Shown: piece by piece, positions 1 to 64,000 of the stretch
Layout: each line of letters begins with the position of its first letter
Position numbering within the stretch: the stretch's first letter is position 1
Origin: a phage
Reading direction: 5' to 3' (one strand)
NCBI GenBank assembly: GCA_012439925.1
Contig: GCA_012439925.1_4519.1
Length of the DNA: 64,000 bases
Notes under the pieces: generated by a model
Seen by the model: only the letters and a program-made list of their open reading frames with translations
The model's database searches: none
What the model was told of the DNA's origin: nothing
Translations under genes and position numbers: made by a program

Positions 1-2
1 TC

Positions 3-509
3 GCCGCTATAATCGAGTGGAAAAAGGAGCTCTTAAATAATAAAGACCCAAACAAAATTATTCGTCAGAATGATACCATCGGTTTAGCAATTATGCTTAT
101 CGCCGAAGGCCTGTCCAAACGTTTCAACTTTTCAGGATATACCCAGTCTTGGAAGCAGGAGATGATTGCAGATGGGATTGAAGCCTCTATTAAGGGACTT
201 CATAATTTCGACGAAACTAAGTACAATAACCCACATGCATACATAACTCGAGCTTGTTTTAATGCTTTTGTCCAACGTATCAAAAAAGAACGTAAGGAAG
301 TTGCAAAGAAATATAGTTACTTCGTTCATAATGTCTACGACAGTCATGACGATGATATGGTAGCGTTGGTAGATGAAACGTTTATTCAAGACATCTACGA
401 TAAAATGACGCATTATGAAGAATCCGCTTATAAAGCTCCTGGGGCTGAAAAGAAGGAAGTTGTTAGCGATTCACCTAGTTTGGATTTTTTATATGAGGAT
501 GACAATTGA
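3..509 (+). CDS. 55: Late-transcription sigma factor gp55 (5' truncated by window edge)
   Basis: Frame 3 reads through from the window start ([36 protein letters not shown]...) and matches remembered T4 gp55; the true start is upstream of the window. Confidence 0.9.
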
Positions 510-708
510 CATCTCTAACTACTTAGAAGAACCTTTTGACGAAGCAATCCCTTATTTGGTAAAACTGTTGGGTCGAGAATTTAAAATTAATTTTGACATC
601 GACCCTTTGAACCCACATGACGTGTCATTTTCAATAAATGGGACTCCAGTTGAGTACGAGTTCTGTATTGAAGAGGACGGACGTTTTTATTTTAATTTAA
701 TGAGATAA
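493..708 (+). CDS. Hypothetical small protein
   Basis: ORF in frame 1 overlapping the gp55 stop; ATG at 493/499 chosen over the upstream start that would overlap gp55 extensively. No recognisable motif. Confidence 0.4.
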
Positions 709-709
709 T

Positions 710-1033
710 ATGACTACCGAGATTATTGAAAATAAAGAAGCAGAAGATGCAGTAGCTAAAATGCTACAAGAAATCCAAAAGAAAAATGAAGCTGAAGCAC
801 GTAAAAAATCCGAAAAGATTCTTAAAAAGAATCGTTTTGAACTAAACCGTCTTTATGCACATGCTCAAGAAGCAGCAATTCAAAACAACTTCGAAGCTTA
901 CGAATATGCTATTAAGAAATCTCGGGATATTCTACGACAACCGTATAATGACAAGTTAATTAAAATCCAGTGGGTTACTACTCGTCAGGCTATTGAGGAC
1001 ATCATTAATGGCGCTAGTTCAAACAAAGTTTAA
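710..1033 (+). CDS. Hypothetical protein (107 aa)
   Basis: ATG ORF immediately after the previous stop; occupies the position of alpha-gt in T4. Confidence 0.5.
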   Translation: MTTEIIENKEAEDAVAKMLQEIQKKNEAEARKKSEKILKKNRFELNRLYAHAQEAAIQNNFEAYEYAIKKSRDILRQPYNDKLIKIQWVTTRQAIEDIINGASSNKV

Positions 1034-1214
1034 ACGTCTGAAGCTGAACGCAGGGTTCACCGTTAAATTGGGTGGTCCTCTTTGTGTTAAAATTTCTGAA
1101 AAGGAATATCACGACGGTTCTATTACAGAAATTTGTCCGCCTATTGTAAAGGCAGACCCAAAACAACTCGTGTGGGTTGATTCATTTCAAGTTAAGAAAT
1201 GGTGGAAACGATGA
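1008..1214 (+). CDS. Hypothetical protein
   Basis: The ORF-track start at 993 is TTG; the first ATG is at 1008 with GAGGA 9 nt upstream. Confidence 0.35.
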   Translation: MALVQTKFKRLKLNAGFTVKLGGPLCVKISEKEYHDGSITEICPPIVKADPKQLVWVDSFQVKKWWKR

Positions 1215-1253
1215 GAGAAATCGATTTAGGCATTTTCTGAGAGGTGCTTATGC

Positions 1254-1427
1254 ATGACGAACATCCCGACTTCTGAAAATTTCGATAAAATCCGTAAAGG
1301 CAAAGCAGAAAGAATGAGACGTTTTAAAGAGTCTTATGATAAAGCTAAAGCCGAAGGAACTATTACGTACAAGCCCATTCGATTTAAAAGTTCAAATGAG
1401 CCTCTGTATGGTGTACTATGTGGATAG
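1254..1427 (+). CDS. Hypothetical small protein (58 aa)
   Basis: ATG ORF below the ORF-track size cutoff, GAGG upstream, ends at a terminator hairpin. Confidence 0.35.
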   Translation: MTNIPTSENFDKIRKGKAERMRRFKESYDKAKAEGTITYKPIRFKSSNEPLYGVLCG

Positions 1428-1450
1428 GAACTCTTCGGAGTTCCTTTTTT
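1427..1450 (+). terminator. Rho-independent terminator hairpin (GGAACTC-TTCG-GAGTTCC + T-tract)
   Basis: Perfect 7-bp stem with UUCG tetraloop followed by TTTTTT. Confidence 0.7.
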
Positions 1451-1475
1451 GCTTTATAAACGGATGATAGAATGA
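1448..1475 (+). promoter_or_regulatory. MotA-dependent middle promoter upstream of gene 47
   Basis: MotA box TGCTTTA, 11-nt spacer, then -10 TAGAAT; the same CGGATGATAGAAT block recurs upstream of gene 39. Confidence 0.55.
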
Positions 1476-1496
1476 ATTAACTAATGAGGAAATAAT

Positions 1497-2516
1497 ATGA
1501 AAATTTTGCACTTAGGCGACTTCCATATCGGAGTCAAACAAGACGACCCATGGGTTCAAGATATTCAACGTGATGGTATTCGTCAAGCAATTGAATACTC
1601 TAAGAAACACGGGATTAAAACTTGGATTCAGTACGGTGATTGGTTCGACGTCCGTAAAGCAATTACACATCGTACGATGGAATTCAATCGTGAAATAGTT
1701 GATATGATTTCTAAAGCAGGCATTCACGTTCATGTCACGATAGGAAACCATGACATGGCGTTTAAGAATACAATAACACCTAACACTGTTTCTGAATTGT
1801 TAACCCAATTTGAAAACTTTACTATTTACGAACATCCAACTACTGTAGATTTTGACGGATGTCTGATTGATATCGTTCCATGGATGTGTGAAGAAAATAC
1901 AGGTGAAATCTTAGAGCACATCAAGACTTCTTCTGCTGCGTATTGTGTTGGTCACTGGGAACTGAACGGCTTTTATTTCTATAAAGGAATGAAGTCTCAT
2001 GGGCTTGAACCTGATTTCTTAAAGACCTATAAACAAGTCTGGTCTGGCCACTTCCACACAATCTCTGAAGCTGCTAACGTCAAATATATTGGGACACCAT
2101 GGACCCTTACTGCAGGTGATGAGAATGACCCGCGCGGATTCTGGGTATTTGACACTGATGTTGAACGTATGGAATTTATTCCTAATGAAACAACATGGCA
2201 TCGACGAATCACTTATCCATTTAAAGGCAAAATCAACTATTCTGATTATACTAATCTAGCCGTACGTGTTATAGTATCAGAAATTGATTCAGAGTTGACT
2301 AAGTTTGAATCTGAACTTGAAAAAGTAGTTCACTCTCTTCGTATGGTTTCTAAAGTTGATAACAGTGTTGAATCTGATGACGACCAGGAAATCGAGATTA
2401 AATCACTTCAAGATATCATTAAAGAATATATTGACGCGATTCCAGATATCTCGGACGAAGACAGAGAAGCGCTGGTCAAATATTCTAACGAACTTTATAT
2501 TGAGGCAACACAATGA
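1497..2516 (+). CDS. 47: Recombination endonuclease subunit gp47 (Mre11/SbcD-like)
   Basis: N-terminal phosphoesterase motifs (LGDFHIG, GNHD); 339 aa; synteny with gene 46. Confidence 0.9.
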   Translation: MKILHLGDFHIGVKQDDPWVQDIQRDGIRQAIEYSKKHGIKTWIQYGDWFDVRKAITHRTMEFNREIVDMISKAGIHVHVTIGNHDMAFKNTITPNTVSELLTQFENFTIYEHPTTVDFDGCLIDIVPWMCEENTGEILEHIKTSSAAYCVGHWELNGFYFYKGMKSHGLEPDFLKTYKQVWSGHFHTISEAANVKYIGTPWTLTAGDENDPRGFWVFDTDVERMEFIPNETTWHRRITYPFKGKINYSDYTNLAVRVIVSEIDSELTKFESELEKVVHSLRMVSKVDNSVESDDDQEIEIKSLQDIIKEYIDAIPDISDEDREALVKYSNELYIEATQ

Positions 2517-2770
2517 CTTTAGATGAATTTAATAATGCTGGGCTCGGGCTTGAAGTTGAAATAGACGTTAAAGATGATGATGGATTCGAGAACACTATCA
2601 AGTATTGGATTGAGCCATTACGCGTTGAAGGCAATGAAGTTAAAGCAGTTCATGTCTGCACCGACTGGGCTATTGAATTTAGCTTTAATATAATGGACAA
2701 CGATACTCCTGGCTCTATTCTTAAAATGGCTGAAGCGTGTATTGAGGATGCGTATAATGACGAAGACTGA
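2513..2770 (+). CDS. Hypothetical protein
   Basis: ATGA start/stop overlap with gp47; acidic 85-aa product. Confidence 0.5.
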   Translation: MTLDEFNNAGLGLEVEIDVKDDDGFENTIKYWIEPLRVEGNEVKAVHVCTDWAIEFSFNIMDNDTPGSILKMAEACIEDAYNDED

Positions 2771-2996
2771 CTATGAAATCCATCGTCACGAATTTAGTAT
2801 TGGTGACGGTTATATTGGTATCGTTGAATGGACTGAGAATTACGAGGAATCAACTCCTCGTTTCTTTGGAACAATGTATGTTACCTGTGAGTACGCACCA
2901 GGTGTTGTTATGTATGCAGAACTAGATGAATATTTTGCTGATAGAGATGACATGTTAAAATATGTAGAGGACTTCATTCGAAGAGAATACATATGA
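2757..2996 (+). CDS. Hypothetical protein
   Basis: The ORF-track start at 2742 is TTG; ATG at 2757 has GAGG 9 nt upstream; ATGA overlap with gene 46. Confidence 0.45.
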   Translation: MTKTDYEIHRHEFSIGDGYIGIVEWTENYEESTPRFFGTMYVTCEYAPGVVMYAELDEYFADRDDMLKYVEDFIRREYI

Positions 2997-4681
2997 AATC
3001 ATTTAAATTAAATCGTGTTCGTTATCAAAACATCATGTCGGTAGGTGGGAATCCTATTGATATCCAATTAGATAAAGTCCAAAAGACATTAATCACTGGT
3101 AAAAATGGCGGTGGTAAATCTACGATGTTAGAAGCCATTACTTTCGGACTTTTCGGTAAACCATTTCGTGATGTTAAGAAAGGACAAATCATTAATAGCA
3201 CGAACAAGAAAGAGCTCTTAGTTGAGCTTTGGATGGAATTCGATGATAAAAAATACTTCATTAGACGCGGCCAAAAGCCCAATATTTTCGAAATCTCCGT
3301 TGACGGTGTTCGTCTCGATGAATCTGCCAGCAGTCGTGACTTCCAAGAAGAATTTGAACGTAGCATCGGAATGTCATACGCGTCTTTTAAACAGATCGTT
3401 GTGCTTGGGACGGCAGGGTATACCCCTTTCATGGCTCTTAACACCCCTGCTCGCAGAAAGCTTGTTGAAGACTTATTAGAAGTTGGAACACTCGCTGAAA
3501 TGGATAAAATCAATAAGTCTCAAGTTCGAGAACTTAATTCCCAGGGACAAGTTCTCGATGCCAAGAAAGATGGTATTATCCAACAAATTAAGATTTATAA
3601 CGAGAATATCGAACGTCAAAAGAAATTATCTGGCGATAATGTAGCGCGTCTACAGAATATGTATGACGACCTGGCTAAAGAAGCTCGGTCATTAAAAGCA
3701 GAAATCGAAGAAGCTAATGAGCGACTACTTAATATCGTTCTTGATGAAGACCCTACTGAGGCATTCAATAAGATAGGACAAGAAGCATTCTTGATTAAAT
3801 CTAAAATTGACTCATATAACAAAGTTATTAAGATGTATCATGATGGCGGTACATGTCCTACTTGCGCATCACAGTTGCACCAGGGTGATCCTATTGTCTC
3901 TAAGATTACCGATAAGCTTCATGAATGTAATCACTCATTCGAGCAACTTACCTGCCACAGAGATAATCTGAGTGTCCTAGTGGACGAATATCGAGCTAAT
4001 GTTAAGACTAAACATGACCTTGCATCCGATATCCGTACCAAGAAACAAGCAATGATTGCCACTATTGATAAAGCTAAGAAAGTTAAAGCTGCAATAGAGC
4101 AAGCCTCGGCGGAATTTATCGACCATGCCGATGAGATAGCTTTGCTTCAAAAAGAACTTGATAAAATCATTAAAACAAAATCGGATATCGTTCTTGAAAA
4201 ATACCATCGTGGTATTATCACAGATATGTTAAAAGATTCTGGTATTAAAGGTGCTATCATTAAAAAATATGTGCCTCTGTTTAATAAGCAGATTAACCAT
4301 TATCTTAAAATCATGGAAGCTGATTACGTGTTTTCTATTGATGAAGAATTCAATGAATCTATAAAATCACGTGGCCGTGAAGATTTTAGTTATGCTTCAT
4401 TTAGTCAAGGTGAAAAAGCACGCATTGATATCGCGTTGTTGTTTACATGGCGAGATATTGCTGAAAAGGTCTCTGGTGTTAAAATCAACACTCTGATTCT
4501 TGATGAGGTTTTTGATGGGGCAGTTGATTCTGAAGCTGTTAAGGCTATAGATACCATTCTTGGAAGTTTACAAAATACTAACGTGTTCATTATTTCTCAT
4601 AGGGACCATGACCCTCAACGTTATGGACAACATTTGCAAATGAGCAAAGTTGGACGATTTACTGTAATGACTGTTTCATAA
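2993..4681 (+). CDS. 46: Recombination endonuclease subunit gp46 (Rad50/SbcC-like ATPase)
   Basis: Walker A GKNGGGKST, central CPTC zinc-hook-like motif, C-terminal LILDEVFDG; 562 aa. Confidence 0.9.
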   Translation: MKSFKLNRVRYQNIMSVGGNPIDIQLDKVQKTLITGKNGGGKSTMLEAITFGLFGKPFRDVKKGQIINSTNKKELLVELWMEFDDKKYFIRRGQKPNIFEISVDGVRLDESASSRDFQEEFERSIGMSYASFKQIVVLGTAGYTPFMALNTPARRKLVEDLLEVGTLAEMDKINKSQVRELNSQGQVLDAKKDGIIQQIKIYNENIERQKKLSGDNVARLQNMYDDLAKEARSLKAEIEEANERLLNIVLDEDPTEAFNKIGQEAFLIKSKIDSYNKVIKMYHDGGTCPTCASQLHQGDPIVSKITDKLHECNHSFEQLTCHRDNLSVLVDEYRANVKTKHDLASDIRTKKQAMIATIDKAKKVKAAIEQASAEFIDHADEIALLQKELDKIIKTKSDIVLEKYHRGIITDMLKDSGIKGAIIKKYVPLFNKQINHYLKIMEADYVFSIDEEFNESIKSRGREDFSYASFSQGEKARIDIALLFTWRDIAEKVSGVKINTLILDEVFDGAVDSEAVKAIDTILGSLQNTNVFIISHRDHDPQRYGQHLQMSKVGRFTVMTVS

Positions 4682-4723
4682 ACGCTTTAACACGATGTGG
4701 TTATAATGACCACATCAAATTAA

Positions 4724-4924
4724 ATGGAGAACAACATGGAGTATTCAACTGGACAACATCTTCTCGTTGTCCCTGAAATTAAAAAATATGTTTTGACCAA
4801 TACGTTTTCAGGTGAAGAACATATTGTTACTGAACAAATGCTCAAATCTGCTTTTAAAGATGAGTATAATAAAATAATGTCTAATCGCAATTCCGCATGG
4901 ACAGTTACCGACTTCTACGAATAA
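4724..4924 (+). CDS. Hypothetical protein
   Basis: ATG ORF between genes 46 and 45. Confidence 0.45.
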   Translation: MENNMEYSTGQHLLVVPEIKKYVLTNTFSGEEHIVTEQMLKSAFKDEYNKIMSNRNSAWTVTDFYE

Positions 4925-4936
4925 GAGAGAAATAAT

Positions 4937-5353
4937 ATGTTTACTACTGCTAAAGGTTTCACTGCTGCTGATCTGAAAGTTACTTCTATCCGTACTGACG
5001 CTAACCCACATAACCATAATCGTGTTCGTAAAGCATGGGTCCTGCATTGTGATGACGCAAGTGCTAAAAAACTCCAATCTTTGCCGCAAGAAACTCGTTT
5101 TATGATTTATGGTTTTATTGATAATGATGTGTCTGATATGTGGATTCATTTGATGCGTAAGCACTATAAAGATTCTATCGAAGCAGGTGCTAAAATCGTT
5201 CTTGATAAAGACGGTTCTGAACGCCTTGAAGATTTTTACTGTGTTGATGCCGACGAACAACTAATTGCAGCTGGCGAAATTGTTGCTTCTAAAATTCCAG
5301 AATATATTGAATCACTGCCTGAAGCTATTAAAAAGCAGATGGTTGCTGCATAA
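4937..5353 (+). CDS. rpbA: RNA polymerase-binding protein RpbA-like
   Basis: Position immediately upstream of gene 45 and remembered similarity to T4 RpbA (MFTTAKGF...). Confidence 0.5.
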   Translation: MFTTAKGFTAADLKVTSIRTDANPHNHNRVRKAWVLHCDDASAKKLQSLPQETRFMIYGFIDNDVSDMWIHLMRKHYKDSIEAGAKIVLDKDGSERLEDFYCVDADEQLIAAGEIVASKIPEYIESLPEAIKKQMVAA

Positions 5354-5395
5354 TAAATTTGTTATAAACTTTGAATTGTCTTGAAAGGAAATAAA

Positions 5396-6082
5396 ATGAA
5401 ACTGTCTAAAGATACTATCGCTATTCTGAAAAACTTTGCCTCTATTAACTCTGGCATTCTGCTGAGTCAAGGTAAATTTATTATGACTCGTGCAGTTAAT
5501 GGCACCACTTATGCGGAAGCAAATATCTCTGATGAAATTGATTTTGACGTAGCACTTTATGATTTGAATAGCTTCTTAAGCATTTTGAGTCTAGTGTCTG
5601 ATGATGCCGAAATTTCAATGCACACTGATGGCAATATTAAAATTGCAGATACACGTTCCACAGTTTATTGGCCTGCCGCTGACAAGAGCACCATTGTTTT
5701 TCCTAATAAGCCAATTCAATTCCCAGTGGCTTCTGTGATTACTGAAATTAAAGCTGAAGACCTTCAACAATTGCTTCGAGTTTCACGTGGTCTTCAGATT
5801 GATACAATTGCTATTACAAATAAAGATGGTAAAATTGTTATCAATGGCTATAATAAAGTTGAAGATTCCGGACTAACTCGTCCTAAGTATTCTTTGACTC
5901 TTACCGATTATGATGGTTCTAACAACTTTAACTTTGTAATCAATATGGCTAATATGAAAATCCAGCCAGGTAACTATAAAGTAATGTTGTGGGGAGCTGG
6001 TGATAAAGTTGCAGCTAAGTTTGAAAGCTCTCAAGTAAGTTATGTTATTGCGATGGAAGCCGATTCTACTCACGACTTCTAA
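5396..6082 (+). CDS. 45: Sliding clamp gp45
   Basis: The ORF-track start at 5381 is TTG; ATG at 5396 gives MKLSKDT..., the T4 gp45 N-terminus; 228 aa; AAGGA SD. Confidence 0.9.
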   Translation: MKLSKDTIAILKNFASINSGILLSQGKFIMTRAVNGTTYAEANISDEIDFDVALYDLNSFLSILSLVSDDAEISMHTDGNIKIADTRSTVYWPAADKSTIVFPNKPIQFPVASVITEIKAEDLQQLLRVSRGLQIDTIAITNKDGKIVINGYNKVEDSGLTRPKYSLTLTDYDGSNNFNFVINMANMKIQPGNYKVMLWGAGDKVAAKFESSQVSYVIAMEADSTHDF

Positions 6083-6157
6083 GTCAAAGCTTTACGTTTA
6101 TTGTGATACGATTATGGAGGAGAAATCCTCCAGTTTAATGATAATGAGGAAAATTAC

Positions 6158-7120
6158 ATGATTACTATCAATTCCAAAGAACACATTCTAGAACAGAAAT
6201 ATCGTCCTTCTTCCATTGACGAATGTATTCTGCCTGCGTATGACCATGAAACATTCAAGTCTTTAGTATCTAAAGGAAAACTTCCTCATATTATTTTACA
6301 CTCTCCATCTCCTGGTACCGGTAAAACAACCGTAGCAAAAGCATTATGTAATGATATCAATGCCGAAATGATGTTCGTCAACGGTTCTGATTGTAAAATT
6401 GATTTTGTACGCGGTCCGTTAACTGCATTTGCTCGTTCAGTCTCAATGGAAGGCAAGCCTAAAGTTATTGTTATTGATGAATTTGACCGTAGTGGCCTTG
6501 CTGAATCACAACGACACCTTCGTACATTTATGGAAGAATTCTCTAGTAACTGTTCTATTATTATTACTGCTAACAACATCGATGGAATTATCGAACCGTT
6601 ACGTAGTCGTTGTCGAGTTATCGAATTCGGACGTCCAACCGAAGAAGATAAAATCTCAATGATGAAGAAAATGATTCATCGTATGGTTGAAATCTGTAAG
6701 AACGAAAATATCGAAATCGCTGATATGAAAGTTGTTGCAGCTCTGGTTAAAAAGAACTTCCCGGACTTTCGACGTACAATTGGTCAATTAGACCAGTACT
6801 CGTCTAAAGGTGTTCTTGATGCAGGTATTTTGTCGATTGTAACCAATGATCGCGGCACGGTAGATGATGTCATAGAAGCAATGAAAAATAAAGATATCAA
6901 ACAGCTTCGTGCGTTAGCTCCAAAATATGCCGCTGATTATTCATGGTTCATCGATAAATTAGTTTCTGAGTGTTATGACAAAGTTGCACCAGGTAAAAGT
7001 ATTATTTCGCTTTATGAAATTGCAGGCGAAAATAATAAGTTTCATGGATTAGCAAGTAATATTGAATTACATGTTATGTATATGCTTCTTCAACTGACCT
7101 GCGAACTGACTTGGAAATAA
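6158..7120 (+). CDS. 44: Clamp loader ATPase subunit gp44
   Basis: AAA+ motifs: Walker [11 protein letters not shown], Walker B VIDEFD, SRC motif LRSRC. Confidence 0.9.
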
Positions 7121-7121
7121 T

Positions 7122-7685
7122 ATGAACTTATTTGATGATGACGTCCAGCTTAACGAGCACCAAATTGCATGGAAGTCTAATGACGCTGATGCGATTCAAA
7201 AATGTGCTGATATGTTTAAAGAAAAACCTGAGAATGAATTCTTTAAAATCATTAATGCTATTAATGAAAAGAAATCTATGTCAATTGCTCAGGTCGACTA
7301 CTCAAAATTTATGGTTGAGAACTCATTATCCCAGTTCCCAGAATGTATGCCAGCCGTTTACATGATGAACTTAGTCGGTTCTGAATTAAGTGATGAAGCG
7401 CACTTCAACTATATGATGGCGGCAATTCCACGTGGTCGTCGATTCTCTAAATGGGCTAAACTAGTCGAAGACACTTCAGAGTTACTAGTTATCAAACTGT
7501 TGATGAAACATTACACAATCAACATGAATGATGCTACCGAGTATAAGCGGCTCCTTGAAAAAAATAACAAGTTGCCAATAGTCCTTAAAGAACTGAAGGC
7601 CATGGTCACTGATGAATTTCTCAAAGAAGTTACTAAAAACGTAAAAGAACAAAAACAATTTAAAAAATTAGCATTGGAATGGTAA
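7122..7685 (+). CDS. 62: Clamp loader small subunit gp62
   Basis: Synteny (44-62-regA) and size (187 aa). Confidence 0.8.
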
Positions 7686-7687
7686 AA

Positions 7688-8056
7688 ATGATTGAAATTA
7701 AATTGAAGAACCCTGAAGATTTTCTGAAAGTCAAAGAGACTCTAACCCGTATGGGCATCGCTAATAACAAAGATAAAGTCCTTTACCAGTCTTGTCATAT
7801 CCTCCAAAAGCAAGGTAAATATTACATCGTCCACTTTAAAGAAATGTTGCGTATGGATGGGCGTCAGGTTGATATTGATGGTGAAGACTATCAGCGACGT
7901 GATTCGATTGCTCAGTTGCTTGAAGACTGGGGATTAATTGTTATTGAAGACTCTGCTCGTGAAGATCTGTTTGGCCTGACTAATAACTTCCGTGTTATCT
8001 CTTTTAAACAGAAAGATGACTGGACTTTGAAAGCAAAATATACAATTGGTAATTAA
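7688..8056 (+). CDS. regA: Translational repressor RegA
   Basis: MIEIKLKNPEDFLKVKETLTRMGIANNKDKVLYQSCHILQK matches remembered T4 RegA; start moved to the ATG at 7688. Confidence 0.85.
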   Translation: MIEIKLKNPEDFLKVKETLTRMGIANNKDKVLYQSCHILQKQGKYYIVHFKEMLRMDGRQVDIDGEDYQRRDSIAQLLEDWGLIVIEDSAREDLFGLTNNFRVISFKQKDDWTLKAKYTIGN

Positions 8057-8060
8057 AGCA

Positions 8061-8080
8061 ATGGGACTTCGGTCCCATTT
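8061..8080 (+). terminator. Stable hairpin (TGGGAC-TTCG-GTCCCA) after regA
   Basis: 6-bp GC-rich stem with UUCG loop followed by TTTGG; weak T-tract. Confidence 0.5.
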
Positions 8081-8110
8081 GGAGTATAATAAGTTCATCA
8101 ACAAACAAAA

Positions 8111-8137
8111 GACAATAACTCGTCTAAAGGAAATTAA
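8111..8137 (+). promoter_or_regulatory. Putative gp43 translational operator (small hairpin with AAUAACUC loop + SD)
   Basis: GAC-AATAACTC-GTC immediately upstream of the SD AAGG and the gene 43 ATG; the loop sequence matches what I recall of the T4 gene 43 autoregulatory operator. Confidence 0.45.
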
Positions 8138-10849
8138 ATGAAAGAATTTTACTTAACGGTTGAACAGATTGGTGATTCAATTTTTGAACGTTACATCGAT
8201 TCTAATGGCCGTGAACGTACTCGTGAAGTAGAATATAAACCATCACTGTTTGCTCATTGTCCAGAAAGTCAGGCTACGAAATATTTCGATATCTATGGTA
8301 AGCCGTGTACTCGTAAGTTGTTCGCTAATATGCGTGATGCCTCCCAATGGATTAAACGCATGGAAGATATCGGACTTGAAGCACTTGGCATGGACGATTT
8401 CAAATTGGCGTATTTGTCTGACACTTATAACTATGAAATCAAATACGACCATACAAAAATTCGTGTGGCTAACTTCGACATCGAAGTAACATCTCCGGAT
8501 GGGTTCCCTGAGCCGTCACAAGCAAAACATCCGATTGATGCTATCACCCATTATGACTCAATTGACGACAGGTTCTACGTATTTGATCTATTGAATTCTC
8601 CATATGGTAATGTAGAAGAATGGTCTATTGAAATCGCTGCTAAGCTTCAAGAACAAGGTGGTGATGAAGTTCCATCTGAAATTATCGATAAAATCATTTA
8701 TATGCCGTTCGATAACGAAAAAGAATTGTTGATGGAATATCTCAACTTCTGGCAACAGAAAACTCCTGTCATTTTGACTGGATGGAACGTCGAGTCATTT
8801 GATATTCCATATGTGTATAACCGAATCAAGAATATTTTTGGTGAATCTACTGCGAAACGTTTATCACCACATCGTAAAACTCGTGTTAAAGTTATCGAAA
8901 ACATGTATGGTTCTCGTGAAATCATTACATTGTTCGGTATCTCGGTTCTTGATTACATTGACCTTTACAAAAAATTCTCTTTCACAAACCAACCGTCGTA
9001 TTCTTTGGATTACATTTCAGAATTTGAATTGAATGTTGGTAAACTGAAATATGACGGCCCTATTTCTAAGCTTCGTGAAAGCAATCACCAACGATATATT
9101 TCTTATAACATTATCGACGTGTATCGTGTATTGCAAATTGATGCTAAGCGTCAGTTCATCAACTTGAGTTTGGACATGGGTTATTATGCTAAGATACAGA
9201 TTCAATCTGTGTTTAGCCCAATTAAAACATGGGATGCTATTATTTTTAATAGCCTTAAAGAGCAGAACAAGGTGATTCCACAAGGTCGTTCTCACCCGGT
9301 TCAACCTTATCCTGGCGCTTTTGTTAAGGAACCTATTCCAAATCGATACAAATATGTAATGAGTTTCGACCTTACATCTCTGTATCCAAGTATTATTCGC
9401 CAAGTGAATATTAGCCCGGAAACAATAGCAGGAACGTTTAAAGTAGCTCCATTGCATGATTATATTAACGCAATCGCTGAACGTCCTTCAGATGTGTACA
9501 GTTGTTCTCCTAACGGCATGATGTATTATAAAGATCGTGATGGTGTAGTTCCAACTGAAATCACTAAGGTCTTTAATCAACGTAAAGAACATAAAGGTTA
9601 CATGCTTGCAGCTCAACGTAACGGTGAAATAATTAAAGAGGCATTGCATAATCCTAATCTTTCTGTTGACGAACCATTAGATGTTGATTATCGTTTCGAC
9701 TTCAGTGATGAGATTAAAGAAAAGATTAAAAAGTTGTCTGCTAAATCTCTTAATGAAATGTTGTTTAGAGCTCAACGTACTGAAGTTGCAGGTATGACTG
9801 CACAAATTAACCGTAAATTGCTTATCAACTCACTTTATGGTGCACTTGGCAACGTCTGGTTCCGTTATTATGATTTGCGTAATGCTACTGCAATCACAAC
9901 ATTCGGACAAATGGCTTTACAGTGGATTGAACGTAAAGTTAATGAATATCTGAATGAAGTTTGTGGTACAGAAGGTGAAGCTTTCGTTCTATATGGTGAT
10001 ACAGACTCCATTTATGTATCTGCAGATAAAATTATTGATAAGGTTGGTGAATCTAAATTCCGTGATACCAACCATTGGGTAGACTTCTTAGATAAGTTTG
10101 CACGTGAACGTATGGAACCTGCTATTGATAGAGGTTTCCGTGAAATGTGTGAATACATGAACAATAAACAACACTTAATGTTCATGGACCGAGAAGCTAT
10201 CGCTGGTCCTCCGCTCGGTTCTAAAGGTATTGGTGGATTCTGGACTGGTAAGAAACGTTATGCATTAAACGTGTGGGATATGGAAGGAACCAGATACGCT
10301 GAGCCTAAACTCAAAATCATGGGTCTCGAAACACAGAAATCTTCGACCCCTAAAGCAGTACAGAAAGCTCTTAAAGAATGTATTCGTCGTATGCTTCAAG
10401 AAGGTGAAGAATCATTACAAGAATATTTTAAAGAGTTTGAAAAAGAATTCCGTCAATTGGATTATATTAGCATCGCGTCGGTATCTTCTGCGAATAACAT
10501 TGCTAAATATGACGTTGGTGGATTCCCTGGCCCTAAATGTCCGTTCCATATTCGTGGAATTCTGACGTATAACCGGGCTATCAAAGGTAATATTGATGCT
10601 CCACAAGTTGTAGAAGGTGAAAAAGTATATGTTCTGCCTTTACGTGAAGGAAACCCATTCGGTGATAAATGTATCGCATGGCCTTCTGGTACTGAAATCA
10701 CAGATTTAATTAAAGACGACGTACTTCATTGGATGGACTACACTGTTCTCCTTGAGAAGACATTTATTAAACCACTTGAAGGATTCACATCAGCAGCGAA
10801 ACTCGATTACGAGAAGAAAGCATCTCTGTTCGATATGTTCGATTTTTGA
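8138..10849 (+). CDS. 43: DNA polymerase gp43 (family B)
   Basis: Exo motif FDIE, pol motifs LYPS and YGDTDS; 903 aa; the N-terminus MKEFYLTVEQIGDSIFERYIDSNGRERTRE is recognisably the RB69 polymerase. Confidence 0.95.
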   Translation: MKEFYLTVEQIGDSIFERYIDSNGRERTREVEYKPSLFAHCPESQATKYFDIYGKPCTRKLFANMRDASQWIKRMEDIGLEALGMDDFKLAYLSDTYNYEIKYDHTKIRVANFDIEVTSPDGFPEPSQAKHPIDAITHYDSIDDRFYVFDLLNSPYGNVEEWSIEIAAKLQEQGGDEVPSEIIDKIIYMPFDNEKELLMEYLNFWQQKTPVILTGWNVESFDIPYVYNRIKNIFGESTAKRLSPHRKTRVKVIENMYGSREIITLFGISVLDYIDLYKKFSFTNQPSYSLDYISEFELNVGKLKYDGPISKLRESNHQRYISYNIIDVYRVLQIDAKRQFINLSLDMGYYAKIQIQSVFSPIKTWDAIIFNSLKEQNKVIPQGRSHPVQPYPGAFVKEPIPNRYKYVMSFDLTSLYPSIIRQVNISPETIAGTFKVAPLHDYINAIAERPSDVYSCSPNGMMYYKDRDGVVPTEITKVFNQRKEHKGYMLAAQRNGEIIKEALHNPNLSVDEPLDVDYRFDFSDEIKEKIKKLSAKSLNEMLFRAQRTEVAGMTAQINRKLLINSLYGALGNVWFRYYDLRNATAITTFGQMALQWIERKVNEYLNEVCGTEGEAFVLYGDTDSIYVSADKIIDKVGESKFRDTNHWVDFLDKFARERMEPAIDRGFREMCEYMNNKQHLMFMDREAIAGPPLGSKGIGGFWTGKKRYALNVWDMEGTRYAEPKLKIMGLETQKSSTPKAVQKALKECIRRMLQEGEESLQEYFKEFEKEFRQLDYISIASVSSANNIAKYDVGGFPGPKCPFHIRGILTYNRAIKGNIDAPQVVEGEKVYVLPLREGNPFGDKCIAWPSGTEITDLIKDDVLHWMDYTVLLEKTFIKPLEGFTSAAKLDYEKKASLFDMFDF

Positions 10850-10889
10850 TATAATACCATGGACGGTAAACTAATTAAATGAGAGAAAT

Positions 10890-11525
10890 ATGAAAACTAC
10901 TCCTATTACTATCGCTATTGACGCAATCATAAAACAAGCTTCTTCTTTGGCCGCTATGGCCAAAGTAATTAGTCAAAACTCTGCCCGATATAATGCTATT
11001 CTTGAAACTCTTCGTCGCCCTGGACTGAGTAATTATGAAAGCCGAGTAATTATTACAGGTGTTGGTAAGAACGCTAATATCGCAACTAAAGCTTCTGAGA
11101 CATTTGCTTCACTCGGTATCCCAAGTATGTACTTGAACACCGGGCATTATTCTCACGGTGATGCAGGATTCATTGCGCCTAATGATGTGTTGATTCATAT
11201 TAGTCGTTCTGGTAAGACTGAAGAAATGATAGGCGTGGCTAAGCATCTTAAAATGATTCGTCCTCAGGTTAAACAGATTCTGTTACATTGTAACCCTGAC
11301 ATTCCGCAAGAATACGAAGCTCTTTTTGATTATACGTTCTGTACCGGCATCGCGGTAGAGGTTGATGAGAATTCTCTGGCTCCTACAATGTCCACTACAT
11401 TGTTGTTAGCGCTTATCGATACGTTCGCTATCAACCTTTCGTCTGAACGCGGATTTACCTCTAATGACTTCCTTAAGTTCCATCCAGGCGGTGCACTAGG
11501 TGCCATGTTACGAGGCGAACAATGA
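10890..11525 (+). CDS. SIS-domain sugar-phosphate isomerase (arabinose-5-phosphate isomerase KdsD/GutQ-like, no CBS domains)
   Basis: SIS signatures VIITGVGKNANIATKASETFASLG, HGDAGFIAPNDVLIHISRSGKTEE and APTMSTT align with the KdsD/KpsF N-terminal domain. Confidence 0.8.
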   Translation: MKTTPITIAIDAIIKQASSLAAMAKVISQNSARYNAILETLRRPGLSNYESRVIITGVGKNANIATKASETFASLGIPSMYLNTGHYSHGDAGFIAPNDVLIHISRSGKTEEMIGVAKHLKMIRPQVKQILLHCNPDIPQEYEALFDYTFCTGIAVEVDENSLAPTMSTTLLLALIDTFAINLSSERGFTSNDFLKFHPGGALGAMLRGEQ

Positions 11526-11665
11526 AAGCAATAACAATAGGACTTTTACTATTGATGCTTGCCATGACTATCTACTGGAGCTTAACGGCTCCAGTAATGA
11601 TTCCGACTCTTATAATCGGATGGATTATGATTGGACTACAAGCAAAGTATGAATGCTTTAACTAG
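11522..11665 (+). CDS. Small hydrophobic peptide (47 aa, predicted membrane)
   Basis: ATGA overlap with the isomerase stop; MKAITIGLLLLMLAMTIYW...; below the ORF-track cutoff. Confidence 0.3.
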   Translation: MKAITIGLLLLMLAMTIYWSLTAPVMIPTLIIGWIMIGLQAKYECFN

Positions 11666-11678
11666 AATAGTGTACAAT
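11652..11678 (+). promoter_or_regulatory. MotA-box middle promoter candidate
   Basis: TGCTTTA, 12-nt spacer, TACAAT upstream of the 11707 gene. Confidence 0.4.
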
Positions 11679-11706
11679 ACACCTACTTACCAATGAGGAC
11701 CACAAC

Positions 11707-13392
11707 ATGAAAAAAGCTGTTATTCTTGGTGCTGGACTGGCAACTCGTTTGTATCCAATAACGCACCATATTCCTAAGGTGCTTGTTAACTATAAACAAG
11801 ACACTATTCTGAGCAATTTGTATACAATTTATTCTGACCTTGGTGCAGATGAAATTATTGTAGTAGTTCATTCAAAATTTGTTGAAACTGTTCGAGCTTA
11901 TTGTGAGCAAGAAGGGTTCAATGTGACTATTCGTACAGTTGATGAAGCGTATGGTTCTGCTTATGCTCTTGCTAAATTATACAAAGATTTAGATGGCCAT
12001 AACGTAATTGTTAACTGGTGTGATATTATTCCTGATTTTGGTTCATGGTCTTGGAATGTTAACGCAATCTATGTTAAGGGTGATGAATGTCGATATAATT
12101 TCGATGGTGAAAATATCACTAACGTAGGTTCAACAGGCGGTAATGTTGTAGGAATTTATCAGTTCAAAGACTGGGAATTCTACATGGGTTCTACTGATGA
12201 GGAAATTCACGAATACTGCAAAGGACGTGATTTCGTAGAATTCCTTTACGGCAGTGCATTCAATAAATCAGAGCTTATGAATCTAATTGATTTAGGTGAT
12301 ATGCCTAAACTTGAAAAGGCTCATGAAGTTCGTGAACTGAATCGTAGTTTTAATGCAGTTGAAATTGGCGAAGAAACTGTAACTAAATTCGCGTTAACCG
12401 AACAAGGTCGAGCTCTTCAAAAAGATGAGATTTCATGGTATTTGAAAGTGAAATCAGATTCAGTTCCTCAGTTAGTTTCGGTAAATGAAAATAATTTTGA
12501 AATGGAACGCATTAAAGGTAAGCCAGCATTTGAATATATTAAATCCAAATCAAGTCTTGCTCGTCCACAAATTGTTGATGCAATTTTAGATGCACTGAAA
12601 TTCAGCACAGACACTTATTTTGTAAGTCCTGAAACTGTTCGTCGTGATTTCACTAAAGAATTCTATACGAAAGTTATTGATCGTTGTGAAAGCATTCAAC
12701 CATTGATTGATTCATTTGGTAAAATCACACATGTGAACTACACTAAGATTGGACGGCTGAAGCCAATGCTGAAACAAGCTTTAGAACACCTTATTCGTTA
12801 TCATAACCGTTCTCAGGGACAGTACTCTGTTATTCACGGTGACCCAAACTTCAGTAATACTATGATTACTGATAACGGCGAAGTCAAGTTTATCGACCCT
12901 CGTGGATATTTTGGTGAAACCAAGATTTACGGGCCAAAATTGTATGATGAAGCTAAAGTGCTTTATGCTGTTTCAGGTTATGATGAATTCAACGCTAATC
13001 CGACCTGGGGCCAGTTTACTATTGATGAAACAACTTGTAATGTGACTATTAACATCAATCCATTAGTTTACAAATATGGAAAGATGAGTTCGTTTAACGA
13101 GTATCATCATTTGGCAGTGGCAATTATCTGGATTGCATTAGGTGGTTATTTCAAGAATAATCCACTTAAAGCGGTAGCCGCATATTATAAAGGTATGGAA
13201 CTTCTAACTAAGCAATTACGTAACATGGGCCGTGTACTTCAAGACGGCTCTATTAGTTATGACGTAGCAGAACCTGTAACGGCTACTCTGATTACAAAAA
13301 ATCCTGGTAAATGGGTACTAACTGATAAAGAAACTGGTGTTTCCTATCGTCCAATCGGTGGCGATATCACTCATCAATGGGAACGAATCTAA
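11707..13392 (+). CDS. Bifunctional sugar-1-phosphate nucleotidyltransferase / anomeric sugar kinase (MurU-AmgK-like fusion)
   Basis: N-terminal MKKAVILGAGLATRLYPIT is the sugar nucleotidyltransferase G-x-G-x-R-L motif; C-terminal HGDPNFSNTMI ... KFIDPRG are the Brenner (HxDxxxxN) and DFG-like motifs of APH/choline-kinase-fold kinases. Confidence 0.75.
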   Translation: MKKAVILGAGLATRLYPITHHIPKVLVNYKQDTILSNLYTIYSDLGADEIIVVVHSKFVETVRAYCEQEGFNVTIRTVDEAYGSAYALAKLYKDLDGHNVIVNWCDIIPDFGSWSWNVNAIYVKGDECRYNFDGENITNVGSTGGNVVGIYQFKDWEFYMGSTDEEIHEYCKGRDFVEFLYGSAFNKSELMNLIDLGDMPKLEKAHEVRELNRSFNAVEIGEETVTKFALTEQGRALQKDEISWYLKVKSDSVPQLVSVNENNFEMERIKGKPAFEYIKSKSSLARPQIVDAILDALKFSTDTYFVSPETVRRDFTKEFYTKVIDRCESIQPLIDSFGKITHVNYTKIGRLKPMLKQALEHLIRYHNRSQGQYSVIHGDPNFSNTMITDNGEVKFIDPRGYFGETKIYGPKLYDEAKVLYAVSGYDEFNANPTWGQFTIDETTCNVTININPLVYKYGKMSSFNEYHHLAVAIIWIALGGYFKNNPLKAVAAYYKGMELLTKQLRNMGRVLQDGSISYDVAEPVTATLITKNPGKWVLTDKETGVSYRPIGGDITHQWERI

Positions 13393-13778
13393 TGCACCGT
13401 GTAGAAAACATGCTTAATCTTTGTTTTGATGTCGATGATTGTATAACAGAGTGGAATAACAATCGTGATTACGTGAACTTCAAACCAGACGTAGAAATGG
13501 TGACCGCCATTAATGCCCTGTATGATGCAGGGCATACCATAACGCTTTACACTGCTCGCGGTATGAAGTCAGTAGGTCCTGGACGTATAGCAATTGACAT
13601 TCTCCCAAGTCTGATTCAGAACTTGGCAAACATTGGCTTGAAGTACCATAATTTGCTAACACATAAACCAGTATATGATTGGATTATCGACGACAAAGCT
13701 ATGCGTCCTGACGAATTCAAAGCTCTTATGAATAAAGGCGAATTCGAAACATTTAAATCGTATAAACCGAATCTATAA
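13392..13778 (+). CDS. HAD-like phosphatase
   Basis: N-terminal LCFDVDDCIT (HAD motif I-like), TLYTARG, WIIDDK (motif IV-like); TAATG overlap with the upstream gene. An alternative ATG at 13377 exists. Confidence 0.55.
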   Translation: MHRVENMLNLCFDVDDCITEWNNNRDYVNFKPDVEMVTAINALYDAGHTITLYTARGMKSVGPGRIAIDILPSLIQNLANIGLKYHNLLTHKPVYDWIIDDKAMRPDEFKALMNKGEFETFKSYKPNL

Positions 13779-13835
13779 TAATTTAAGTAAGACCTGCAAA
13801 AAACCATCGCATCAATTAACGTGAGATGCAAAAAA

Positions 13836-14996
13836 ATGAATACTTTTAAAATCGGAACGAATTTTGATTTAGCTCTTCTTGATAAAATCGTAGAGCTCAA
13901 TAAAACTTATCCTAATAGCTTGATAAACGAAGTATATGGCTCTACAAGAGAAATGGCTTTTGTAGCAGCCAGACCTGATTTTAGGCTTCCTGACGTTGAC
14001 AAAAAGATGTTAGAAGACTACGTTAAACGTTGTAACGAATTAGGTATTTGCTTTAACTATACACTCAACACGATAAATCCTGGTTCAAAAAGAGAACTAG
14101 TTGAGTGGAAGAAGAAAGCTATTCAGGATTATGTTCAGTATCTTTGGTCAATAGGCGTATGGCGTATTACTATCGCTAACCCTGTTGTTATGGAAATTGT
14201 TCGTGAAGTCAATAAAGATATTGAGATTGAAGTTTCAACAATTCTACATGTTGATGCTGTAACTCAAATCAAATACTTGCATGACCAATATAACATCAAA
14301 AAGGTCTGTTGCGGAATTCATAAGAACCGTTCAGTTTCTTTCCTGAAGCGTGCAGCAGAGTTTTGCAATAAGAACAATATAATATTTGAAGTTCTTGTAA
14401 ATGAGTTCTGTTCTAATGCTGGTAAAGGGTATACAACACATTGTAGCTATCGTGACTCTTGCTATATTTTCCATAGTACTGATGTTACCGCTGATGATGC
14501 TAAATCCTTAAATGGATATCCTATGCAGCACTGTATTAAAGCTCGTGATACAGACCCATTTAACTGGCTGAGAACTCGTTTTGTTCGTCCTCAAGATTTG
14601 AAACTTTATAATGATATTGGTATCACTCAATTCAAAGTTTCAGGACGTACAGGTAGCACAGACTACATTTTGAAAGTTCTTGAAGCATACGCTTCTGAAA
14701 AGTTTGAAGGTAATTTGTTAGAACTGTGGAAGCCTTTAGAGACTATTTTCACTCTTGAAAATGAGACTGAGTTTTCACATACAGTAAATATTGAAACCTC
14801 TTTGTTAGATGGCTTTTTAGAAAAAAGGTGGTTCAGACATCCAGATTTTGATTGTGCTAATGAAATCTGTGGGTCAACGTGTACATATTGTGAAAGGTAT
14901 TATAAACGTCAATTATCTAAAAACGGGTTAGCAGAAAACTCCATATCTATTATTGATATAACTAACTCTGATGACGCTTTGAGGTACCCGGAATGA
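13836..14996 (+). CDS. U32-family protein (peptidase U32 / RlhA-TrhP-UbiU-like fold)
   Basis: Blockwise correspondence with U32 proteins (RPDFRLP ... GICFNYTLNTIN ... NPVVMEIVRE ... EVSTILHVDA ... FEVLVNEFCS) plus a C-terminal Cys cluster CANEICGSTCTYC. The ORF-track start at 13821 is GTG; the first ATG is 13836. Confidence 0.6.
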   Translation: MNTFKIGTNFDLALLDKIVELNKTYPNSLINEVYGSTREMAFVAARPDFRLPDVDKKMLEDYVKRCNELGICFNYTLNTINPGSKRELVEWKKKAIQDYVQYLWSIGVWRITIANPVVMEIVREVNKDIEIEVSTILHVDAVTQIKYLHDQYNIKKVCCGIHKNRSVSFLKRAAEFCNKNNIIFEVLVNEFCSNAGKGYTTHCSYRDSCYIFHSTDVTADDAKSLNGYPMQHCIKARDTDPFNWLRTRFVRPQDLKLYNDIGITQFKVSGRTGSTDYILKVLEAYASEKFEGNLLELWKPLETIFTLENETEFSHTVNIETSLLDGFLEKRWFRHPDFDCANEICGSTCTYCERYYKRQLSKNGLAENSISIIDITNSDDALRYPE

Positions 14997-15232
14997 TTTC
15001 TAGAAAAAGTTTTAATTATAAACTTAACGAAGAGATTTTGACTATGAAACTGAACACTAACGAACAAATTCTTAAAAAGGCCCTTATGGGCCTGTTTGAA
15101 ACCAAAGCGGCTAAAGTGATTAAAGAACCTGTTCAATTGGAATACTACACTGATGCATTCCTTCATAGTGTTCTTGGAAGTATAGATTCTGAAGCTTTAC
15201 GGTATATCAACACTGCCAAGAAATTCAAATAA
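14993..15232 (+). CDS. Hypothetical protein
   Basis: ATGA overlap with the U32 gene; GAGG SD. Confidence 0.45.
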   Translation: MISRKSFNYKLNEEILTMKLNTNEQILKKALMGLFETKAAKVIKEPVQLEYYTDAFLHSVLGSIDSEALRYINTAKKFK

Positions 15233-15256
15233 GCTTTACGAATTGAGTATATAATA
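15230..15256 (+). promoter_or_regulatory. Middle-promoter-like element upstream of gene 42
   Basis: AAGCTTTAC (one mismatch to the MotA box), 11-nt spacer, TATAAT. Confidence 0.35.
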
Positions 15257-15274
15257 AATTGTATTGAGGTAAAC

Positions 15275-15991
15275 ATGGGAAAACATAACACAATGAAATA
15301 TATCAAAGCCGCAGATTTTCAAACCGCATTTAAAGCAGTCAATCGTGAAATTTTAGAAAACCCGGAATTCGTAACTGATTCTCGTATTGGACGTTGTAAT
15401 GAAATTGGGTCTATGACAGTAGTTGTTGACACTCCATCATCATTCAAAATGACCGACCCACGTATTAACCGCATCTCTTATGAATATGCCGAAGACTTCT
15501 GGAAGTTTATGATTTCTGGTGGTACCAACGCAGAAGAAGCGTTTAAGGCATATCCTAATGTCGCTAAATTTATTTCTAAACCAAAATCAGATGTTTTGCC
15601 GGCGAACTTCAACACTTTCTATGGTCCTCGCATTGCGGCCCAATTACCAACTCTTCTAAAAGAACTTAAAGAAAAACCTAACTCTCGAAGAGTTGTGTTC
15701 CAAATTCTAGAAAGTTCTGATCAGGCTTTGCTTGATTCGGACGAAACACTTGAATATCCATGTACTGACTCAGTAACTTATTATATTCGTGATGGTAAGC
15801 TTTATACCCACTGTCATATGCGTTCTCAGAACTGTGCTGTTGTTATGCAGTTGGATTTTTATCTCCAAGGAAAATTACTTCATTATATCGCTAACGAATG
15901 CGGTGTAGAAGTTGGTGATTATACTCATACCATGGTAAGTGCCCATGTGTTTGAACGTGATTTTGATTATGTTAAAGGATTCCTTGACTAA
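15275..15991 (+). CDS. 42: dCMP hydroxymethylase gp42 (thymidylate-synthase fold)
   Basis: TS-superfamily core PCTDSVTYYIRDGKLYTHCHMRSQNCAVVMQLDFYLQ (catalytic Cys and the RS(Q/N) block); 238 aa; located between 43 and uvsX as in T4. Confidence 0.7.
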   Translation: MGKHNTMKYIKAADFQTAFKAVNREILENPEFVTDSRIGRCNEIGSMTVVVDTPSSFKMTDPRINRISYEYAEDFWKFMISGGTNAEEAFKAYPNVAKFISKPKSDVLPANFNTFYGPRIAAQLPTLLKELKEKPNSRRVVFQILESSDQALLDSDETLEYPCTDSVTYYIRDGKLYTHCHMRSQNCAVVMQLDFYLQGKLLHYIANECGVEVGDYTHTMVSAHVFERDFDYVKGFLD

Positions 15992-16890
15992 TGGCTATTT
16001 TCCGCGTACCTATCTTGAGTATGCGGTCTTATGAAACTGGACAGTATGCTATCCTTAAGGATGGCAACTTCCAACTTCATTTGCACCGTGCTAATCCGGG
16101 TGATGCGATTACATATCCACGTAATGCATCTGATATTAAAGAATGCGAACGTCTTTTCCCAGAATTTAAGTTTGTTCCATTATGGTATAAAGATAACGCG
16201 TATAACACTCGTAAATATTTCTGGACTGAAAATGAATTTGTAGTTGATTCATTAATTGATTATTATGATTGTGATTTTCTAATCACAGATATCACCGGTT
16301 ATGGCGGCGCTTTTGATGTGGAATTCAATTTCAATATCACTGCAGACCCTAATAAACCACGCTTTTATATTGATGAATTCTTAAAAACCGATATGTTGTC
16401 AGTTAATCGTTCACTTCAAACTACTGTGTTGAATGAACGTCAAAAGGAAGTGCTGGTTAACGCAGGTGCAGATGGTAATAAGATTATTGTAACGCAGAAA
16501 GTTATACGTCCTTCCATCATGCAGCGTCTTGTAGGTGATTTGGCTCCTATTCATCTAGATGGTATTTTTCATCCATTTCGAATTAGTGACCCATGTTATC
16601 GTTTTGAACAAGTGGTTGAATGTGCAATTCAATTAGGTCAACCGCTTTATATAACTGATCCAAATAATAGCTTTGACAGAAATAAGTATCCTGAAGAAGC
16701 GCTGATTCGAATTTTTAAACCAACTAAAACTGAGTACTATCAAATTCTTAAAGGACGTCCGAAGATTCAATATTTCGAAAATCCTGAAGAAGTATTCCAT
16801 CCAGGTCTTGGTGAGTTCATCTACTTTAATGCTTTAATTTCTTCACCGTATAATATACCTAAATACGAAGATGTCGTAATCGAGGAATAA
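15991..16890 (+). CDS. Hypothetical protein (299 aa) at the beta-gt locus
   Basis: TAATG overlap with gene 42; occupies the position of beta-glucosyltransferase in T4 but has no similarity to it that I can see. Confidence 0.6.
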   Translation: MAIFRVPILSMRSYETGQYAILKDGNFQLHLHRANPGDAITYPRNASDIKECERLFPEFKFVPLWYKDNAYNTRKYFWTENEFVVDSLIDYYDCDFLITDITGYGGAFDVEFNFNITADPNKPRFYIDEFLKTDMLSVNRSLQTTVLNERQKEVLVNAGADGNKIIVTQKVIRPSIMQRLVGDLAPIHLDGIFHPFRISDPCYRFEQVVECAIQLGQPLYITDPNNSFDRNKYPEEALIRIFKPTKTEYYQILKGRPKIQYFENPEEVFHPGLGEFIYFNALISSPYNIPKYEDVVIEE

Positions 16891-16891
16891 A

Positions 16892-17440
16892 ATGGCTAAA
16901 ATTATTTTAGTAGACGGCCCAGATAATGCTGGTAAAACAACTTTCATTAATGACATAATGGAAATTAGTGAAAGATATGTAAAGATTGATTTCCCTAAAC
17001 GAACAGTTGATGGACGTTTCGATGTTAAGTCTCGAAATGAAGTTGGTTGTTTCGAAACGATGTTGAATTATTTAGACCCTACTAAGATTTATCTGTTAGA
17101 CCGTGGATATATTAGTAACTGGGTTTATGGACGTATTCGACAAGATGCGGACTCGGTTCTTGACGTTTATGAACAGGACTATGTTCGTCTTTGCCAAAAC
17201 CATGATGTGTTCACAATTATTTTAACACGTAACGAAATGACTGAAAGTTTTGAAGACGACCTTATTACTTTGTCTTCATTCGGTTTTAATACAGTCATTT
17301 CACATTTTGAAGAGTTTGCAATTCATAACAAAATCCAAACGTATCAATTACTTAATCATGATGGTTCTAACAAAGTTATAGGATTTAATGCAAGCGAACG
17401 TAATAATTTGATTACAGAAATCATCAAATGGGCTCGTTAA
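16892..17440 (+). CDS. Thymidylate-kinase-like P-loop nucleotide kinase
   Basis: P-loop IILVDGPDNAGKTT and LLDRGYISNWVYG resembling the TMPK DR(Y/H)xxSxxAY motif. Confidence 0.5.
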   Translation: MAKIILVDGPDNAGKTTFINDIMEISERYVKIDFPKRTVDGRFDVKSRNEVGCFETMLNYLDPTKIYLLDRGYISNWVYGRIRQDADSVLDVYEQDYVRLCQNHDVFTIILTRNEMTESFEDDLITLSSFGFNTVISHFEEFAIHNKIQTYQLLNHDGSNKVIGFNASERNNLITEIIKWAR

Positions 17441-17538
17441 GAGCCATTTAAAGTTTTAAATGCTGTATAACCCTTAGTATATAATCGTCTTATCTTTTAA
17501 ACATGAGTAAAATATAATGATGCCTATGGAAAAATACA

Positions 17539-18711
17539 ATGTCTGATTTAAAATCTCGTCTGATTAAAGCTTCTACTTCTAAAATGACTGCGGACTTGAC
17601 TAAGTCTAAGCTGTTTAATAATCGTGATGAAGTCCCTACTCGTATTCCGATGTTGAATATCGCACTAGGTGGTGCTCTGAATGCAGGATTGCAATCAGGC
17701 TTGACTATTTTTGCTGCACCTTCTAAACACTTTAAAACGCTGTTTGGACTAACTATGGTTGCAGCATATATGAAGAAATATAAAGATGCAATCTGTTTGT
17801 TTTATGACTCAGAATTTGGTGCTTCAGAATCTTATTTTCGTTCAATGGGTGTTGATTTAGACCGTGTAGTTCATACTCCGATTCAATCTGTCGAACAACT
17901 TAAAGTTGATATGACTAATCAGCTTGACGCTATTGAACGCGGTGATAAAGTTATTATCTTTATCGATTCAATCGGTAATACTGCATCTAAGAAAGAAACC
18001 GAAGATGCATTGAACGAGAAAGTCGTAGGTGATATGTCTCGTGCTAAGGCACTTAAATCTCTGTTCCGTATTGTGACCCCGTATCTGACTATTAAAGATA
18101 TTCCATGTGTTGCAATCAACCATACAGCAATGGAAATCGGCGGACTATATCCTAAAGAGATTATGGGTGGTGGTACAGGTATTCTTTACTCTGCTAACAC
18201 TGTATTCTTTATCTCTAAACGTCAGGTTAAAGAAGGTACAGAATTGACCGGTTATGACTTCACGTTGAAAGCAGAAAAATCTCGTACAGTTAAAGAGAAA
18301 TCTACTTTCCCAATCACGGTTAATTTTGATGGCGGTATTGATCCATTCAGTGGCTTGTTAGAAATGGCAACTGAAATTGGATTTGTTGTTAAGCCTAAAG
18401 CCGGTTGGTATGCTCGCGAATTCCTTGACGAAGAAACAGGTGAAATGATTCGTGAAGAGAAATCGTGGCGTGCTAAAGCTACTGATTGTGTAGAATTCTG
18501 GGGACCGTTGTTTAAACACAAACCTTTCCGAGATGCAATTGAAACTAAATATAAACTAGGTGCTATCTCTTCTATTAAAGAAGTTGATGACGCTGTTAAC
18601 GACCTTATTAATTGCAAAGCAACAACTAAAGTTCCTGTTAAAGCTTCTGATGCTCCGTCTGCAGCAGATATAGAAAACGACCTTGACGAAATGGAAGATT
18701 TCGATGAATAA
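17539..18711 (+). CDS. uvsX: Recombinase UvsX (RecA-like)
   Basis: RecA fold with Walker A FAAPSKHFKT; 390 aa; synteny. Confidence 0.9.
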   Translation: MSDLKSRLIKASTSKMTADLTKSKLFNNRDEVPTRIPMLNIALGGALNAGLQSGLTIFAAPSKHFKTLFGLTMVAAYMKKYKDAICLFYDSEFGASESYFRSMGVDLDRVVHTPIQSVEQLKVDMTNQLDAIERGDKVIIFIDSIGNTASKKETEDALNEKVVGDMSRAKALKSLFRIVTPYLTIKDIPCVAINHTAMEIGGLYPKEIMGGGTGILYSANTVFFISKRQVKEGTELTGYDFTLKAEKSRTVKEKSTFPITVNFDGGIDPFSGLLEMATEIGFVVKPKAGWYAREFLDEETGEMIREEKSWRAKATDCVEFWGPLFKHKPFRDAIETKYKLGAISSIKEVDDAVNDLINCKATTKVPVKASDAPSAADIENDLDEMEDFDE

Positions 18712-19045
18712 TCTCGATGATTTAAATCTAGAAATCGTTGATGAATCCCCTTCTTCGGAAGGGGAAGACATTCGCAAAGAACGAGTGTTTAATGAATCTC
18801 TTAAAATTATCCGTTCAGCAATGGAAAATGTCATTCAAGAGATTCTGATTACACTTGAAGACGGTTCCCATCATATAGTCTATATTACAAAACTAGACTG
18901 GGTTGATGGTAAAATCGTAATGGACTTTGCAGTTCTTGACCAGGACAGAAAAGCAGAACTTGCACCACATGTTGAAAAATGTGTTACAATGCAAGTACAA
19001 CAAGCTTTTAATGAACGAACCAAGAAAAAATTTAAATTCTTTTAA
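18704..19045 (+). CDS. 40: gp40-like protein
   Basis: Between uvsX and 41 as in T4; ATG at 18704 overlaps the uvsX stop (the ORF-track start at 18683 is TTG). Confidence 0.5.
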   Translation: MNNLDDLNLEIVDESPSSEGEDIRKERVFNESLKIIRSAMENVIQEILITLEDGSHHIVYITKLDWVDGKIVMDFAVLDQDRKAELAPHVEKCVTMQVQQAFNERTKKKFKFF

Positions 19046-19054
19046 GGAGTTATC

Positions 19055-20497
19055 GTGGTAGAAATTATTTTGTCTCATCTAGTATATGACCAGGCTTATT
19101 TTTCTAAGGTCTGGCCTTATATGGATTCTGAGTATTTTGAGCGTGGACCGGCAAAAAACGTCTTTAAAATTATAAAGAGCCACGTTAACGAATATAATGC
19201 AATGCCATCTATCAATGCATTAAAGGTGGCTTTAGATAACAGTTCTTTAACTGAAGCCGAATATAAAGGAACTTCAGACCTAATTGAAAAATTGGCTGAT
19301 ACTCCTGAAGACCACGAATGGTTGGTTAAAGAAACTGAGAAATATGTCCAGCAAAAAGCGATGTATAATGCCACGTCCAAAATCATTGAGATTCAGTCTA
19401 ATGCTGAACTACCTCCAGAACAACGTAACAAGAAAATGCCTGACGTAGGAGCTATTCCTGATATTATGCGTCAAGCGCTTTCAATTTCGTTTGATAGTTA
19501 TGTTGGTCATGACTGGATGGAAGATTATGAAGCACGCTGGCTTTCTTATCTAAATAAAGCACGTAAGGTCCCGTTCAAATTAAACATTCTGAATAAAATC
19601 ACCAAAGGTGGTGCAGAAACAGGTACACTGAATGTTTTAATGGCTGGTGTTAACGTCGGTAAATCTTTAGGCCTTTGTTCACTTGCTGCAGATTATCTTC
19701 AAACAGGACATAATGTTCTTTATATTTCCATGGAAATGGCTGAAGAAGTTTGTGCTAAGCGTATAGATGCAAACATGCTTGACGTATCACTCGATGATAT
19801 CGATGATGGTAACGTATCTTATGCTGAATATAAAGCCAAGATGGAAAAATGGCGTTCAAAAACAACATTAGGACGTTTAGTAGTTAAACAGTATCCTACT
19901 GGTGGAGCTAACGCTAATACATTTCGTGCATTGCTTAATGAATTGAAACTCAAGAAGAACTTTGTGCCATCTGTAATCATGGTTGATTACTTAGGTATTT
20001 GTGGGTCTTGTCGTATCAGAGTTTACACTGAAAATAGCTATACATTAGTTAAAGCTATCGCAGAAGAACTTCGTGCATTAGCAGTAGAATCTGAAACAGT
20101 TCTATGGACTGCAGCTCAAGTAGGACGTGCAGCATGGGATGCTTCAGACATGAACATGAGTGATATTGCAGAATCAGCAGGTTTACCAGCAACAGCAGAT
20201 TTCATGTTGGCTGTAATTGAAACCGAAGAACTTGCACAAGCTGAACAACAACTTATCAAACAAATCAAATCACGATATGGTGATAAGAATAAGTGGAATA
20301 AATTCCTGATGGGTGTACGTAAAGGTAACCAGAAATGGATTGAGATTGAGCAAGAAGGCATGAACACACCTAACACAGTAAATGAAAACGCAGGTGCTCA
20401 GATGCGTCAGGCAGAGGTGAATCGTACGGAACGCGTAGGTAAAGCCAAAGCAACACGTGCTGACCTAGATAGCTTAGCCAACGAGTTAAAATTTTAA
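19055..20497 (+). CDS. 41: Replicative helicase gp41 (DnaB-like)
   Basis: GTG start with AAGGAG SD; MVEIILSHL... matches T4 gp41; Walker A GVNVGKS. Confidence 0.9.
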   Translation: MVEIILSHLVYDQAYFSKVWPYMDSEYFERGPAKNVFKIIKSHVNEYNAMPSINALKVALDNSSLTEAEYKGTSDLIEKLADTPEDHEWLVKETEKYVQQKAMYNATSKIIEIQSNAELPPEQRNKKMPDVGAIPDIMRQALSISFDSYVGHDWMEDYEARWLSYLNKARKVPFKLNILNKITKGGAETGTLNVLMAGVNVGKSLGLCSLAADYLQTGHNVLYISMEMAEEVCAKRIDANMLDVSLDDIDDGNVSYAEYKAKMEKWRSKTTLGRLVVKQYPTGGANANTFRALLNELKLKKNFVPSVIMVDYLGICGSCRIRVYTENSYTLVKAIAEELRALAVESETVLWTAAQVGRAAWDASDMNMSDIAESAGLPATADFMLAVIETEELAQAEQQLIKQIKSRYGDKNKWNKFLMGVRKGNQKWIEIEQEGMNTPNTVNENAGAQMRQAEVNRTERVGKAKATRADLDSLANELKF

Positions 20498-20503
20498 TAA
20501 AAA

Positions 20504-20522
20504 GGAGACTTCGGTCTCCTTT
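20504..20522 (+). terminator. Terminator hairpin GGAGAC-TTCG-GTCTCC
   Basis: Perfect stem with UUCG loop followed by TTT; the identical hairpin recurs at 54547 and 62835. Confidence 0.6.
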
Positions 20523-20526
20523 CGGG

Positions 20527-20560
20527 GTTTACATCTTCCTCTAGGCATGATATGATGTAC
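20527..20560 (+). promoter_or_regulatory. Early promoter (GTTTACA -35 / TATGAT -10)
   Basis: -35 and -10 hexamers separated by 17 nt upstream of the 20586 ORF. Confidence 0.5.
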
Positions 20561-20585
20561 TTACACCAACCAAGAGGAAAACATT

Positions 20586-20960
20586 ATGAATATGTCTCAA
20601 GCAATTTTTACTGCAATCACCGAAAACACAACTGTTGAAGTAGTTTCTCCGCTGGTAACCTACGTTATTCTTGCCCCTAAAACTATTGTATCTCGTATGG
20701 AAAACATGGGCAAACGTATCGTACAAATTGTCGGAGCCGGAAATCAAAAACTTGATTATCTGCGAACCATCAAAGCTTATGAACATTTCCAACTCGAAAA
20801 AGGTTCTCCTATCCAGGTAGAACTCGTAAATGGTGATATCGTTCGAGCAATGTTCCATCATTTCTATGCATTGAATGACCCATCTAAAGCGGTTCGTTTA
20901 ATTGCATACGATGCAAACCAAAACGAAATCAACGCAGATGTATCTAAATTACGTTTTTAA
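20586..20960 (+). CDS. Hypothetical protein
   Basis: ATG ORF with AGAGGA SD downstream of an early promoter. Confidence 0.5.
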   Translation: MNMSQAIFTAITENTTVEVVSPLVTYVILAPKTIVSRMENMGKRIVQIVGAGNQKLDYLRTIKAYEHFQLEKGSPIQVELVNGDIVRAMFHHFYALNDPSKAVRLIAYDANQNEINADVSKLRF

Positions 20961-21000
20961 GTTTACTTCTCCAGTAGTTTTGTTATTATAGACCTATCAA
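20961..21000 (+). promoter_or_regulatory. Early promoter cassette (PeSL-like)
   Basis: GTTTAC ... TATTATAGACCTATCAA; the 9-bp inverted repeat CTCCAGTAG/CTACTGGAG flanks the -10 and its 3' arm overlaps the SD. Confidence 0.55.
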
Positions 21001-21015
21001 CTACTGGAGAACAAA

Positions 21016-21333
21016 ATGAAAACCATCGATTGTAAAGCAGAATTTAAGATTTTTTATCACGGTTCAAGTAGTTCAGCTAACATCGAAAACATGCTTTGTC
21101 CTCCTGAAGAAACAGGAGTTCTGTCTGAAACTGGACGTAAGAAAAACTTGGATCGTGTATTCTTTACTGAAGATATCGGTTTAGCAAAGATTTATGCAGG
21201 ACGAGCAGCACGCTCTTATGGAGGTGAACCACGTCTCTATCGAGTAATTTCTCCGGTAGACGTAGTTCAAATGAATGATACTAAAGGTGCTACAGTTTAT
21301 CACGCTGAATGGGCCTTCTGTGAGGAAATATGA
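21016..21333 (+). CDS. Hypothetical protein with HGS ... Y-x9-Y ... E pattern
   Basis: FYHGSS, KIYAGRAARSYGG and a C-terminal HAEWAFCEE resemble the H-Y-E ADP-ribosyltransferase triad, but the protein is only 105 aa. Confidence 0.5.
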   Translation: MKTIDCKAEFKIFYHGSSSSANIENMLCPPEETGVLSETGRKKNLDRVFFTEDIGLAKIYAGRAARSYGGEPRLYRVISPVDVVQMNDTKGATVYHAEWAFCEEI

Positions 21334-21521
21334 GCAAATTAACTAAAGTTACTTTTATCGGTTGGTTTAAAAGCGGCGAGATGTTCACTAAAGATATCAT
21401 GTTATCAGGTGATCGCGAAGAAATCGAGTGGGTTGCGGTACAACTTGCCGAAGTGAACAATGCATTAGTTAAAGCATTTATTAATGACGAGAAAGTTTTT
21501 GAAGCTGATTTCAGAGGATAA
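21330..21521 (+). CDS. Hypothetical protein
   Basis: ATGA overlap with the previous gene. Confidence 0.4.
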   Translation: MSKLTKVTFIGWFKSGEMFTKDIMLSGDREEIEWVAVQLAEVNNALVKAFINDEKVFEADFRG

Positions 21522-21522
21522 T

Positions 21523-21735
21523 ATGTATTCAACTGTGTTTAAACCATCGACATACGAATTTGCATCAACTACACAATGGAAAGCTCTTATTCTGGAAGGA
21601 TGGGAACTAATGATGGATTGTGAAGCATCTGAAAAGTTTCCACACGGCAAAGTGGACTTCGTTAAATTTGCTGTACGTCCGACTAAACGACAGATTCGTC
21701 AAGAAAAACGCAAATTTCGCAAAAGTTTAAAATAG
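21523..21735 (+). CDS. Hypothetical protein
   Basis: ATG 1 nt after the previous stop with AGAGGA SD (the longer ORF-track form overlaps the upstream gene). Confidence 0.4.
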   Translation: MYSTVFKPSTYEFASTTQWKALILEGWELMMDCEASEKFPHGKVDFVKFAVRPTKRQIRQEKRKFRKSLK

Positions 21736-21737
21736 CT

Positions 21738-21778
21738 GTTTACAAGCACTACATACTGTGTTACTATCTTTCTATCAA
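21738..21778 (+). promoter_or_regulatory. Early promoter cassette (PeSL-like)
   Basis: GTTTACA, 17-nt spacer, TACTAT, then CTTTCTATCAA. Confidence 0.5.
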
Positions 21779-21795
21779 CTACAGAGGAAATTGAA

Positions 21796-22164
21796 ATGAA
21801 AAAATTAATCGCTTTAGCAATGGTATTTGGATTAACCGGATGTGGTGCCCGTGGCTTTATCCCTAATAATGTCGGCCAATTGATTTATAACCCGAATGTT
21901 AAACAGTACAACCAACCTAAAGTTGAAGTGGAAGACCCGGTTACTGTAGGTAATCGAATGATTCAAGCTGATGCCAATGCTCAACGTTATCGTGACTCTG
22001 ATACTGTAGCATTGTCAAAAGAACAACGCGTTAAAGAACATTGCTTACAGGCTACTGAAATCGCATTCATTCGCTATGTTGAAACAACTGGTAAAGAGCC
22101 TTCCCAGAAACAAATCGCGAATAACTACGTCCAGTGTATTGAACGTTTAAACAAATTTAATTAA
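21796..22164 (+). CDS. Putative lipoprotein
   Basis: Signal peptide with lipobox: MKKLIALAMVFGLTGC. Confidence 0.55.
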   Translation: MKKLIALAMVFGLTGCGARGFIPNNVGQLIYNPNVKQYNQPKVEVEDPVTVGNRMIQADANAQRYRDSDTVALSKEQRVKEHCLQATEIAFIRYVETTGKEPSQKQIANNYVQCIERLNKFN

Positions 22165-22167
22165 TCG

Positions 22168-22205
22168 GTTTACACCAAAGTTAAAATAAGATACTATAAA
22201 CATAA
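22168..22205 (+). promoter_or_regulatory. Early promoter
   Basis: GTTTACA, 17-nt spacer, TACTAT. Confidence 0.45.
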
Positions 22206-22225
22206 CAAATCAAGAGGAAATTAAC

Positions 22226-22474
22226 ATGGAATTATTCGTAGCTAGTTCAGTAGCAGTTTTAATCGCAGGTATTGGTTCAATCATCATTTACATGTTGCCT
22301 TGGGTAATCGCACTTATTCGTGGCACAAAAAGCACAACAGCAATCTTCTTTGTATCTTTACTCTTTAACTGGACGATGATTGGTTGGATTGGAACTTTAA
22401 TTTGGTCTATCGTTGCCGAAAAGAAATCTGCTCAGCAGCCTCAACAAGTAATTATTATTCGCGAAAAAGAATAA
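22226..22474 (+). CDS. Small two-TM membrane protein (Imm-like superinfection-immunity candidate)
   Basis: Two hydrophobic helices separated by RGTKSTT; 82 aa. Confidence 0.5.
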   Translation: MELFVASSVAVLIAGIGSIIIYMLPWVIALIRGTKSTTAIFFVSLLFNWTMIGWIGTLIWSIVAEKKSAQQPQQVIIIREKE

Positions 22475-22478
22475 ACTT

Positions 22479-22520
22479 GTTTACATTATAGATGGACTAT
22501 GGTATAGTAGTCCTATCAAA
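22479..22520 (+). promoter_or_regulatory. Early promoter cassette (PeSL-like)
   Basis: GTTTACA, 17 nt, TGgTATAGT (extended -10); inverted repeat GGACTA/TAGTCC straddles the -10. Confidence 0.55.
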
Positions 22521-22537
22521 TCAACTAAGGAGTTAAA

Positions 22538-22831
22538 ATGAAAAAGTTATCATTGGCAGCAATCTTACTTGCAGTATCATGTGCACCAGCTCCAGTTACA
22601 GCAGGTTATGATAAAGACCTCTGTGAGTGGTCAATGACTGCAAATCAAGAAGATGTTGAACAACAAATCTTCTCTGATATCGTGAACATCACTAAACGAG
22701 ACCGTCCTAATATGGTTAATAAAGTTGTTGAACAACTTAAGTCCGGCGGTATCATGCAGTACAACTATGTTTTGTATTGTGACCCTAATTTCGATAACAA
22801 AGATATCGTAACCGAAATCACAGGTGAATAA
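22538..22831 (+). CDS. Secreted small protein, Spackle (Sp)-like
   Basis: Signal peptide MKKLSLAAILLAVSC...; 97 aa; GYDKDLCEW...YNYVLYCD resembles what I recall of T4 Sp. Confidence 0.5.
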   Translation: MKKLSLAAILLAVSCAPAPVTAGYDKDLCEWSMTANQEDVEQQIFSDIVNITKRDRPNMVNKVVEQLKSGGIMQYNYVLYCDPNFDNKDIVTEITGE

Positions 22832-22832
22832 T

Positions 22833-23483
22833 ATGATTTATTACATGCACAAAAACGCACCATTCAAATATGGTAAATTTCCTAATGCACAATGTTATAA
22901 TATAACGCCGAATGAAAATAATAACGGATACCATATTGGTGTAATTTTTGTAATTGTTAAAGATAACGAAATCGTTGCCTGGGCAGATTTTAAAGGTACA
23001 ACATACGATGTTAATCCTGTGCCTTTCACATATTACAATATAATGGATTTGGCATATGATTATAATTGGTTTACTCATGACACGTTGGCTCATATTGAAG
23101 GTGTAGGATTTGACATCTCTTATTCTAGCTATTCGTTATGTCCTATGAGCCGAGCTCACGGTAAAGATGTATCATATCTTTCAATTCGGAAACGTGTAAA
23201 CTTCAAACGTAGTACAGAGTATGTTGGTGGACTCTTTGTTAAAGATAATAAAATAACCCGTATTAGTTATCCTTTAAGTGTAGATCAAAAAGATGTTGAT
23301 GTTGATTTAGACTTAACTGAAAGTAACATTAATCGTATTGCTTCTGTATATTTTGATATCGATGAAAAAATTGTAGTGTGTGGATACGAATTACCACTTG
23401 AAGAAAAGGCTGAAGCAATTGAAGTCGAATTAGAAATTTCTGTTGATGACCAAATATTTAATGCATTTATGAATCGAGGTTAA
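22833..23483 (+). CDS. Hypothetical protein
   Basis: ATG directly after the previous stop; about 216 aa. Confidence 0.5.
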   Translation: MIYYMHKNAPFKYGKFPNAQCYNITPNENNNGYHIGVIFVIVKDNEIVAWADFKGTTYDVNPVPFTYYNIMDLAYDYNWFTHDTLAHIEGVGFDISYSSYSLCPMSRAHGKDVSYLSIRKRVNFKRSTEYVGGLFVKDNKITRISYPLSVDQKDVDVDLDLTESNINRIASVYFDIDEKIVVCGYELPLEEKAEAIEVELEISVDDQIFNAFMNRG

Positions 23484-23484
23484 A

Positions 23485-23682
23485 ATGACTACTGCAATTT
23501 GCACTGGTTCTAAAATTAGTGTTTTTACAAGTTTTGAAGATTATGAAGTTGTTTCAAAACACCAATGCCATATTAGCGTAAAAGCTAATGATGGTGTAAT
23601 TTGGAATATTCCACACTATGAAGACACTACATATGAAGTCACAGATGCGAACGGTGATAAAGCGATCTTTGTGATTGATTAA
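23485..23682 (+). CDS. Hypothetical protein
   Basis: ATG ORF 2 nt after the previous stop. Confidence 0.4.
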   Translation: MTTAICTGSKISVFTSFEDYEVVSKHQCHISVKANDGVIWNIPHYEDTTYEVTDANGDKAIFVID

Positions 23683-23701
23683 ATATACTCAGGAGGTACC
23701 T

Positions 23702-24169
23702 ATGGGTATTATTAACACTGCAATAGATTCAGTTTATGCATATAAGTTTATTCGACTAATGCAAAAACCTTTTACCGAATGGAAAGCGTACGAAGCCAAA
23801 ATCATCGACGAACGTGGAAGTGTTCTTAAACGTCCTTCCACTCCTGAAGAGAAAGCGGCTTATACACCTTTTCATGCTTCAGTTCGTTCAATGAAGCGAA
23901 TGATGAGTACTGTTCCAGGTCTTAATGGAATGGCCTCAATGATGTCTGCCTGGAGTGCTGTAGCATCCCGCTATAACATTACAGAAGAACAGCAGAAAGA
24001 AATATTTAAAGAACTCCCTTTATTTGAGGATATGGTTGCTGGTGATTCAGGTGGCAGTCCTCAAGCTATTGCATCAGGAACTACTACAGGTGCAATTGTA
24101 AATAAAGGTCCAGAACAAATTCCTTCCAAGAAAAGAAAGCGAATTAAAGTAAATATTAATAAGTTGTGA
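23702..24169 (+). CDS. Hypothetical protein
   Basis: ATG with AGGAGG SD 8 nt upstream (the ORF-track start at 23675 is TTG). Confidence 0.5.
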   Translation: MGIINTAIDSVYAYKFIRLMQKPFTEWKAYEAKIIDERGSVLKRPSTPEEKAAYTPFHASVRSMKRMMSTVPGLNGMASMMSAWSAVASRYNITEEQQKEIFKELPLFEDMVAGDSGGSPQAIASGTTTGAIVNKGPEQIPSKKRKRIKVNINKL

Positions 24170-24171
24170 TA

Positions 24172-24191
24172 AGATGGCCTTATTAATTTAA
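24172..24191 (+). other. Hairpin GGCCTTA-(6 nt)-TAAGGCC upstream of gene 61
   Basis: 7-bp inverted repeat seen directly; no T-tract, so not clearly a terminator. Confidence 0.35.
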
Positions 24192-24208
24192 GGCCTCTGG
24201 AGAATACT

Positions 24209-25231
24209 ATGGCTGAATGGATAGATAATGAATTTGCTTATCGTGCGTTTTCTCACCTCCCTCGTTTTAGACAAATCAATAATTCAAGCACATTTAAATT
24301 AACATTTCGATGCCCAGTTTGTGGCGACTCTCAGACAGATGCAATGAAAGCCCGCGGATGGTATTACGGCGGTACTCCAGGTAATGTGCATTGCTATAAC
24401 TGTCAATACCACAATACAATTTCCGGATACTTAAAAGAGTATGATGAAGAGCTTTATCGCGAATATCTAATGGAAGTTCGTAAAGAAAAAGCTAGAATGG
24501 AACCGAAGATTGAAAAGGTTCCTGAACATAAACCAGAACCGGAGAAAAAGACTATAAATTCTTTGCCGTCTTGTTCTCGTCTGGACAAGTTGCCTGAAGA
24601 GCATCCTATTGTGAAATATGTTAAGTCTCGGTGTATTCCTAAAGAATCATGGAACAGATTATGGTTCACATTAGAATGGCCTAAATTGGTCAACAAGATT
24701 CAACCAGGCACGTATAAGAAAGAGATTCCAGAACCGCGTTTAGTGATTCCTATTTTTAATAAAGATGGGAAGGCCGAGTCATTCCAAGGACGTGCACTTC
24801 GTAAAGATGCTCCTCAAAAATATATCACTATTAAAGCGTTTGAGTCTGCAACAAAAATTTATGGTGTTGAACGTGTTAAGGAAGGAGACGTCTGGGTAAT
24901 GGAAGGCCCTATTGATAGTTTATTCATACCCAATGCAATCGCTATTACAGGCGGCTCGATAGATTTAGATGTGGTACCATTTAAAGAACGTCGGGTATGG
25001 GTAATGGATAATGAACCTAGGCATCCGGATACTATAGCTCGCATGAAGCGATTAGTTGATGCAGGCGAACGTGTCATGTTCTGGGATCGAGCTCCATGGA
25101 GATCAAAGGATGTGAATGATATGGTAATGAAAGAAAATGCAACACCACAAGAAATTTTAGAATATATGAAACAGAATATTTCAAGTGGGTTGCATGCTAA
25201 AATGAGATTATCTCGTTATTCGAAGATTTAA
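24209..25231 (+). CDS. 61: DNA primase gp61
   Basis: Zinc ribbon CPVCGDS ... CYNCQ and toprim-like VMEGPIDS ... MDNE; 340 aa. Confidence 0.9.
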   Translation: MAEWIDNEFAYRAFSHLPRFRQINNSSTFKLTFRCPVCGDSQTDAMKARGWYYGGTPGNVHCYNCQYHNTISGYLKEYDEELYREYLMEVRKEKARMEPKIEKVPEHKPEPEKKTINSLPSCSRLDKLPEEHPIVKYVKSRCIPKESWNRLWFTLEWPKLVNKIQPGTYKKEIPEPRLVIPIFNKDGKAESFQGRALRKDAPQKYITIKAFESATKIYGVERVKEGDVWVMEGPIDSLFIPNAIAITGGSIDLDVVPFKERRVWVMDNEPRHPDTIARMKRLVDAGERVMFWDRAPWRSKDVNDMVMKENATPQEILEYMKQNISSGLHAKMRLSRYSKI

Positions 25232-25425
25232 ACAAGTCCTATAATAGCAAAGGCCAAATCAACTACAGTATCCAATGGAACAGAAGGAACTATAATACCA
25301 TGGGCAACTAACAATGGTGCAATCCCGAAGTTCCATGAAATAATGCCACCTACAACTATTGCGGCGATAGCAGTTTTCTTTTTATTGCCTTTAATAGCGT
25401 TGATTAACGATGGAAGTTTAAACAT
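25228..25425 (-). CDS. Small membrane protein (65 aa) on the opposite strand
   Basis: Strong SD (AAGGAG, 5-nt spacer) on the - strand; hydrophobic AIAAIVVGGIISWNFGIAPLLVAHGIIVP; its stop overlaps the gene 61 stop. Confidence 0.45.
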   Translation of the reverse strand: MFKLPSLINAIKGNKKKTAIAAIVVGGIISWNFGIAPLLVAHGIIVPSVPLDTVVDLAFAIIGLV

Positions 25426-25513
25426 AATATCTCCTTAGTTACCTATTATTTATTACGCTTTATAAAATTAATGTTATAATTAACTCTCTTATACTGAATT
25501 GAAAGGAAAAATA

Positions 25514-26035
25514 ATGGCGCACTTTAATGAATGTTCACAACTTATTTCTGGTGTTGATAAAGCAGAAGAAGCTTATTTTAATGCTCTGATTCACGAAGAT
25601 AAAGACCCACTGCAGGTAATGCTTGATATGCAGAAATCTTTACAGGTTCGTCTGGCAAATGACAAGCCTGAACATAACAAACATCCTGATGAATTGGCTA
25701 CTGCTGGTGATGTTGTTGATTGGCTGCGTAATCAGAAAGATTATATTGATGATGAATTCCGTGAACTGTTGACTTCACTTGGTGGTATGAGCAATGGTGA
25801 AAAAGCCGCCAGCAGTGTATGGAAGCCTTGGAAAGCACAACATGCAGAATATCGAAATCGTCGTATCGATGAACTGTCTCCTGAAGACCAGCTTGAAATT
25901 AAATTTGAGATGATTGATATTCTTCATTTCGTTCTGAATATGTTCCAGGGTCTTGGTCTTACAGCAGAAGAAATCTTTAAACTTTACTACTTGAAAAACC
26001 AACACAACTTTGAACGTCAGGATAATGGTTACTAA
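25514..26035 (+). CDS. 56: dCTP pyrophosphatase gp56 (MazG-like)
   Basis: MAHFNEC ... DPLQVMLDMQ ... EIKFE ... FHFVLNMF matches remembered T4 gp56; start moved to the ATG at 25514. Confidence 0.8.
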   Translation: MAHFNECSQLISGVDKAEEAYFNALIHEDKDPLQVMLDMQKSLQVRLANDKPEHNKHPDELATAGDVVDWLRNQKDYIDDEFRELLTSLGGMSNGEKAASSVWKPWKAQHAEYRNRRIDELSPEDQLEIKFEMIDILHFVLNMFQGLGLTAEEIFKLYYLKNQHNFERQDNGY

Positions 26036-26041
26036 TTAAGT

Positions 26042-26049
26042 TATAAATA
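26042..26049 (+). promoter_or_regulatory. Late promoter TATAAATA
   Basis: Exact T4 late-promoter consensus about 30 nt upstream of the soc ATG. Confidence 0.6.
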
Positions 26050-26080
26050 CACCTGTAATTAAACAACAAAGGAGTTAATT

Positions 26081-26317
26081 ATGGGTGGTTATGTAAACAT
26101 CAAAACCTTTACGCATCCTGCTGGTGAAGGCAAAGAAGTTAAAGGTATGGAAGTTTCTGTTCCGTTTGAGATTTATTCAAACGAACATCGGATTGCAGAT
26201 TCTCATTATCAGACTTTCCCGTCCGAAAAAGCTGCTTACACTACTGTGGTGACTGACGCAGCAGATTGGCGTACTAAGAACGCTGCAATGTTTACCCCTA
26301 CACCAGTAAGTGGTTAA
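26081..26317 (+). CDS. soc: Small outer capsid protein Soc
   Basis: GYVNIKTF ... AHYQTFPSEKAAY matches remembered T4/RB69 Soc; 78 aa; preceded by a late promoter. Confidence 0.7.
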   Translation: MGGYVNIKTFTHPAGEGKEVKGMEVSVPFEIYSNEHRIADSHYQTFPSEKAAYTTVVTDAADWRTKNAAMFTPTPVSG

Positions 26318-26326
26318 ATAATTTAA

Positions 26327-26350
26327 GGAATCCTTCGGGATTCCTTTTTT
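26327..26350 (+). terminator. Terminator GGAATCC-TTCG-GGATTCC + T6
   Basis: Perfect hairpin followed by TTTTTT. Confidence 0.7.
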
Positions 26351-26360
26351 CGTTTCTAGA

Positions 26361-26395
26361 GTTTACATCCACTAAAAACTATGTTAAGATATTCT
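26361..26395 (+). promoter_or_regulatory. Early promoter
   Basis: GTTTACA, 17 nt, TAAGAT. Confidence 0.4.
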
Positions 26396-26418
26396 TACTT
26401 ACTCAAGAGGAGAACATT

Positions 26419-26646
26419 ATGTTAAATCGTTGGATTAAACCTAATAACACATTAGGCGCTTTGATTGCACAAGAAGTTTCGCTGAAATACGGTCTTGGAT
26501 ATTATGATGACGTAGTCGTACACTCATTCATGATGGATGGTGAAGACGTCAAATTTAATGCCGAAATCCATTGGGATGATGGCGGTGTTCGTTTTGTTCG
26601 AGGAACAATTAATGCTTACGATGCTGAAGAAGTTATTTGTTGTTAA
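26419..26646 (+). CDS. Hypothetical protein
   Basis: ATG with AGAGGAG SD. Confidence 0.45.
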   Translation: MLNRWIKPNNTLGALIAQEVSLKYGLGYYDDVVVHSFMMDGEDVKFNAEIHWDDGGVRFVRGTINAYDAEEVICC

Positions 26647-26659
26647 ACCAGGCGAAGGT

Positions 26660-26848
26660 ATGATGCCTATTCCTGATACACATGAAAAAAGTTGGGAATA
26701 TATTGGTGACGGCATGATGGAAGAAGTTATTCGTCCTAAGTCTGCTTCAAACTCTTCAAGTTATAATCATTCTTACGTATCATCCTGGTCTGGAGATTCT
26801 GGTTCAAGTTATTCCGATTGTAGTTCGGACTCTGGGAGTTGTGATTAG
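26660..26848 (+). CDS. Hypothetical Ser-rich small protein
   Basis: ATG after GAAGG; the longer ORF-track form overlaps the upstream gene. Confidence 0.35.
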   Translation: MMPIPDTHEKSWEYIGDGMMEEVIRPKSASNSSSYNHSYVSSWSGDSGSSYSDCSSDSGSCD

Positions 26849-27026
26849 TGAACAGAATAGTAAAATGGTTTAAAAGCTGGAATGATGGAGTCGGACCAGA
26901 AGATTGGTTAGATGTTCTTGAAGAGAATATGGCTAAAGAATTCCAGAAACATGAAGAAAAGCTCGTCGAAGATGAAGGCGAACGTATTGTAAAACTTTAT
27001 ATGGGTGAACCATCGAGGAAATTATA

Positions 27027-27491
27027 ATGGATGCTATGTTATTTAAAATGTATTTGCTTGAAGCCAAGTCATTTAAACATATACCAGTAGAAGATAAGAC
27101 TCCACTAGAAATAGCTATTCTCATTAACAAAAGTCTAAATAATCCGCAATATATCGTAGAAGAATTCTGCAAATTGCAGATTCCTAAAGGTTACAAAATT
27201 CGTGTAGAGCGAGTTGGAGCTATTACTCGCTCTAAAAATTCTCCGTTTAGTCTTGAAGAAGGCATAAAGGATTTAGGGTACGAATCTACAGAAAATGCTG
27301 TTTATGTGAATCCTGAAAAGCGTTTAGACCTGTTTGAAAAGCGAGACCATACGTATTTTGCAAAAAAATACTTTATTACATCATTAGCAGATTTAATCCA
27401 TTTGCAACGAGCTATTTGGAAATTTTTTAAGACAAAAGGTGTAGCGCTAGAAACATTCTCTGAACCTGCTAGTTTTTATTTAGGTGAATAA
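27027..27491 (+). CDS. Hypothetical protein
   Basis: ATG ORF of 154 aa. Confidence 0.5.
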   Translation: MDAMLFKMYLLEAKSFKHIPVEDKTPLEIAILINKSLNNPQYIVEEFCKLQIPKGYKIRVERVGAITRSKNSPFSLEEGIKDLGYESTENAVYVNPEKRLDLFEKRDHTYFAKKYFITSLADLIHLQRAIWKFFKTKGVALETFSEPASFYLGE

Positions 27492-27492
27492 T

Positions 27493-27672
27493 ATGGACCT
27501 TATGAGTATGTTTGATGAGCCTGAAGTCAAGGCTCCTAAAGTGCATCGTAGTGAACTTGTTGATGAACTAGATAGTATTATACAACGACACGGCTTTAGT
27601 TTACCTGTTGAAGCCCTGAAAGACCTTGCCTCTTATTATGACGACCCTCCACCATGGAGTCCTTGGAAATGA
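27493..27672 (+). CDS. Hypothetical small protein
   Basis: ATG 2 nt after the previous stop (the ORF-track start at 27484 is GTG). Confidence 0.35.
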   Translation: MDLMSMFDEPEVKAPKVHRSELVDELDSIIQRHGFSLPVEALKDLASYYDDPPPWSPWK

Positions 27673-27832
27673 AAGAGAAATTTAAAGAGAAATTCTTACT
27701 AGAAATCAAGGAAAAAGACTTTGAGACATGGTATCGAATGGTGAAAGGGTTAACATTGCTTTTTAAAGCATCGTTATTCATGTTAGAACAACCTGGCCCA
27801 TCAGGGCCTTTAGTAGGAAAGCTTAAAAAGTA

Positions 27833-27870
27833 GTTTACATTCCCTCCTCTCGTGTTATGATAGGCTTATC
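27833..27870 (+). promoter_or_regulatory. Early promoter
   Basis: GTTTACA, 16 nt, TATGAT. Confidence 0.45.
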
Positions 27871-27888
27871 TTTAAATGGAGGTCTATC

Positions 27889-28470
27889 ATGACATGTCAA
27901 TCTGAACTTCAAGAACGCGAATATCTCGCAGCACTAATTGATGATAAATTCACTAAACAAGAACAAAACATTCTCTGGGCTTGCACTGATTATAAGGAAG
28001 ACCCAGATTTCCACTATGAATTAGACCATCTTGTTCGTAAGCATATGACTTCTACAGTACCAGTAGAACTCTACCGTGGTGTAACTCCAGAAGAAGTAGA
28101 ACGTCTTTCCCTTCTTTCTGTTGGATGTCATTGGTCTCCCGGACGAGTAACATCGTTTACAACAGACTTTGGTACGGCCAGACAGTTCTCTGGGAGTTGG
28201 GAATATCAAACGTACACTATTCTTAGTCTCAGGAATGCTCCGTTCATTTTCGATTACTACCAAAACATGGTTAACATTGTACTCGCCGGAAAGAACCCTA
28301 AGCATGTTATGGAAGAAAAACGTGTTGACGTCCTAGATATGATTGAATCTGAACAAGAATACATGGTCTCAGGTATCTCTAGATTTGAGATTGTAGAAAT
28401 TGAAGACTTAGAATATGACCCTTTATCTCGGTTATACAAAATCATTCATTTGAAAATGTTGAATTTTTAG
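27889..28470 (+). CDS. ADP-ribosyltransferase, ModA/ModB family (R-S-EXE)
   Basis: YRG (Arg), TSFTTDFGTARQF (S-T-S-like), EQEYMVSG (Q/E-x-E); 193 aa; tandem with a paralog. Confidence 0.55.
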   Translation: MTCQSELQEREYLAALIDDKFTKQEQNILWACTDYKEDPDFHYELDHLVRKHMTSTVPVELYRGVTPEEVERLSLLSVGCHWSPGRVTSFTTDFGTARQFSGSWEYQTYTILSLRNAPFIFDYYQNMVNIVLAGKNPKHVMEEKRVDVLDMIESEQEYMVSGISRFEIVEIEDLEYDPLSRLYKIIHLKMLNF

Positions 28471-28510
28471 TGTACAAACTCTTCCGATGATGATACTATA
28501 CCTTTATCAA
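28470..28510 (+). promoter_or_regulatory. Early promoter cassette
   Basis: GTGTACA ... TACTATACCTTTATCAA. Confidence 0.4.
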
Positions 28511-28527
28511 CCACAGGAGAAACCTAA

Positions 28528-29136
28528 ATGTTTATGCCGTATAACGAGTGTGAAATTGAAGAAATGGTTCGTCGTGCTCAATGCCCAGATTATCAAGATA
28601 TGCTTCAGTACAAAATCGATGAGCAATTCAGCGACATTGAACAAAGTGTACTATGGCAGTGTATGGAAAACAAGCCAGACTGTATTCAACAGGAGTTAAG
28701 TTCAATCGTTCGTAGAAATTGGACGTCTTCAGTTCCTGAGACAATGTATCGTGGAATCTCTAAGAAAACTATGGCCACACTCGACGATAAAGGCATTGGT
28801 AGTATTATTAAATTTGACAGAGTAATGAGCTTCAGTCCGGTGTTCAGTGTAGCACGTAACTTCGCTTCATATAATTTTTATGGAACATTTAATATGTTCT
28901 GCATCAAAGATGCACCATTTGCTTTCAACTTCCGTGAACATATGCTTAACATGATTCTGGCTGCGCCATCTTGTGAGTTCAATGGAGCTTTCCCTGAAGC
29001 GACAAGACGGTCTAATGCTAGACTTATATCTGACGAATGCGAATTTATGCTCCCTATAGGGACTACACTACGTGTAGATTCTATTATTCAAGATGGACGT
29101 TATACAATCTGGAATCTGTCTATTGTCAGTTACTGA
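28528..29136 (+). CDS. ADP-ribosyltransferase, ModA/ModB family (paralog)
   Basis: YRG, MSFSPVFSVARNF, ECEFMLPIG; 202 aa. Confidence 0.55.
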   Translation: MFMPYNECEIEEMVRRAQCPDYQDMLQYKIDEQFSDIEQSVLWQCMENKPDCIQQELSSIVRRNWTSSVPETMYRGISKKTMATLDDKGIGSIIKFDRVMSFSPVFSVARNFASYNFYGTFNMFCIKDAPFAFNFREHMLNMILAAPSCEFNGAFPEATRRSNARLISDECEFMLPIGTTLRVDSIIQDGRYTIWNLSIVSY

Positions 29137-29210
29137 CTGAATTGGAATAACCGGATGGAACTCAGAACCATTATAACACATAAAAAATTAAAGCATTTTA
29201 TGAAAAAAGA

Positions 29211-29250
29211 GTGTACACTACCTGAGGGCATGATATTATAGACCTATCAG
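29211..29250 (+). promoter_or_regulatory. Early promoter cassette
   Basis: GTGTACA ... TATTATAGACCTATCAG. Confidence 0.4.
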
Positions 29251-29289
29251 CTAAATGACCTTAACGTCCGTAAGACAGAGGAAAATATT

Positions 29290-30036
29290 ATGTTATCAAA
29301 TAATAAAATTAACAAAATCAATCGTCGTCTTGACCACACCAGAGCTTCTGCGAAGAGACGCTCTAAGGATTTTAACTTAGACTTTAATTACCTTAAAAAC
29401 ATTCTTGATCAAAAGGTCTGCGCTTACTCAGGTGAATCTTTCAATAACTCTGTTGAAGGTGAGAAATTATCCTTAGAACGTTTTAATAATGATATAGGCT
29501 ACATTAAAGGTAATGTTATCCCGGTTAAGAAAAAATATAACACTGCTCGTTCTGATTTAACATTAGAAGAACTTATTGGGAAACGCGATGCCATTGCAAG
29601 ACGTATCGCTAATCCTTCTGTCCGTAAAGTAGAGAAACTTAATCTCGACGAGAAGAAATGGGCCCAAATTAAAAAGGTTTATGATACTATTTTAAAAATC
29701 CGAGCAAAACGTGAAAATCGTGTTAAGCATATGGCGAACATGATGAAAAATCAACCTTTATCTAACGAATCTAAACTTAGAATTGTTGCTTTGAAAGCAC
29801 GCATTAATGGCTCACATCAAGCAGAAGGCCATGAACTTACTAAACTCAACGTTCTTCTTAAAGGCTCTGACTGGAAAACTAAAACTAAATTAACTGATGC
29901 TGAATCGCTTTTCGATACATATGATAAAGTTATCCAAGGTTTGCAACGTTTTGAAAAGATTGGTTTCATTGGTAAATTAAAATTGAAACGTGGCTTACCA
30001 CTTAGCGCATCATTATTCCAACTTATTAAAGGTTAA
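29290..30036 (+). CDS. Hypothetical protein (at the position of srd in T4)
   Basis: 248 aa, basic; synteny modA/modB - this gene - dda.1 - dda. Not verified as Srd. Confidence 0.5.
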   Translation: MLSNNKINKINRRLDHTRASAKRRSKDFNLDFNYLKNILDQKVCAYSGESFNNSVEGEKLSLERFNNDIGYIKGNVIPVKKKYNTARSDLTLEELIGKRDAIARRIANPSVRKVEKLNLDEKKWAQIKKVYDTILKIRAKRENRVKHMANMMKNQPLSNESKLRIVALKARINGSHQAEGHELTKLNVLLKGSDWKTKTKLTDAESLFDTYDKVIQGLQRFEKIGFIGKLKLKRGLPLSASLFQLIKG

Positions 30037-30038
30037 TT

Positions 30039-30350
30039 ATGGTTTATGTATATGCAATAGTTTATCGAGATATGGAAGGATTTACTGTCCCGGTTCCACT
30101 TGATGAGCATCGTCCTGCAGTATTTTTTAGAAAGGATATTGCAGATAAAGTTTTCGATACTTTGAAAACACAGTATAAAACAGATTTAAAAATGGGAGTT
30201 CTAAGAATGGTCGAAACTCCGCGTAAGTTCTGGTTTAATAAGCTTGAAATGAAACACGTTAAACTAGATGCGGAGACGCAAAGATTATATCAACGAATCC
30301 TGGACACAGGCCGTATTGTTAGTATTCCAATTGCAGGGACTTTACGATGA
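30039..30350 (+). CDS. Hypothetical protein (dda.1 position)
   Basis: ATG 2 nt after the previous stop; ATGA overlap with dda. Confidence 0.45.
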   Translation: MVYVYAIVYRDMEGFTVPVPLDEHRPAVFFRKDIADKVFDTLKTQYKTDLKMGVLRMVETPRKFWFNKLEMKHVKLDAETQRLYQRILDTGRIVSIPIAGTLR

Positions 30351-31660
30351 CATTTGATGATTTGACCGAAGGCCAGAAAAACGCCTTCAACGTTGTTATG
30401 AAAGCTATTAAAGAAAAGAAACATCACGTAACTATTAATGGGCCTGCCGGTACAGGTAAAACAACCCTTACTAGATTCATCGTTGAAGCCCTTATTTCTT
30501 CTGGAGAATCAGGTATTATTTTAGCAGCCCCTACACACGCTGCTAAAAAGGTTCTAAGCAAACTTGCAGGTCAAGAAGCATCGACTATTCATAGCATTCT
30601 TAAAATCAACCCAACTACATACGAAGAAAACGTGTTATTTGAACAGAAAAAGGTTCCCGACTTAGCCTTGTGTCGTGTACTGTTATTTGATGAAGCGTCA
30701 ATGTGCGACCGTCCTCTGTTTAAAATAATGTTAGCTAGTATCCCTAAATGGTGTACAGTAATTGGAATTGGCGACCGATGTCAGATTCGACCGGTAGACC
30801 CAGGCGAATCCACTGCGTATCTAAGTCCTTTCTTCACACACAAAGACTTCGTGCAATGCAACCTTACAGAAGTTAAACGTAGCAATGCGCCAATTATTGA
30901 TGTTGCGACTGATATTCGTAACGGCAAATGGATTTACGATAAAGTAGTTGATGGGCACGGTGTTCATGGATATACAGACCTTAAATCGTATATGATGAAC
31001 TATTTTAATGTCGTTAAAACTCCTGAAGACCTTTTCGAAAATCGAATGATGGCATTCACAAATAAGTCGGTGGACAAGTTAAATTCAATTATTCGCCGAA
31101 AACTTCTTGAAACAGAAAAACCATTTATTAAAGACGAAGTCATTGTTCTACAAGAGCCGTTTACCAAGACATATAAGCTAGATGGCAAAAATATGACCGA
31201 AATGCTTTTCAATAACGGGCAGTTCGTTCGTATTCGAGACGCTGTAGAAACGTCTACATTCGTTAAAGCACGTGGTGTTTCAGGCGAATATATGATACGA
31301 TACTGGAATCTTACAGTAGAAACATATGGCGATGATGAAGAATACGTCCGCGAAGATATAAAGGTTATTTCTTCTGAAGAAGAGCTTTATAAATTCAATT
31401 TGTTTTTGGCTAAGACCGCAGAAACATACAAATTCTGGAATAAAGGTGGTAAAGCTCCATGGAGCGAATTCTGGGATGCTAAACGTATGTTCACTAAGGT
31501 GAAGGCACTACCAGTATCAACCTTCCATAAGGCCCAGGGTATGTCTGTTGACACGGCCTTTGTTTATACACCGTGTATCCATTATGCCGATTCAGAATTA
31601 GCTAAACAGTTATTGTATGTCGGCACAACTCGTGGCCGGTTTGACGTCCATTTTATTTGA
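30347..31660 (+). CDS. dda: DNA helicase Dda (SF1)
   Basis: Walker A GPAGTGKTT, LLFDEASM Walker B; 437 aa. Confidence 0.85.
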   Translation: MTFDDLTEGQKNAFNVVMKAIKEKKHHVTINGPAGTGKTTLTRFIVEALISSGESGIILAAPTHAAKKVLSKLAGQEASTIHSILKINPTTYEENVLFEQKKVPDLALCRVLLFDEASMCDRPLFKIMLASIPKWCTVIGIGDRCQIRPVDPGESTAYLSPFFTHKDFVQCNLTEVKRSNAPIIDVATDIRNGKWIYDKVVDGHGVHGYTDLKSYMMNYFNVVKTPEDLFENRMMAFTNKSVDKLNSIIRRKLLETEKPFIKDEVIVLQEPFTKTYKLDGKNMTEMLFNNGQFVRIRDAVETSTFVKARGVSGEYMIRYWNLTVETYGDDEEYVREDIKVISSEEELYKFNLFLAKTAETYKFWNKGGKAPWSEFWDAKRMFTKVKALPVSTFHKAQGMSVDTAFVYTPCIHYADSELAKQLLYVGTTRGRFDVHFI

Positions 31661-31669
31661 GAGAAAATT

Positions 31670-32347
31670 ATGAGCACTGATGTTATTATAGATTTTGAAA
31701 CATTCGGCAATACATCAAAAGCGGCTGTTATTGACCTTGCGGTTATTGCATATAATTCCGACCCTGAAGTTGTTGAATCATTTGAAGAACTTGTTCAACG
31801 AGGTAAGCGAATTAAATTTAATTTAGCTTCTCAGAAAGGGAAGCGAGTTTTCGCTAAATCCACTATGAAATGGTGGAAAGAACAATCGGCTGAAGCGCGT
31901 AAAAACTTGGCTCCGTCTGAAGACGATGTCACTACGCTTGAAGGCATTAAAATCTTTTTAGATTATTGTCGAGCTAATAAAGTTGACCAATGGAAATCAC
32001 AGATGTGGTGCCGTGGTATGAGCTTTGACTTCCCGATCTTGGTCGATTTGATTCGTGACCTCTATCGTGATGAAGGTGTTCTTGAACCAGATATTGATAC
32101 TGATAAATTAGAACCGGTTAAATTCTGGGCTCAACGCGATATTCGTACGGCAATCGAAGCTTACTCGTTGACACGAGGATTAAGTATGTGTCCATTACCG
32201 ATGGGTACGCTGAAAGGATTCGTTGCCCATGATAGTATTCACGATTGTGCTAAAGATATTTTGATGTTAAAATATGCTCAGCGTTATGCGCTTGGCCTTG
32301 AAGATGTCCCTGAGAATCCTGACCCGATAAGTGTAAAACAGCGATAA
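31670..32347 (+). CDS. dexA: Exonuclease A DexA (DEDD family)
   Basis: IIDFETFG exo motif I and the conserved C-terminal HDSIHDCAKDILM; matches remembered T4 DexA. Confidence 0.8.
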   Translation: MSTDVIIDFETFGNTSKAAVIDLAVIAYNSDPEVVESFEELVQRGKRIKFNLASQKGKRVFAKSTMKWWKEQSAEARKNLAPSEDDVTTLEGIKIFLDYCRANKVDQWKSQMWCRGMSFDFPILVDLIRDLYRDEGVLEPDIDTDKLEPVKFWAQRDIRTAIEAYSLTRGLSMCPLPMGTLKGFVAHDSIHDCAKDILMLKYAQRYALGLEDVPENPDPISVKQR

Positions 32348-32352
32348 AATCA

Positions 32353-32392
32353 GTTTACAACCAAGGATGGTTGGAGTATAATCTTTCTATCT
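32353..32392 (+). promoter_or_regulatory. Early promoter
   Basis: GTTTACA, 17 nt, TATAAT. Confidence 0.55.
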
Positions 32393-32413
32393 TAACCAAA
32401 CAGGAAAAACATT

Positions 32414-32908
32414 ATGAATATCAATACTACGGCTACTTACATCCTGAAAGACGAAAAACAAATCAACTGGTACAGTGCTTCAGTGCGAGCTTACGAAAAG
32501 TTTTGTGAAATTTTAGGTGCCACTCAAGGCAATAGTTTCACTATTGTTAACTTCATCAAACAAGCTGAAGGCCCTTGGTTATTCTTAGAAATTAAAAATT
32601 CATATGGTACAATTTCTACTACCGCCCTTCCAAGCACAGACTTTGAACTGTTGATTGAAGAAGTAGAACCCGTTAAAGACATCTGTATTGATATGGATAT
32701 CGCTTGTATGTACGGTACTCTGATTAAGCCTATTGAGCCTACTGATTTGTTGTGTAAATATGTTTCAATTCGACGTCCGTTCGCAGGTCCAGTAAATGGA
32801 TGGGTAACTGACCAGTGGATTGAAGACGGTGTTGAACTTCTGAACGTTGTTCATGCAGGTGATTTTAGTGTAGTTCCACGTAGTGCTGTGGTTAATATCC
32901 TTAATTAA
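32414..32908 (+). CDS. Hypothetical protein, paralog family member 1
   Basis: Shares a C-terminal domain (GWVTDQWIEDGVELLNVVHAGDFSVV) with the next two genes. Confidence 0.5.
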   Translation: MNINTTATYILKDEKQINWYSASVRAYEKFCEILGATQGNSFTIVNFIKQAEGPWLFLEIKNSYGTISTTALPSTDFELLIEEVEPVKDICIDMDIACMYGTLIKPIEPTDLLCKYVSIRRPFAGPVNGWVTDQWIEDGVELLNVVHAGDFSVVPRSAVVNILN

Positions 32909-32950
32909 TGTTGTATATCCAAGGATGGATGGAGTATAATGAATTCAATT
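32909..32950 (+). promoter_or_regulatory. Early promoter (near-duplicate of the 32353 promoter)
   Basis: TTGTATATCCAAGGATGGATGGAGTATAAT versus GTTTACAACCAAGGATGGTTGGAGTATAAT. Confidence 0.45.
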
Positions 32951-32970
32951 TAAACAAAGAGAGAGAAATT

Positions 32971-33456
32971 ATGAATCTTGGTATTATTGGTGAAATCGTT
33001 CGCGTATCTAACAAATCTCGTTCTAAAGCCGCAGGAAAATTGGTCGAAGTTGTAAGTATTCAACTTAAAGAAGGCGTTAAAGATGAAGATTCTGAGGTAA
33101 AAGTTCGTATTATTCCTAGTTTTGGGACACAGGAAACCAAATTTGCTTATGTTCGTGCAAAGTTCTTGGAAACGCCTGTGAGTAGTGCTTTTGCTTCAAG
33201 AGAAAAAGTTGAATCCACAGAGCATAATGTACAGTTCAAATGGGCCCTTTGCAAAGGCGTTGAATTCCAGACTGATAAAGAATTTGACTTCATCGATGAA
33301 TACGGTTATCCAAGCAAAACTGATACTATGTGTGGCTTCATTAGTGACCAATGGGTTGAAGATGGTGAAAAGTTATACAATATCGTATTCTTAGGTGACT
33401 TCAGAGTTGTTAAAGAATCCGAAATCACTCGTTATGTGTCTCCTCGTAAAGCTTAA
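32971..33456 (+). CDS. Hypothetical protein, paralog family member 2
   Basis: Start placed after the internal promoter; GFISDQWVEDGEKLYNIVFLGDFRVV. Confidence 0.5.
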   Translation: MNLGIIGEIVRVSNKSRSKAAGKLVEVVSIQLKEGVKDEDSEVKVRIIPSFGTQETKFAYVRAKFLETPVSSAFASREKVESTEHNVQFKWALCKGVEFQTDKEFDFIDEYGYPSKTDTMCGFISDQWVEDGEKLYNIVFLGDFRVVKESEITRYVSPRKA

Positions 33457-33465
33457 GGAATTATT

Positions 33466-33885
33466 ATGAATATTGCAAATCTCTCTATTGGTGATTATGT
33501 ACACGTATCAGATGCTTCTCGCTCTAAAGTTGCTGGTAAGTTGGTTGAAGTTCTTTATGTAAGTGATCCGGTTTTTGGTCGCAATGAAGTTAAAGTTCGT
33601 GATGCTGATGGCAACATTGGTTATGTTAAAAGCCAATTCATTGAACCGGAAGAAAAATCGTTCAAATGGGGACTATGCAGATCAGTTTCTGTTGAAAAAG
33701 ACCATGAATTCACTATTGCTGCGGCAACTGATGGAACACCATGGAAAACTAAGCAAATCGCTGGATTTATTAGCGACCGTTGGGTAGAAGATGGTGTTAA
33801 GCTTTATAACATCGTTTTCGCTGGACAGTTCATGGTAGTTCCTGAATTCCAAATTAAAAAATATAGCCCGGCTGCTTTCGCATAA
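33466..33885 (+). CDS. Hypothetical protein, paralog family member 3
   Basis: GFISDRWVEDGVKLYNIVFAGQFMVV; the N-terminus is also similar to member 2. Confidence 0.5.
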   Translation: MNIANLSIGDYVHVSDASRSKVAGKLVEVLYVSDPVFGRNEVKVRDADGNIGYVKSQFIEPEEKSFKWGLCRSVSVEKDHEFTIAAATDGTPWKTKQIAGFISDRWVEDGVKLYNIVFAGQFMVVPEFQIKKYSPAAFA

Positions 33886-33888
33886 AGT

Positions 33889-33931
33889 TGTTTACTTCTC
33901 CTCTGGTTTTGATATTATAACCATATCAACC
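33889..33931 (+). promoter_or_regulatory. Early promoter cassette (PeSL-like)
   Basis: GTTTACTTCTCCTCTGGTTTTGATATTATAACCATATCAACCAGAGGAG; inverted repeat CCTCTGG/CCAGAGG flanks the -10; near-copy of the 20961 cassette. Confidence 0.55.
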
Positions 33932-33944
33932 AGAGGAGAATAAT

Positions 33945-34469
33945 ATGTTAGTTTACCGCGTAGAACGTAGTTTTTGTACTCAACGTGAATCATTACCAGG
34001 AATTGCCATCGAAGACGGTAAAGCCGTCAGAATTTGGGAAACCTCTTGGAATAAAGAACCTCGCTCACCTTACGGTTGGTCTGGCACTGACAACTCTGAA
34101 GAAACATGGGAGTTCCTTGATAAACATGGAATACTCTCAGGTAACTTCTACCATCACGGCGACAACTATAATGTCCCTAATCGTCCTACAGTAAATGAAG
34201 ACAAACTCCTTGAACAAAATATCTTAAGATACCATAGAATTGAGCACACATTTGAATTGAACAAAGATTGGGCTCAAGAGTTCTATTTTGGATTTGAAAG
34301 TGTTGACGCGGTTTATGCATGGTTTGATGACCAGGTGGATGTTGAACTCTTGAAAGCTAAAGGATACTACATCGCGGTCTATGAAGCACCTGATTTCATA
34401 CTCGGAAGTTGTCAATTAATGTTTAGACGTTCATTGGCAGAACAAGTTGATTTTATTTTGCTAAAATGA
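33945..34469 (+). CDS. Hypothetical protein
   Basis: ATG ORF of 174 aa. Confidence 0.5.
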   Translation: MLVYRVERSFCTQRESLPGIAIEDGKAVRIWETSWNKEPRSPYGWSGTDNSEETWEFLDKHGILSGNFYHHGDNYNVPNRPTVNEDKLLEQNILRYHRIEHTFELNKDWAQEFYFGFESVDAVYAWFDDQVDVELLKAKGYYIAVYEAPDFILGSCQLMFRRSLAEQVDFILLK

Positions 34470-34510
34470 TGTACAACAACTATGGTCTATGATACTATAG
34501 ACCTATCAAA
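34470..34510 (+). promoter_or_regulatory. Early promoter cassette (PeSL-like)
   Basis: TGTACAA ... TACTATAGACCTATCAA; inverted repeat GGTCTAT/ATAGACC. Confidence 0.45.
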
Positions 34511-34526
34511 ACAAGAGGAGAATATT

Positions 34527-34754
34527 ATGAAACGTCAAATCATTAAAAACGTAACTACTGATTCAAACATCGATGAGTTTGAAGATGTTCTGTTTAATCC
34601 TGATTTAGTTGTTGTACAGAAAAACTGGACCGAATTTTTATGCTACACCGAAGTGGTTTACGTTTACGAAAAACTTGGCGATGAAATGCCTATCTACGGT
34701 ATCTTCCGTGAAATCACTGAAAACGGTACAACTTATTGGAAGGAAACTTACTAA
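34527..34754 (+). CDS. Hypothetical protein
   Basis: ATG after AGAGGAG, downstream of the promoter. Confidence 0.45.
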
Positions 34755-35164
34755 TGGCTAATAAATTCCGCGTTAACTCATGGTACCAATTTAAAGATAA
34801 ACGTGCCCAAGAAGAGTTTATTAAGGACCACACCGATAATGGGATTTATGCACGACGTCTTGGCATGGAACCATTTAAAGTATTAGATGTTGACCATCTT
34901 GGTCGTCCTACTAAAATTGTGACATCTACTGGCATGGTTGGATACGCAACAGGCGGTGATATTCTTGATGAAAACTTTATCTGGCTCTCCACGAATGAAG
35001 CAGAGTTCTTTGACGAAGTTGGAAATCCATATCAAGCGTCTGAAGAGCAAGACTCTGGAGAACTTGATGAATTGTCTGAATTTCCGGTGATGACGATTAC
35101 TATCAAAAATAACGACCAGGCATGGTCGTTGTATCAAATGTTGAAAGCACATTTTAAGGAATAA
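34754..35164 (+). CDS. Hypothetical protein
   Basis: TAATG overlap with the previous gene. Confidence 0.45.
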
Positions 35165-35166
35165 TA

Positions 35167-35346
35167 ATGCCGTTATACGACTATAAATGCCAATCTGAAG
35201 ATTGTGGTCATGAATATGAAAAAATTAAAAGGATTTCTGAACGAGAAAACGATGTTTGCCCTGAATGTCATTGTCTGTCTACTCGTCGGGTTTCTGCTCC
35301 TAAACATGTGAACGGTGGTTTTTACGACTTACTTAAAAAGGGTTAA
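35167..35346 (+). CDS. Zinc-ribbon small protein (FmdB-like CxxC ... CxxC)
   Basis: MPLYDYKCQSEDCGHEYE ... CPECH; 59 aa; below the ORF-track cutoff. Confidence 0.45.
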   Translation: MPLYDYKCQSEDCGHEYEKIKRISERENDVCPECHCLSTRRVSAPKHVNGGFYDLLKKG

Positions 35347-35348
35347 TT

Positions 35349-35774
35349 ATGGCTTTTAAAGGTTTTGAAGTTGGTAAGAAATATCATATTATCAAAGGTC
35401 AAGAAGATAATTTCTTGAGAATTCTTAATACGACTGGTAAACGTCTTAATACTAATCTGCATACTACTTTATTGTCCAAAGATTTTATTGTGGAAGAGAT
35501 GATTGGTTACGGTGTTTCGGTTATTGCTGTAGAAGCCGTAGGCGATTATGGCCGAACTATTCATAGTATGCAAGGTGATATTCTGCTTTATGGTGCAGAA
35601 TTTAAATTCTTTGAAGAAGTTCAGGAACCAGATACAGCTGTCGATTTCAAAAAAGGCTCTATAGAATTTGTTGATGGTTCGGTGATCGTATCAGGCGATG
35701 TGGTCATTACAGTTAAAAGTGAACAAGGGCGTTTGGCTGCAATTGATGCACTTCAGAAAATTAAATTTAAATAA
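35349..35774 (+). CDS. Hypothetical protein
   Basis: ATG ORF of 141 aa ending at a terminator. Confidence 0.5.
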   Translation: MAFKGFEVGKKYHIIKGQEDNFLRILNTTGKRLNTNLHTTLLSKDFIVEEMIGYGVSVIAVEAVGDYGRTIHSMQGDILLYGAEFKFFEEVQEPDTAVDFKKGSIEFVDGSVIVSGDVVITVKSEQGRLAAIDALQKIKFK

Positions 35775-35791
35775 GGGCTTCGGCCCTTTTT
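35774..35791 (+). terminator. Terminator GGGC-TTCG-GCCC + T5
   Basis: Hairpin followed by TTTTT. Confidence 0.6.
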
Positions 35792-35816
35792 GCTTTAGAT
35801 TTCGGATGATAGAATA
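35789..35816 (+). promoter_or_regulatory. MotA-dependent middle promoter upstream of gene 39
   Basis: TGCTTTA, 12 nt, TAGAAT; the block CGGATGATAGAAT is identical to the one upstream of gene 47. Confidence 0.55.
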
Positions 35817-35837
35817 CCTTCATAACGAGGAGACAAC

Positions 35838-37655
35838 ATGATTAAAAATGAAATTAAGGTATTGTCAGATGTAGAACATATTAAGAAACGTAGTGGTATG
35901 TATATTGGTTCTTCTGCTAAAGAAGCCCACGAGCGTTTTTTGTTTGGTAAATATCAACAAGTTGAATATGTTCCTGGTCTGGTTAAATTAATCGATGAGA
36001 TTATTGACAACTCGGTTGATGAAGCTATTCGTACATCATTTAAGTTTGCAAATAAAATTGATGTGCAAATTAAAAATAATCAAGTTTCGGTGGAAGATAA
36101 CGGACGTGGTATTCCTCAAGGTTTAGTTACCGACCAAACAGGTGAACAAATTCCTGGGCCTGTAGCAGCCTGGACTATTCCAAAGGCCGGTGGTAACTTT
36201 GGCGATGACTCTGAACGCAAGACTGGTGGTATGAACGGCGTCGGGAGTAGTTTAACTAATATCTTCTCCACGTTGTTTACAGGCATCACGTCAGATGGTG
36301 AAAATGAAATCACTGTTAACTGTTCAAACGGAATGGAAAACAAATCATGGTCTTCTAAGAAATCTAAAGGTAAAGGCACTAAAGTAATCTTCACTCCTGA
36401 TTTCACTTCATTTGAAGAGCATAATTTATCTCAAATTTATTTAGATATTACTTTAGACCGACTTCAAACATTGGCAGTCGTTTATCCTGATATCAAGTTC
36501 ACATTTAATGGTAAAAAGGTTGATGGTAATTTTAAACGATTTGCTAAACAATTTGGTGAAGATAACATCATTCAAGAAAATGATAAAGTCTCTATAGCAT
36601 TCACAACATCACCAGATGGCTTCCGTCATTTAACTTATGTGAATAACATCCATACTAAAAATGGTGGTCATCATGTTGAATGTGTAATGGATGATATCTG
36701 CGAACATCTTTTGCCCGGTATTAAAAAGAAATATAAGGGTATTGAAGTCACTAAAGCTCGTGTTAAAGAATGTCTCACAATGTTGATGTTTATTAGAGAC
36801 ATGAGCAACATGCGTTTTGATTCTCAGACTAAAGAACGTTTAACGTCAACGTATGGTGATATTCGTAATCATATCCAATTAGATGCTAAGAAAATTGCTC
36901 AGGCGCTTCTTAAAAACGAAGCCTTGATTATGCCTATTGTTGAAGCAGCATTAGCTCGTAAATTGGCGGCAGAAAAGGCTGCAGAAACTAAAGCAGCTAA
37001 AAAGGCAACTAAAGCTAAGGTTCATAAGCATATTAAAGCTAACCAATGTGGTAAAGATGCAGATACGACATTGTTCTTAACAGAAGGTGATTCGGCAATT
37101 GGATATCTCATTGATGTTCGTGACCGTGAACTACACGGTGGATTCCCATTACGTGGTAAGGTGATGAATAGCTGGGGTATGTCATATGCTGATATGATGA
37201 AGAACAAAGAGCTCTTTGATATCTGTGCTATCACAGGTCTTATTCTTGGTGAAAAGGCAGAGAATACGAACTATCGTAATATTGCAATTATGACTGATGC
37301 CGATCATGACGGCCTTGGAAGTATTTATCCTGCTTTGCTTGCTTTCTTTAGTAATTGGCCTGAATTGTTTGAACAAGGACGTATTCGCTTTGTTAAAACA
37401 CCTGTAATTATTGCACAAATTGGCAAAACTCAAAAATGGTTTTATACTGTAGCTGAGTATGAAGAAGTTAAAGATACGCTGCCTAAGCATAGTATTCGAT
37501 ACATCAAGGGATTAGGCTCCCTTGAAAAGTCAGAGTATCGTGAAATGATTCAGAACCCTGTGTACGACGTAGTTAAACTTCCTGAAAATTGGAAAGAACT
37601 CTTTGAAATGTTGTTGGGTGATGATTCAGAACTTCGTAAAGAATGGATGTCCTAA
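35838..37655 (+). CDS. 39: Topoisomerase II large subunit gp39 (39+60 fused, GyrB-like)
   Basis: GHKL ATPase motif (EDNGRGIP) and toprim (EGDSA, DADHDG); a single 605-aa ORF, so no separate gene 60. Confidence 0.9.
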   Translation: MIKNEIKVLSDVEHIKKRSGMYIGSSAKEAHERFLFGKYQQVEYVPGLVKLIDEIIDNSVDEAIRTSFKFANKIDVQIKNNQVSVEDNGRGIPQGLVTDQTGEQIPGPVAAWTIPKAGGNFGDDSERKTGGMNGVGSSLTNIFSTLFTGITSDGENEITVNCSNGMENKSWSSKKSKGKGTKVIFTPDFTSFEEHNLSQIYLDITLDRLQTLAVVYPDIKFTFNGKKVDGNFKRFAKQFGEDNIIQENDKVSIAFTTSPDGFRHLTYVNNIHTKNGGHHVECVMDDICEHLLPGIKKKYKGIEVTKARVKECLTMLMFIRDMSNMRFDSQTKERLTSTYGDIRNHIQLDAKKIAQALLKNEALIMPIVEAALARKLAAEKAAETKAAKKATKAKVHKHIKANQCGKDADTTLFLTEGDSAIGYLIDVRDRELHGGFPLRGKVMNSWGMSYADMMKNKELFDICAITGLILGEKAENTNYRNIAIMTDADHDGLGSIYPALLAFFSNWPELFEQGRIRFVKTPVIIAQIGKTQKWFYTVAEYEEVKDTLPKHSIRYIKGLGSLEKSEYREMIQNPVYDVVKLPENWKELFEMLLGDDSELRKEWMS

Positions 37656-37697
37656 GCTCCTTAGGGAGCTTCATTTTAATTTTAATAAGGCTTAATT

Positions 37698-38798
37698 ATG
37701 AAAGTTATGTTTATCCCATCTCGCGCAGTCCCATTTAACCCAGAACGTGTACAAGGTGGTCTTGAAGCAGTACATTTAAATGTGTTGAAATATCTTGTGT
37801 CCATCGGTGCTGATATTGATTATATCGGCTTTGATAATGACACATTTGGTGATTGGAAGGTTAATCATCATCCTGTTGGTCATCTGACTAAATTCAGTCT
37901 AGGTATGAGTTATACTATGGCTCGTAAGATTGTTGAACTAGCCGGCATTAATGAGTACGATTTCGTTGTTACAATGGAACCGACCAAACTAACCGTTCAG
38001 GCAATTAAAGACGCAGGTCTTTCTAAAGTTCATAAGAATTTTATGGCAACACCATTTGAACCAGTATCTCGTGGCATTGTTCAAATTTGGGACCAGACTA
38101 TTCAAATTCATAAGAACGGTGGTAAGAGTTATGCTCCTACTAAAGCCTTCCGTGAATTTGAACGTAAATATTGTTATATGACTTCAGGTCTGACTGACAA
38201 AATTGATTATGATTATTGGCGAGCAAATCCGTTGTTTGAAGCCGAAGATTATCCGGTTATTTGTTTGAATGAGAAACCTGAAGTTCTTCCGGCGACTGAT
38301 CTGATTATTAGTGCACAACGTTATGACACTAAAATGCGTCGTACTGATGTTGCTCTTGAAGCGATTAAAGCACTAGGCGAAAATGGTATTGGTTATTGTC
38401 CTAGTAAATGGGCACCACCGGCTAAGTATCCTGTTATTATTGATGCTCCACACGGTGAAATCATGGAACGTCTTAAAACAGCTAAAGCACTTATCAATAC
38501 GTGTCCTGACACGGGTACGGTAGAGAATAGTTCTATTGAAGCCATCTCTAAAGGTGTCCCTGTAATTCAGTTAGTTTTTAAGGATTATCCTCATGCGACA
38601 TTCGAATACGACCCAGATACTGTGCGTGTAGAAATTGATTCCTCTACTCCTAAGAAAGAAGTAGTTGCGCTTTACACAAAAGCTGTATTAGAATTCACTG
38701 ACACATACGAAGCTCGAGTTAAACGTGCTGAAGCAGTATGGAAGAAGTATAACCGAGATGCAGTTGTTGCGATGTGGGATAAAATCTTCACAGCGTAA
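37698..38798 (+). CDS. GT-B-fold glycosyltransferase (candidate DNA sugar transferase)
   Basis: N-terminal MKVMFIPSRAVPF ... GG.E and C-terminal TGTVENSSIEAISKGVPVIQ resemble GT4-type donor-binding motifs; T4 has no such gene between 39 and rIIA. Confidence 0.6.
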   Translation: MKVMFIPSRAVPFNPERVQGGLEAVHLNVLKYLVSIGADIDYIGFDNDTFGDWKVNHHPVGHLTKFSLGMSYTMARKIVELAGINEYDFVVTMEPTKLTVQAIKDAGLSKVHKNFMATPFEPVSRGIVQIWDQTIQIHKNGGKSYAPTKAFREFERKYCYMTSGLTDKIDYDYWRANPLFEAEDYPVICLNEKPEVLPATDLIISAQRYDTKMRRTDVALEAIKALGENGIGYCPSKWAPPAKYPVIIDAPHGEIMERLKTAKALINTCPDTGTVENSSIEAISKGVPVIQLVFKDYPHATFEYDPDTVRVEIDSSTPKKEVVALYTKAVLEFTDTYEARVKRAEAVWKKYNRDAVVAMWDKIFTA

Positions 38799-38814
38799 AT
38801 CCTGAATAGCCTGA

Positions 38815-38865
38815 GGCACTATTACACATAAGATGATAGATTATATGGTCTTTAGTAATAGTGCC
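38815..38865 (+). other. 11-bp perfect inverted repeat GGCACTATTAC / GTAATAGTGCC with a 29-nt spacer
   Basis: Seen directly; lies between the glycosyltransferase stop and rIIA.1. Confidence 0.5.
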
Positions 38866-38890
38866 CTAGGAATCTACTGAAGAGAATATT

Positions 38891-39091
38891 ATGAGAACAT
38901 ATAACGTGGACTTGGAACTTTTTGATAAAGCAGTGCTCCGGGAATTCCGGCTTATCCAAAGATTTTTTGATATCGAGTCAGCAGAGTCCTTTAAAGAACG
39001 CTTTAAAGAAATTCGATATAAAATACAAACCGATACAGCTACTAAAGAAGAACTTCTTGAAGTAGCAGAAATTTTTAAACGTAACTTGTGA
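38891..39091 (+). CDS. rIIA.1-like small protein
   Basis: 66-aa ORF immediately upstream of rIIA, as in T4. Confidence 0.5.
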   Translation: MRTYNVDLELFDKAVLREFRLIQRFFDIESAESFKERFKEIRYKIQTDTATKEELLEVAEIFKRNL

Positions 39092-39103
39092 TGAGAGAAA
39101 AAT

Positions 39104-41317
39104 ATGATTATTGAAACGGCTAAAGAAACGATTATTGGTTCAGGCGGTAAGAGCACAGCATTCACTATTCAAGGCAATAGCAAAGTTTATAAGATTTTGT
39201 CTAATGACCTTTATACAAACAAAGAATTGGCTTGTGTACGTGAATTAATTACAAACTGTATCGATGGGCAAATTCTTAATGGTTGCACTGATAAGTTTAT
39301 TGTTCAGGCTCCAGGTCGTTTAGACCCACGCTTTGTAGTTCGAGACTTTGGTCCTGGTATGAGCGATTTCACCATTAGAGGTAATGACGAAGAGCCAGGA
39401 ATCTATAACTCATATTTTGCTTCAACTAAAACATCGAGTAACGATTTCATCGGTGGATTCGGACTCGGCTCTAAAGCTCCGCTAGCATATACCGATACGT
39501 TTAACCTTACGTCTTATCACAACGGCGAAGTTCGTGGTTACGTAATCTACCAAGATGACACGGGTCCACAAATTAAGCCGACCTTTGTAGATAAGATGGG
39601 TCCTGATGACCGTACTGGTGTAGAAGTAGTTGTACCGGTTAACCCGGAAGATTTTGAAAAGTTCGCATCCGAAATTGCATATGTTATGCGTCCTCTAGGT
39701 GATATTGCAGAAGTTCGTGGTGTTAAAGATATTAAATACTTCCCTGAATTTGACGATGTATATTTGGCCAAGGAAGCTCCATGGGGTGAACGTGGTAATA
39801 TCATGGCTGTTTATGGCGGTATTGTATATCCAATCGGAAGTGTTATTAAAGAACAAACATGGATGATGACACGATGCACTACAGCTTATATTAAATTCCC
39901 TATGGGTGAACTAGATGTAGCCCCGTCTCGTGAAGCATTGTCATTTGACAAACGTACAGTAGCAAATATCCATAAACGCGTTGCAGAAATCGATGCTAAA
40001 TTGTTCGCTGAAGATTCTAAGAAATGGATTGATTGTAAATACCCACGTCATGTGTTCCGTGAAATTGATTCTCTTGGCTATACCGCTCGTAAATACATGG
40101 AAAAGGCCGGGTCTAATATTGAATCACTGAAATACTCTAAAGAACAACTAACTTATTCTGAGTTGTACAAACGTTTTAAAATGGGGCCTGAGTGGTGTAA
40201 TCTTGGCGTCGTATACGATATCGTTGAATCCCCTCGTCTTCGTCGTATTCGTGAAAGTGGTAGCTCATCATCAACTATTTCAATTAACAGCCTGATTGGC
40301 ATTAACATTAAAAACGTTGAAATTGTTATTGACGACGTTAAGGGACGCGTTCCATTAATGCGAGCTCTTAATTCAATTGAAATGTCTAAAGACGAGGTTA
40401 AATTAACCGGTAAAGTTCCACGCGGTTTTGGTAAAAGTGTACTATTCGTTGACCCTACAGACGAAGATGCAATGAAACTTCTGGAACGCCTTAAAGTTAT
40501 CTTTGATGGCGACAACATTAACATGTACAAGACTTCAGAGCTTTTACAAATCGTTAAGCCATGGATTGAAGTCAGGAAACGGACTAATGAGCCTCGTCCT
40601 AAATCGCCAAGTGCTCATCGATTCTTTAAGAATGAAAACGATGTTTGGGTATCAGAAGACCTCTTTATTCCGGCAAGTGAAGCAGATGAAATCCAAGGTT
40701 ATGCTATAGTTCGTAATCGTTCTAATGCTGAATGTCTTGACGCAGATAAAGGTTGGTTGAACTATGACTCCAATTTCTTGACCCGTATTGCTGATTTGTC
40801 AGGTATTAAAGAGTTCACTGTAGTTCGTCCACAGATTGCTAAGAAAGTTCGTAAACTTGGTGAAGTAGAATGCTTGTTCGAAAAATCAATTAATGACTAT
40901 ATTACGCTAATCGATAAAGTGGATTATGATGAGTATGTATCACCAAGTCGTAGAGCACAGCCTTATTTGAATCATATTACTCGTAATGAAGAGCTTAACT
41001 TCCTTAGTAAGTATTTTAGCTCTAAAAACAAAGAAATCAGTAAAGATTTTGCAAAACTCTCAACAGTAAATAATCGTTGGGGATGGAATCGATTCTCAGG
41101 TGCTACTAACAGAGAACTGAATAAAAAGTTAGAATTGTGTGCTAAAATTTTCGATAAGCTTAAAGATAATGCTTACGATAATGATGATAAAATGGTTATT
41201 GAATTCGAAACCAATTATCATATTGTGTCAGACTACATGGGACGACGTGGTACTCTTTCTAAAGAACAGGTCGCTCAAATTGTTAAATTCATGAAGGCCG
41301 TGGAAGCGGCCAAATAA
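39104..41317 (+). CDS. rIIA: rIIA protein
   Basis: N-terminus MIIETAKETIIGSGGKSTAFT ... LITNCIDG ... DFGPGMSDF (GHKL-like) matches remembered T4 rIIA; 737 aa. Confidence 0.9.
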   Translation: MIIETAKETIIGSGGKSTAFTIQGNSKVYKILSNDLYTNKELACVRELITNCIDGQILNGCTDKFIVQAPGRLDPRFVVRDFGPGMSDFTIRGNDEEPGIYNSYFASTKTSSNDFIGGFGLGSKAPLAYTDTFNLTSYHNGEVRGYVIYQDDTGPQIKPTFVDKMGPDDRTGVEVVVPVNPEDFEKFASEIAYVMRPLGDIAEVRGVKDIKYFPEFDDVYLAKEAPWGERGNIMAVYGGIVYPIGSVIKEQTWMMTRCTTAYIKFPMGELDVAPSREALSFDKRTVANIHKRVAEIDAKLFAEDSKKWIDCKYPRHVFREIDSLGYTARKYMEKAGSNIESLKYSKEQLTYSELYKRFKMGPEWCNLGVVYDIVESPRLRRIRESGSSSSTISINSLIGINIKNVEIVIDDVKGRVPLMRALNSIEMSKDEVKLTGKVPRGFGKSVLFVDPTDEDAMKLLERLKVIFDGDNINMYKTSELLQIVKPWIEVRKRTNEPRPKSPSAHRFFKNENDVWVSEDLFIPASEADEIQGYAIVRNRSNAECLDADKGWLNYDSNFLTRIADLSGIKEFTVVRPQIAKKVRKLGEVECLFEKSINDYITLIDKVDYDEYVSPSRRAQPYLNHITRNEELNFLSKYFSSKNKEISKDFAKLSTVNNRWGWNRFSGATNRELNKKLELCAKIFDKLKDNAYDNDDKMVIEFETNYHIVSDYMGRRGTLSKEQVAQIVKFMKAVEAAK

Positions 41318-41326
41318 GGAAACATT

Positions 41327-42262
41327 ATGTACAATATCAAATGCTTGTCCCAAGAAGAACAGTTAGAAGCTTACGGACTGGTTAAATCAGGCCAATGGAC
41401 TCGTCAGGAAATTGCTGATTACTTCAATATTTCCACCGACACTCTTCGTAAGATTGTTAAGAATTTTAAAGCTGAAGAGAAAGCCGCTGAATTTGAAGAC
41501 GAAGAACAGGTCCCAGAAAATAATGAACCTATTATTACAGGTCATCGTCCAGAAATCGTATGGAACGCGTCATCTAAATTTATTTCAATCATTGAAGGAC
41601 GCGTAGCATACAATGCGACCCCATCAAGTCATGCAAATTTTGAAGAAATTAAAGCTAATCTGGTCGCAGGAAACCTTAGTAAAGCTGTCGAACTTATTAA
41701 CATCAAGAAAGCTATTACTAAGTTTGTTGACGGTAATGTTACTATTGAAGGTGGTAGTTTATTTTATCAAGGTATAGAAATTCGTTCAGGACTGGTTAAT
41801 CGTATTATTGATTCCATGGAAAAAGGCGAAGACTTTAAATTCTATCTGCCGTTCCTTGAAAACCTGTTAGAAAACCCAAGCGAAAAAGCTGTACAACGTT
41901 TATTCGACTTCTTGGTTGCAAACGATATTGAAATCACTGAAGATGGGTATTTCTATGCGTGGAAAGTAGTTCGTAAAGACTATTTAGACTGCTATAGTGG
42001 TACATTTGATAACTCCCCAGGTAAAGTTGTTTCAATGCCTCGCACTCGAGTTAACGACGATGATACTCAAACCTGTTCTCGCGGTCTCCACGTTTGTGCT
42101 AAATCTTATATTCGCCACTTTGGTTCAAGCTCAGATAAAGTTGTTAAGGTTAAAGTTCATCCACGTGATGTTGTATCCATCCCAGTTGACTATGGTGATG
42201 CTAAGATGCGTACTTGTCGTTATGAAGTAATTTCAGACGTTACTGAATTATTTGCAGAATAA
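41327..42262 (+). CDS. rIIB: rIIB protein
   Basis: MYNIKCL ... CSRGLHVC ... KVKVHPRDVVSIPVDY matches remembered T4 rIIB; 311 aa. Confidence 0.9.
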   Translation: MYNIKCLSQEEQLEAYGLVKSGQWTRQEIADYFNISTDTLRKIVKNFKAEEKAAEFEDEEQVPENNEPIITGHRPEIVWNASSKFISIIEGRVAYNATPSSHANFEEIKANLVAGNLSKAVELINIKKAITKFVDGNVTIEGGSLFYQGIEIRSGLVNRIIDSMEKGEDFKFYLPFLENLLENPSEKAVQRLFDFLVANDIEITEDGYFYAWKVVRKDYLDCYSGTFDNSPGKVVSMPRTRVNDDDTQTCSRGLHVCAKSYIRHFGSSSDKVVKVKVHPRDVVSIPVDYGDAKMRTCRYEVISDVTELFAE

Positions 42263-42267
42263 TAATT

Positions 42268-42289
42268 GGGGACTTCGGTCCCCTTTTTC
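42268..42289 (+). terminator. Terminator GGGGAC-TTCG-GTCCCC + T5
   Basis: Perfect hairpin followed by TTTTT. Confidence 0.7.
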
Positions 42290-42302
42290 TTTAGGGGTAA
42301 TT

Positions 42303-42590
42303 ATGATTCATCCATTTGACGTATCAGAATCCAAAATTGCTAATCTTCGTGGTCATCATAAGTGTAAATCAGTTTATTGTGCTAAATTGGTAAAACATCC
42401 TGGTGATGCACACTACGGCTGGTTAGAATGCGACGAAGTTGTTATTGAAATCCCACCGGTAGATGCTAACTATCTTGAAGAAGGAGACCGCATTTATTTT
42501 GGCGAACTACACATCAGAGGTATCTATGGTAAAGACGAACTTGGGACTGTTGAGACTGAAGAATCTTCCGACATTTATCCTGTCGAATGA
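42303..42590 (+). CDS. Hypothetical protein
   Basis: ATG after the terminator (the ORF-track start at 42252 is TTG and overlaps the terminator). Confidence 0.45.
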   Translation: MIHPFDVSESKIANLRGHHKCKSVYCAKLVKHPGDAHYGWLECDEVVIEIPPVDANYLEEGDRIYFGELHIRGIYGKDELGTVETEESSDIYPVE

Positions 42591-42606
42591 GTTTTTGACT
42601 AGTGAA

Positions 42607-43083
42607 ATGAAAGTGAAGATTGCTGACACCGCTCGGTATTCCCTGAGCCAAAATCCAGACCAAAACAAAGAAGATGTAGTTCGACGTTGTAAGGTTGCAG
42701 TCTTTGCAGAGTATGTAGTAGCAAATTGGCTAGACGGATATGTTAATAAAGGTATTGAAGATGTAGAAGACCCGTACACGTATGCATGGGACGTGTTAGC
42801 CCATCCCAAATATTGTGGAATTCGTGTAGAAGTCAAGACACATCAGATGGATTCTAAATGGATTTCTGTTACCACAGGATACAGTGGTGATTATCCGGGT
42901 GGCAACGGAATCAACATAGGGCCCTTCCTTAATCATCGAGTCGCTGACTGTATTATTATATTGAATGTCAAAGAAACCTCACCTGACGTCTTCTCTTATT
43001 CTATAAAGTTCGTGGGAGACCATGAAGACCTAAAGAAAATCGTCCGCAAGAGCAACTACAACGGGTGGTATCTTCATCTTTAA
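42607..43083 (+). CDS. Hypothetical protein (position of denB in T4; unverified)
   Basis: First ATG downstream of the previous stop within the 42463 ORF. Confidence 0.4.
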   Translation: MKVKIADTARYSLSQNPDQNKEDVVRRCKVAVFAEYVVANWLDGYVNKGIEDVEDPYTYAWDVLAHPKYCGIRVEVKTHQMDSKWISVTTGYSGDYPGGNGINIGPFLNHRVADCIIILNVKETSPDVFSYSIKFVGDHEDLKKIVRKSNYNGWYLHL

Positions 43084-43095
43084 TTTCATAAAAGT

Positions 43096-43134
43096 GTTTA
43101 CAACTAAGTAGGACTATGATATAGTAGTCCTATC
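43096..43134 (+). promoter_or_regulatory. Early promoter cassette (PeSL-like)
   Basis: GTTTACA, 17 nt, TGaTATAGT; inverted repeat AGGACTA/TAGTCCT straddles the -10. Confidence 0.55.
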
Positions 43135-43151
43135 TAAAAGAGGATAACATC

Positions 43152-43415
43152 ATGAAATTTAAATTTTTCTACGCAAAACATAAAGTAACAGGCGAATTTG
43201 TTTCAATGTACAACACCGCAGATGACGAAGGGATGATTTATACTCATTTAGGTCTATCTCATTGGGACTCAGACGTGCCTTATATGTCATCCGAAGCCGA
43301 AATAACTCGTTTAGTTAATGGACATATGAATGACCATTTTGGTGTTATTCTTTCTAAAGACCTTAAAGAGGTTATCAACAAAGGATATATGGAACTCACG
43401 GAAGTTGAGATATGA
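43152..43415 (+). CDS. Hypothetical protein
   Basis: ATG with AGAGGA SD. Confidence 0.5.
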   Translation: MKFKFFYAKHKVTGEFVSMYNTADDEGMIYTHLGLSHWDSDVPYMSSEAEITRLVNGHMNDHFGVILSKDLKEVINKGYMELTEVEI

Positions 43416-43607
43416 GCTCTAAAATGTGGATAGGAATATGGTTGCTTAGTATCCCAATGATTTGTATAATATTTTCAATTGTGTTGAGGTACTTATGAAA
43501 AATGCACTTCTTATTGTACTAAGAACATTTTGTGATACGGTTTTTTACATTGCATGTTCGTTCACTGGAACATGGTTGGCTTTAACATATTTTAATGTAA
43601 TTTAATT

Positions 43608-43647
43608 GTTTACAACACAATAGGATTATGGTATAGTAGTCCTACTT
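43608..43647 (+). promoter_or_regulatory. Early promoter cassette (PeSL-like)
   Basis: GTTTACA, 17 nt, TGgTATAGT, then AGTCCTACTT. Confidence 0.5.
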
Positions 43648-43666
43648 AAACATGAGGAATACAAAA

Positions 43667-43867
43667 ATGGCTAAGCTTTTTAAAGATGTTGAAATTGGTG
43701 AAAAATTTGTCCTGAATAATGGACAGCAGCTTATTCGTGTAGCTTCTATAGCTGGACAAACTCATAACTGCATCGCCCCAACGTGTTGGACCCGATTCTT
43801 TATCGAGGATGACACTGAATGTTTAACTGTCGAAGAGCTTTTTGAACGTTCTGATATGGCCGAATAA
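43667..43867 (+). CDS. Hypothetical protein
   Basis: ATG after GAGGA. Confidence 0.4.
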   Translation: MAKLFKDVEIGEKFVLNNGQQLIRVASIAGQTHNCIAPTCWTRFFIEDDTECLTVEELFERSDMAE

Positions 43868-43870
43868 AAT

Positions 43871-43906
43871 TGTACAAACTCTTGAGAGCAGAGTATAATG
43901 CTCTCA
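43871..43906 (+). promoter_or_regulatory. Early promoter cassette (PeSL-like)
   Basis: TGTACAA ... TATAAT, with the 7-bp inverted repeat GAGAGCA/TGCTCTC flanking the -10. Confidence 0.5.
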
Positions 43907-43944
43907 TGGATTACAAAAAACATTAATCAATTGAGGAAATTAGC

Positions 43945-44391
43945 ATGTCCAAATATTTAACTCGTAAAGACCTTCTGGCAGTTGGCGGTGAAGTTGTTGC
44001 AGTAGTTCGTAATGGCGAATACGGTTCTGAAGTTTCTAAAGAGTTTCGTTCTCGTGAAGGTTTTTACTTCTTTGTTAAAGGTTCATCTGATTGGCGACAA
44101 GTGGCAGCACGATTCTTTGTAGGACGTCAACGTTCTAAACAAGGGTTGGATGCAATTCTTTCTCACATTCGTCAAGGCCGTTCGCAACTAGCCCGTACCA
44201 TGGGTACTAATAATATTGAATATGACGTAATCTTTGTTTCAGCCAAGAACATGAAACCCCTGACTACTGGTTATGGTAAAGGACAATTGGCTCTAGCGTT
44301 CACTCGCAACCATACATCAGAATATCAAACACTCACTGAAATGAACCGTCTTCTGGCCGATAATTTCAAATTTATTCTGCAGAGTTACTAA
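43945..44391 (+). CDS. ndd: Nucleoid disruption protein Ndd
   Basis: [12 protein letters not shown] ... [30 protein letters not shown] ... [15 protein letters not shown] matches remembered T4 Ndd. Confidence 0.7.
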
Positions 44392-44397
44392 TTTATA

Positions 44398-44423
44398 CAG
44401 GCCTAACTTAATAGGCCTTTAAT
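44398..44423 (+). terminator. Hairpin AGGCCT-(8 nt)-AGGCCT + T
   Basis: Self-complementary AGGCCT arms followed by TTTAATTTATTT. Confidence 0.45.
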
Positions 44424-44443
44424 TTATTTGTGAGGTAATTAAA

Positions 44444-44590
44444 ATGGTATCATGGATTATTGCATTGTTGTGTTGGTCGTTTTTATTCGTTAACACTTTA
44501 GTTACAGGCGAAACAACAGTATTTCAACAGGCCGTATCACAAGGCACCTTAGCGGTCTTAGCTCTTTTTAACGTGTTAAAAGGCGAGTAA
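44444..44590 (+). CDS. Small membrane peptide (48 aa)
   Basis: GAGGT SD; MVSWIIALLCWSFLFVNTLV...; below the ORF-track cutoff. Confidence 0.35.
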   Translation: MVSWIIALLCWSFLFVNTLVTGETTVFQQAVSQGTLAVLALFNVLKGE

Positions 44591-44730
44591 TGATTAAGAA
44601 AATCTTAGCAGGAGCCTTCGGGCTCTTGTTGTTGCTTACGGTTCTGTACTATGGTGTGTTGTTTGGACTAATCCAAGTAGTGCTTTTCATTTCAGATGTT
44701 ATAATGGATATTCGTTCATTAATATGGTGA
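44590..44730 (+). CDS. Small membrane peptide (46 aa)
   Basis: TAATG overlap; MIKKILAGAFGLLLLLTVLYYGVLFGLIQVVLF... Confidence 0.35.
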   Translation: MIKKILAGAFGLLLLLTVLYYGVLFGLIQVVLFISDVIMDIRSLIW

Positions 44731-44734
44731 AAAT

Positions 44735-46060
44735 ATGCAATTGAATTCTCGTAATCTAAAAAGTATTATTGATAACGAAGCCTTAGCATATGCGATGTAC
44801 ACCGTTGAAAACCGTGCAATCCCAAACATGATTGATGGATTTAAGCCGGTTCAACGTTTTGTGGTTCATCGTGCATTAGATTTGGCTCGTGGTAATAAAG
44901 AAAAATTTCATAAACTTGCGTCAATTGCAGGCGGTGTTGCAGATTTAGGTTATCACCATGGTGAATCTTCTGCACAAGATGCAGGTGCATTGATGGCTAA
45001 CACATGGAACAACAACTATCCACTGTTAGATGGCCAAGGCAACTTTGGTTCTAGAACAGTCCAAAAAGCTGCAGCATCTCGTTATATTTTTGCTCGTGTA
45101 AGTAAAAATTTCTATAACGTATATAAAGATACTGAATATGCTCCAGCTCATGAAGATAAAGAACACGTTCCACCAAAATTCTATCTTCCTATTATTCCGA
45201 CAGTTCTTTTGAATGGTGTATCTGGTATTGCAACCGGTTACGCAACAAATATTCTGCCTCATAGTTTTAAATCGGTAAAAAAGGCTGTATTACAAGCTCT
45301 TCAAGGTAAAAATGTCACTAAGCCAAAAGTTGAATTCCCGGAATTCCATGGTGAAGTACATGAAGTTGATGGGCGTTATGAGATTCACGGAACATATAAG
45401 TTCACATCTCGCACTCAAATGCAGATAACTGAAATCCCATATAAATTCGACCGTGAAACGTATGTGAGTAAGGTTCTTGACCCGTTGGAAGACAAAGGTC
45501 TAATCTCATGGGAAGATGATTGTGGTGAACACGGCTTTGGGTTTAAGGTGAAGTTCCGTAAAGAGTACTCGCTTCCTGATGATGAAGAGCTACGTCATGA
45601 AAAAATCATGAAAGATTTTAGTCTCATCGAACGTCGTTCACAAAACATCACAGTGATTAATGAAAAGGGTAAATTAGCAGTCTACGATAACGTAGTGGAC
45701 TTAATCAAAGATTTTGTTGAAGTCCGTAAGACTTACGTTCAGAAACGTATTGACAACAAAATCCTTGAATCTGAAAAAGCATTTAAACTGGCTTTTGCTA
45801 AGGCACACTTCATCAAAAAAGTTATCAACGGTGAAATCGTGATTCAGGGCAAGACTCGTAAAGCTTTGACTGAAGAGCTAGCACAAATCGAAATGTACAA
45901 AGAACATGTCGATAAACTGGTGGGTCTTAACATCTTCCATATCACTTCCGACGAAGCACGTAAACTAGCAGAAGAAGCTAAAGCTAAGAAAGAAGAAAAT
46001 GAGTATTGGAAGTCTACTGATGTTGTGACAGAGTACACTAAAGACTTGGGGGCACTTTGA
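44735..46060 (+). CDS. 52: Topoisomerase II medium subunit gp52 (GyrA-like)
   Basis: MQLNSRNLKSIIDNEALAYAMYTVENRAIPNMIDGFKPVQR matches remembered T4 gp52; 441 aa. Confidence 0.9.
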   Translation: MQLNSRNLKSIIDNEALAYAMYTVENRAIPNMIDGFKPVQRFVVHRALDLARGNKEKFHKLASIAGGVADLGYHHGESSAQDAGALMANTWNNNYPLLDGQGNFGSRTVQKAAASRYIFARVSKNFYNVYKDTEYAPAHEDKEHVPPKFYLPIIPTVLLNGVSGIATGYATNILPHSFKSVKKAVLQALQGKNVTKPKVEFPEFHGEVHEVDGRYEIHGTYKFTSRTQMQITEIPYKFDRETYVSKVLDPLEDKGLISWEDDCGEHGFGFKVKFRKEYSLPDDEELRHEKIMKDFSLIERRSQNITVINEKGKLAVYDNVVDLIKDFVEVRKTYVQKRIDNKILESEKAFKLAFAKAHFIKKVINGEIVIQGKTRKALTEELAQIEMYKEHVDKLVGLNIFHITSDEARKLAEEAKAKKEENEYWKSTDVVTEYTKDLGAL

Positions 46061-46136
46061 GTGCCCTAGCCTTAGGATTTCTCGGTGCAATAGCTGCACT
46101 AGTGATTTGGCTGTATTGGTTGGACAAACATGATTA

Positions 46137-46157
46137 GGGAGCTTCGGCTCCCTTTTG
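46137..46157 (+). terminator. Terminator GGGAGC-TTCG-GCTCCC + T4
   Basis: Perfect hairpin followed by TTTT. Confidence 0.65.
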
Positions 46158-46179
46158 TGCATTTTTTTCTCACAAAACA

Positions 46180-46220
46180 GTTTACATGTGCTTCAAACAT
46201 GATATTATAGACCTATCAAA
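46180..46220 (+). promoter_or_regulatory. Early promoter cassette
   Basis: GTTTACA ... TATTATAGACCTATCAA. Confidence 0.5.
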
Positions 46221-46247
46221 ACAAAACAGCCAAATTGGAGAAATAAA

Positions 46248-46880
46248 ATGTCTAAAGTTACTTACATCATCAAAGCTTCTGAAAACGCTCTGAATGAAAA
46301 AACTGCTGCAATAATGGTTTATATCATTAAGAACAACTTCACCACTGCTGCCAATGTCCGTGAAGCTCTGGAAGCAGAATACAGTGCATCAGTTGTTAAC
46401 TCTAACATTGGTGTATTGATTAAGAAAGGTTTAGTCGAAAAATCCGGTGATGGACTTGTAGCAACAGGCGAAGCAATGGATATTATCCAAAAAGCTGCAG
46501 ACCTCTTTGCCCAAGAAAATGCTCCAGAACTTCTTCAGAAACGTAACACCAGAAAAGCACGTGGAGTTACTCCTGAAATGCATGAATTAGCAAACTTTGT
46601 TTTTGAAAATATTAAAGATAAAGTTGAAGTTAAAGAAATTGGTGAAAACCGTAGTAACTTAGAAGTTCGATTCGCTAAACGAGTTCTAGGCATTCGCCAA
46701 ATTGAAATTCGACGAGATGGCGCTCTTAGAATCTTTGCATACAACATGTCAGAAACTGAATCAAAGCTGTTTACTTCTCTTGAAAATGATGTTAAGATTA
46801 AGATCGGTGGTAAATATACTTACATTGACTTCCCTAATGTGTCTAAAGAAATCATTACCCTTGTAACTAACGTACTGTGA
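46248..46880 (+). CDS. motA: Middle-transcription activator MotA
   Basis: MSKVTYIIKAS ... NSNIGVLIKKGLVEKSGDGL matches remembered T4 MotA; 210 aa. Confidence 0.85.
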   Translation: MSKVTYIIKASENALNEKTAAIMVYIIKNNFTTAANVREALEAEYSASVVNSNIGVLIKKGLVEKSGDGLVATGEAMDIIQKAADLFAQENAPELLQKRNTRKARGVTPEMHELANFVFENIKDKVEVKEIGENRSNLEVRFAKRVLGIRQIEIRRDGALRIFAYNMSETESKLFTSLENDVKIKIGGKYTYIDFPNVSKEIITLVTNVL

Positions 46881-46890
46881 GGAATACATA

Positions 46891-47220
46891 ATGAATAAGC
46901 TGAATATTATTAACGAACTTCGTAAATGTGCAGAACCTACTCAGGAAGGATGGGATATTTGGTACCACGGGGCTTATTTAGGGACAATTGTAAAGATTAA
47001 AGCAGGCCAATATACGGTTATTCGTGAAAATAATGACGCGCCATTTGGCCTTCGTAAAAACTACATGGCAGCGATCAGTTCATTTGTTGATGCAGCTTAC
47101 GAAATCTATAAAGAAGATTATAAAGAATATCAGCAGTCACAACCGGTTATTCGTTCGATTGGTGTAAATAAACAAGCACAAAAATCTATTTGGCAACGTA
47201 TTAAGGAATGGTTTAAATGA
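46891..47220 (+). CDS. Hypothetical protein
   Basis: ATG with GAGGA SD. Confidence 0.5.
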
Positions 47221-47678
47221 AAACTTTTAAAGAACGTTTAGCTCTGTTAGATAAAGCTTTGTCGCGTGAGACTCCGGAAAGTCTGGCTGCTAAATTAGCT
47301 TCTTACGGTGGTGAATATACAGAACAAAATGTTTTAGACGAAGTTCCTGAAATCTGTTGGCAGACTCTGTATTGGGATGAAAACCAAAAGTATCAACGAC
47401 GAATTGTCTGCGCAGCCAACCGTTTTAAATTAAAAGATGGACGAACTCTTATTATTCCAGGTGCTCGTCATTATTCTAAAGATATGGCAGAAGTTTTAGA
47501 TGTAGTTAAACCTCAATTAGTTACTCAACAAGTTTGTGATGATGACCAAGGGTTTATTGACCAATATAGTAATTATTGGACACGTGAAGAAGCAATGATT
47601 ATTGCAACTTACGCTGGACAAGTACGTATTGAACGTGGTGGTAATGAAAAAGAACTTTACTCTGAGGACCTTTACTAA
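47217..47678 (+). CDS. Hypothetical protein
   Basis: ATGA overlap. Confidence 0.5.
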
Positions 47679-47959
47679 TGAATCTTAAACAACTCCAGAT
47701 TGATGCTATTGAAGCCCACATTAATCATATCAAACGCCTGAATGTTATGATGGAAGAAAATTATGGTATGTATGCTAATCAGCCTGGTTGGGATGCTTTA
47801 GATCATCCTTATTTGGTTAATTTATGTAAAGGTGATACGTTAGCAATTATTCGTGATGGGTTAAAACCTTTCTTGCGCGACATGTATATTAAAATGAACG
47901 AAGAAATTATTAGCTCGTTGCAATATCAATTAAGGAAATTAGATGATGAGAATAATTGA
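47678..47959 (+). CDS. Hypothetical protein
   Basis: TAATG overlap. Confidence 0.45.
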   Translation: MNLKQLQIDAIEAHINHIKRLNVMMEENYGMYANQPGWDALDHPYLVNLCKGDTLAIIRDGLKPFLRDMYIKMNEEIISSLQYQLRKLDDENN

Positions 47960-48170
47960 TTCTAAAGCAGATTATTTTAATTCTGTTAATGATAAGAATA
48001 AAGCTTTAATTCGCCACTTTATTACTGAGATGGGTTATACTGACTCTAAAGATTTGAAAGAACACATCATCGAATGTTCTGTGGCTAAAAAGTTTTCTTT
48101 TACCGATAAATGTTTAAATGAGGTTATAAATCATTATGAACAATCTTGTAGCAAAACACGATTTCAATAA
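47943..48170 (+). CDS. Hypothetical protein
   Basis: Overlapping ATG ORF. Confidence 0.4.
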   Translation: MMRIIDSKADYFNSVNDKNKALIRHFITEMGYTDSKDLKEHIIECSVAKKFSFTDKCLNEVINHYEQSCSKTRFQ

Positions 48171-48244
48171 GGCTTCTGTCCATAAGGACAAGAAGAAAGT
48201 AGAACTCCAATCTAAACGTAAACAAAAACACAAGGGTAAAGACT

Positions 48245-48532
48245 ATGTTTACTAAAATCAAAGAGAATCCTGCTACTGAACTGGTTATTCGCTGCGAAGA
48301 ACTTGTAGAGCTCTATCACGTCAACAAGAACGTATATCGTAGTGTTGTTGCAGATATGGCAGATGAAGTTTGTTCTCGAATTCCATTTAGTGTTGATTTT
48401 GATCGTACAGCACCGGGAGAAATCACTATCGTCTTTGGTTCTGACTATACTGAAGAACGGGCTCTTAATGCCCTAGAATATGAAATGTCATTCTTTGACA
48501 TACAGGACTACATTGATAGTTATAAGGAATGA
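48245..48532 (+). CDS. Hypothetical acidic protein (Arn-like candidate)
   Basis: Strongly acidic 95-aa product close to asiA, where T4 carries arn; sequence identity not verified. Confidence 0.45.
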   Translation: MFTKIKENPATELVIRCEELVELYHVNKNVYRSVVADMADEVCSRIPFSVDFDRTAPGEITIVFGSDYTEERALNALEYEMSFFDIQDYIDSYKE

Positions 48533-48533
48533 T

Positions 48534-48695
48534 ATGAGCCATAATCTGCAGAACGTAGTAGAGGCAGAACGTGAGCGTGAGGCTTTAGTCTATAATGAAC
48601 TATTAGCCACGTTCTTGGCCTTACACTCGTATGAACAGGAAGACTACACTGATTACGTTAAAAGTGTAGAAAAAGCTGTTTACAATCAACACTGA
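48534..48695 (+). CDS. Hypothetical small protein
   Basis: ATG after AAGGA; alternative to the overlapping 48480 ORF. Confidence 0.3.
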   Translation: MSHNLQNVVEAEREREALVYNELLATFLALHSYEQEDYTDYVKSVEKAVYNQH

Positions 48696-48720
48696 TAATG
48701 GTACTATACTCATATCAACA
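48678..48720 (+). promoter_or_regulatory. Early promoter upstream of asiA
   Basis: GTTTACA, 17 nt, TGgTACTAT, then ACTCATATCAACA. Confidence 0.5.
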
Positions 48721-48741
48721 AAATGGAATGAATAAAACGTT

Positions 48742-49014
48742 ATGAATAAAGATATTGAAATTGTACGTGAAATTATTACGGTTGCTTCTATTTTGATTAA
48801 ATTCTCTAGGGAAGATATTGTTGAAGACCGAGCAAATTTCATCGGATTCTTGAATGAGATTGGAATTAAAAAAGATGGTCGGCAGCTAAATCAGAATTCG
48901 TTCAGAAAACTAATTACAAATTTAACTGCCGAAGAAAAGAAAACACTGATTAGTGAATTCAATGAAGGTTTTGAAAATATTTATCGCCATTTGACGATGT
49001 ATTCTAACAACTAA
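48742..49014 (+). CDS. asiA: Anti-sigma-70 factor AsiA
   Basis: REIITVASILIKFSREDIVE ... matches remembered T4 AsiA; 90 aa. Confidence 0.85.
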   Translation: MNKDIEIVREIITVASILIKFSREDIVEDRANFIGFLNEIGIKKDGRQLNQNSFRKLITNLTAEEKKTLISEFNEGFENIYRHLTMYSNN

Positions 49015-49674
49015 TTATTTAGCCCGCCCTAATATCCTTGCTGCTTGGTTGCATATTGCAGCCAAGCGTTCTTCATTTAATACATCCGACCCCTTATACC
49101 AATACATAGAAACAGTTCCCGCATATATGTTATCCAAATTGAAGTAAGGACAACTATACATATACGCCAGTTCAGGAGTTTTTGATTTGGTAGGTAAGAA
49201 AGCAAAATCTGTTTTAGAAGTAAAGTGAAGTCCACTTAAATGGACCGAATATTCTGCTGTCGTTTTATCGACAGGAAATCCTCCCATAGATTTTTCAGTT
49301 ACTGTGCTAGGTAACTTACCTTCATACGCAATAAGGTCGACGAAATAATTTAGATTTTTAGGTCTGAAAGAATACACCGAACTAAAATCCGCCCTTGATG
49401 TGACGTGGACTATTTGTAGTTGTTCTAAAGCCGCAGATTCAAATCGTGTATTTCTTTCTTTTTGAATTACTTCTGTGTAAGTATCATATTTCGACCTCAC
49501 GTAATAATCCATAAAAATATTCCCTTTGTACCATATTAGTGCCATTAGGAACAAAAGAACTACAACAGCAACTCTTGAAATAAGAATATTTCCAGAGGCG
49601 TTATCTTTGAAAATGCGGTCTAGCAACCCAAATAAAATATCACTAGGCGAAAATGATACTTTTGGTGCTGCCAT
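49015..49674 (-). CDS. t: Holin T
   Basis: MAAPKVSFSPSDILFG ... CPYFNLDNIYAGT ... AARILGRAK matches remembered T4 holin; start placed at the MAAP methionine. Confidence 0.9.
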   Translation of the reverse strand: MAAPKVSFSPSDILFGLLDRIFKDNASGNILISRVAVVVLLFLMALIWYKGNIFMDYYVRSKYDTYTEVIQKERNTRFESAALEQLQIVHVTSRADFSSVYSFRPKNLNYFVDLIAYEGKLPSTVTEKSMGGFPVDKTTAEYSVHLSGLHFTSKTDFAFLPTKSKTPELAYMYSCPYFNLDNIYAGTVSMYWYKGSDVLNEERLAAICNQAARILGRAK

Positions 49675-49693
49675 ATTACCTCCCATTTATCAA

Positions 49694-49701
49694 TATTTAT
49701 A
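49694..49701 (-). promoter_or_regulatory. Late promoter TATAAATA (gene t)
   Basis: Exact late consensus on the - strand about 20 nt upstream of the t start. Confidence 0.6.
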
Positions 49702-49719
49702 ATTGAGAGGTATTATCGT

Positions 49720-50493
49720 TTAAATCCAGGAGCCGTAGATTGTGCCTGTAGCACCCCATGACGGTGAACTTCCGAATACTGCTCTGCCAGGAGCACCACC
49801 GCCAGATCTAGATAAGTGATTACCCCATCCATCTCCGCCCCGACCCCCAGCATCGCCACCATTACCACCGCCGAATTGGGAAGTGTAACCGGCACCACCA
49901 GGCGCGTCATAACTAGCATTACCACCCGGCCAATTAACGCCACCTCCGCCGATGCCAAATGGTCTACCACCACCGCCACCTGCTGTAGCATTTGGCGCCC
50001 AGCTATTCTGTAATGACACTGCACCACCTCCGCCACCGCCTGATGCAATAACACCATAGTTCCAAATACGAAGTCTTCCGCCGATATCATTTTGGATTAC
50101 ATCGCCACCATTAGTGCCTGGGTTTCCGTTTACAGTACCGTTACCACCTCGTCCCCACATATGAACTCCACCATGAATATTCAAAGTAACATATTCATTT
50201 GGCGTATCGCCATACATAAAGAATAATGGAACATCTTTACTATATGATACCAAATTTCCGGTGATATTAAACACTATAGGTGCACTACCCGCCTCAAAAC
50301 ATCTATCTCGGAACCATTGACCGTTGAAGTTATGGTCTGCTCCAAGTGTGTGAATTATTTCAACAGATCGACCTATCATATTACTCATCCAAAACGGAAT
50401 TCCCATTCTCAATCTCTGCGCGGCACCACCCATCCAATTTTGTCCTGTATTAACTACTGCAGACGATCCTACCCACGGTCCTGTTACTGCCAT
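49720..50493 (-). CDS. 38: Tail fiber adhesin gp38 (T2/T6-type, glycine-rich)
   Basis: N-terminus [13 protein letters not shown] plus poly-Gly segments ([14 protein letters not shown] ...) typical of T2-type gp38 adhesins. Confidence 0.8.
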
Positions 50494-50505
50494 ATAAACC
50501 TCCAA

Positions 50506-50519
50506 GGGGCCGAAGCCCC
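50506..50519 (-). other. Hairpin between genes 37 and 38
   Basis: GGGGC-TTCG-GCCCC on the - strand immediately upstream of the gp38 SD. Confidence 0.5.
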
Positions 50520-50524
50520 TCTTA

Positions 50525-53500
50525 TTATTTTAACAATGATTTAACTAATGCTTTAAGTTCTTCAATTTCTGATTTAAGTTCCGCAATTTCTGCAGTATGC
50601 TCATTGATTGCAGCTGTATTTAAACCAATTACACCGTTATAGTTCAAACGAAGTAAAGCTTCACCATCCGGGTCGCCTTCAACTAATTCTGGTAAAATAG
50701 CTTGAACTTCTTGAGCAATTAAACCGGCGTTAGGTTCCCATTTCTGATTGCCTTCTTCGTCCGTTCCACGTTTCTGCATATAAGTGTAACCGTTAATTTT
50801 AGAAAGCTTCTGAGAAGCATTTTCAAATTTAACGAGGTCTTTTTTAACACGAATATCAGAGCGGACATAAACATCACGGACAAACGTTGAATAGCTGTCA
50901 TTCGCCTGAACGAGATGCCCATGAGAAACGATAGCTCTTCCAACTTCTGTCCAAAAAGCACCGGTTGAATCCCAAAGCCCAGGATGAGATTGATAGCCTG
51001 CTCCCCAGTTTGCAATATGTATACCATTGGCAACCATATTGATTCGGCCGTCACCACCATGAACTAATCCAGTATCATTATCGCCAATAACAAGACATGG
51101 TCCAGTCCACACCGGGTCACCACCGCCAGCCGATAATCTTGCTCCAGTTTGTACCATGTTAGGAGCATACATAACTCCATTGTGGTGGAATTCATAGATA
51201 GCTTGTGGATCGCTAGCATTTTCCTGGTTACCAACACGAATAATAGCCTGAGCCCATTGGTTAGTGGTACGGCGCATACCAAAATCAACACCAGATACGT
51301 ATCCTTCATTCGTAATAACAGATTTTCCTTTGATAATTGGATAATAACTATCATTACCGACATAGCCAAAATCCACAAATACGGGGGCTTCTAAGCCCCA
51401 TTGGTCGCCCCAAGCGCCAGATTTATGTGCAACCCATTGACTAGCATTTATATAAAGGCGGTCTCTATTAAAATTAAATGTTCCTTGTCCTTGAGGAGAA
51501 AGCGATATTTCACCGGTATTTGTTATGTATACACCGCCTTGTGTAATGTAACTGTAAAAACCTAGACCATTGTCGGCACCGCCTTTACCAATATACCAAT
51601 TATTGGCCCCGGCCGTATCAGAACGAATAAATGATGAATCACTGGTCAAAGGAGGATTAAGAACTATTCCAGCGGCATCTTTATTAATCCAAAGAGTGCC
51701 GGTCATCGTGTCGCCTTCTTTCGAAACACGAGTCGCAATAGCATCGCGAATATTTGTAGTATCACCGGCAGAAGTAAACGTTTTCCAGATATCAGACCAG
51801 ATATTACCATTGCGAGCAATAGTAGCTTCACCGCCGCCAACAGCAACGTTATCTGGGAAGTTAACAGTACCGTCTTGATTAAAACGAGACGTATGGCCTT
51901 GTGAACCATCTTCTTTCAGATGATGAATAACGAATGTACCCGAATTAATTTCAGTACCTAAAGACCAAACGGCTTTACCATTTAAAAACTTCTGTTTAAC
52001 AATAGGATAATATTTGCTTACAGCATCATCATCAATTTCCTGGAAAATAGGAGCCGCTTGGGCATATTGAATATCATATCCACCTGCGCCAGCGCCATGA
52101 CCAACAAATTTAATATAGCCGTTCGCTGCGAACGTATTGTAACTTGATTGTAAATCTGGAATAGTAACTTTACCGGTATCTAAAGCCATACTAAACGGGC
52201 GAAGTGGACCGATATCACCATTTTTGCCTTCACCGTAAGCAGTTGGAATAATATGAAGACTACCTTCTGAACGTCTAAAAATGGCTCCATAATCTGCATT
52301 CCAAATGCGAAGTGCATTCACTGCTCCAGATGAAATTTCACCTGTTGTGTGAACTCCTCTATCTCCAGCAGTAACACCAGATGATTCAAATGAACCATTA
52401 ACGTTCATTTCTACTTCGCCAGTAGTAAGTCTTTGAATATAGCTCATCCAGCTAGTTGCATCAGAAATTTCCATAATGTTTTTACGGATACCTCCGCTTG
52501 GATCAACAAACGTATTACCCCAAACTTTAATATCCATATTATCAACCGAGCTGTATCCTGTTGTGTTGCCTCTAAACATTAGTGTAGAAGAATTATTTCT
52601 ACCATCTATATTTACAGAACCGCCAATAACGTCAATATTACCAGGAGTAACTAACAAACCGCCGTGAGTATTAATGTTTGTAGTACCCTTGCCGCGGAAA
52701 TAATGATGATAGTTACCGCCTTGATAATATCCCAAAAGAGTCTGACCATCTCCAAACGCGTTATTATCGTGATATGTCACAACAGTAGCAAGAGCATAGT
52801 TTTCAGTTGGAGGAGTAGTTAAATCGGTTCCATTAGTAGAATATCCAGCTACAAATTTTCTTAGGCTAGTTGTTTCGCTAGGATTAAATAAAAACGTTTT
52901 TGTTCCATTATTAACGCTGAAATAATATCCGTCTTGATGCCATTTAAATCCAGTATCATTATCTCCTAAAGCAATGCTAGATGGTCCTAATATTGAATAA
53001 TCTTTATTACCTGGTGTTAAACCGATAGAAATTGAGTGACTTGATTTAATTCCGCCGCTCCAGGTAAATGACCAAAGATAAGCATCTAATCCATCTCCAC
53101 TATACCAAGTTATTCCATCATTATCTTTAACTTCATGGAAAATACCAGAACCAACGGCATTACGCATGACACGAAGATGATTAATAGCAGTAGTGCTTTC
53201 AGACAATGGAACATTGTCTGCCATCGAATAGATGTCATAATCACCCGTAGATTTATTATTAGTAATGACTTTGTTGGTTAGAATTTGTGGAGACGAAATA
53301 GATTTCCATGCTGATACTTCAGGTGAAGTAAATAGTCCACTGCCTGAAAATGCATAAGTGCTTTCGCTACCAGCGGCATAGTCTTGAACCCTGATATTAA
53401 GTACTTGTGTAGTTAAACCATCATTAGCCGGGGCATAAATGATTCCGCGTTCGCGACTATTGTTATCGAAAAAACGAACATGTGCTGTGCCTGAACTTTT

Positions 53501-53839
53501 TGTAATAAGTTCACCGCCTTCAGTCATAATCTGCCCGGCGGCAAAAATATCGCGAGTTACTCGAGCAATACCAGTTAAATTAAAATTACCCGTCTGTGTG
53601 AAGACGCCATTTAAAGTATAATCACCAGTTTGGTTGTAATTGCCAGTATGAATAACATTCCCGTCAATACTACCACCTTTAGCAAAACCTAGATCAATAA
53701 TATTTCCTTGGTCATCTTTAGTAAAAAGTACACGGTCTTTTAAGTTTATAGCCAATTCACCTTCGGCTAATACTGAAGCGGCAGGACGTGCTCCTGCAGT
53801 TTTGCTTCTTTTAAATTGTATTTGTTTTAAAGTAGCCAT
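50525..53839 (-). CDS. 37: Long tail fiber distal subunit gp37
   Basis: [36 protein letters not shown] matches the T4 gp37 N-terminus; 1104 aa. Confidence 0.9.
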
Positions 53840-53847
53840 AAGTCCTC

Positions 53848-54504
53848 TTAATAATAGCCGAAATCTTGAACAGAATCCTTAATAACAATTTGGTCAAATC
53901 GTGGAACATGCGATGGTTGAGATGCAGGATTCTGTGAGAAAAAGTTTGGGGCGGTTAGCGCGCCGGTCATCGTATCTCCTGAACGGAGTACACGACTGTT
54001 TGCATTAGCATTAACTGTATTTATTTGACTATCAACATAATCTTTGCGAGTAAGGTCGTAATTATTTAAAGGTGCTAACGTTGTGGCTCTGAATTGAGAT
54101 GCTTCAATAACGCCTTTAGAACTTATATTACCGGTGCGAGTATCAATTACAGCAGTTCTTTCACCTGTACCTTGAGATGATTTAAACCCAATACCATACC
54201 ACGAAACAATATCCATGTTTGTTTGGTCGAATGTCGCGGCGTCACCACCACCAGAAAAAATACCATTCGTTTGGTCATCTGCTGTTTTGACTGCAACACC
54301 TTCGTTAAAGATTACCTTTTTGAGATATGTCCCACCGTTTGCTTTAGATACGAAATCGTTATCAGCCGCTTTTGGCTTGTTATATTCGGTGTATAATTTA
54401 AATGTTTTATATAGGATGTCATCGCCAGCTGGCATTAAAGGAAAATTGCCTTGATGCCATATGACGGAACCACCAACTGTACTTCCGGCTTTTAAATCGG
54501 CCAT
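53848..54504 (-). CDS. 36: Long tail fiber subunit gp36
   Basis: MADLKAGSTVGGSVIWHQGNFPL matches T4 gp36. Confidence 0.85.
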   Translation of the reverse strand: MADLKAGSTVGGSVIWHQGNFPLMPAGDDILYKTFKLYTEYNKPKAADNDFVSKANGGTYLKKVIFNEGVAVKTADDQTNGIFSGGGDAATFDQTNMDIVSWYGIGFKSSQGTGERTAVIDTRTGNISSKGVIEASQFRATTLAPLNNYDLTRKDYVDSQINTVNANANSRVLRSGDTMTGALTAPNFFSQNPASQPSHVPRFDQIVIKDSVQDFGYY

Positions 54505-54530
54505 TTCGTGTCTCCTTATTAATATTAAAG

Positions 54531-54538
54531 TATTTATA
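54531..54538 (-). promoter_or_regulatory. Late promoter TATAAATA (gene 36)
   Basis: Exact consensus on the - strand upstream of gene 36. Confidence 0.6.
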
Positions 54539-54546
54539 CGCGAAAA

Positions 54547-54562
54547 GGAGACCGAAGTCTCC
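54547..54562 (-). terminator. Terminator GGAGAC-TTCG-GTCTCC after gene 35
   Basis: Same hairpin as at 20504, on the - strand, followed by TTTT. Confidence 0.55.
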
Positions 54563-54563
54563 T

Positions 54564-55688
54564 TTATTCTGTGTACTCTTTAAATTCCTGCCCAAATACC
54601 TTACCTGTGTCGTTAGATAACTGAGTAGGCAAGTCCATTATATCATTACCGATTAATGATTCATCGATGTAATTAGCACGAATACCGTTTAGGCCAAACT
54701 CGGCGGGTTTTGCTATACTTCCGTTACATGATACTTCAGTGAAAATAACATTTCTTAGTCCACCTTGACCGACTGGGGCCGTACGGTAACAATATACTGT
54801 AAAGCCATCGGCTTCAGCTGGTATTTCAACATATTCTTCATATAGCTTCCACACCCCGGCAGTTCCGTCAAAGTTTATATCTTTAGATGATATAGGAGAG
54901 CTAGATGGAGACTTAAAGAAACGAATTGAAAGTCTTGTGGTTCCTTCCTCTAGTAATGCTTCATCAGCCATTAATTGAAATTTCAAATAAAGAAAATCTG
55001 TAGGCTTTAATCCATAGTTTGCGATAGGAGTAACAAGGGATGATGTAGGCACCCTTTTTATTTCATTGTTAGTTCCTCCAACAGGAGATAAAAACGTTTC
55101 TAGAGCTTCATATGTACGTCTAGGATAGCCGGTAGCACCTATATCAGCAATAGAGTCATATACAATATCTAATGGAGTTGAGTAATCAGAAATTGTTTTC
55201 TTATTACTGTATTTTATGTGTTCTAATGCAATAGTATTTTTACCTGAAACATAAAACGCTGAATATGAAATATCAACAAGACTAGCAACTTCAATTGACG
55301 GTATAACTGAACTCCCAGCAGCTTTAAACCATTCAATTATTTCTGGCGGCAAATTAAATTTGTTATTAGAAATAAATGCGAAAATGAAATTATCTGCGTA
55401 TGTATTAACAAACGAAATAAATGCAGCTGAAGTTGCATTATTTGTAGGCGCAAAATTGTATAATTTACTATCAACTATAGTTCCATTTTCCGGATTTATT
55501 ACCCTAACATTTAGTCCAATACCAAAAGACTGCAACCCTAAAGGCTCATTTTGGAACAAAATATACGGATTAGTTGTTGAAAGCGGGCATGAACCCGCTA
55601 TACTTAGCTTAAATCTAACTGAATTGCTTTCCGATAAAAACGGCGTTTGGACGTATCCTTGTCCAAACCTTGCCATAAATTTTTCCAT
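54564..55688 (-). CDS. 35: Long tail fiber hinge gp35
   Basis: N-terminal match to remembered T4 gp35; 374 aa. Confidence 0.85.
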   Translation of the reverse strand: MEKFMARFGQGYVQTPFLSESNSVRFKLSIAGSCPLSTTNPYILFQNEPLGLQSFGIGLNVRVINPENGTIVDSKLYNFAPTNNATSAAFISFVNTYADNFIFAFISNNKFNLPPEIIEWFKAAGSSVIPSIEVASLVDISYSAFYVSGKNTIALEHIKYSNKKTISDYSTPLDIVYDSIADIGATGYPRRTYEALETFLSPVGGTNNEIKRVPTSSLVTPIANYGLKPTDFLYLKFQLMADEALLEEGTTRLSIRFFKSPSSSPISSKDINFDGTAGVWKLYEEYVEIPAEADGFTVYCYRTAPVGQGGLRNVIFTEVSCNGSIAKPAEFGLNGIRANYIDESLIGNDIMDLPTQLSNDTGKVFGQEFKEYTE

Positions 55689-55696
55689 ATAACCTC

Positions 55697-58600
55697 TTAT
55701 TCAACCCATATAAATTTAACTGTTTTGTTAACCGGGTCTGGAACAATTCTCACATTTCCTAATTGTAAGAAGTCTCGAACAGTAAGGTTTCCAATCACAG
55801 CATTATCGGACGGGATAGCACCGACATCGCTAGGTGAAGGTGGGTTGCCACTATCAAATACCATTGCAAATGAGGTCCAAGCATCTTTATTTTTCTGCCA
55901 GGTACGAGTATAACGAATACTACCACCATTTGCACCTGTAGGATAACAAATCCAATCCTGATAAAGCGAATCTAAGCTATTACCAAATTGAGTCAAAGTA
56001 CCAGGATATTTAATTTCTTGGTCACGGTTACCTTTGTTATCACGCGTCCAGTATCCAGGGAATTGGCTATATACAGCAGAATCGTTAATGTCAATAGACC
56101 AAAAACCTACAGTAGAAGCTGTTGGTTTATCGGTATAAACCGTGGCAGTTTTAACGCCGTTAGAAATAATCCTGTTATTTACAGTTAACCCACCGGTAGT
56201 TATTGTTGCACCACTTGTGATTTGAACACCGTTGTCAAGACGAACTAGGCCTGTGGCATTGTTAATCGTGATCGGGCGTAAGTTATTAAACGTCCCTGTC
56301 TGGTCACCTGAGTTAGTTAATGCAATATAAGAACTGTTACCAGCATTATAAAGCATAACACCATAGTTACCGTTAATAGCTCTGAATGCAATAGGAGAAC
56401 TAGAAACAATTTCGCCTGTAGCACTAATAGGCCCGGTAAAGGTAGAAACACCTGTAACGTTTAATCCATTTGTAGAAACAATGCCTGTTGAATAAAGTGT
56501 TCCATTAATATTAAATGATACTTTATTATCAGAAGCGCGCTGAGAATAGAAATGGTATCCAGTTTCGTCACCCGCTTCAAATACTGTATCACGGGCACCA
56601 TCTGTAGCGCTATTACCCCATGCTCTAACAACGAAATTCTCTTTATTACTAAGAGATTGAGTTCCTTTAGTGAAAACTATTTCGGAACCGCTAGAGTCAT
56701 TAAGAGTTAATCTACGAGTAACAGATGCTTCGGAACCAAAAGAAGCAGTGCTTGTAGATACTAAAGGAGCACTCAGGTTGGTCTGTTTAGTAAGACTTAA
56801 AGAACCATTAACAGTCTGGTCGATGTCTCTACGGATGAACTGAAGAGAATCTAGACCATCTAACAGATTACTATCTACGGCTTTAGCTTTCAATGGCAAA
56901 TAGTTAGCAAGTACACGGTTTAATTCATATGGAGAAATAGCATAACTATTTTTCTCGTAAAGATTCAGGTCCTGGGTACTACCTTGAGTATCGTCACCAA
57001 CGAATGTAATAGAACCAGATGAAGTTTTAACGAATCCACGAATTGCCGTAGTAGCAGCCCATGTTGGTTCATCCTGGACAATCCATTTTAAATTCTTAGG
57101 CGATACAGCAGTATTAGCAGAAGTTCCTGTTACAGTTTCAGCCTGAGTAGCAACCTTAATCACGCCTTCAGACGTTTCAGTGGACTTAGTCCCTAAAAGT
57201 TTTTTAGGAGTAATAAGAACATCATCTAAAGTTCCGGCATTAGATTCTGCCTGAGTCGCTACGCGAAGTGTACCACGTTGTGTTTCATTTGCTTTAGAAA
57301 TATCAAGAGTATAATGGTTCCACAAGGTTCCTTCTTCAATAAGTCCGGAATCAGAATTAACACTGGTACGGTCAGAAGAATCAAAATGAGTTTTAATTTT
57401 CAGTGGAGACGAGATACGAGTATCGTCAGTTCCAGTATCAAATTCAACTTGCGTAGCAATTTCGGCTATGCCGGATAATCCTTCCGTAGCTTTCCTATCA
57501 TTTAACGTCTTAGGCGTTACTGCTCTAGTATAATCAGTTCCAGTGTTAGTTTCTGCTTGCGTAGCAATTTCAATTAAACCAATACGTCCATCAGTAGAAG
57601 TTTTCTTATGTAGTGTTTCAGGGGTCACTACAGCATTAGCCCAACCGGCTTGTGATTCACCAGCGATAACTTCACTTTCAATAGCAAGAATTACTGCGCC
57701 CTGTTGAGTAGGGGTAGCTTTATACTGGTCAAGAGCCTTTGGAGAAATAGTTAAATTATCTACGGCTTTGTTATAAACGTTAGTCCCAGCATTACCACGA
57801 ACAGTAGCCGCTGTAGTACCAGTCGTAGATGTGTATTTTACAATACCAGATAAAACTTCAGAACCTTGACGGGCATCCAATTTCTTAGGAGTAATAATAG
57901 TGGTATCATCTATGCCAGCATTAGTTTCATCCTGAGTTGCAACTTCAGCAACACCTCTACGGGTTTCAGTTGCTGTACGTTCGTTCAATTTCTTAGGAGA
58001 AATAATCAAGTCGTCTTGGAATGCAAAATCGGTATTCTGGTTAACTTGTGCAGTTGTTGCAATACGAGCAATACCACGACGAGTTTCAGTTGCTGTACGA
58101 TTTGCTAATGTTTCCGGAGTAATAGCAAGTTCTTTACCAGGAGCATTTTCTAAATCGACATTTGCTTGCGCTTGAGAAGCAAGAGCAATAACACCTAAAC
58201 GAGCTCGAGTTGTATTGCTCGATGCATCGACTCGTTCGACGGTTACAGTGTTTTGTTGAACTACCCAATATTTTGTTTCAGATGAATAATCTTCTATATA
58301 AGCTAACTCAAGTACAGGTACATACGAAGTATCGCCATTAAATTCCAGCTCACTAACAGAAACCCATTGTGCATCAGGTGGATACTCTGAACGTTTTGGG
58401 AACTGTAATAAAGAAATACTGCTAGCAATTGTATCGCCTTCAGCAGCTTTAATTTTTACAGTTTGCCCTTTACGCATATAATTCAACGATATTTTAACAG
58501 TATCACCAGACAAAATATCTGTAGGCAAAGTAAGATTTACCGTCGAGATTGTATCATTATTAGTTCCAAAAACAAGAACTTCTTCATTAGGGCGTAAATC

Positions 58601-59530
58601 AGTATCATTACGAACTATACGTAAACGAGATTTCTGGTCACCTTCCCAAACACGCCATAAGCTATTAGCAGAATCATAAACAAAGAATGCTTCCGCAGTA
58701 TTACGTCCTTCTGCTACATGAACACCGGCTTCTCGTATAGAAGTTGTATCATCGTAAGTTTTGACAATTGTGTGATATAACGGGTTTAATTTGTCTAAAT
58801 CAACTAAATTAATAATATCACCATTATTAGCATTACGAGGCAATGTAATATTAATAGGAGCGGCTGATGTAAAACGTCGAATGATAAAATCATTAGGTTG
58901 CGCCTGATACGGCTTAGCAGGAGTTACTGTGACTGCATTACGTTCGTAATCAGAAACATACATTTGCCATAGGCGGTTGCTAAAAATGAAGACCATTTTA
59001 GATTTTGGGTGCGTCATTAAAACTGAACGAACCTGTTGTCCTCTAAAGTTTACAATACTTTGAGCCTCTGCAGTAATTTGAACTTTTACATAGCCTACTC
59101 TACCGCCAATATCAGACAAAATAACTGTATCGCCATTTAAAGGATTTTTAGGCAAAGTGAAATTAATATCAGTGCCAGCTGAAGTATCAACCACAATAGA
59201 GTTACCTACTGATAATTGGAAATCTCCGCCTTGAACTGTAATCCATTCTGCATCTGTACGAGTTGCCTTCCATTTAGCCAAAGAGAAAGGGCCTGCCGGA
59301 GCTGGAATATCGCTTAAAGCTTGATAAAAACGATTATCATAAAGAACAATAAAATCTTTTGTATACGCGCGCGTATCGTCATAATTCTGTACGGTGTTTT
59401 CTTGCACCAAAAAGTCAACGTTCACGCCATCGGTGCCAACTGTGCGGTCAGCAAGCGCAACGTTAACTATCTTATCACCGCCTGCGTCAAGACCATCTTC
59501 GGCCCTGAACTTACGTTTGATGTCAACCAT
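55697..59530 (-). CDS. 34: Long tail fiber proximal subunit gp34
   Basis: M.DIKRKFRAEDGLDAGGDKIVNVALADRTVGTDGVNVD matches T4 gp34; 1277 aa. Confidence 0.9.
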   Translation of the reverse strand: MVDIKRKFRAEDGLDAGGDKIVNVALADRTVGTDGVNVDFLVQENTVQNYDDTRAYTKDFIVLYDNRFYQALSDIPAPAGPFSLAKWKATRTDAEWITVQGGDFQLSVGNSIVVDTSAGTDINFTLPKNPLNGDTVILSDIGGRVGYVKVQITAEAQSIVNFRGQQVRSVLMTHPKSKMVFIFSNRLWQMYVSDYERNAVTVTPAKPYQAQPNDFIIRRFTSAAPINITLPRNANNGDIINLVDLDKLNPLYHTIVKTYDDTTSIREAGVHVAEGRNTAEAFFVYDSANSLWRVWEGDQKSRLRIVRNDTDLRPNEEVLVFGTNNDTISTVNLTLPTDILSGDTVKISLNYMRKGQTVKIKAAEGDTIASSISLLQFPKRSEYPPDAQWVSVSELEFNGDTSYVPVLELAYIEDYSSETKYWVVQQNTVTVERVDASSNTTRARLGVIALASQAQANVDLENAPGKELAITPETLANRTATETRRGIARIATTAQVNQNTDFAFQDDLIISPKKLNERTATETRRGVAEVATQDETNAGIDDTTIITPKKLDARQGSEVLSGIVKYTSTTGTTAATVRGNAGTNVYNKAVDNLTISPKALDQYKATPTQQGAVILAIESEVIAGESQAGWANAVVTPETLHKKTSTDGRIGLIEIATQAETNTGTDYTRAVTPKTLNDRKATEGLSGIAEIATQVEFDTGTDDTRISSPLKIKTHFDSSDRTSVNSDSGLIEEGTLWNHYTLDISKANETQRGTLRVATQAESNAGTLDDVLITPKKLLGTKSTETSEGVIKVATQAETVTGTSANTAVSPKNLKWIVQDEPTWAATTAIRGFVKTSSGSITFVGDDTQGSTQDLNLYEKNSYAISPYELNRVLANYLPLKAKAVDSNLLDGLDSLQFIRRDIDQTVNGSLSLTKQTNLSAPLVSTSTASFGSEASVTRRLTLNDSSGSEIVFTKGTQSLSNKENFVVRAWGNSATDGARDTVFEAGDETGYHFYSQRASDNKVSFNINGTLYSTGIVSTNGLNVTGVSTFTGPISATGEIVSSSPIAFRAINGNYGVMLYNAGNSSYIALTNSGDQTGTFNNLRPITINNATGLVRLDNGVQITSGATITTGGLTVNNRIISNGVKTATVYTDKPTASTVGFWSIDINDSAVYSQFPGYWTRDNKGNRDQEIKYPGTLTQFGNSLDSLYQDWICYPTGANGGSIRYTRTWQKNKDAWTSFAMVFDSGNPPSPSDVGAIPSDNAVIGNLTVRDFLQLGNVRIVPDPVNKTVKFIWVE
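57230..58200 (-). repeat. Internal tandem repeat motifs within gp34
   Basis: Recurring peptide T-E-T-R-R-G-x-A-x-(I/V)-A-T-Q and repeated DNA ACGGGTTTCAGTTGCTGTACG. Confidence 0.4.
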
Positions 59531-59564
59531 GGTAGTCCTCTTATCATTATGTGTTCTATTTTAC

Positions 59565-59572
59565 TATTTATA
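59565..59572 (-). promoter_or_regulatory. Late promoter TATAAATA (gene 34)
   Basis: Exact consensus on the - strand about 35 nt upstream of the gene 34 ATG. Confidence 0.6.
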
Positions 59573-59587
59573 AATGAGTAAAAGACT

Positions 59588-59625
59588 ATTTACGCTTTCG
59601 AACTAGTATGTTACTATAGTCCAAG
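59588..59625 (+). promoter_or_regulatory. Early promoter upstream of rnh
   Basis: TTTACG, 17 nt, TACTAT, then AGTCCAAG. Confidence 0.4.
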
Positions 59626-59650
59626 TTGACTAACTGAACAAGAGGTTCAT

Positions 59651-60568
59651 ATGGATTTAGAAATGATGTTGAATGAAGATTACAAAGAAGGTATTGCACT
59701 TGCCGACTTTAGTAACATTGCATTGGCAGCTGCATTAAACAACTTTGAAGACGGTGATAAAATTACTGTTCCGATGGTTCGCCATGTAGTCTTGAATTCA
59801 ATTCGTAAAAACGTAGTGATGTTCCGTAAGCAAGGTTATACAAAATTTGTATTGTGCATGGATAACGCTACTTCTGGATATTGGCGTCGTGACTTTGCTT
59901 ACTATTATAAGAAAAATCGTAAAACCGATCGTGAAGCTTCAAAGTGGGATTGGGAAGGATATTTTACTGCACTTCATCAAGTTGTTGATGAGATTAAGAA
60001 ATATATGCCATACGTTGTAATGGATATTGACAAATACGAAGCGGATGACCATATCGGTGTATTAACTAAATATTTGTCATTAGCTGGTCATAAGGTATGT
60101 ATTGTTGCATCAGATGGTGACTTTACACAATTACACAAATATCCTAACGTTAAACAGTGGTCGCCACCACAGAAAAAATGGGTTAAAATTAAGAATGGTT
60201 CTGCTGAAATTGATTGCATGACTAAAATTCTTAAAGGCGACCGTAAGGATGGTGTTGCATCTGTTCGAGTTCGTGGTGACTTCTGGTTTACTCGAGTTGA
60301 AGGTGAACGAACTCCAAGCATGAAAACATCAATTATTGAAGCAATTGCTAACGACCGTTCTCAAGCTGAAGTATTATTAAGTGCAGAAGAATATAAACGG
60401 TATCAAGAAAATTTGGTTCTCATTGATTTTGATTATATCCCTGATAATATTGCTTCAACCATTATAGAGTATTATAACTCGTATAAACAACAACCTAAAG
60501 GCAAGATTTATTCATACTTTGTAAAATCTGGTCTTTCTAAATTAACAAGTGTAATTAATGAATTCTGA
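59651..60568 (+). CDS. rnh: RNase H (5'-3' exonuclease, FEN family)
   Basis: 305 aa; matches remembered T4 RNase H. Confidence 0.85.
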   Translation: MDLEMMLNEDYKEGIALADFSNIALAAALNNFEDGDKITVPMVRHVVLNSIRKNVVMFRKQGYTKFVLCMDNATSGYWRRDFAYYYKKNRKTDREASKWDWEGYFTALHQVVDEIKKYMPYVVMDIDKYEADDHIGVLTKYLSLAGHKVCIVASDGDFTQLHKYPNVKQWSPPQKKWVKIKNGSAEIDCMTKILKGDRKDGVASVRVRGDFWFTRVEGERTPSMKTSIIEAIANDRSQAEVLLSAEEYKRYQENLVLIDFDYIPDNIASTIIEYYNSYKQQPKGKIYSYFVKSGLSKLTSVINEF

Positions 60569-60575
60569 GGTAAAC

Positions 60576-60845
60576 ATGGCTAAGAAAGAAGCAGTTGAAT
60601 TTAATCAAGATGTGCATGGTGAAGAACTGGCTAAACTAGTCAAGGAAGCTTCCGATAACAAACTTAAAATTTCTGGTTATAATGAACTGATTAAAGACAT
60701 TCGTACTCGTGCTAAAGAAGAGCTTGGTGTCGATGGAAAAATGTTTAATCGTTTGTTAGCTCTTTATCATAAAGATGCTCGTGACCAATTTGAAGCTGAA
60801 AACGAAGAGGTAGTCGAGCTTTATGACACAGTTTTCACTAAGTGA
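60576..60845 (+). CDS. dsbA: dsDNA-binding protein DsbA
   Basis: MAKKEAVEF ... KLKISGYNELIKDIR matches remembered T4 DsbA; start at the ATG with GAGG SD. Confidence 0.7.
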   Translation: MAKKEAVEFNQDVHGEELAKLVKEASDNKLKISGYNELIKDIRTRAKEELGVDGKMFNRLLALYHKDARDQFEAENEEVVELYDTVFTK

Positions 60846-61161
60846 TATTAAACCGGTTGATGAGGCCGGTTTATCTGAACAAGAATTAGCAGTAAAACAT
60901 GATAAAGATGATATCGCTAAATTGCTTGACCGCCAAGAAAACGGATTCATTATCGAATCTATGGTTGAACAATTTGGTATGTCTTATTTAGAAGCAACAA
61001 CTGCTTTCTTAGAAGAAAATTCTATTCCAGAAACACAATTTGCTAAATTTATTCCTACAGGAATTGTTGAAAAAATTACAAGCGAAGCAATTGACGAAAA
61101 CATGCTTCGCCCGTCAGTTGCTCGTGGTGAAAAAACTAATACGTTAGATTTCTTATTATGA
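60823..61161 (+). CDS. 33: Late transcription co-activator gp33
   Basis: 112 aa; synteny dsbA-33-59-32. Confidence 0.75.
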   Translation: MTQFSLSDIKPVDEAGLSEQELAVKHDKDDIAKLLDRQENGFIIESMVEQFGMSYLEATTAFLEENSIPETQFAKFIPTGIVEKITSEAIDENMLRPSVARGEKTNTLDFLL

Positions 61162-61811
61162 TTAAAATACGCATGCCTCCTGATGGAGAACGTTATATTA
61201 ACGGAAAATCGGTATACAAACTATACTTGATGTGCAAAAACCATTTTGGTGGTCGGTATGACGTAATCAAATATAACTGGTGCATGCGTGTTTCGGATAA
61301 TGCGTATCAAAAACGTCGAGATAAATATTTCTTTGAAAAACTAGCAGAGAAATATAAGTTAAAGGAACTCACTTTGATATTCATCAGTAACTTAGTTGCT
61401 AACCAAGATGCATGGATTGGTGAGATATCAGACGCTGATGCATTAGTTTTCTATAGGGAATATATTGGACGTCTCAAACAAGCCAAGGAGACGTTTGCTG
61501 AAGATGTACGTAACATCTACTATTTCAGTAAGAAAGTGGAAGTTAGTGCGCTTCAAGAGATATTTGATTATAATAATAAAGTTCAGTCGAGCTACATATT
61601 TAAATTGCTACAAAGCAATATAATTTCGTTTGAAACCTTCTTGTTGTTGGATTCATTCTTGAATATTATAGATAAGCACGACGAACTCACCGACAATTTA
61701 GTCTGGCAAAATTATTCTACCAAATTAAAGGCATATCGAAAAATACTTCAAATCGATGGAAATGCTGCTAAGAAATTGTTCATAGAAACAATCAAATCAT
61801 GTAAGTATTAA
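61158..61811 (+). CDS. 59: Helicase loader gp59
   Basis: 217 aa; synteny, ATGA overlap. Confidence 0.8.
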   Translation: MIKIRMPPDGERYINGKSVYKLYLMCKNHFGGRYDVIKYNWCMRVSDNAYQKRRDKYFFEKLAEKYKLKELTLIFISNLVANQDAWIGEISDADALVFYREYIGRLKQAKETFAEDVRNIYYFSKKVEVSALQEIFDYNNKVQSSYIFKLLQSNIISFETFLLLDSFLNIIDKHDELTDNLVWQNYSTKLKAYRKILQIDGNAAKKLFIETIKSCKY

Positions 61812-61840
61812 GCTTTATTTCTTGTGTGTTAAAATTACTT

Positions 61841-61848
61841 TATAAATA
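61841..61848 (+). promoter_or_regulatory. Late promoter TATAAATA upstream of gene 32
   Basis: Exact consensus. Confidence 0.5.
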
Positions 61849-61858
61849 AATCATACCA

Positions 61859-61927
61859 GCTACGAGGTATAAGTGTCGTAGCAACCAACTGTAAATAAAT
61901 TAAATAATCTAAATAAAGGTAAATATA
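61859..61927 (+). promoter_or_regulatory. Gene 32 autoregulatory translational operator (hairpin + A/U-rich tract)
   Basis: Hairpin GCTACGA-(10 nt)-TCGTAGC followed by TAAATAAATTAAATAATCTAAATAAAGG up to the ATG; consistent with the gp32 operator in T4. Confidence 0.5.
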
Positions 61928-62827
61928 ATGTTTAAACGTAAATCTACTGCTGACCTCGCTGCTCAAATGGCTAAACTGAATGGTAACAAAGGTTTCTCTT
62001 CAGAAGATAAAGGCGAATGGAAGCTGAAGCTAGATGCATCAGGTAATGGTCAAGCGGTAATTCGTTTCTTGCCAGCAAAAACTGATGATGCACTACCATT
62101 TGCAATTCTTGTTAACCACGGTTTCAAGAAAAATGGTAAATGGTATATTGAAAATTGCTCTTCTACACATGGTGATTACGACTCTTGTCCTGTATGTCAG
62201 TACATTAGTAAAAATGACCTGTACAATACCAACAAAACTGAATATTCTCAACTGAAACGTAAAACTTCTTATTGGGCTAATATTCTGGTTGTTAAAGACC
62301 CTCAAGCTCCAGATAATGAAGGTAAAGTATTTAAATATCGTTTCGGTAAAAAGATTTGGGACAAAATCAATGCAATGATTGCAGTTGATACCGAAATGGG
62401 TGAAACTCCAGTTGATGTTACTTGTCCGTTTGAAGGTGCTAACTTCGTTCTGAAAGCTAAGCAGGTTTCCGGTTTTAGCAACTATGACGAATCTAAATTC
62501 TTGGGTCAATCTGAAATTCCTCGTATTAATGACGAAGCATTCCAGAAAGAACTATACGACCAGATGGTAGACCTTACTACTTTGACGGCTAAAGACCAGT
62601 TCAAATCCTTTGAAAAATTAAATGAATCTTTCGCTAAGGTTCTTGGTACTGCCGCTCTTGGCGGTGCAGCAGCTGCCGCAGCTTCTGTCGCAGATAAAGT
62701 TGCTTCCGACCTTGACGATTTTGATAAAGACATGGAAGCCTTTAGTTCTGCAAAAACTGAAGATGACTTCATGAGTTCCTCGTCTTCTGACGATGGCGAC
62801 CTCGATGACCTGTTAGCTGGTCTATAA
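61928..62827 (+). CDS. 32: ssDNA-binding protein gp32
   Basis: [36 protein letters not shown] ... zinc site H/CxxC ([16 protein letters not shown]); acidic C-terminus. Confidence 0.9.
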
Positions 62828-62833
62828 TAAATT

Positions 62834-62855
62834 GGGAGACTTCGGTCTCCCTTTT
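62834..62855 (+). terminator. Terminator GGGAGAC-TTCG-GTCTCCC + T4
   Basis: Perfect hairpin followed by TTTT. Confidence 0.7.
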
Positions 62856-62872
62856 GAGTATCTGTAAATTGC

Positions 62873-62912
62873 CGAAAAAAGTTGTTTACTTCTTCCCTGG
62901 ATGTGTTAGTAT
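62873..62912 (+). promoter_or_regulatory. Early promoter cassette
   Basis: GTTTACT ... TAGTATAGACTTATCAA. Confidence 0.5.
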
Positions 62913-62941
62913 AGACTTATCAACAACATGAGGAAATCAAA

Positions 62942-63334
62942 ATGGAAATCGGAAAATCTTATATCATTAACCCTTTATTTAAAGATGACTTTGTTCAAGA
63001 AGCACCACACAATAATGCTAAGATGTTAAAATTGATTGAACTCCACGGGCCTAGTTTTGTTGTAAACGGAATGGAACCTGATTATGATAGCGATACGTCA
63101 AACGTAGTAAGTGTAACTATGGAAGATGGTACGGTATGTTCTGCCGGTGGTGAAATTGAAACTTATTTTGAGATTTATCCTGACGAGTTCAAATACTTTA
63201 CTGAGGTAGATTTAGTAAAGCCTCAACCTACTAACGAAGGTATAACTTTAGGTGTAACAAAAATCCATTGTATCGTAGATGAAACCAACGTCGACGAAAT
63301 CATCAAACTTTTGCAAAAAACTTTTAAAAAGTAG
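62942..63334 (+). CDS. Hypothetical protein
   Basis: ATG with GAGGAAA SD; 130 aa. Confidence 0.5.
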   Translation: MEIGKSYIINPLFKDDFVQEAPHNNAKMLKLIELHGPSFVVNGMEPDYDSDTSNVVSVTMEDGTVCSAGGEIETYFEIYPDEFKYFTEVDLVKPQPTNEGITLGVTKIHCIVDETNVDEIIKLLQKTFKK

Positions 63335-63375
63335 TTTATAACAAGATAGGGCTATGTTATAGTAGTCCTATCAAA
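63334..63375 (+). promoter_or_regulatory. Early promoter cassette (PeSL-like)
   Basis: GTTTATA, 17 nt, TGtTATAGT; inverted repeat GATAGGGCT/AGTCCTATC with one mismatch. Confidence 0.5.
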
Positions 63376-63398
63376 TCAAAAGTGAAATGGAGAATAAA

Positions 63399-63641
63399 AT
63401 GAGATTGCAACGTCAGAGCATCAAAGATTCGGAAGTTAGAGGTAAATGGTACTTCAACATCGTTGGTAAAGATGCTGAACTCCTTGAACAAGCTGAAGAA
63501 GCTTTACGTGAAATGGGTTGGAACGAAGAATGTGATGGATGTCCACTCTACGAAGATGGTATATCATCCGGATTCTGGATTTATCACTCGGATGTCGACC
63601 AATTTAAAGCTGATTGGAAAATTGTGAAAAAGTCTGTTTGA
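63399..63641 (+). CDS. Hypothetical protein
   Basis: ATG with GGAG SD (the alternative ATG at 63387 lacks an SD). Confidence 0.45.
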   Translation: MRLQRQSIKDSEVRGKWYFNIVGKDAELLEQAEEALREMGWNEECDGCPLYEDGISSGFWIYHSDVDQFKADWKIVKKSV

Positions 63642-63650
63642 GGAAATACA

Positions 63651-64000
<350 letters not shown>

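Follow-up and report, generated by a model that had tools for sequence, protein, structure and literature searches.

In phage T4 (AF158101), the interval between genes 55 and 47 reads 55 > a-gt.5 > a-gt.4 > a-gt.3 > a-gt.2 > mobB > a-gt > 47.1 > 47. For RB69, Thomas et al. (2018, PMC6024577) reported arabinose on the DNA and no homologue of a-gt, b-gt or ba-gt. According to Lee et al. (2026, PMC13326640), the RB69 base is mono- and di-arabinosylated 5-hydroxycytosine, made through gp48, a ThyA-like 5hodCMP synthase; gp46:47 and gp3 were proposed as the arabinosyltransferases, and gp50-55 make up a UDP-arabinose pathway. The RB69 GenBank record of 2003 (AY303349) names the same four small genes, a-gt.2 to a-gt.5, as 'similar to T4', and another Mosigvirus record also labels them a-gt.5 to a-gt.2. 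A further described system is that of the PeSL cassettes of T4-type phages (Arbiol et al. 2010, PMC2839356; Comeau et al. 2014, PMC4122927).

The DNA analysed here is a phage stretch of 64,000 nucleotides, referred to as the window. Judged by its sequence, its source is an RB69-like T-even phage (Mosigvirus). In a megablast search with positions 400-1600, 170 phage records were matched, 144 of them over the full length and essentially all of these at 95-99.5% identity; the closest record was that of Escherichia phage p000y, and the named genera among the annotated relatives were all Mosigvirus or RB69-like. RB69 proteins matched the window by tblastn at 89-100% identity, and the RB69 gene order (gene 55, 47, 46, 43, the ORF055c-045c cluster, uvsX, 56, 60plus39, ORF003c, rIIA) is kept. 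We hold with high confidence that the interval between genes 55 and 47 is normal for an RB69-like Mosigvirus, that its four open reading frames (ORFs) are the orthologues of a-gt.5, a-gt.4, a-gt.3 and a-gt.2, and that the a-gt site is empty. The locus is ordinary for such a phage and already annotated, and its context has been published. Its features are the following.

Positions 3-509, + strand: 3' part of gene 55 (late sigma factor gp55); by tblastn, T4 gp55 92%, RB69 gp55 99%.
Positions 493-708, + strand: a-gt.5 orthologue, 71 aa, acidic, pI 4.3; Pfam DUF5491 / PHROG 1169; T4 a-gt.5 47%, E 1e-14; RB69 a-gt.5 100%.
Positions 710-1033, + strand: a-gt.4 orthologue, 107 aa, basic, pI 9.1; Pfam DUF2654 / PHROG 951; T4 a-gt.4 58%, E 2.5e-32.
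Positions 1008-1214, + strand: a-gt.3 orthologue, 68 aa, basic, pI 9.75; PHROG 1648; T4 a-gt.3 71%, E 1.5e-29.
Positions 1254-1427, + strand: a-gt.2 orthologue, 57 aa, basic, pI 9.8; Pfam DUF5486 / PHROG 2140; T4 a-gt.2 76%, E 3e-24.
Positions 1426-1450, + strand: intrinsic-terminator-like hairpin AGGAACTC-TTCG-GAGTTCCT followed by a T-run, from a terminator scan.
Positions 1450-1473, + strand: predicted MotA-type middle promoter for gene 47, from sequence reading and a custom scan.
Positions 1497-2516, + strand: gene 47 (Mre11/SbcD-like recombination nuclease subunit); T4 gp47 76%, RB69 gp47 100%.

The initial annotation had correctly placed four small ORFs in 493-1427, followed by a terminator and a middle promoter upstream of gene 47; the latter correspond to the predicted hairpin and MotA box/-10 listed above. 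It had called the ORFs unknown, which does not hold: besides carrying names in the RB69 record since 2003, three of them belong to Pfam families. The T4 small proteins gave one-to-one tblastn matches to the four window ORFs, and the RB69 counterparts are 95-100% identical. Pfam scores lie well above the gathering thresholds (DUF5491 for a-gt.5, 49.4 bits against 27; DUF2654 for a-gt.4, 96.6 against 25; DUF5486 for a-gt.2, 97.3 against 27), and a-gt.3, which has no Pfam family, matches the PHROG 1648 profile at E 5.9e-34 over residues 2-68. The likeness to T4 extends to gene order, to the position directly after gene 55 and to the overlaps: gene 55 and a-gt.5 share 17 nt, as in T4, a gap of 1 nt separates a-gt.5 from a-gt.4, and a-gt.4 and a-gt.3 overlap by 26 nt. 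In the order a-gt.5/.4/.3/.2, the proteins are 72/105/67/63 aa long in T4 and 71/107/68/57 aa in the window, where a-gt.2 lacks about six N-terminal residues; there is otherwise no difference of substance. The start of a-gt.5 is ambiguous, 493 agreeing with T4 and 499 being the RB69 annotation, and a-gt.3 is 68 aa long from its ATG or 73 aa from an upstream TTG, with a ribosome-binding site, GAGGA, at 995-999.

An alpha-glucosyltransferase had been said to be missing between genes 55 and 47, and this was borne out. The best tblastn match of T4 a-gt to the 64 kb had E=2.5, and none fell within 493-1496; searches of the window with T4 mobB and 47.1 returned nothing. A degraded a-gt in the 55-47 interval, which the initial annotation had named as the finding that would overturn its reading, is ruled out by these three translated searches. 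There is also no room for a degraded 400-aa gene, because the interval contains only 39 nt (1215-1253) and 69 nt (1428-1496) of non-coding DNA. Thus, the interval offers neither similarity to a T4-type DNA alpha-glucosyltransferase (GT-B fold, about 400 aa) nor coding space for one, and at E<=1 Pfam assigned the four proteins to DUF families only and to no glycosyltransferase family. Relative to T4, all that is missing is mobB, a-gt and 47.1 (about 2.2 kb in T4), with a 69-nt spacer in their place. The claimed absence of beta-gt was likewise confirmed, T4 b-gt having no tblastn match in the window. The Rfam scan of the whole window gave zero family matches.

The spacer holds one predicted terminator hairpin and one predicted MotA-type middle promoter. 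The hairpin proper occupies 1426-1445, has a UUCG loop and starts inside the a-gt.2 stop codon; it is the positional counterpart of the hairpins that follow a-gt.2 in T4, RB51 and Dhakavirus. In T4 middle promoters a MotA box, (a/t)(a/t)TGCTT(t/c)A, precedes a TAnnnT -10 element by 11-13 bp, and there is no -35 element. The window site fits this description, with TTTGCTTTA ending at 1456 (box TGCTTTA, 1450-1456), an 11-nt spacer and the -10 element TAGAAT at 1468-1473, and a sigma-70 promoter scan did not call it. Orthologues of MotA (46248-46868, 51% identity) and AsiA (48742-49008, 75% identity) are encoded in the window. Promoter and terminator activity at 1426-1473 is predicted purely from consensus. 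On the favoured reading, the four small early genes form a conserved string directly downstream of, and translationally linked to, gene 55; their transcription unit would end at the hairpin overlapping the a-gt.2 stop codon, beyond which the MotA-dependent middle promoter would restart transcription into genes 47 and 46.

T4 has two such modules. The one 3' of a-gt.2 reads GGATAGGAGC-TTCG-GCTCC TATAT TGCTTTATAAA TTTTTTGGTAAAAT and is followed by mobB; the one 3' of a-gt reads AAAGGGC-TTCG-GCCCTTT A GCTTTATA CGGAGTTTGATATAAT and is followed by 47.1/47. The single module of the window, GGATAGGAACTC-TTCG-GAGTTCC TTTTT TGCTTTATAAA CGGATGATAGAAT, agrees with the first T4 module as far as the MotA box and with the second beyond it, so that the window spacer reads like a fusion of the two modules that flank the T4 cassette. 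What the two T4 modules share is a core of only about 8-12 nt around GCTTTATA, plus similar hairpins. The RB69 module is that of the window except for one base in the -10 element.

The same pattern is seen in other relatives. In the glucosylating phages T4, RB51 and the Klebsiella Jiaodavirus phiA85 there is one module on each side of a-gt, whereas a-gt is absent and the module single in the window, RB69 and the Dhakavirus phage dhabil. In RB51, a-gt is present without mobB, the homing endonuclease gene that T4 has in addition, and the module after a-gt.2 leads straight into a-gt; in phiA85, a-gt lies in the same slot with a hairpin, a TGCT(T/A)T box and a -10 element on either side; dhabil has the same four small genes. 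The Gelderlandvirus CGG4-1 carries an unannotated 47.1 homologue. Of the surroundings of the T4 mobB + a-gt + 47.1 cassette, the window keeps both flanking genes, a-gt.2 and 47, as well as a module akin to the two in T4; the cassette itself, including 47.1, is absent without remnant. From these alignments we read alpha-gt as a self-contained cassette with a terminator/middle-promoter module repeated on either side of it; the window shows the site unoccupied.

Such a site could have arisen by recombination between two near-identical modules, with loss of the cassette; alternatively, it could represent the state before the cassette was inserted. Recombination between modules at the a-gt site, which we infer rather than observe, is plausible. 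As in PeSL cassettes, a terminator stem-loop is joined to a promoter, and copies of the module lie on both sides of a segment that some relatives have and others lack. The window stem AGGA...TCCT also fits the stem form AGNA...TCNT described for the T-even pair (PMC2839356; PMC4122927). On the other hand, the PeSL promoter is an early one with a sigma-70 -35 element, whereas the window promoter has a MotA box, which puts it in the middle class, and no TTGACA-like -35; a strong sigma-70-like early promoter, a third PeSL feature, is missing from the window module. The a-gt cassette might exemplify how a DNA-modification gene enters and leaves T-even genomes when terminator/middle-promoter modules recombine. 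Repeated modules bounding the a-gt slot would offer a simple route for gain or loss of such a gene.

The genes that account for the missing glucosyltransferases are found elsewhere in the window.

Positions 10890-17440, + strand: RB69-type cluster for arabinosylated 5-hydroxycytosine (ORF055c to ORF045c); tblastn 89-100% to RB69; functions proposed or shown in PMC13326640.
Positions 37698-38798, + strand: RB69 ORF003c-type GT-B glycosyltransferase, a proposed second arabinosyltransferase; 98.6% to RB69 ORF003c (PMC6024577, PMC13326640).

The position of the cluster, flanked by genes 43 and uvsX, is where T4 has gene 42 and beta-gt. All RB69 pathway genes were found; ORF046c/047c and ORF052c/053c each form one continuous ORF in the window. 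T4 gp42 shares only 25% identity with the gp48 orthologue of the window. The chemistry of arabinosylation is taken from the RB69 literature. We take the DNA of the window phage to be protected in this way, by arabinosylated 5-hydroxycytosine, so that the a-gt cassette is dispensable. The absence of both glucosyltransferases is thus already explained by RB69-type arabinosylation. A wholesale swap of the glycosylation machinery, as asserted in the initial annotation, stands genome-wide, where it has already been published; at the 55-47 locus nothing was swapped in, the replacement glycosylation genes lying 9-37 kb away and the a-gt slot being empty.

The small genes themselves are widely conserved. 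Among 50,697 phage records searched by tblastn, homologues were found in 902 (a-gt.5), 1443 (a-gt.4), 1007 (a-gt.3) and 816 (a-gt.2), and each of the four families spans many phage genera; those of a-gt.4 extend to RB49 and to Acinetobacter, Vibrio and Aeromonas phages. In RB49, Jiaodavirus, Gelderlandvirus, Dhakavirus and Aeh1, gene 55 is followed by an a-gt.5 homologue. The order 55 > a-gt.5 > a-gt.4 holds in T4, RB49, phiA85, dhabil and Aeh1, and the same five phages keep a 55/a-gt.5 overlap of 14-17 nt. The start of a-gt.4 lies 1 nt past the a-gt.5 stop in T4, RB49, phiA85, dhabil and the window, with a 4-nt overlap in Aeh1. The overlap and the close a-gt.4 start, kept across these phages, argue for co-expression with gp55, and we infer that a-gt.5 and a-gt.4 are made together with it. 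Against their T4 counterparts, the four ORFs show pN of 0.12-0.33 and pS of 0.46-0.79, similar to gene 47, and dN/dS is ~0.12-0.19 for a-gt.2, a-gt.3 and a-gt.4 compared with 0.10 for gene 47. The four genes are under purifying selection.

The AF2 model of a-gt.4 (pLDDT 91) is all-helical, with helices at residues 3-40, 42-57, 61-75 and 81-105, and fold comparison returned no specific fold relative. Residues E44, R47, L48, H51, Y64, Y66, K70, R72, Q77-P78-Y79 and W88 are conserved, E44, R47, L48, Y66, K70 and R72 being invariant in 56 homologues. The model of a-gt.5, built from three near-identical sequences, reached pLDDT 61 and was left out of inference. A sequence search of solved structures with all four proteins gave no match below E about 0.7. 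Our working view, which draws on their size and charge and on the helical model without enzyme-like fold relatives, is that the four may be small non-enzymatic binding proteins, produced early alongside gp55. In the literature searched under the names a-gt.2 to a-gt.5, their DUFs, locus tags and UniProt accessions, they appear in supplementary tables only, with no mention in a main text. For T4 a-gt.2 to a-gt.5, the expression check asked for in the initial annotation has in effect been made: their RNAs were classed as early and their proteins were detected (Wolfram-Schauerte 2022 supplement). In the CRISPRi-ART screen of T4, all four were 'Not Fit' at gene level and gene 55 was 'Fit'. One a-gt.4 guide was 'Semi-Fit', with plaques roughly 2-3 times smaller (first row, 112/80/69 against 256/256/293 for the non-targeting control), and a-gt.4 appears to contribute slightly to fitness. 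From these reports, the T4 orthologues are largely dispensable, with little or no fitness cost on knock-down.

The tie to gene 55 raises the alternative that gp55-dependent late transcription, or the switch to it, uses a-gt.5 and a-gt.4, or perhaps all four proteins, as accessory factors. Such a role would explain the family-wide translational coupling to gene 55, given that order and overlaps hold from T4 to Aeh1; the conserved basic and aromatic residues of a-gt.4 (R47, H51, Y64, Y66, K70, R72, W88) lie on a confident helical model, and the single guide that shrank T4 plaques points the same way. Yet the gene-level 'Not Fit' scores beside a 'Fit' gene 55 speak against it, and gene order kept without a functional link is common in T4-like core blocks. 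Moreover, gp55, gp33, gp45 and the clamp loader suffice for late transcription to be reconstituted in vitro. We consider this role unlikely, though it is the strongest of the alternatives. At slightly longer odds still, the trio 55 > a-gt.5 > a-gt.4 might encode unrecognized partners of the late sigma factor or of a replication-coupled late switch, with a-gt.4 as a small helical adaptor whose loss causes a mild fitness defect. Tied to gene 55 across Straboviridae and uncharacterised, a-gt.5 and a-gt.4 are reasonable targets among the conserved unknowns of T4-like phages.

Very improbable, in our judgement, is the reading of the initial annotation, in which small accessory ORFs, possibly with anti-defence roles, were newly acquired and took the place of alpha-gt at its locus, accumulating in a hyperplastic region. 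It can point to the absence of a-gt, to gene content that varies between genera at the a-gt.2/47 boundary, and to proteins that are small and whose T4 orthologues are expressed early, like many anti-defence proteins. However, the alignment with T4 that it called for shows the same four genes, in the same order, upstream of mobB and a-gt in a phage that also has a-gt, so they cannot be said to occupy its locus. Their families, in 816-1443 phage genomes, include RB49, which has no modified cytosine; purifying selection on the genes, and the near-identity of the region across the 144 full-length records, do not fit hyperplastic accumulation, and an anti-defence role gained no support from the analysis. 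The ORFs are conserved neighbours of a-gt and not its replacement.

Next to no likelihood attaches to the view that the interval is one long untranslated or regulatory region with spurious ORFs: the ORFs are short and of no known function, but they are real genes because pN lies well below pS against T4, their Pfam and PHROG scores are well above threshold, there are ribosome-binding sites and coupled starts, the proteins of the T4 orthologues have been detected, and no Rfam family lies in the window.

Two database entries touching these families were set aside. Residues 9-42 of a-gt.2 match PHROG 17354, labelled 'head maturation protease'; we judge this an annotation artefact of a tiny family, since the protein's own families score far better. 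A 171-aa fusion (P0069, on a 703-bp contig), which joins a Cys-phosphatase-like N-terminus to the C-terminal half of T4 a-gt.4, is likely an assembly or gene-call chimera.

Mobile endonuclease genes insert recurrently at the boundary between a-gt.4 and gene 47, as follows from the arrangement in phage RB49, where a gene of this kind occupies the same variable slot as mobB and a-gt of T4:

RB49 3283-3837, HNH/AP2 homing-endonuclease-like gene, between a-gt.4 and 47

The RB49 genome is without annotated a-gt.3 and a-gt.2. An ORF lacking annotation, MITYLGILSLLTGLYLFGRACWVGFFSTPDGFISMILILSAMTALDI, is found at approximately 4096-4240 in Salmonella phage CGG4-1 (NC_031065). This ORF is clearly homologous to the membrane protein 47.1 of T4 and, like its T4 counterpart, overlaps the start of gene 47. 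Since 47.1 is present in CGG4-1 but missing from the window, RB69 and Dhakavirus, its distribution indicates that the gene probably predates the T4 lineage and would have been lost in the phage studied here.

P0069 is a predicted protein of 171 aa encoded by a 703-bp ENA metagenome contig. In it a Cys-phosphatase-like N-terminus (HCDAGKSRS motif, Pfam PF00782) is followed by the C-terminal half of T4 a-gt.4; the protein comes either from a T4-like phage that has recombined or from a chimeric assembly. The start of a-gt.5 in the window is ambiguous: ATG 493 gives MRMTIDIS, which aligns with T4 MRLTINLS and is the start chosen in most records, whereas the start in the RB69 record corresponds to position 499 and gives a protein of 69 aa.

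Arn, the McrBC inhibitor of T4, is encoded between asiA and motA. T4 Arn gave no tblastn match at E<=1e-3 across the whole window, which includes the corresponding interval:

46868-48742, interval between the motA and asiA orthologues

In the arabinosylation genes, two ORFs that are split in the RB69 record are each unbroken in the window:

11707-13392, single ORF (561 aa) matching the RB69 ORF053c/052c pair
15991-16890, single ORF (299 aa) matching the RB69 ORF047c/046c pair

Published statements attribute both splits in the RB69 record to sequencing errors, and the intact ORFs agree with that account.

Finally, a second composite module, a predicted terminator joined to a predicted middle promoter, immediately precedes 60plus39, the fused topoisomerase gene:

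35791-35837, + strand, hairpin AAGGGC-TTCG-GCCCTT, TGCTTTA, 12 nt, TAGAAT

It is the sole further perfect combination of hairpin, MotA box and -10 site on the + strand of the window.

Follow-up and report, generated by a model that had tools for sequence, protein, structure and literature searches.

An RB69-like arabinose-donor module for DNA cytosine hypermodification and its U32 gene, a candidate pyrimidine hydroxylase

The closest described systems are those of RB69 and Mosigvirus NP, whose DNA carries arabinofuranosyl-5-hydroxycytosine, with the linkage through the C5 oxygen established by NMR and LC-MS (PMC13326640, PMC13390438). Synthesis of UDP-arabinose by a phage module was proposed in 2018 and elucidated in 2025-26; the published route runs from ribulose-5-P (Ru5P) to arabinose-5-P (Ara5P), by a kinase to arabinose-1,5-bisphosphate (Ara-1,5-P2), by a HAD phosphatase to arabinose-1-P (Ara-1-P), and then to UDP-arabinofuranose (UDP-Araf). 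In HY126 the kinase of AfhE phosphorylates Ara5P to Ara-1,5-P2 and AfhF removes the 5-phosphate of the latter, free arabinose not being formed (PMC13326640). The base is prepared by RB69 gp48, which makes 5-hydroxy-dCMP with O2 and flavin, its activity, 18O2 labelling and cofactor all being described (PMC13326640).

The window analysed here, a stretch of 64,000 nucleotides of phage DNA, encodes proteins 98-100% identical to those of RB69, with 97-100% for the counterparts of gp45-gp55, which stand in the same gene order, and on sequence comparison its source is an RB69-like Mosigvirus. Six closely spaced plus-strand genes separate the DNA polymerase gene (8138-10849) from a thymidylate-synthase homologue (15275-15991); these and the associated genes are as follows:

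10890..11525, + strand: SIS-domain-only D-arabinose-5-phosphate isomerase homologue (RB69 gp55)
11522..11665, + strand: hydrophobic small ORF, 47 aa, its ATG overlapping the SIS stop codon (ATGA)
11707..13392, + strand: bifunctional nucleotidyltransferase and kinase (RB69 ORF53_52c, AfhE-like)
13392..13778, + strand: HAD-type Mg-dependent phosphatase (RB69 gp51, AfhF-like)
13836..14996, + strand: U32-family Fe-S protein (RB69 gp50), alternative start GTG 13821
14993..15232, + strand: 79-aa ORF (RB69 ORF049c), ATGA-coupled to U32
15275..15991, + strand: thymidylate-synthase-fold 5-hydroxy-dCMP synthase (RB69 gp48)
15991..16890, + strand: GT-B-fold glycosyltransferase (RB69 gp46:47)
16892..17440, + strand: thymidylate-kinase-like nucleotide kinase (RB69 gp45), weak dTMP-kinase match (0.0039)
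37698..38798, + strand: second glycosyltransferase (RB69 ORF003c/gp3)

An earlier note on this DNA had placed the ORFs of the module correctly, and the overlaps it saw at 11522 (caATGAaag), 13392 (TAATG, 13390-13394) and 14993 (ggaATGAtt) can be read from the sequence. Its description of the genes as translationally coupled holds at these overlaps, but it omitted the 47-aa ORF, and gaps of 42-58 nt lie between that ORF and the nucleotidyltransferase gene and between the HAD and U32 genes, so that coupling is not universal across the module. The start of the HAD gene is probably 13392, and the 13377 of the ORF list too early, because PDB 9IQW begins MHRVENM, which matches 13392. T4 was said to have only imm between genes 43 and 42, whereas imm.1 is there too; the imm homologue of this phage lies at 22226-22474, away from the module.

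The families recognised earlier (SIS, nucleotidyltransferase/kinase, HAD and U32) were right as judged by profile matches and motifs, with SIS, NTP_transferase and Peptidase_U32 found in Pfam, the kinase matched weakly and HAD reached through NCBIfam rather than Pfam. The SIS protein matches Pfam SIS (2.6e-10), NCBIfam KpsF/GutQ (1.9e-32) and KdsD (6.9e-31), and the PDB sequences 3etn (1e-24), 5uqi (6e-23) and KdsD 2xhz (6.8e-19); it is 98% identical to RB69 gp55 and is a putative D-arabinose-5-phosphate isomerase, the conversion of Ru5P to Ara5P being the role proposed in PMC13326640. The bifunctional protein, 99.6% identical to its RB69 counterpart, matches NTP_transferase at residues 3-99 (3.7e-9) and, weakly, kinase families at residues 308-409 in Pfam; it also matches NCBIfam sugar-1-P nucleotidyltransferases (2.7e-13), and the kinase motifs HGDPNFSN and DPRG are present at residues 377 and 397. 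Following HY126 AfhE (PMC13326640), its C-terminal APH/choline-kinase-fold domain converts Ara5P to Ara-1,5-P2 and its N-terminal domain is a UDP-arabinofuranose pyrophosphorylase. The HAD protein has no Pfam match but matches NCBIfam TIGR01689, a capsule biosynthesis phosphatase (4e-13), and PDB 1xpj (6.3e-10); it carries motif I as DVDDC at residue 13 together with IIDDK, is identical at 127 of 128 residues to the solved structure PDB 9IQW (E 4.4e-87), and, following AfhF (PMC13326640), is the phosphatase that converts Ara-1,5-P2 to Ara-1-P.

The protein encoded at 15275-15991 is a 5-hydroxy-dCMP synthase that depends on FMN and O2. The enzyme shares 99% identity with RB69 gp48 and matches PDB 9IQC, 9IR2 and 9IQU (E 2.9e-160), 9IQC and 9IQU being near-identical to it. 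It had previously been called a dCMP hydroxymethylase, which is ruled out by its identity to gp48 and by the diagnostic D169N, accompanied by N177D and L143E; T4 gp42, to which it is 26% identical, keeps D169. The opinion that the enzymology of the module is not established is likewise outdated, near-identical proteins having solved structures (9IQC, 9IQU and 9IQW).

The adjacent GT-B protein (15991-16890) is probably the first (alpha) arabinosyltransferase, with 5-hydroxycytosine as its acceptor, a role that has been proposed for it (PMC13326640). It has no Pfam or NCBIfam match; its AF2 model (pLDDT 93.5) retrieves MshA 3c4q, sucrose-phosphate synthase 6kih and UDP-GlcNAc 2-epimerases in Foldseek, and in distant phage contigs its homologues are encoded immediately upstream of U32. 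The product of 37698-38798 had been rightly picked out as a glycosyltransferase candidate but cast as the transferase to the base; it has no Pfam match, is 98.6% identical to RB69 gp3 over 366 aa, and is proposed to be a beta-arabinosyltransferase adding the second arabinose, the GT-B assignment and role of its counterpart coming from PMC6024577 and PMC13326640. As had been stated, no homologue of T4 beta-gt is found within the window. RB69 gp45 has a structural match to thymidylate kinases (PMC13326640 Table 1), and members of this family (16892-17440) adjoin U32 in Klebsiella, Thanatos and metagenomic loci.

It is highly probable that this region forms the sugar-donor half of the system by which Mosigviruses hypermodify their DNA with arabinofuranosyl-5-hydroxycytosine, the role of U32 being judged separately below, and the earlier view, that the module makes a nucleotide sugar (arabinose) for the hypermodification of cytosine in DNA, is to that extent supported. 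The SIS isomerase would convert Ru5P to D-Ara5P, the kinase domain at the C terminus of the bifunctional protein would form Ara-1,5-P2, the HAD phosphatase would take off the 5-phosphate and the N-terminal domain would yield UDP-Araf; the adjacent thymidylate-synthase homologue would make 5-hydroxy-dCMP with FMN and O2, after which the adjacent GT-B enzyme would add one arabinose and the gp3 homologue a second. Steps two to five of these six have been described for proteins of HY126 or RB69 that are near-identical to those encoded here, whilst the first and last follow from homology and published proposals.

The route first envisaged for this locus had the SIS, HAD, anomeric kinase and nucleotidyltransferase functions make NDP-arabinose by way of free arabinose, with transfer by the 37698-38798 protein to hydroxymethylcytosine (hmC) from a gp42-type enzyme. 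This is compatible on paper with the domain content, ara-hmC was reported in RB69 by a 2018 paper, and Table 1 of PMC13326640 retains 'dephosphorylates Araf5p to Ara' and similar legacy labels. It is nevertheless very improbable, being contradicted already by the published nucleoside structure, in which NMR and LC-MS put arabinose in ether linkage directly on the C5 oxygen of 5-hydroxycytosine in both RB69 and Mosigvirus NP; the D169N enzyme, the Ara5P and Ara-1,5-P2 substrates of AfhE and AfhF, and the proposal of the adjacent GT-B gene as first transferase all count against it as well. The earlier interpretation of the module is partly supported, half right and no longer new.

With the donor-sugar module already published, the part of the locus for which no published role was found is the U32 gene, to which the earlier note had assigned none, and the 79-aa ORF coupled to it. 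In the accessible literature phage U32 proteins carry just the labels 'peptidase', 'sugar or heterocycle reductase' (PMC13326640) or 'epimerase' (PMC13390438); He 2026 (Nat Chem Biol) and Mahler 2025 (Cell Host Microbe), beyond that scope, may assign or exclude a role. The characterised U32 members, RlhA (ho5C in rRNA), TrhP (ho5U in tRNA) and UbiU/V, all require prephenate, and TrhP and UbiU/V act without O2. The phage protein matches Pfam Peptidase_U32 (7.4e-11), and the best PDB fold match of its AF2 model (pLDDT 90.3) is the U32 protein 5d88. Its C203, C209 and C233 align with UbiU C169, C176 and C193, three of the four cluster ligands of UbiU, and C203 and C209 align also with the essential C169 and C176 of RlhA, which are retained together with the essential E161. 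A C-terminal CX4CX3CX2C motif is invariant; in the alignment with family members the canonical fourth cluster cysteine (CX3-4C after C233) is absent. No other protein of the module is as well conserved as U32, which shows 79-87% identity across phage genera against 65-80% for gp43 (DNA polymerase).

In 51 related phage genomes U32 is followed by an AroQ chorismate mutase, ahead of the ThyA homologue. The mutase matches Pfam CM_2 (1.7e-11 and 2.4e-10), the EcCM residues R11, R28, K39, E52, S84 and Q88 are invariant, and judged by these features it is a genuine AroQ enzyme. Most related genera carry a chorismate mutase of their own, which in the Shewanella phage Thanatos has been relocated together with U32. 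Amongst 25 more distant viral contigs with U32 at 40-55% identity, the GT1 family is found near U32 in 16, an AfhE-like gene in 10 and SIS in eight, with DAHP synthase and/or chorismate mutase beside it in five; a ThyA of the 5-hydroxy-dCMP-synthase type is found within 10 kb in none, and may lie further away. Locus L056 has the order GT1, SIS, AfhE, TMK, DAHPS::CM fusion, HAD, U32, and elsewhere U32 and GT1 are paired where arabinose genes are absent and the sugar genes GLF and TAGT stand instead. The U32 loci examined also hold genes for dNMP kinases, dCMP deaminase, dUTPase, deoxynucleotidases, DNA polymerase and DNA-type glycosyltransferases. Phages of Acinetobacter, a strict aerobe, lack U32, and in E. 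coli Dhakaviruses, Bp7 for example, the module occurs without it.

The two small ORFs differ in their conservation. The 47-aa ORF (MKAITIGLLLLMLAMTIYWSLTAPVMIPTLIIGWIMIGLQAKYECFN) is kept at the equivalent position in RB69 (96%) and in Entb_45, LC53 and IMG/VR T4-like loci (60-66%), its counterpart in LC53 being annotated as a transmembrane segment. The 79-aa ORF is only 82-98% conserved within Mosigvirus, where shortened variants of 47-58 aa occur, and may be either an accessory of U32 or a gene in decay. It is not itself a chorismate mutase: it has no Pfam or NCBIfam match, its hhalign probability with the profile of the phage chorismate mutases is 0.14%, and its homologues in Yersinia phiR1-RT and Serratia 92A1 are flanked by U32 on one side and by a separate chorismate mutase gene on the other.

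From the retained family cysteines, the strong conservation, the linkage to chorismate mutase and DAHP synthase and the lack of a nearby ThyA-type enzyme in the distant contigs, together with the absence of U32 from Acinetobacter phages and the O2 requirement of the ThyA-type enzyme, we infer that U32 has about an even chance of being a [4Fe-4S], prephenate-dependent, O2-independent pyrimidine C5-hydroxylase. Against this, gp48 and a dNMP kinase alone make 5-hydroxy-dC in E. coli (PMC13326640), so U32 is unnecessary in air; the Dhakavirus module implies that some phages of facultative anaerobes can dispense with it; and its co-occurrence with sugar genes makes the neighbourhood alone compatible with a sugar-side role. 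The missing fourth cysteine also points against it, as does the fact that in vitro hydroxylation has so far been shown for no U32 protein.

Such a sugar-side role, as a reductase, epimerase or similar enzyme shaping the arabinose donor, would fit the published labels, the position within a sugar cluster, the SIS and AfhE-like genes alongside in 8-10 of the 25 distant loci, and a TIM-barrel fold common to many sugar enzymes. It would seem unlikely, however, given that Acinetobacter phages, DLP3 among them, produce arabinofuranosyl-5hoC in the absence of U32, that the pairing with GT1 persists where GLF and TAGT replace the arabinose genes, that pentose chemistry offers no rationale for the chorismate mutase/DAHP synthase linkage, and that the Fe-S cysteines of hydroxylase members are retained. 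Less likely still is that U32 acts as a hydroxylase of RNA, whether of the host or of the phage (tRNA U34 or rRNA C2501, like TrhP and RlhA), and so tunes translation during infection, its place in the cluster being incidental. The known nucleic-acid substrates of the family are RNAs only, and T4-like phages have tRNA genes and RNA-modifying functions. However, at 386 aa, compared with 653 for RlhA and 453 for TrhP, the phage protein is without their C-terminal domains (DUF3656 in RlhA), it is 18-21% identical to the E. coli paralogues, and its loci hold genes of deoxynucleotide metabolism, DNA polymerase and DNA-type glycosyltransferases. That U32 is a collagenase-like peptidase is hardly credible despite 'peptidase' or 'putative protease' in GenBank and RefSeq records and collagenolytic activity reported for two U32 proteins, as the family has no known catalytic mechanism for proteolysis, its genetically characterised members are all hydroxylation factors, and a protease would explain neither the chorismate mutase linkage nor the nucleotide-metabolism neighbourhoods.

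If U32 is indeed a hydroxylase, it would provide 5-hydroxy-deoxycytidylate in the absence of O2, with the Mosigvirus protein taking its prephenate from the host. The U32 and ThyA-type pair would then parallel TrhP and TrhO, which make ho5U in tRNA, and UbiUV and UbiIHF in the synthesis of ubiquinone.

The phage is a Mosigvirus, a 4.4-kb stretch of it matching 155 phage genomes at 95-99% DNA identity with CCU7 as the best match (98.3%), and its proteins are 97-100% identical to RB69 gp45-gp55 with the gene order conserved. As judged from its sequence it is one more Mosigvirus isolate, with no substantive difference from the RB69/HY126 pathway. The genes in question are arranged as follows.

8138-10849: gene 43 (DNA polymerase), upstream of the module
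10890-11525, + strand: SIS (Pfam, KpsF/GutQ profile)
11522-11665, + strand: hydrophobic ORF of 47 aa (read from the sequence)
11707-13392, + strand: fused nucleotidyltransferase/kinase of 561 aa, the bifunctional enzyme (NTP_transferase, kinase motifs)
13392-13778, + strand: HAD (TIGR01689, identity to 9IQW)
13836-14996, + strand: U32 (Peptidase_U32)
14993-15232, + strand: ORF of 79 aa (ATGA overlap with U32)
15275-15991: ThyA homolog, bounding the module downstream (D169N signature, 9IQC/9IQU)

SIS, the bifunctional enzyme and HAD, in that order downstream of gene 43, form the arrangement typical of the Mosigvirus cluster and are 98-100% identical to RB69. Profile matches recovered the families that an earlier note had proposed from the sequence (SIS, nucleotidyltransferase and U32, with weaker matches to kinase families), and the outcome that would have spoken against the note, a lack of significant matches, did not arise. 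SIS matches its Pfam family at 2.6e-10 and KpsF/GutQ at 1.9e-32, its best solved relatives being the single-domain phosphosugar isomerases 3etn and 5uqi and also KdsD (2xhz). The bifunctional enzyme has an N-terminal NTP_transferase domain (residues 3-99) and a C-terminal half resembling APH/choline kinases with the motifs HGDPNFSN and DPRG, and U32 matches Peptidase_U32 at 7.4e-11, exceeding the Pfam gathering score. HAD gave no match in the Pfam search; it is recognised by TIGR01689 (4e-13), carries the motifs DVDDC and IIDDK and is identical to PDB 9IQW at 127 of 128 residues.

The ATGA, TAATG and ATGA overlaps described in the note are all present in the sequence, the first of them being the start of the 47-aa ORF, a gene absent from its list. 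This start overlaps the SIS stop codon. Arabinosylating T4-like phages other than this one have an ORF of 60-96% identity in the corresponding place, and Dhakavirus Bp7 has a 62% match immediately after imm. In T4 the slot held here by the module is occupied by imm.1 and imm. The superinfection-immunity gene has been relocated rather than lost, since some 7 kb beyond the downstream end of the module, at 22226-22474, there is a homolog of T4 imm with 65% identity across 84 aa. Promoter and terminator scans and counts of T4 late-promoter motifs over the region did not exceed chance, so no statement is made on transcription units. The sole + strand sigma-70-like match near a gene start in the region (TTTAAA, 16 nt, TATAAT at 13752-13779) falls in the 3' end of HAD just upstream of U32; since such matches are fewer in the region than in shuffled sequence this is only a hint of a separate U32 promoter.

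The note read these genes as a route to arabinosyl-hmC; its observation of the genes stands and its interpretation holds in part, with a base, hydroxylase, order of steps and first transferase that differ from the published account. Thomas et al. 2018 showed that RB69 DNA contains arabinose, naming the base ara-hmC and considering UDP-arabinose likely to come from the same module (PMC6024577), a structure since revised by Lee et al. 2026 to beta-D-Araf-(1-3)-alpha-D-Araf-5-hydroxy-2'-deoxycytidine (PMC13326640). The bases of Mosigvirus NP are identical to those of RB69 (PMC13390438), and mono- and di-arabinofuranosyl-5-hydroxy-dC replacing dC in virion DNA is reported only for RB69 and phage NP (PMC13326640, PMC13390438). 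RB69 gp48 together with a dNMP kinase yields 5-hydroxy-dC in E. coli, its product takes up 18O from 18O2 and the enzyme binds an FMN-like flavin (PMC13326640). The window homolog of gp48, which had been called a dCMP hydroxymethylase, matches PDB 9IQC/9IQU at E 2.9e-160 and carries D169N, N177D and L143E when aligned in E. coli ThyA numbering; T4 gp42 retains D169. With only 26% identity to gp42, and N where dCMP hydroxymethylases of the gp42 type have D169, it belongs to the D169N-type 5-hydroxy-dCMP synthase branch.

The note had free arabinose released by HAD before the kinase step, whereas in HY126, as summarised in PMC13326640, AfhE both converts Ara5P to Ara-1,5-P2 and forms UDP-Araf, AfhF taking the 5-phosphate off the bisphosphate. 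The glycosyltransferase at 37698-38798, taken in the note as the transferase, is 98.6% identical to RB69 gp3 and is a second GT-B candidate for a DNA arabinosyltransferase beside gp46:47. The better candidate for the first transfer is the adjacent gene at 15991-16890 (GT1), the predicted model of which has a GT-B fold (pLDDT 93.5) matching MshA and sucrose-phosphate synthase. No beta-gt homolog was found in the 64-kb window, two thirds of the genome lying outside it, and RB69 is reported to lack both alpha-gt and beta-gt (PMC13326640). In the RefSeq record of RB69 (locus L019) the bifunctional enzyme is still split in two (ORF053c/052c, 4373-6059), as is the first glycosyltransferase (ORF047c/046c, 8656-9556), whilst the window has each as one uninterrupted ORF (561 and 299 aa); sequencing errors reported for RB69 in the literature agree with these intact ORFs. 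The finding as first stated is thus already known and largely superseded by publications of 2018-2026, which have also overtaken the remark that the enzymology was not established, and its value lies mainly in correct annotation once base, step order and first transferase are amended.

The remaining interest is in U32, where the hypothesis now on offer is specific and cheap to test. In the accessible literature neither ORF049c, the RB69 form of the 79-aa ORF, nor gp50, the RB69 counterpart of U32, is assigned an experimentally based role; gp50 is listed in a table as a 'sugar or heterocycle reductase' (PMC13326640) and is probably the 'epimerase' of PMC13390438. Lee et al. cite the RlhA and TrhP hydroxylation pathways only as not using ThyA homologs, and the membership of gp50 in the same U32 family goes unremarked (PMC13326640). 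The characterised U32 members are all prephenate-dependent: RlhA makes 5-hydroxycytidine 2501 in 23S rRNA, TrhP makes 5-hydroxyuridine 34 in tRNA and UbiU/V make hydroxylated ubiquinone precursors. TrhP and UbiU/V are active without O2, with prephenate the oxygen donor for UbiUV. From sequence and gene neighbourhood we tentatively propose, as a possibility that falls a little short of probable, that U32 and its ~50%-identical relatives in uncultivated phages constitute a virus-borne, prephenate-dependent and O2-independent pyrimidine C5-hydroxylase acting on deoxynucleotides or DNA. No paper connecting phage DNA modification with U32, with prephenate or with chorismate mutase was found in the accessible full-text literature.

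Residues C203, C209 and C233 of U32 align with C169, C176 and C193 of UbiU and are invariant in 31 family members; C203 and C209 also align with the essential C169 and C176 of RlhA, and the nearly invariant E185 with RlhA E161. The position matching the fourth cluster cysteine of UbiU (C232) holds no Cys, although other cysteines (C158, C177, C192 and a C-terminal CX4CX3CX2C) are invariant in the 31 members and could supply a substitute ligand. The C-terminal motif, C-ANEI-C-GST-C-TY-C at 14851-14894 (residues 340-352), is kept in 31 of 31 aligned members, whereas E. coli UbiU, UbiV, RlhA and TrhP lack it. The last three of its four cysteines are spaced as in radical-SAM clusters, CxxxCx(aromatic)C, and the motif may be a ligand of a second cluster or of zinc. 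A PDB sequence search with U32 returned nothing even at E = 1. The AF2 model (pLDDT 90.3) has the U32 protein 5d88 as its best solved fold match, the only others being generic TIM barrels.

U32 is also the most conserved of the proteins compared across phage genera.

Protein identity between the window phage and phages of Enterobacter, Serratia, Klebsiella, Yersinia and Shewanella
U32: 79-87%
ThyA homolog: 71-82%
DNA polymerase: 65-80%
Bifunctional enzyme: 43-72%
GT1: 48-69%

It would seem unlikely that recent horizontal transfer lies behind this extreme conservation, as the flanking genes diverge normally and the conservation of the U32 protein spans all the genera.

A true AroQ chorismate mutase lies between U32 and the ThyA homolog in 51 phage genomes from at least 12 host genera, with CM_2 matches of 1.7e-11 and 2.4e-10 and all key EcCM active-site residues checked (R11, R28, K39, E52, S84 and Q88) invariant; Shewanella phage Thanatos-2 also has these two genes together, but elsewhere in the cluster. 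A search of the whole 64-kb window found no chorismate mutase, and Mosigviruses presumably draw on host PheA and TyrA for prephenate. The 79-aa ORF is not a diverged form of the enzyme: it has no Pfam or NCBIfam match, the hhalign probability is 0.14%, and phages of Yersinia and Serratia carry a homolog of it alongside a distinct chorismate mutase gene. Yersinia phiR1-RT and Serratia 92A1 have U32, a homolog of the 79-aa ORF, chorismate mutase and the ThyA homolog with every junction overlapping, and in Serratia LC53 the N-terminus of the 79-aa ORF appears to be fused to chorismate mutase (MRRINHTMNELV, against MKINHKLNEELV in the Yersinia protein). Within Mosigvirus the 79-aa ORF is far more variable than U32, and truncated forms occur.

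In some genera a seg-type homing endonuclease gene sits between HAD and U32 (Serratia phage LC53, L001, 5352-5990; Yersinia phiR1-RT, L021, 6852-7490), marking this junction as a recombination-prone spot, which may help explain the spread of the U32-chorismate mutase cassette. Several phages without SIS (Klebsiella phage kv_tblp2, L020, 4733-7504, and L029, L033, L034 and L040) keep the bifunctional enzyme, HAD, U32, chorismate mutase and the ThyA homolog, with a thymidylate-kinase-like (TMK-like) gene directly upstream of U32; their arabinose-5-phosphate presumably comes from the host's KdsD or GutQ.

More distant relatives of U32 (~360 aa, 40-58% identical) occur on viral contigs; among 50,697 sequenced phage genomes none were found beyond the T4-like set. 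In a sample of 25 IMG/VR loci with flanks of up to 10 kb, a GT1-family gene is near U32 in 16, an AfhE-like gene in 10 and SIS in 8, DAHP synthase and/or chorismate mutase stands beside it in 5 (6 in a second count of distant loci), and a D169N-type ThyA homolog is within these flanks in none; the sole ThyA, in L044, retains D169 and N177. Locus L056 reads GT1, SIS, AfhE-like, TMK-like, a DAHPS::CM fusion (DAHP_synth_1 2.5e-36, CM_2 7.9e-18), HAD and U32, and L008 reads GT1, SIS, AfhE-like, U32 and a DAHP synthase (2.6e-70, against 2.9e-17 for KDO8P synthase). The L056 fusion (7302-8357), seen also in L053, L054 and L057, joins a type-I-beta DAHP synthase to a C-terminal chorismate mutase, two shikimate-pathway steps within one viral gene adjoining U32. 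Other loci combine GT1 and U32 with a TAGT-type transferase, UDP-galactopyranose mutase, dCMP deaminase, dUTPase or TMK-like genes. In contigs of PolIII-alpha-type phage (L011-L015 and L003/L004) the GT1-U32 pair is repeatedly preceded, at a short distance, by a radical-SAM/SPASM gene of ~342 aa (4980-6011 in L012, 4972-6000 in L014). The best weak matches of this gene are maturases, among them the tungsten-cofactor radical SAM maturase, PqqE and MoaA. In L004 such a gene is also followed by another U32 paralog, strongly diverged at 22% identity, which recalls the UbiU/UbiV pair.

The linkage to chorismate mutase and DAHP synthase fits the prephenate requirement known for the U32 family and has no obvious place in pentose chemistry. 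Arabinosylation genes co-occur with the ThyA-type hydroxylase alone, with U32 and chorismate mutase alone, or with both, as would be expected if the two were alternative sources of the same hydroxylated base. Mosigviruses would then have two routes to 5-hydroxycytosine, one by flavin and O2 (the ThyA homolog) and one by Fe-S and prephenate (U32), and in other phages U32 alone, supplied by their own DAHP synthase-chorismate mutase, would make the attachment point for DNA glycosylation. Given the O2 requirement of the ThyA-type enzyme, coliphages in the gut would benefit from a partner that works without O2. Against a hydroxylase role for U32, the gene is dispensable in air, coliphages without it exist, the fourth cysteine is missing and no U32 hydroxylase has yet been reconstituted in vitro. 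A strict rule of aerobic or anaerobic hosts fits only in part, since Acinetobacter phages (57 records with the bifunctional enzyme) lack U32 but so does E. coli Dhakavirus Bp7.

If the proposed hydroxylase is real, a U32 enzyme would for the first time be known to act on a DNA precursor, phage DNA hypermodification would have its first tie to the shikimate pathway, and the O2-independent route would explain how coliphages that destroy dCTP replicate in the largely anoxic gut. The U32/prephenate chemistry, still poorly understood, would gain a substrate that is small and soluble and so suited to the in vitro assay missing from the field, and many uncultivated phages with U32 and a GT1-type transferase would be flagged as likely carriers of glycosylated-hydroxypyrimidine DNA, which bears on restriction evasion, sequencing artefacts and phage therapy.

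Like the glucosyl-hmC system of T4 (gp42, gp56 dCTPase, gp1, alpha-gt and beta-gt), the system here has a thymidylate-synthase-fold enzyme acting on dCMP, a dCTPase clearing dCTP and glycosyltransferases decorating the base, and both share the slot between gene 43 and uvsX. It differs in that the base is 5-hydroxy and not 5-hydroxymethyl, the cofactor is flavin/O2 and not folate, and the sugar is arabinofuranose, the donor of which must be phage-made. Activation through a 1,n-bisphosphate trimmed by a small HAD is shared with GmhB-type phosphatases (heptose-1,7-bisphosphate), and the pairing of an APH-fold kinase with a nucleotidyltransferase with AmgK/MurU, except that here the two are fused (561 aa) and the substrate is a pentofuranose phosphate. 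With RlhA, TrhP, UbiU and UbiV the window U32 shares the domain, and it has cysteines at three of the four Fe-S positions of UbiU and at the two of RlhA; RlhA places a C5 hydroxyl on cytosine (23S rRNA ho5C2501), the mark proposed for U32, and TrhP and UbiUV have O2-dependent alternatives in TrhO and UbiIHF respectively, an analogous pairing being proposed here. Unlike these factors it lacks RNA-binding and DUF3656 domains, has another residue in place of the fourth canonical cysteine and carries an additional CX4CX3CX2C at the C-terminus; the presumed substrate is a deoxynucleotide and identity to them is only 18-21%. The phage U32 forms a separate, apparently virus-borne subfamily.

Follow-up and report, generated by a model that had tools for sequence, protein, structure and literature searches.

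A U32-family protein in a phage arabinosyl-5-hydroxycytosine gene cluster: a possible oxygen-independent route to 5-hydroxy-dCMP

Introduction

What is a gene annotated as 'peptidase' or 'collagenase-like protease' (GenBank, PHROGs) doing among the DNA-modification genes of a phage? The question is raised by a U32-family gene in the window analysed here, a stretch of 64,000 nucleotides of DNA from an RB69-like coliphage, and by its ortholog in phage RB69 (RB69p050/gp50). The modified base of RB69 DNA is arabinosyl-5-hydroxycytosine ('arabosyl-5-hydroxycytosine' in naming) rather than arabinosyl-hmC, and the replacement of C is complete and is achieved at the nucleotide level (PMC13326640). Although the sole known 5-hydroxycytosine hydroxylase depends on O2, the hosts of these phages are gut bacteria, and the phages encode an anaerobic ribonucleotide reductase. 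Very few U32 proteins have an established molecular function (PMC10990095, PMC6747719). An earlier note on this DNA had recognised the U32 family and suggested an additional, undescribed chemical step; the findings below lead us to propose instead a prephenate-dependent, O2-independent pyrimidine C5 hydroxylase.

Results

The ORF lies on the plus strand (13821/13836..14996), and translation from the ATG at 13836, a start in agreement with the N-termini of orthologs (consensus xMNxFKxGxNFD), gives a protein of 386 aa. All of the sequence blocks previously quoted in support of the family assignment (RPDF, GICFNYTLNTIN, NPVVMEIVRE, EVSTILHVDA, FEVLVNEFCS and CANEICGSTCTYC) are found in this translation, and the assignment itself is borne out by Pfam Peptidase_U32 (PF01136), which matches residues 94-286 at 42.2 bits, above the curated gathering cut-off of 22.4 that defines membership. 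The protein has the U32-type TIM-barrel fold, with 5D88 (Mk0906), the only solved member found, as reference; a PDB search with its sequence returned no match. Profile comparison (hhalign) against the precedents that the earlier note had named ranked RlhA best (E 9.6e-6 over 205 columns), followed by TrhP (0.002), UbiU (0.007) and UbiV (0.19), in alignments that are partial only; by this measure RlhA is the closest characterised relative. The phage protein falls outside the UbiU, UbiV, TrhP and RlhA orthologous groups (best NCBIfam match UbiU, with 18.5 bits where the equivalog model demands 440), and constitutes a separate U32 subfamily. UbiU/UbiV, RlhA and TrhP, all O2-independent hydroxylation factors, were aptly chosen as precedents (PMC10990095, PMC6599085, PMC6747719).

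Nine cysteines are invariant in an alignment of 92 family sequences. Of these, C158, C192, C203, C209 and C233 (codons within 14307..14534, plus strand) form an invariant core that is a candidate [4Fe-4S] site: C203/C209/C233 align with C169/C176/C193 of UbiU, whose [4Fe-4S] ligands are experimentally defined (PMC6747719), with C169/C176/C192 of RlhA, and with C170/C177/C193 of TrhP. The phage spacing is CX5CX23C, versus CX6CX15CX3/4C, or the variants of UbiU and UbiV, in the U32 hydroxylation factors, and in alignment with UbiU, RlhA and TrhP no cysteine stands at the fourth canonical Fe-S position (CX3/4C). The fourth ligand of the candidate cluster would have to come from elsewhere in the protein, and either C192 or C158 could substitute; displaced cluster ligands are known in UbiU (C232) and UbiV (C39) (PMC6747719). 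Further downstream, the motif C340-x4-C345-G-x-T-C349-x-Y-C352 (14853..14891, plus strand) is a candidate second metal or Fe-S site, in which all four cysteines are invariant, G346, T348 and Y351 are conserved at 99%, 83% and 96%, and pLDDT in the structure prediction is about 94-96. This four-cysteine cluster had been described as ending the protein; the cluster is present, but 34 residues lie beyond it, as a lineage-specific tail modelled with low confidence.

The location of the gene inside a DNA-modification cluster, also reported earlier, was confirmed. Between the DNA polymerase and uvsX genes, the plus strand encodes in order a SIS-domain arabinose-5-phosphate isomerase (RB69 gp55 ortholog, 10890..11525; NCBIfam KpsF/GutQ 112.9 bits, KdsD 107.7 bits); an AfhE-type bifunctional sugar-1-phosphate nucleotidyltransferase/kinase (RB69 gp52:53, 11707..13392; Pfam NTP_transferase, kinase-like C-terminus), which is a single intact ORF in the window; an AfhF-type HAD sugar phosphatase (RB69 gp51, 13377..13778; NCBIfam EcbF-BcbF capsule biosynthesis phosphatase 49.2 bits); the U32 protein (13836..14996); a 79-aa ORF of unassigned function (RB69 gp49 ortholog, 14993..15232; phrog_8601); a thymidylate-synthase homolog (RB69 gp48 ortholog, 15275..15991; Pfam Thymidylat_synt 57.2 bits, 98.7% identical to RB69ORF048c); a DNA arabinosyltransferase candidate, likewise a single intact ORF (RB69 gp46:47, 15991..16890); and a P-loop nucleotide kinase (RB69 gp45, 16892..17440), which has a weak dTMP-kinase match and a structural assignment in Table 1 of PMC13326640. 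The roles of the AfhE-type, AfhF-type and arabinosyltransferase genes are taken from the same source (PMC13326640). The gene order recurs in phages LC53 and Entb_45. Co-transcription of the cluster is plausible, because neighbouring genes are closely spaced or overlap and no terminator-like site was found on the plus strand between 10.7 and 17.7 kb; a promoter scan returned fewer sites than in shuffled sequences.

Two statements about the downstream neighbour need correction. The U32 gene was said to lie immediately upstream of it, whereas the 79-aa ORF intervenes, translationally coupled to the U32 gene through a 4-bp ATGA overlap with its stop codon. Nor is the neighbour a dCMP hydroxymethylase, as RB69 gp48 has been shown to be a flavin- and O2-dependent 5-hydroxy-dCMP synthase, by 18O2 labelling and its flavin cofactor (PMC13326640; Lee et al., NAR 2026).

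U32 was found in 222 phage records, with hosts that are all Enterobacterales-type or Shewanella; the 57 Acinetobacter and 20 Rhizobium phage records that carry the thymidylate-synthase-type (TS-type) enzyme all lack it. The clusters of Acinetobacter phage fHyAci03 and of IME341, an E. coli Dhakavirus, contain no U32 gene, which is an accessory, not a core, gene of the arabinosyl-5-hydroxycytosine cluster. Since the TS-type enzyme occurs without U32 in E. coli Dhakaviruses, some enteric phages can do without the gene. A host bias like that of U32 is seen for the anaerobic reductase NrdD, and RB69 encodes NrdDG; for U32 itself, few independent lineages underlie the aerobe/anaerobe correlation.

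The strongest evidence as to function is the linkage of U32 to chorismate mutase (CM) in related phages, outside the window. CM adjoins U32 in 51 related phage records from about 12 host genera, at a distance of 0-350 nt in 13/13 records for which both coordinates are listed, and the pair overlaps by 4 bp in LC53, Entb_45 and Thanatos-2 and has moved as a unit in Thanatos. The syntenic genes of Entb_45 and LC53 encode bona fide CMs (Pfam CM_2 40.9 and 44.6 bits, cut-off 27), and the phage CM retains the EcCM residues R11, R28, K39, E52, S84 and Q88. As CM makes prephenate, the proven oxygen donor of UbiU/V, for which a CM domain alone restores function (PMC10990095), this coupling suggests a link to prephenate supply. 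A six-frame HMM search found no CM in the window; Mosigvirus generally and Marfavirus resemble the phage of the window in this respect, with no CM in any matched Mosigvirus record. Because this phage has no CM, the strongest argument is borrowed from its relatives.

A further form of this linkage is seen in unrelated jumbo-phage contigs, where DAHP-synthase/CM fusions, monofunctional CMs or DAHP synthases stand beside U32 in 13/35 loci. Elsewhere among 50,697 phage records, genes for CM and DAHP synthase hardly occur. These 35 non-Straboviridae loci combine U32 with homologs of the glycosyltransferase, AfhE-type enzyme, arabinose-5-phosphate isomerase and sugar phosphatase, as well as with a dUTPase_2/dCTPase-like protein (Pfam dUTPase_2 25.6 bits), a nucleotide kinase and a DNA polymerase. 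Homologs of the arabinosyltransferase candidate (cluster c1) stand beside U32 in 39/50 loci. In a comparison of the 8-kb neighbourhoods of U32, a TS-like hydroxylase was present in 15/15 Straboviridae loci and in 0/35 non-Straboviridae loci. Unlabelled jumbo-phage neighbours that might have concealed such an enzyme proved to be SSB-like (c45), of dUTPase fold (c34), RecA (c43) or DnaC-like (c64), and the remaining unlabelled neighbours gave no matches. A KDO-8-P synthase identity of the DAHP_synth_1 neighbours, which would have tied these to arabinose-5-phosphate, was considered and rejected, as they score 221 bits as DAHP synthase versus 67 as KDO8PS. An attempt to read an anaerobic habitat of the jumbo phages from the origin of the DAHP-synthase/CM fusions yielded only Bacteroidota, a phylum of both aerobes and anaerobes.

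Discussion

The contention of the earlier note that arabinose activation needs no U32 enzyme agrees with the published pathway, in which an isomerase, a bifunctional kinase/nucleotidyltransferase and a phosphatase are the only enzymes (PMC13326640). Its further suggestion of an additional chemical step fares less well. The structure of RB69 DNA (LC-MS, NMR) is fully explained without one. Arabinosylated 5hoC is also reported in DLP3, Bas46 and Bas47 (PMC13326640), and of these the Acinetobacter phage DLP3 has a cluster (gp76-83) with no U32. The evidence speaks for an alternative, O2-independent way of carrying out the same C5 hydroxylation rather than for an extra step.

We therefore lean, with somewhat more confidence than doubt, towards a U32 protein that acts as an Fe-S-dependent, O2-independent cytosine C5 hydroxylase with prephenate as oxygen donor and, most likely, dCMP as substrate, backing up gp48. 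We infer its activity, oxygen donor, substrate and physiological role as follows. Before replication, and without O2, the protein would hydroxylate C5 of dCMP with an oxygen atom taken from prephenate, as in UbiU/UbiV, thereby offering a second route to 5-hydroxy-dCMP beside the flavin/O2-dependent enzyme encoded two genes downstream. The product would then be phosphorylated, incorporated into DNA and arabinosylated. During anaerobic growth of the host, for example in the gut, the U32 route would be active where the gp48-type synthase cannot work, so that protected phage DNA might still be made in an anaerobic host. The CM of related phages would raise the supply of prephenate; the phage of the window, lacking CM, would rely on host PheA/TyrA, through which prephenate arises in E. 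coli (PMC10990095).

The proposed pairing of U32 with gp48 mirrors UbiIHF/UbiUV, TrhO/TrhP and the phage's own NrdAB/NrdDG. RB69 gp48 and its DLP3 counterpart gp80 share with U32 the gene cluster and, as we propose for U32, the product 5hodCMP; they are unrelated to U32 in fold, use flavin and molecular oxygen, and occur in phages of strict aerobes that have no U32 gene. UbiU and UbiV are U32 Fe-S proteins that serve the same ubiquinone steps as the flavin/O2-dependent UbiIHF, which is the logic we envisage for gp50 and gp48, but they work as a heterodimer, with a single cluster in each subunit and a lipid as substrate, whereas in the phage a lone U32 gene encodes two cysteine clusters. TrhP requires prephenate (PMC6599085), and with the O2-dependent TrhO forms two routes to one C5-hydroxypyrimidine, a pair argued to serve organisms of both oxic and anoxic niches (PMC6599085); there, however, the substrate is uridine at tRNA U34 and the O2-dependent partner is rhodanese-type rather than a thymidylate-synthase homolog. 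RlhA (YdcP), the factor for 5-hydroxycytidine at C2501 of E. coli 23S rRNA, has been linked to prephenate (PMC10990095, PMC6599085) and to prephenate with iron (PMC10990095, PMC6747719). It shares with the phage protein the U32 domain, the C-x-Y-x3-C-Y-x2-H core, the three cysteine positions and, as proposed, cytosine C5 hydroxylation as chemistry; it differs in its length of 653 aa, extra C-terminal regions and rRNA substrate, while the 386-aa phage protein has its own C-terminal CX4CX3CX2C motif, no fourth canonical cysteine and a DNA-precursor context. The NrdAB/NrdDG pair of T4-like phages likewise provides two enzymes, one aerobic and the other anaerobic, for a single DNA-precursor step, through another reaction and other protein families, and is an analogy of design only.

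Other readings were considered. The chemistry could be as proposed but the substrate different, whether cytosines already in DNA, which would be modified after replication, or dCTP or dUMP in place of dCMP. Both RlhA and TrhP work on polynucleotides, and a dCMP deaminase directly upstream of U32 in one jumbo contig could point to dUMP. The C-terminal extensions of RlhA and TrhP (453 aa), for which an RNA-binding role is assumed, are nevertheless missing from the phage protein; the loci without a TS-like hydroxylase hold a pre-replicative cassette (dUTPase_2/dCTPase-like protein, nucleotide kinase, polymerase), and the complete replacement of C in RB69 DNA is brought about at the nucleotide level (PMC13326640). 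We regard such alternative substrates as unlikely. A target in the sugar branch, or some other small-molecule target, whether an arabinose intermediate is changed or a second, undescribed modification results, would suit the position of U32 among sugar-activation genes, with which it co-occurs in distant phages, and also its label in Lee et al., where RB69p050 features as a table entry only, 'sugar or heterocycle reductase' (PMC13326640). Neither the published pathway nor the RB69 DNA structure (NMR, MS) calls for a further step, arabinosylated 5hoC is reported in a phage without U32, the clusters of IME341 and fHyAci03 lack the gene, and its coupling to CM or DAHP synthase would be left unexplained. 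We know of no U32 protein with sugar reductase activity, and consider a role in the sugar branch decidedly unlikely.

Hydroxylation of host or phage tRNA or rRNA in the manner of TrhP or RlhA, tuning translation during infection, would fit with RlhA as the closest characterised homolog, and T4-like phages carry tRNA genes. Yet U32 sits within DNA-modification cassettes in every lineage examined, by glycosyltransferases, nucleotide kinases and polymerases, and it is absent from the many hmC-using T4-like phages, occurring only where genes of the 5hoC or arabinosylation type are found, which renders RNA modification quite improbable. That U32 in the lineage of the window is a decaying remnant, its CM partner lost, might be suspected from the lack of CM in the window and in all matched Mosigvirus records, and from the adjacent gp49, which is variable and often shortened. 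The U32 gene is however intact, retains all invariant family residues, and is at least 99% identical across 134 Mosigvirus records in which gp49 is mostly 80-95% identical; it thus appears to be under purifying selection despite the absence of CM, and prephenate is available from PheA and TyrA in E. coli (PMC10990095). Decay is highly improbable on these grounds. The annotation as peptidase has only the database name in its favour; in the accessible literature, U32 proteins figure as factors of Fe-S-dependent hydroxylation (PMC10990095, PMC6747719), and neither nine invariant cysteines nor linkage to nucleotide metabolism and CM has a rationale in a protease. The product is most likely not a peptidase, and proteolysis is a reading that we find hardly credible.

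Returning to the hydroxylase, we tentatively extend this reading, at slightly less than even confidence, to the family as a whole: a virus-encoded, prephenate-dependent, O2-independent deoxycytidylate C5 hydroxylase, which would serve as a backup in Straboviridae of facultative anaerobes and as the only hydroxylase of an arabinosylation-type pathway in a range of jumbo phages, both bringing their own prephenate supply. If so, a DNA precursor would for the first time be the substrate of a U32 enzyme, as would a small soluble molecule, and aromatic amino acid metabolism would be redirected to DNA modification through CM or DAHP synthase-CM fusions. DNA modification would then account for the CM and DAHP synthase genes of phages, as auxiliary metabolic genes of a new kind, and the 'peptidase' label on hundreds of phage genomes would need correction. 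An O2-independent route would also explain how phage DNA stays shielded against restriction and CRISPR in niches without oxygen, which is relevant to phage therapy candidates of this group. Direct hydroxylase activity has been reconstituted in vitro for no U32 protein, and the field explicitly awaits such an assay (PMC10990095); a cheap, soluble nucleotide substrate would make the mechanism of prephenate as oxygen donor directly testable.

The small gp49 ORF (14993-15232) was considered in its own right. It is not a diverged CM, with no Pfam or NCBIfam match at E up to 10 and an hhalign probability of 0.8% against the phage CM profile, and it is also unrelated to the 82-aa ORF that lies upstream of U32 in jumbo contigs (hhalign probability 0.3%). 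Its homologue set is shallow, its sequence variable and often shortened, and it fills the slot in which many related phages carry CM.

Gene layout and published pathway

The window belongs to a T4-type coliphage of the RB69 group (Mosigvirus), and its 10.8-17.5 kb region is 97-99% identical to that of many such phages. On the plus strand throughout, the gene for DNA polymerase gp43 (8138-10849) is followed by those for a SIS arabinose-5-phosphate isomerase (10890-11525), a nucleotidyltransferase/kinase (11707-13392; 561 aa), a HAD phosphatase (13377-13778), the U32-family protein (13836-14996), a 79-aa ortholog of RB69 gp49 (14993-15232; phrog_8601), a thymidylate synthase (TS) homolog (15275-15991), a glycosyltransferase (15991-16890; 299 aa) and a P-loop kinase (16892-17440), with uvsX last. 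The earlier note thus rightly placed a U32-family gene within a DNA-modification cluster. The nucleotidyltransferase/kinase and glycosyltransferase genes are each one intact ORF here but split in the RB69 reference genome (ORF52/53 and ORF46/47), which supports the published view that those splits are sequencing errors. The U32 start codon is preceded, at a distance of 57 nt, by a sigma-70-like site (13752-13779, +; TTTAAA, 16 nt, TATAAT); chance may account for it, as shuffled sequence contains more such sites than the region as a whole.

The modified base in RB69 DNA is 5-hydroxycytosine, in mono- and di-arabinosylated form, rather than arabinosyl-hydroxymethylcytosine (Lee et al., NAR 2026, PMC13326640). 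The TS homolog gp48, with which flavin co-purifies, is a 5-hydroxy-dCMP synthase that takes oxygen from 18O2 (PMC13326640), and O2 was confirmed as oxygen source in vitro by He et al., as cited in that paper; the earlier identification of this neighbor as dCMP hydroxymethylase is accordingly superseded. The single mention of the U32 ortholog RB69p050 there is a Table 1 entry, labelled "Sugar or heterocycle reductase" and matched to 5D88, with no counterpart in the text or the experiments, and the Discussion notes RNA pyrimidine hydroxylation pathways without connecting them to gene 50 (PMC13326640). In the accessible literature, we found no paper linking phage, U32 proteins, and either chorismate mutase (CM) or 5-hydroxycytosine.

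What is established for phage U32 is its family, its fold, its conserved cysteines, its linkage to other genes and its distribution; the activity, oxygen donor, substrate and physiological role are inferred. Its characterized relatives, rightly chosen as precedents in the earlier note, show the chemistry in question. UbiU and UbiV are U32 proteins that each bind one [4Fe-4S] cluster via defined cysteines (PMC6747719); prephenate is the oxygen donor in the hydroxylations that depend on them, as traced with 18O-shikimate, and the CM domain of PheA by itself rescues their function (PMC10990095). TrhP requires prephenate and is O2-independent, its O2-dependent partner being TrhO (PMC6599085), and 5-hydroxycytidine at C2501 of 23S rRNA depends on the U32 factor RlhA (PMC10990095, PMC6599085, PMC6747719). 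In vitro hydroxylation is yet to be demonstrated for any U32 protein (PMC10990095). We lean toward the view that phage U32 provides a second, O2-independent route to the hydroxylation performed by the TS homolog, in which dCMP would probably be the substrate and prephenate the oxygen donor. The additional chemical step proposed in the earlier note would then give way to an alternative means to a known one.

Linkage to prephenate supply

The main new evidence is the linkage of U32 to prephenate supply. Serratia phage LC53 and Enterobacter phage Entb_45 both have a type II CM gene (Pfam CM_2, 44.6 and 40.9 bits, respectively; cut-off 27) just ahead of the TS homolog, with a 4-bp overlap at the U32 stop. 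By tblastn, the CM gene occurs in 51 phage records, with hosts spanning Klebsiella, Serratia, Yersinia, Enterobacter, Edwardsiella, Erwinia, Pectobacterium, Shewanella, Providencia, Morganella, Kosakonia and Escherichia (EcS1), and an HMM search of the IMG/VR set added two Proteus phage loci (L022 and L023). The phage enzymes retain R11, R28, K39, E52, S84 and Q88 of E. coli CM, the reference for which was checked against genomic pheA. In Shewanella phage Thanatos-2 (L060, 4501-5891) the U32-CM pair, again with a 4-bp overlap, follows the kinase gene rather than lying between phosphatase and TS homolog, so that the two genes have moved jointly. Elsewhere among 50,697 phage records, CM and DAHP synthase hardly occur.

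Large phage-like contigs, reaching 466 kb, encode U32 relatives of about 50-58% identity. Across 35 such loci, CM, DAHP synthase or a fusion of the two lies within 8 kb of U32 in 13, in most mapped cases adjacent or one gene away. A TS-type hydroxylase was found by profile search in all 15 Straboviridae loci and, within 8 kb of U32, in 0 of the 35 distant ones, where Pfam and PHROGs scans revealed none hidden among unlabelled neighbors. Most simply, U32 would itself be the hydroxylase of these distant cassettes.

Several of these contigs have further features. On jumbo-phage contigs, a DAHP synthase with a C-terminal CM domain adjoins U32 at L035 (6411-7433), L049 (9079-10197), L036, L038 and L039; the nearest named relatives from cellular organisms (about 46% identity) all belong to Bacteroidota (Apibacter, Tannerellaceae, Crocinitomicaceae, Ginsengibacter), which hints at hosts in that phylum. 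One 86-kb contig (L002) encodes two U32 paralogs of 365 and 377 aa (8001-9098 and 13227-14360), as does L003, recalling the paired UbiU and UbiV; L002 also encodes a radical-SAM/SPASM protein, a 5'-nucleotidase (NT5C), a deoxynucleoside kinase and a nucleoside deoxyribosyltransferase-like protein. In one group of jumbo phages (L041, L044, L046, L047, L050 and L052), the U32 cassette has upstream of it genes for a pair of RimK-like ATP-grasp proteins, of which one carries a fused NlpC/P60 domain (about 4.6-7.5 kb, minus strand).

Conserved cysteines and alternative roles

Nine cysteines (C158, C192, C203, C209, C233, C340, C345, C349 and C352) are invariant among 92 family members of at least 47% identity. 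C203, C209 and C233 align with C169, C176 and C193 of UbiU, C169, C176 and C192 of RlhA, and C170, C177 and C193 of TrhP. The fourth canonical cysteine is absent from phage U32, and the family-specific C192 or C158 may substitute; in UbiU and UbiV, too, the fourth ligand is displaced (PMC6747719). The invariant motif C-x4-C-G-x-T-C-x-Y-C (residues 340-352; window 14853-14891, +) is a candidate second cluster site. Its last three cysteines match the radical-SAM-like spacing CX3CX(aromatic)C, and the extra fourth suggests a fully ligated cluster or a zinc site instead. E. coli RlhA likewise has four extra C-terminal cysteines (572, 580, 611, 614).

The main rivals to a second dCMP hydroxylation route are that U32 modifies RNA, performs the same chemistry on a different substrate, serves the sugar branch, is a true peptidase, or is a decaying remnant. 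RNA modification would accord with RlhA being the closest of four characterized E. coli proteins in profile comparison (E 9.6e-6 over 205 columns; TrhP 0.002, UbiU 0.007, UbiV 0.19); the phage family is orthologous to none of them. A different substrate is made less likely by other architectures at the distant loci, where the neighbors of U32 include a protein like dUTPase_2/dCTPase (Pfam dUTPase_2, 25.6 bits) and one like thymidylate kinase, as well as primase and Pol III alpha. As for the sugar branch, U32 recurrently adjoins homologs of the glycosyltransferase, AfhE-type enzyme, A5P isomerase and KdsC-like phosphatase at the 35 distant loci; the isomerase, bifunctional AfhE-type enzyme and AfhF-type phosphatase nevertheless suffice for that branch (PMC13326640), as the earlier note anticipated in stating that arabinose activation needs no U32 enzyme. 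A peptidase would have to be reconciled with the nine invariant cysteines. Decay is opposed by identity of at least 99% across 134 records, a pattern indicating strong constraint on U32.

Lineage and host distribution

CM is absent from the window phage, where the syntenic gp49 is a different protein. Since Yersinia and Serratia phages have both gp49-like and CM genes (arranged U32, gp49-like, CM, TS), CM appears to have been lost in the Mosigvirus lineage, and prephenate for the window's U32 would come from host PheA/TyrA. The gp49 ORF overlaps the U32 stop codon (ATGA) and evolves far faster than U32, being mostly 80-95% identical and often shortened to 47-58 aa in close relatives. Y-Y/F-x-D-A-F-x-H-S and R-H-I-N-x-A-K-R are conserved in its product, which could be an accessory factor of U32. 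A 212-aa endonuclease-like gene, annotated in LC53 as 'putative endonuclease', is inserted between phosphatase and U32 at L005 (4352-4990), L014, L017, L020 and L021, and is probably a homing endonuclease using that junction.

U32 occurs in 222 phage records, all Straboviridae with Enterobacterales-type or Shewanella hosts. The TS-type enzyme occurs in 374, including 57 Acinetobacter and 20 Rhizobium records, in none of which was U32 found, these aerobic-host phages representing few independent lineages. The HAD gene of Acinetobacter phage fHyAci03 is the direct neighbor of the TS homolog, and in Rhizobium phage RL38J1 neither U32 nor CM was found. A similar bias is seen in the control, anaerobic ribonucleotide reductase NrdD (2,778 records), which is mostly found with hosts able to grow without O2, and for which Acinetobacter is absent from the ten commonest host names; RB69 encodes both NrdAB and NrdDG. 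The E. coli Dhakaviruses, which have the TS-type enzyme and lack U32, are an exception to this host pattern. The SIS isomerase gene is likewise missing from Dhakaviruses and Marfaviruses, as seen in IME341 (L058), which has no CM either, and in L011 (IMGVR_UViG_2974546015_000001, 168,532 bp). Precursor-supply genes (isomerase, CM) are thus variably present, and host enzymes presumably replace those that are absent.
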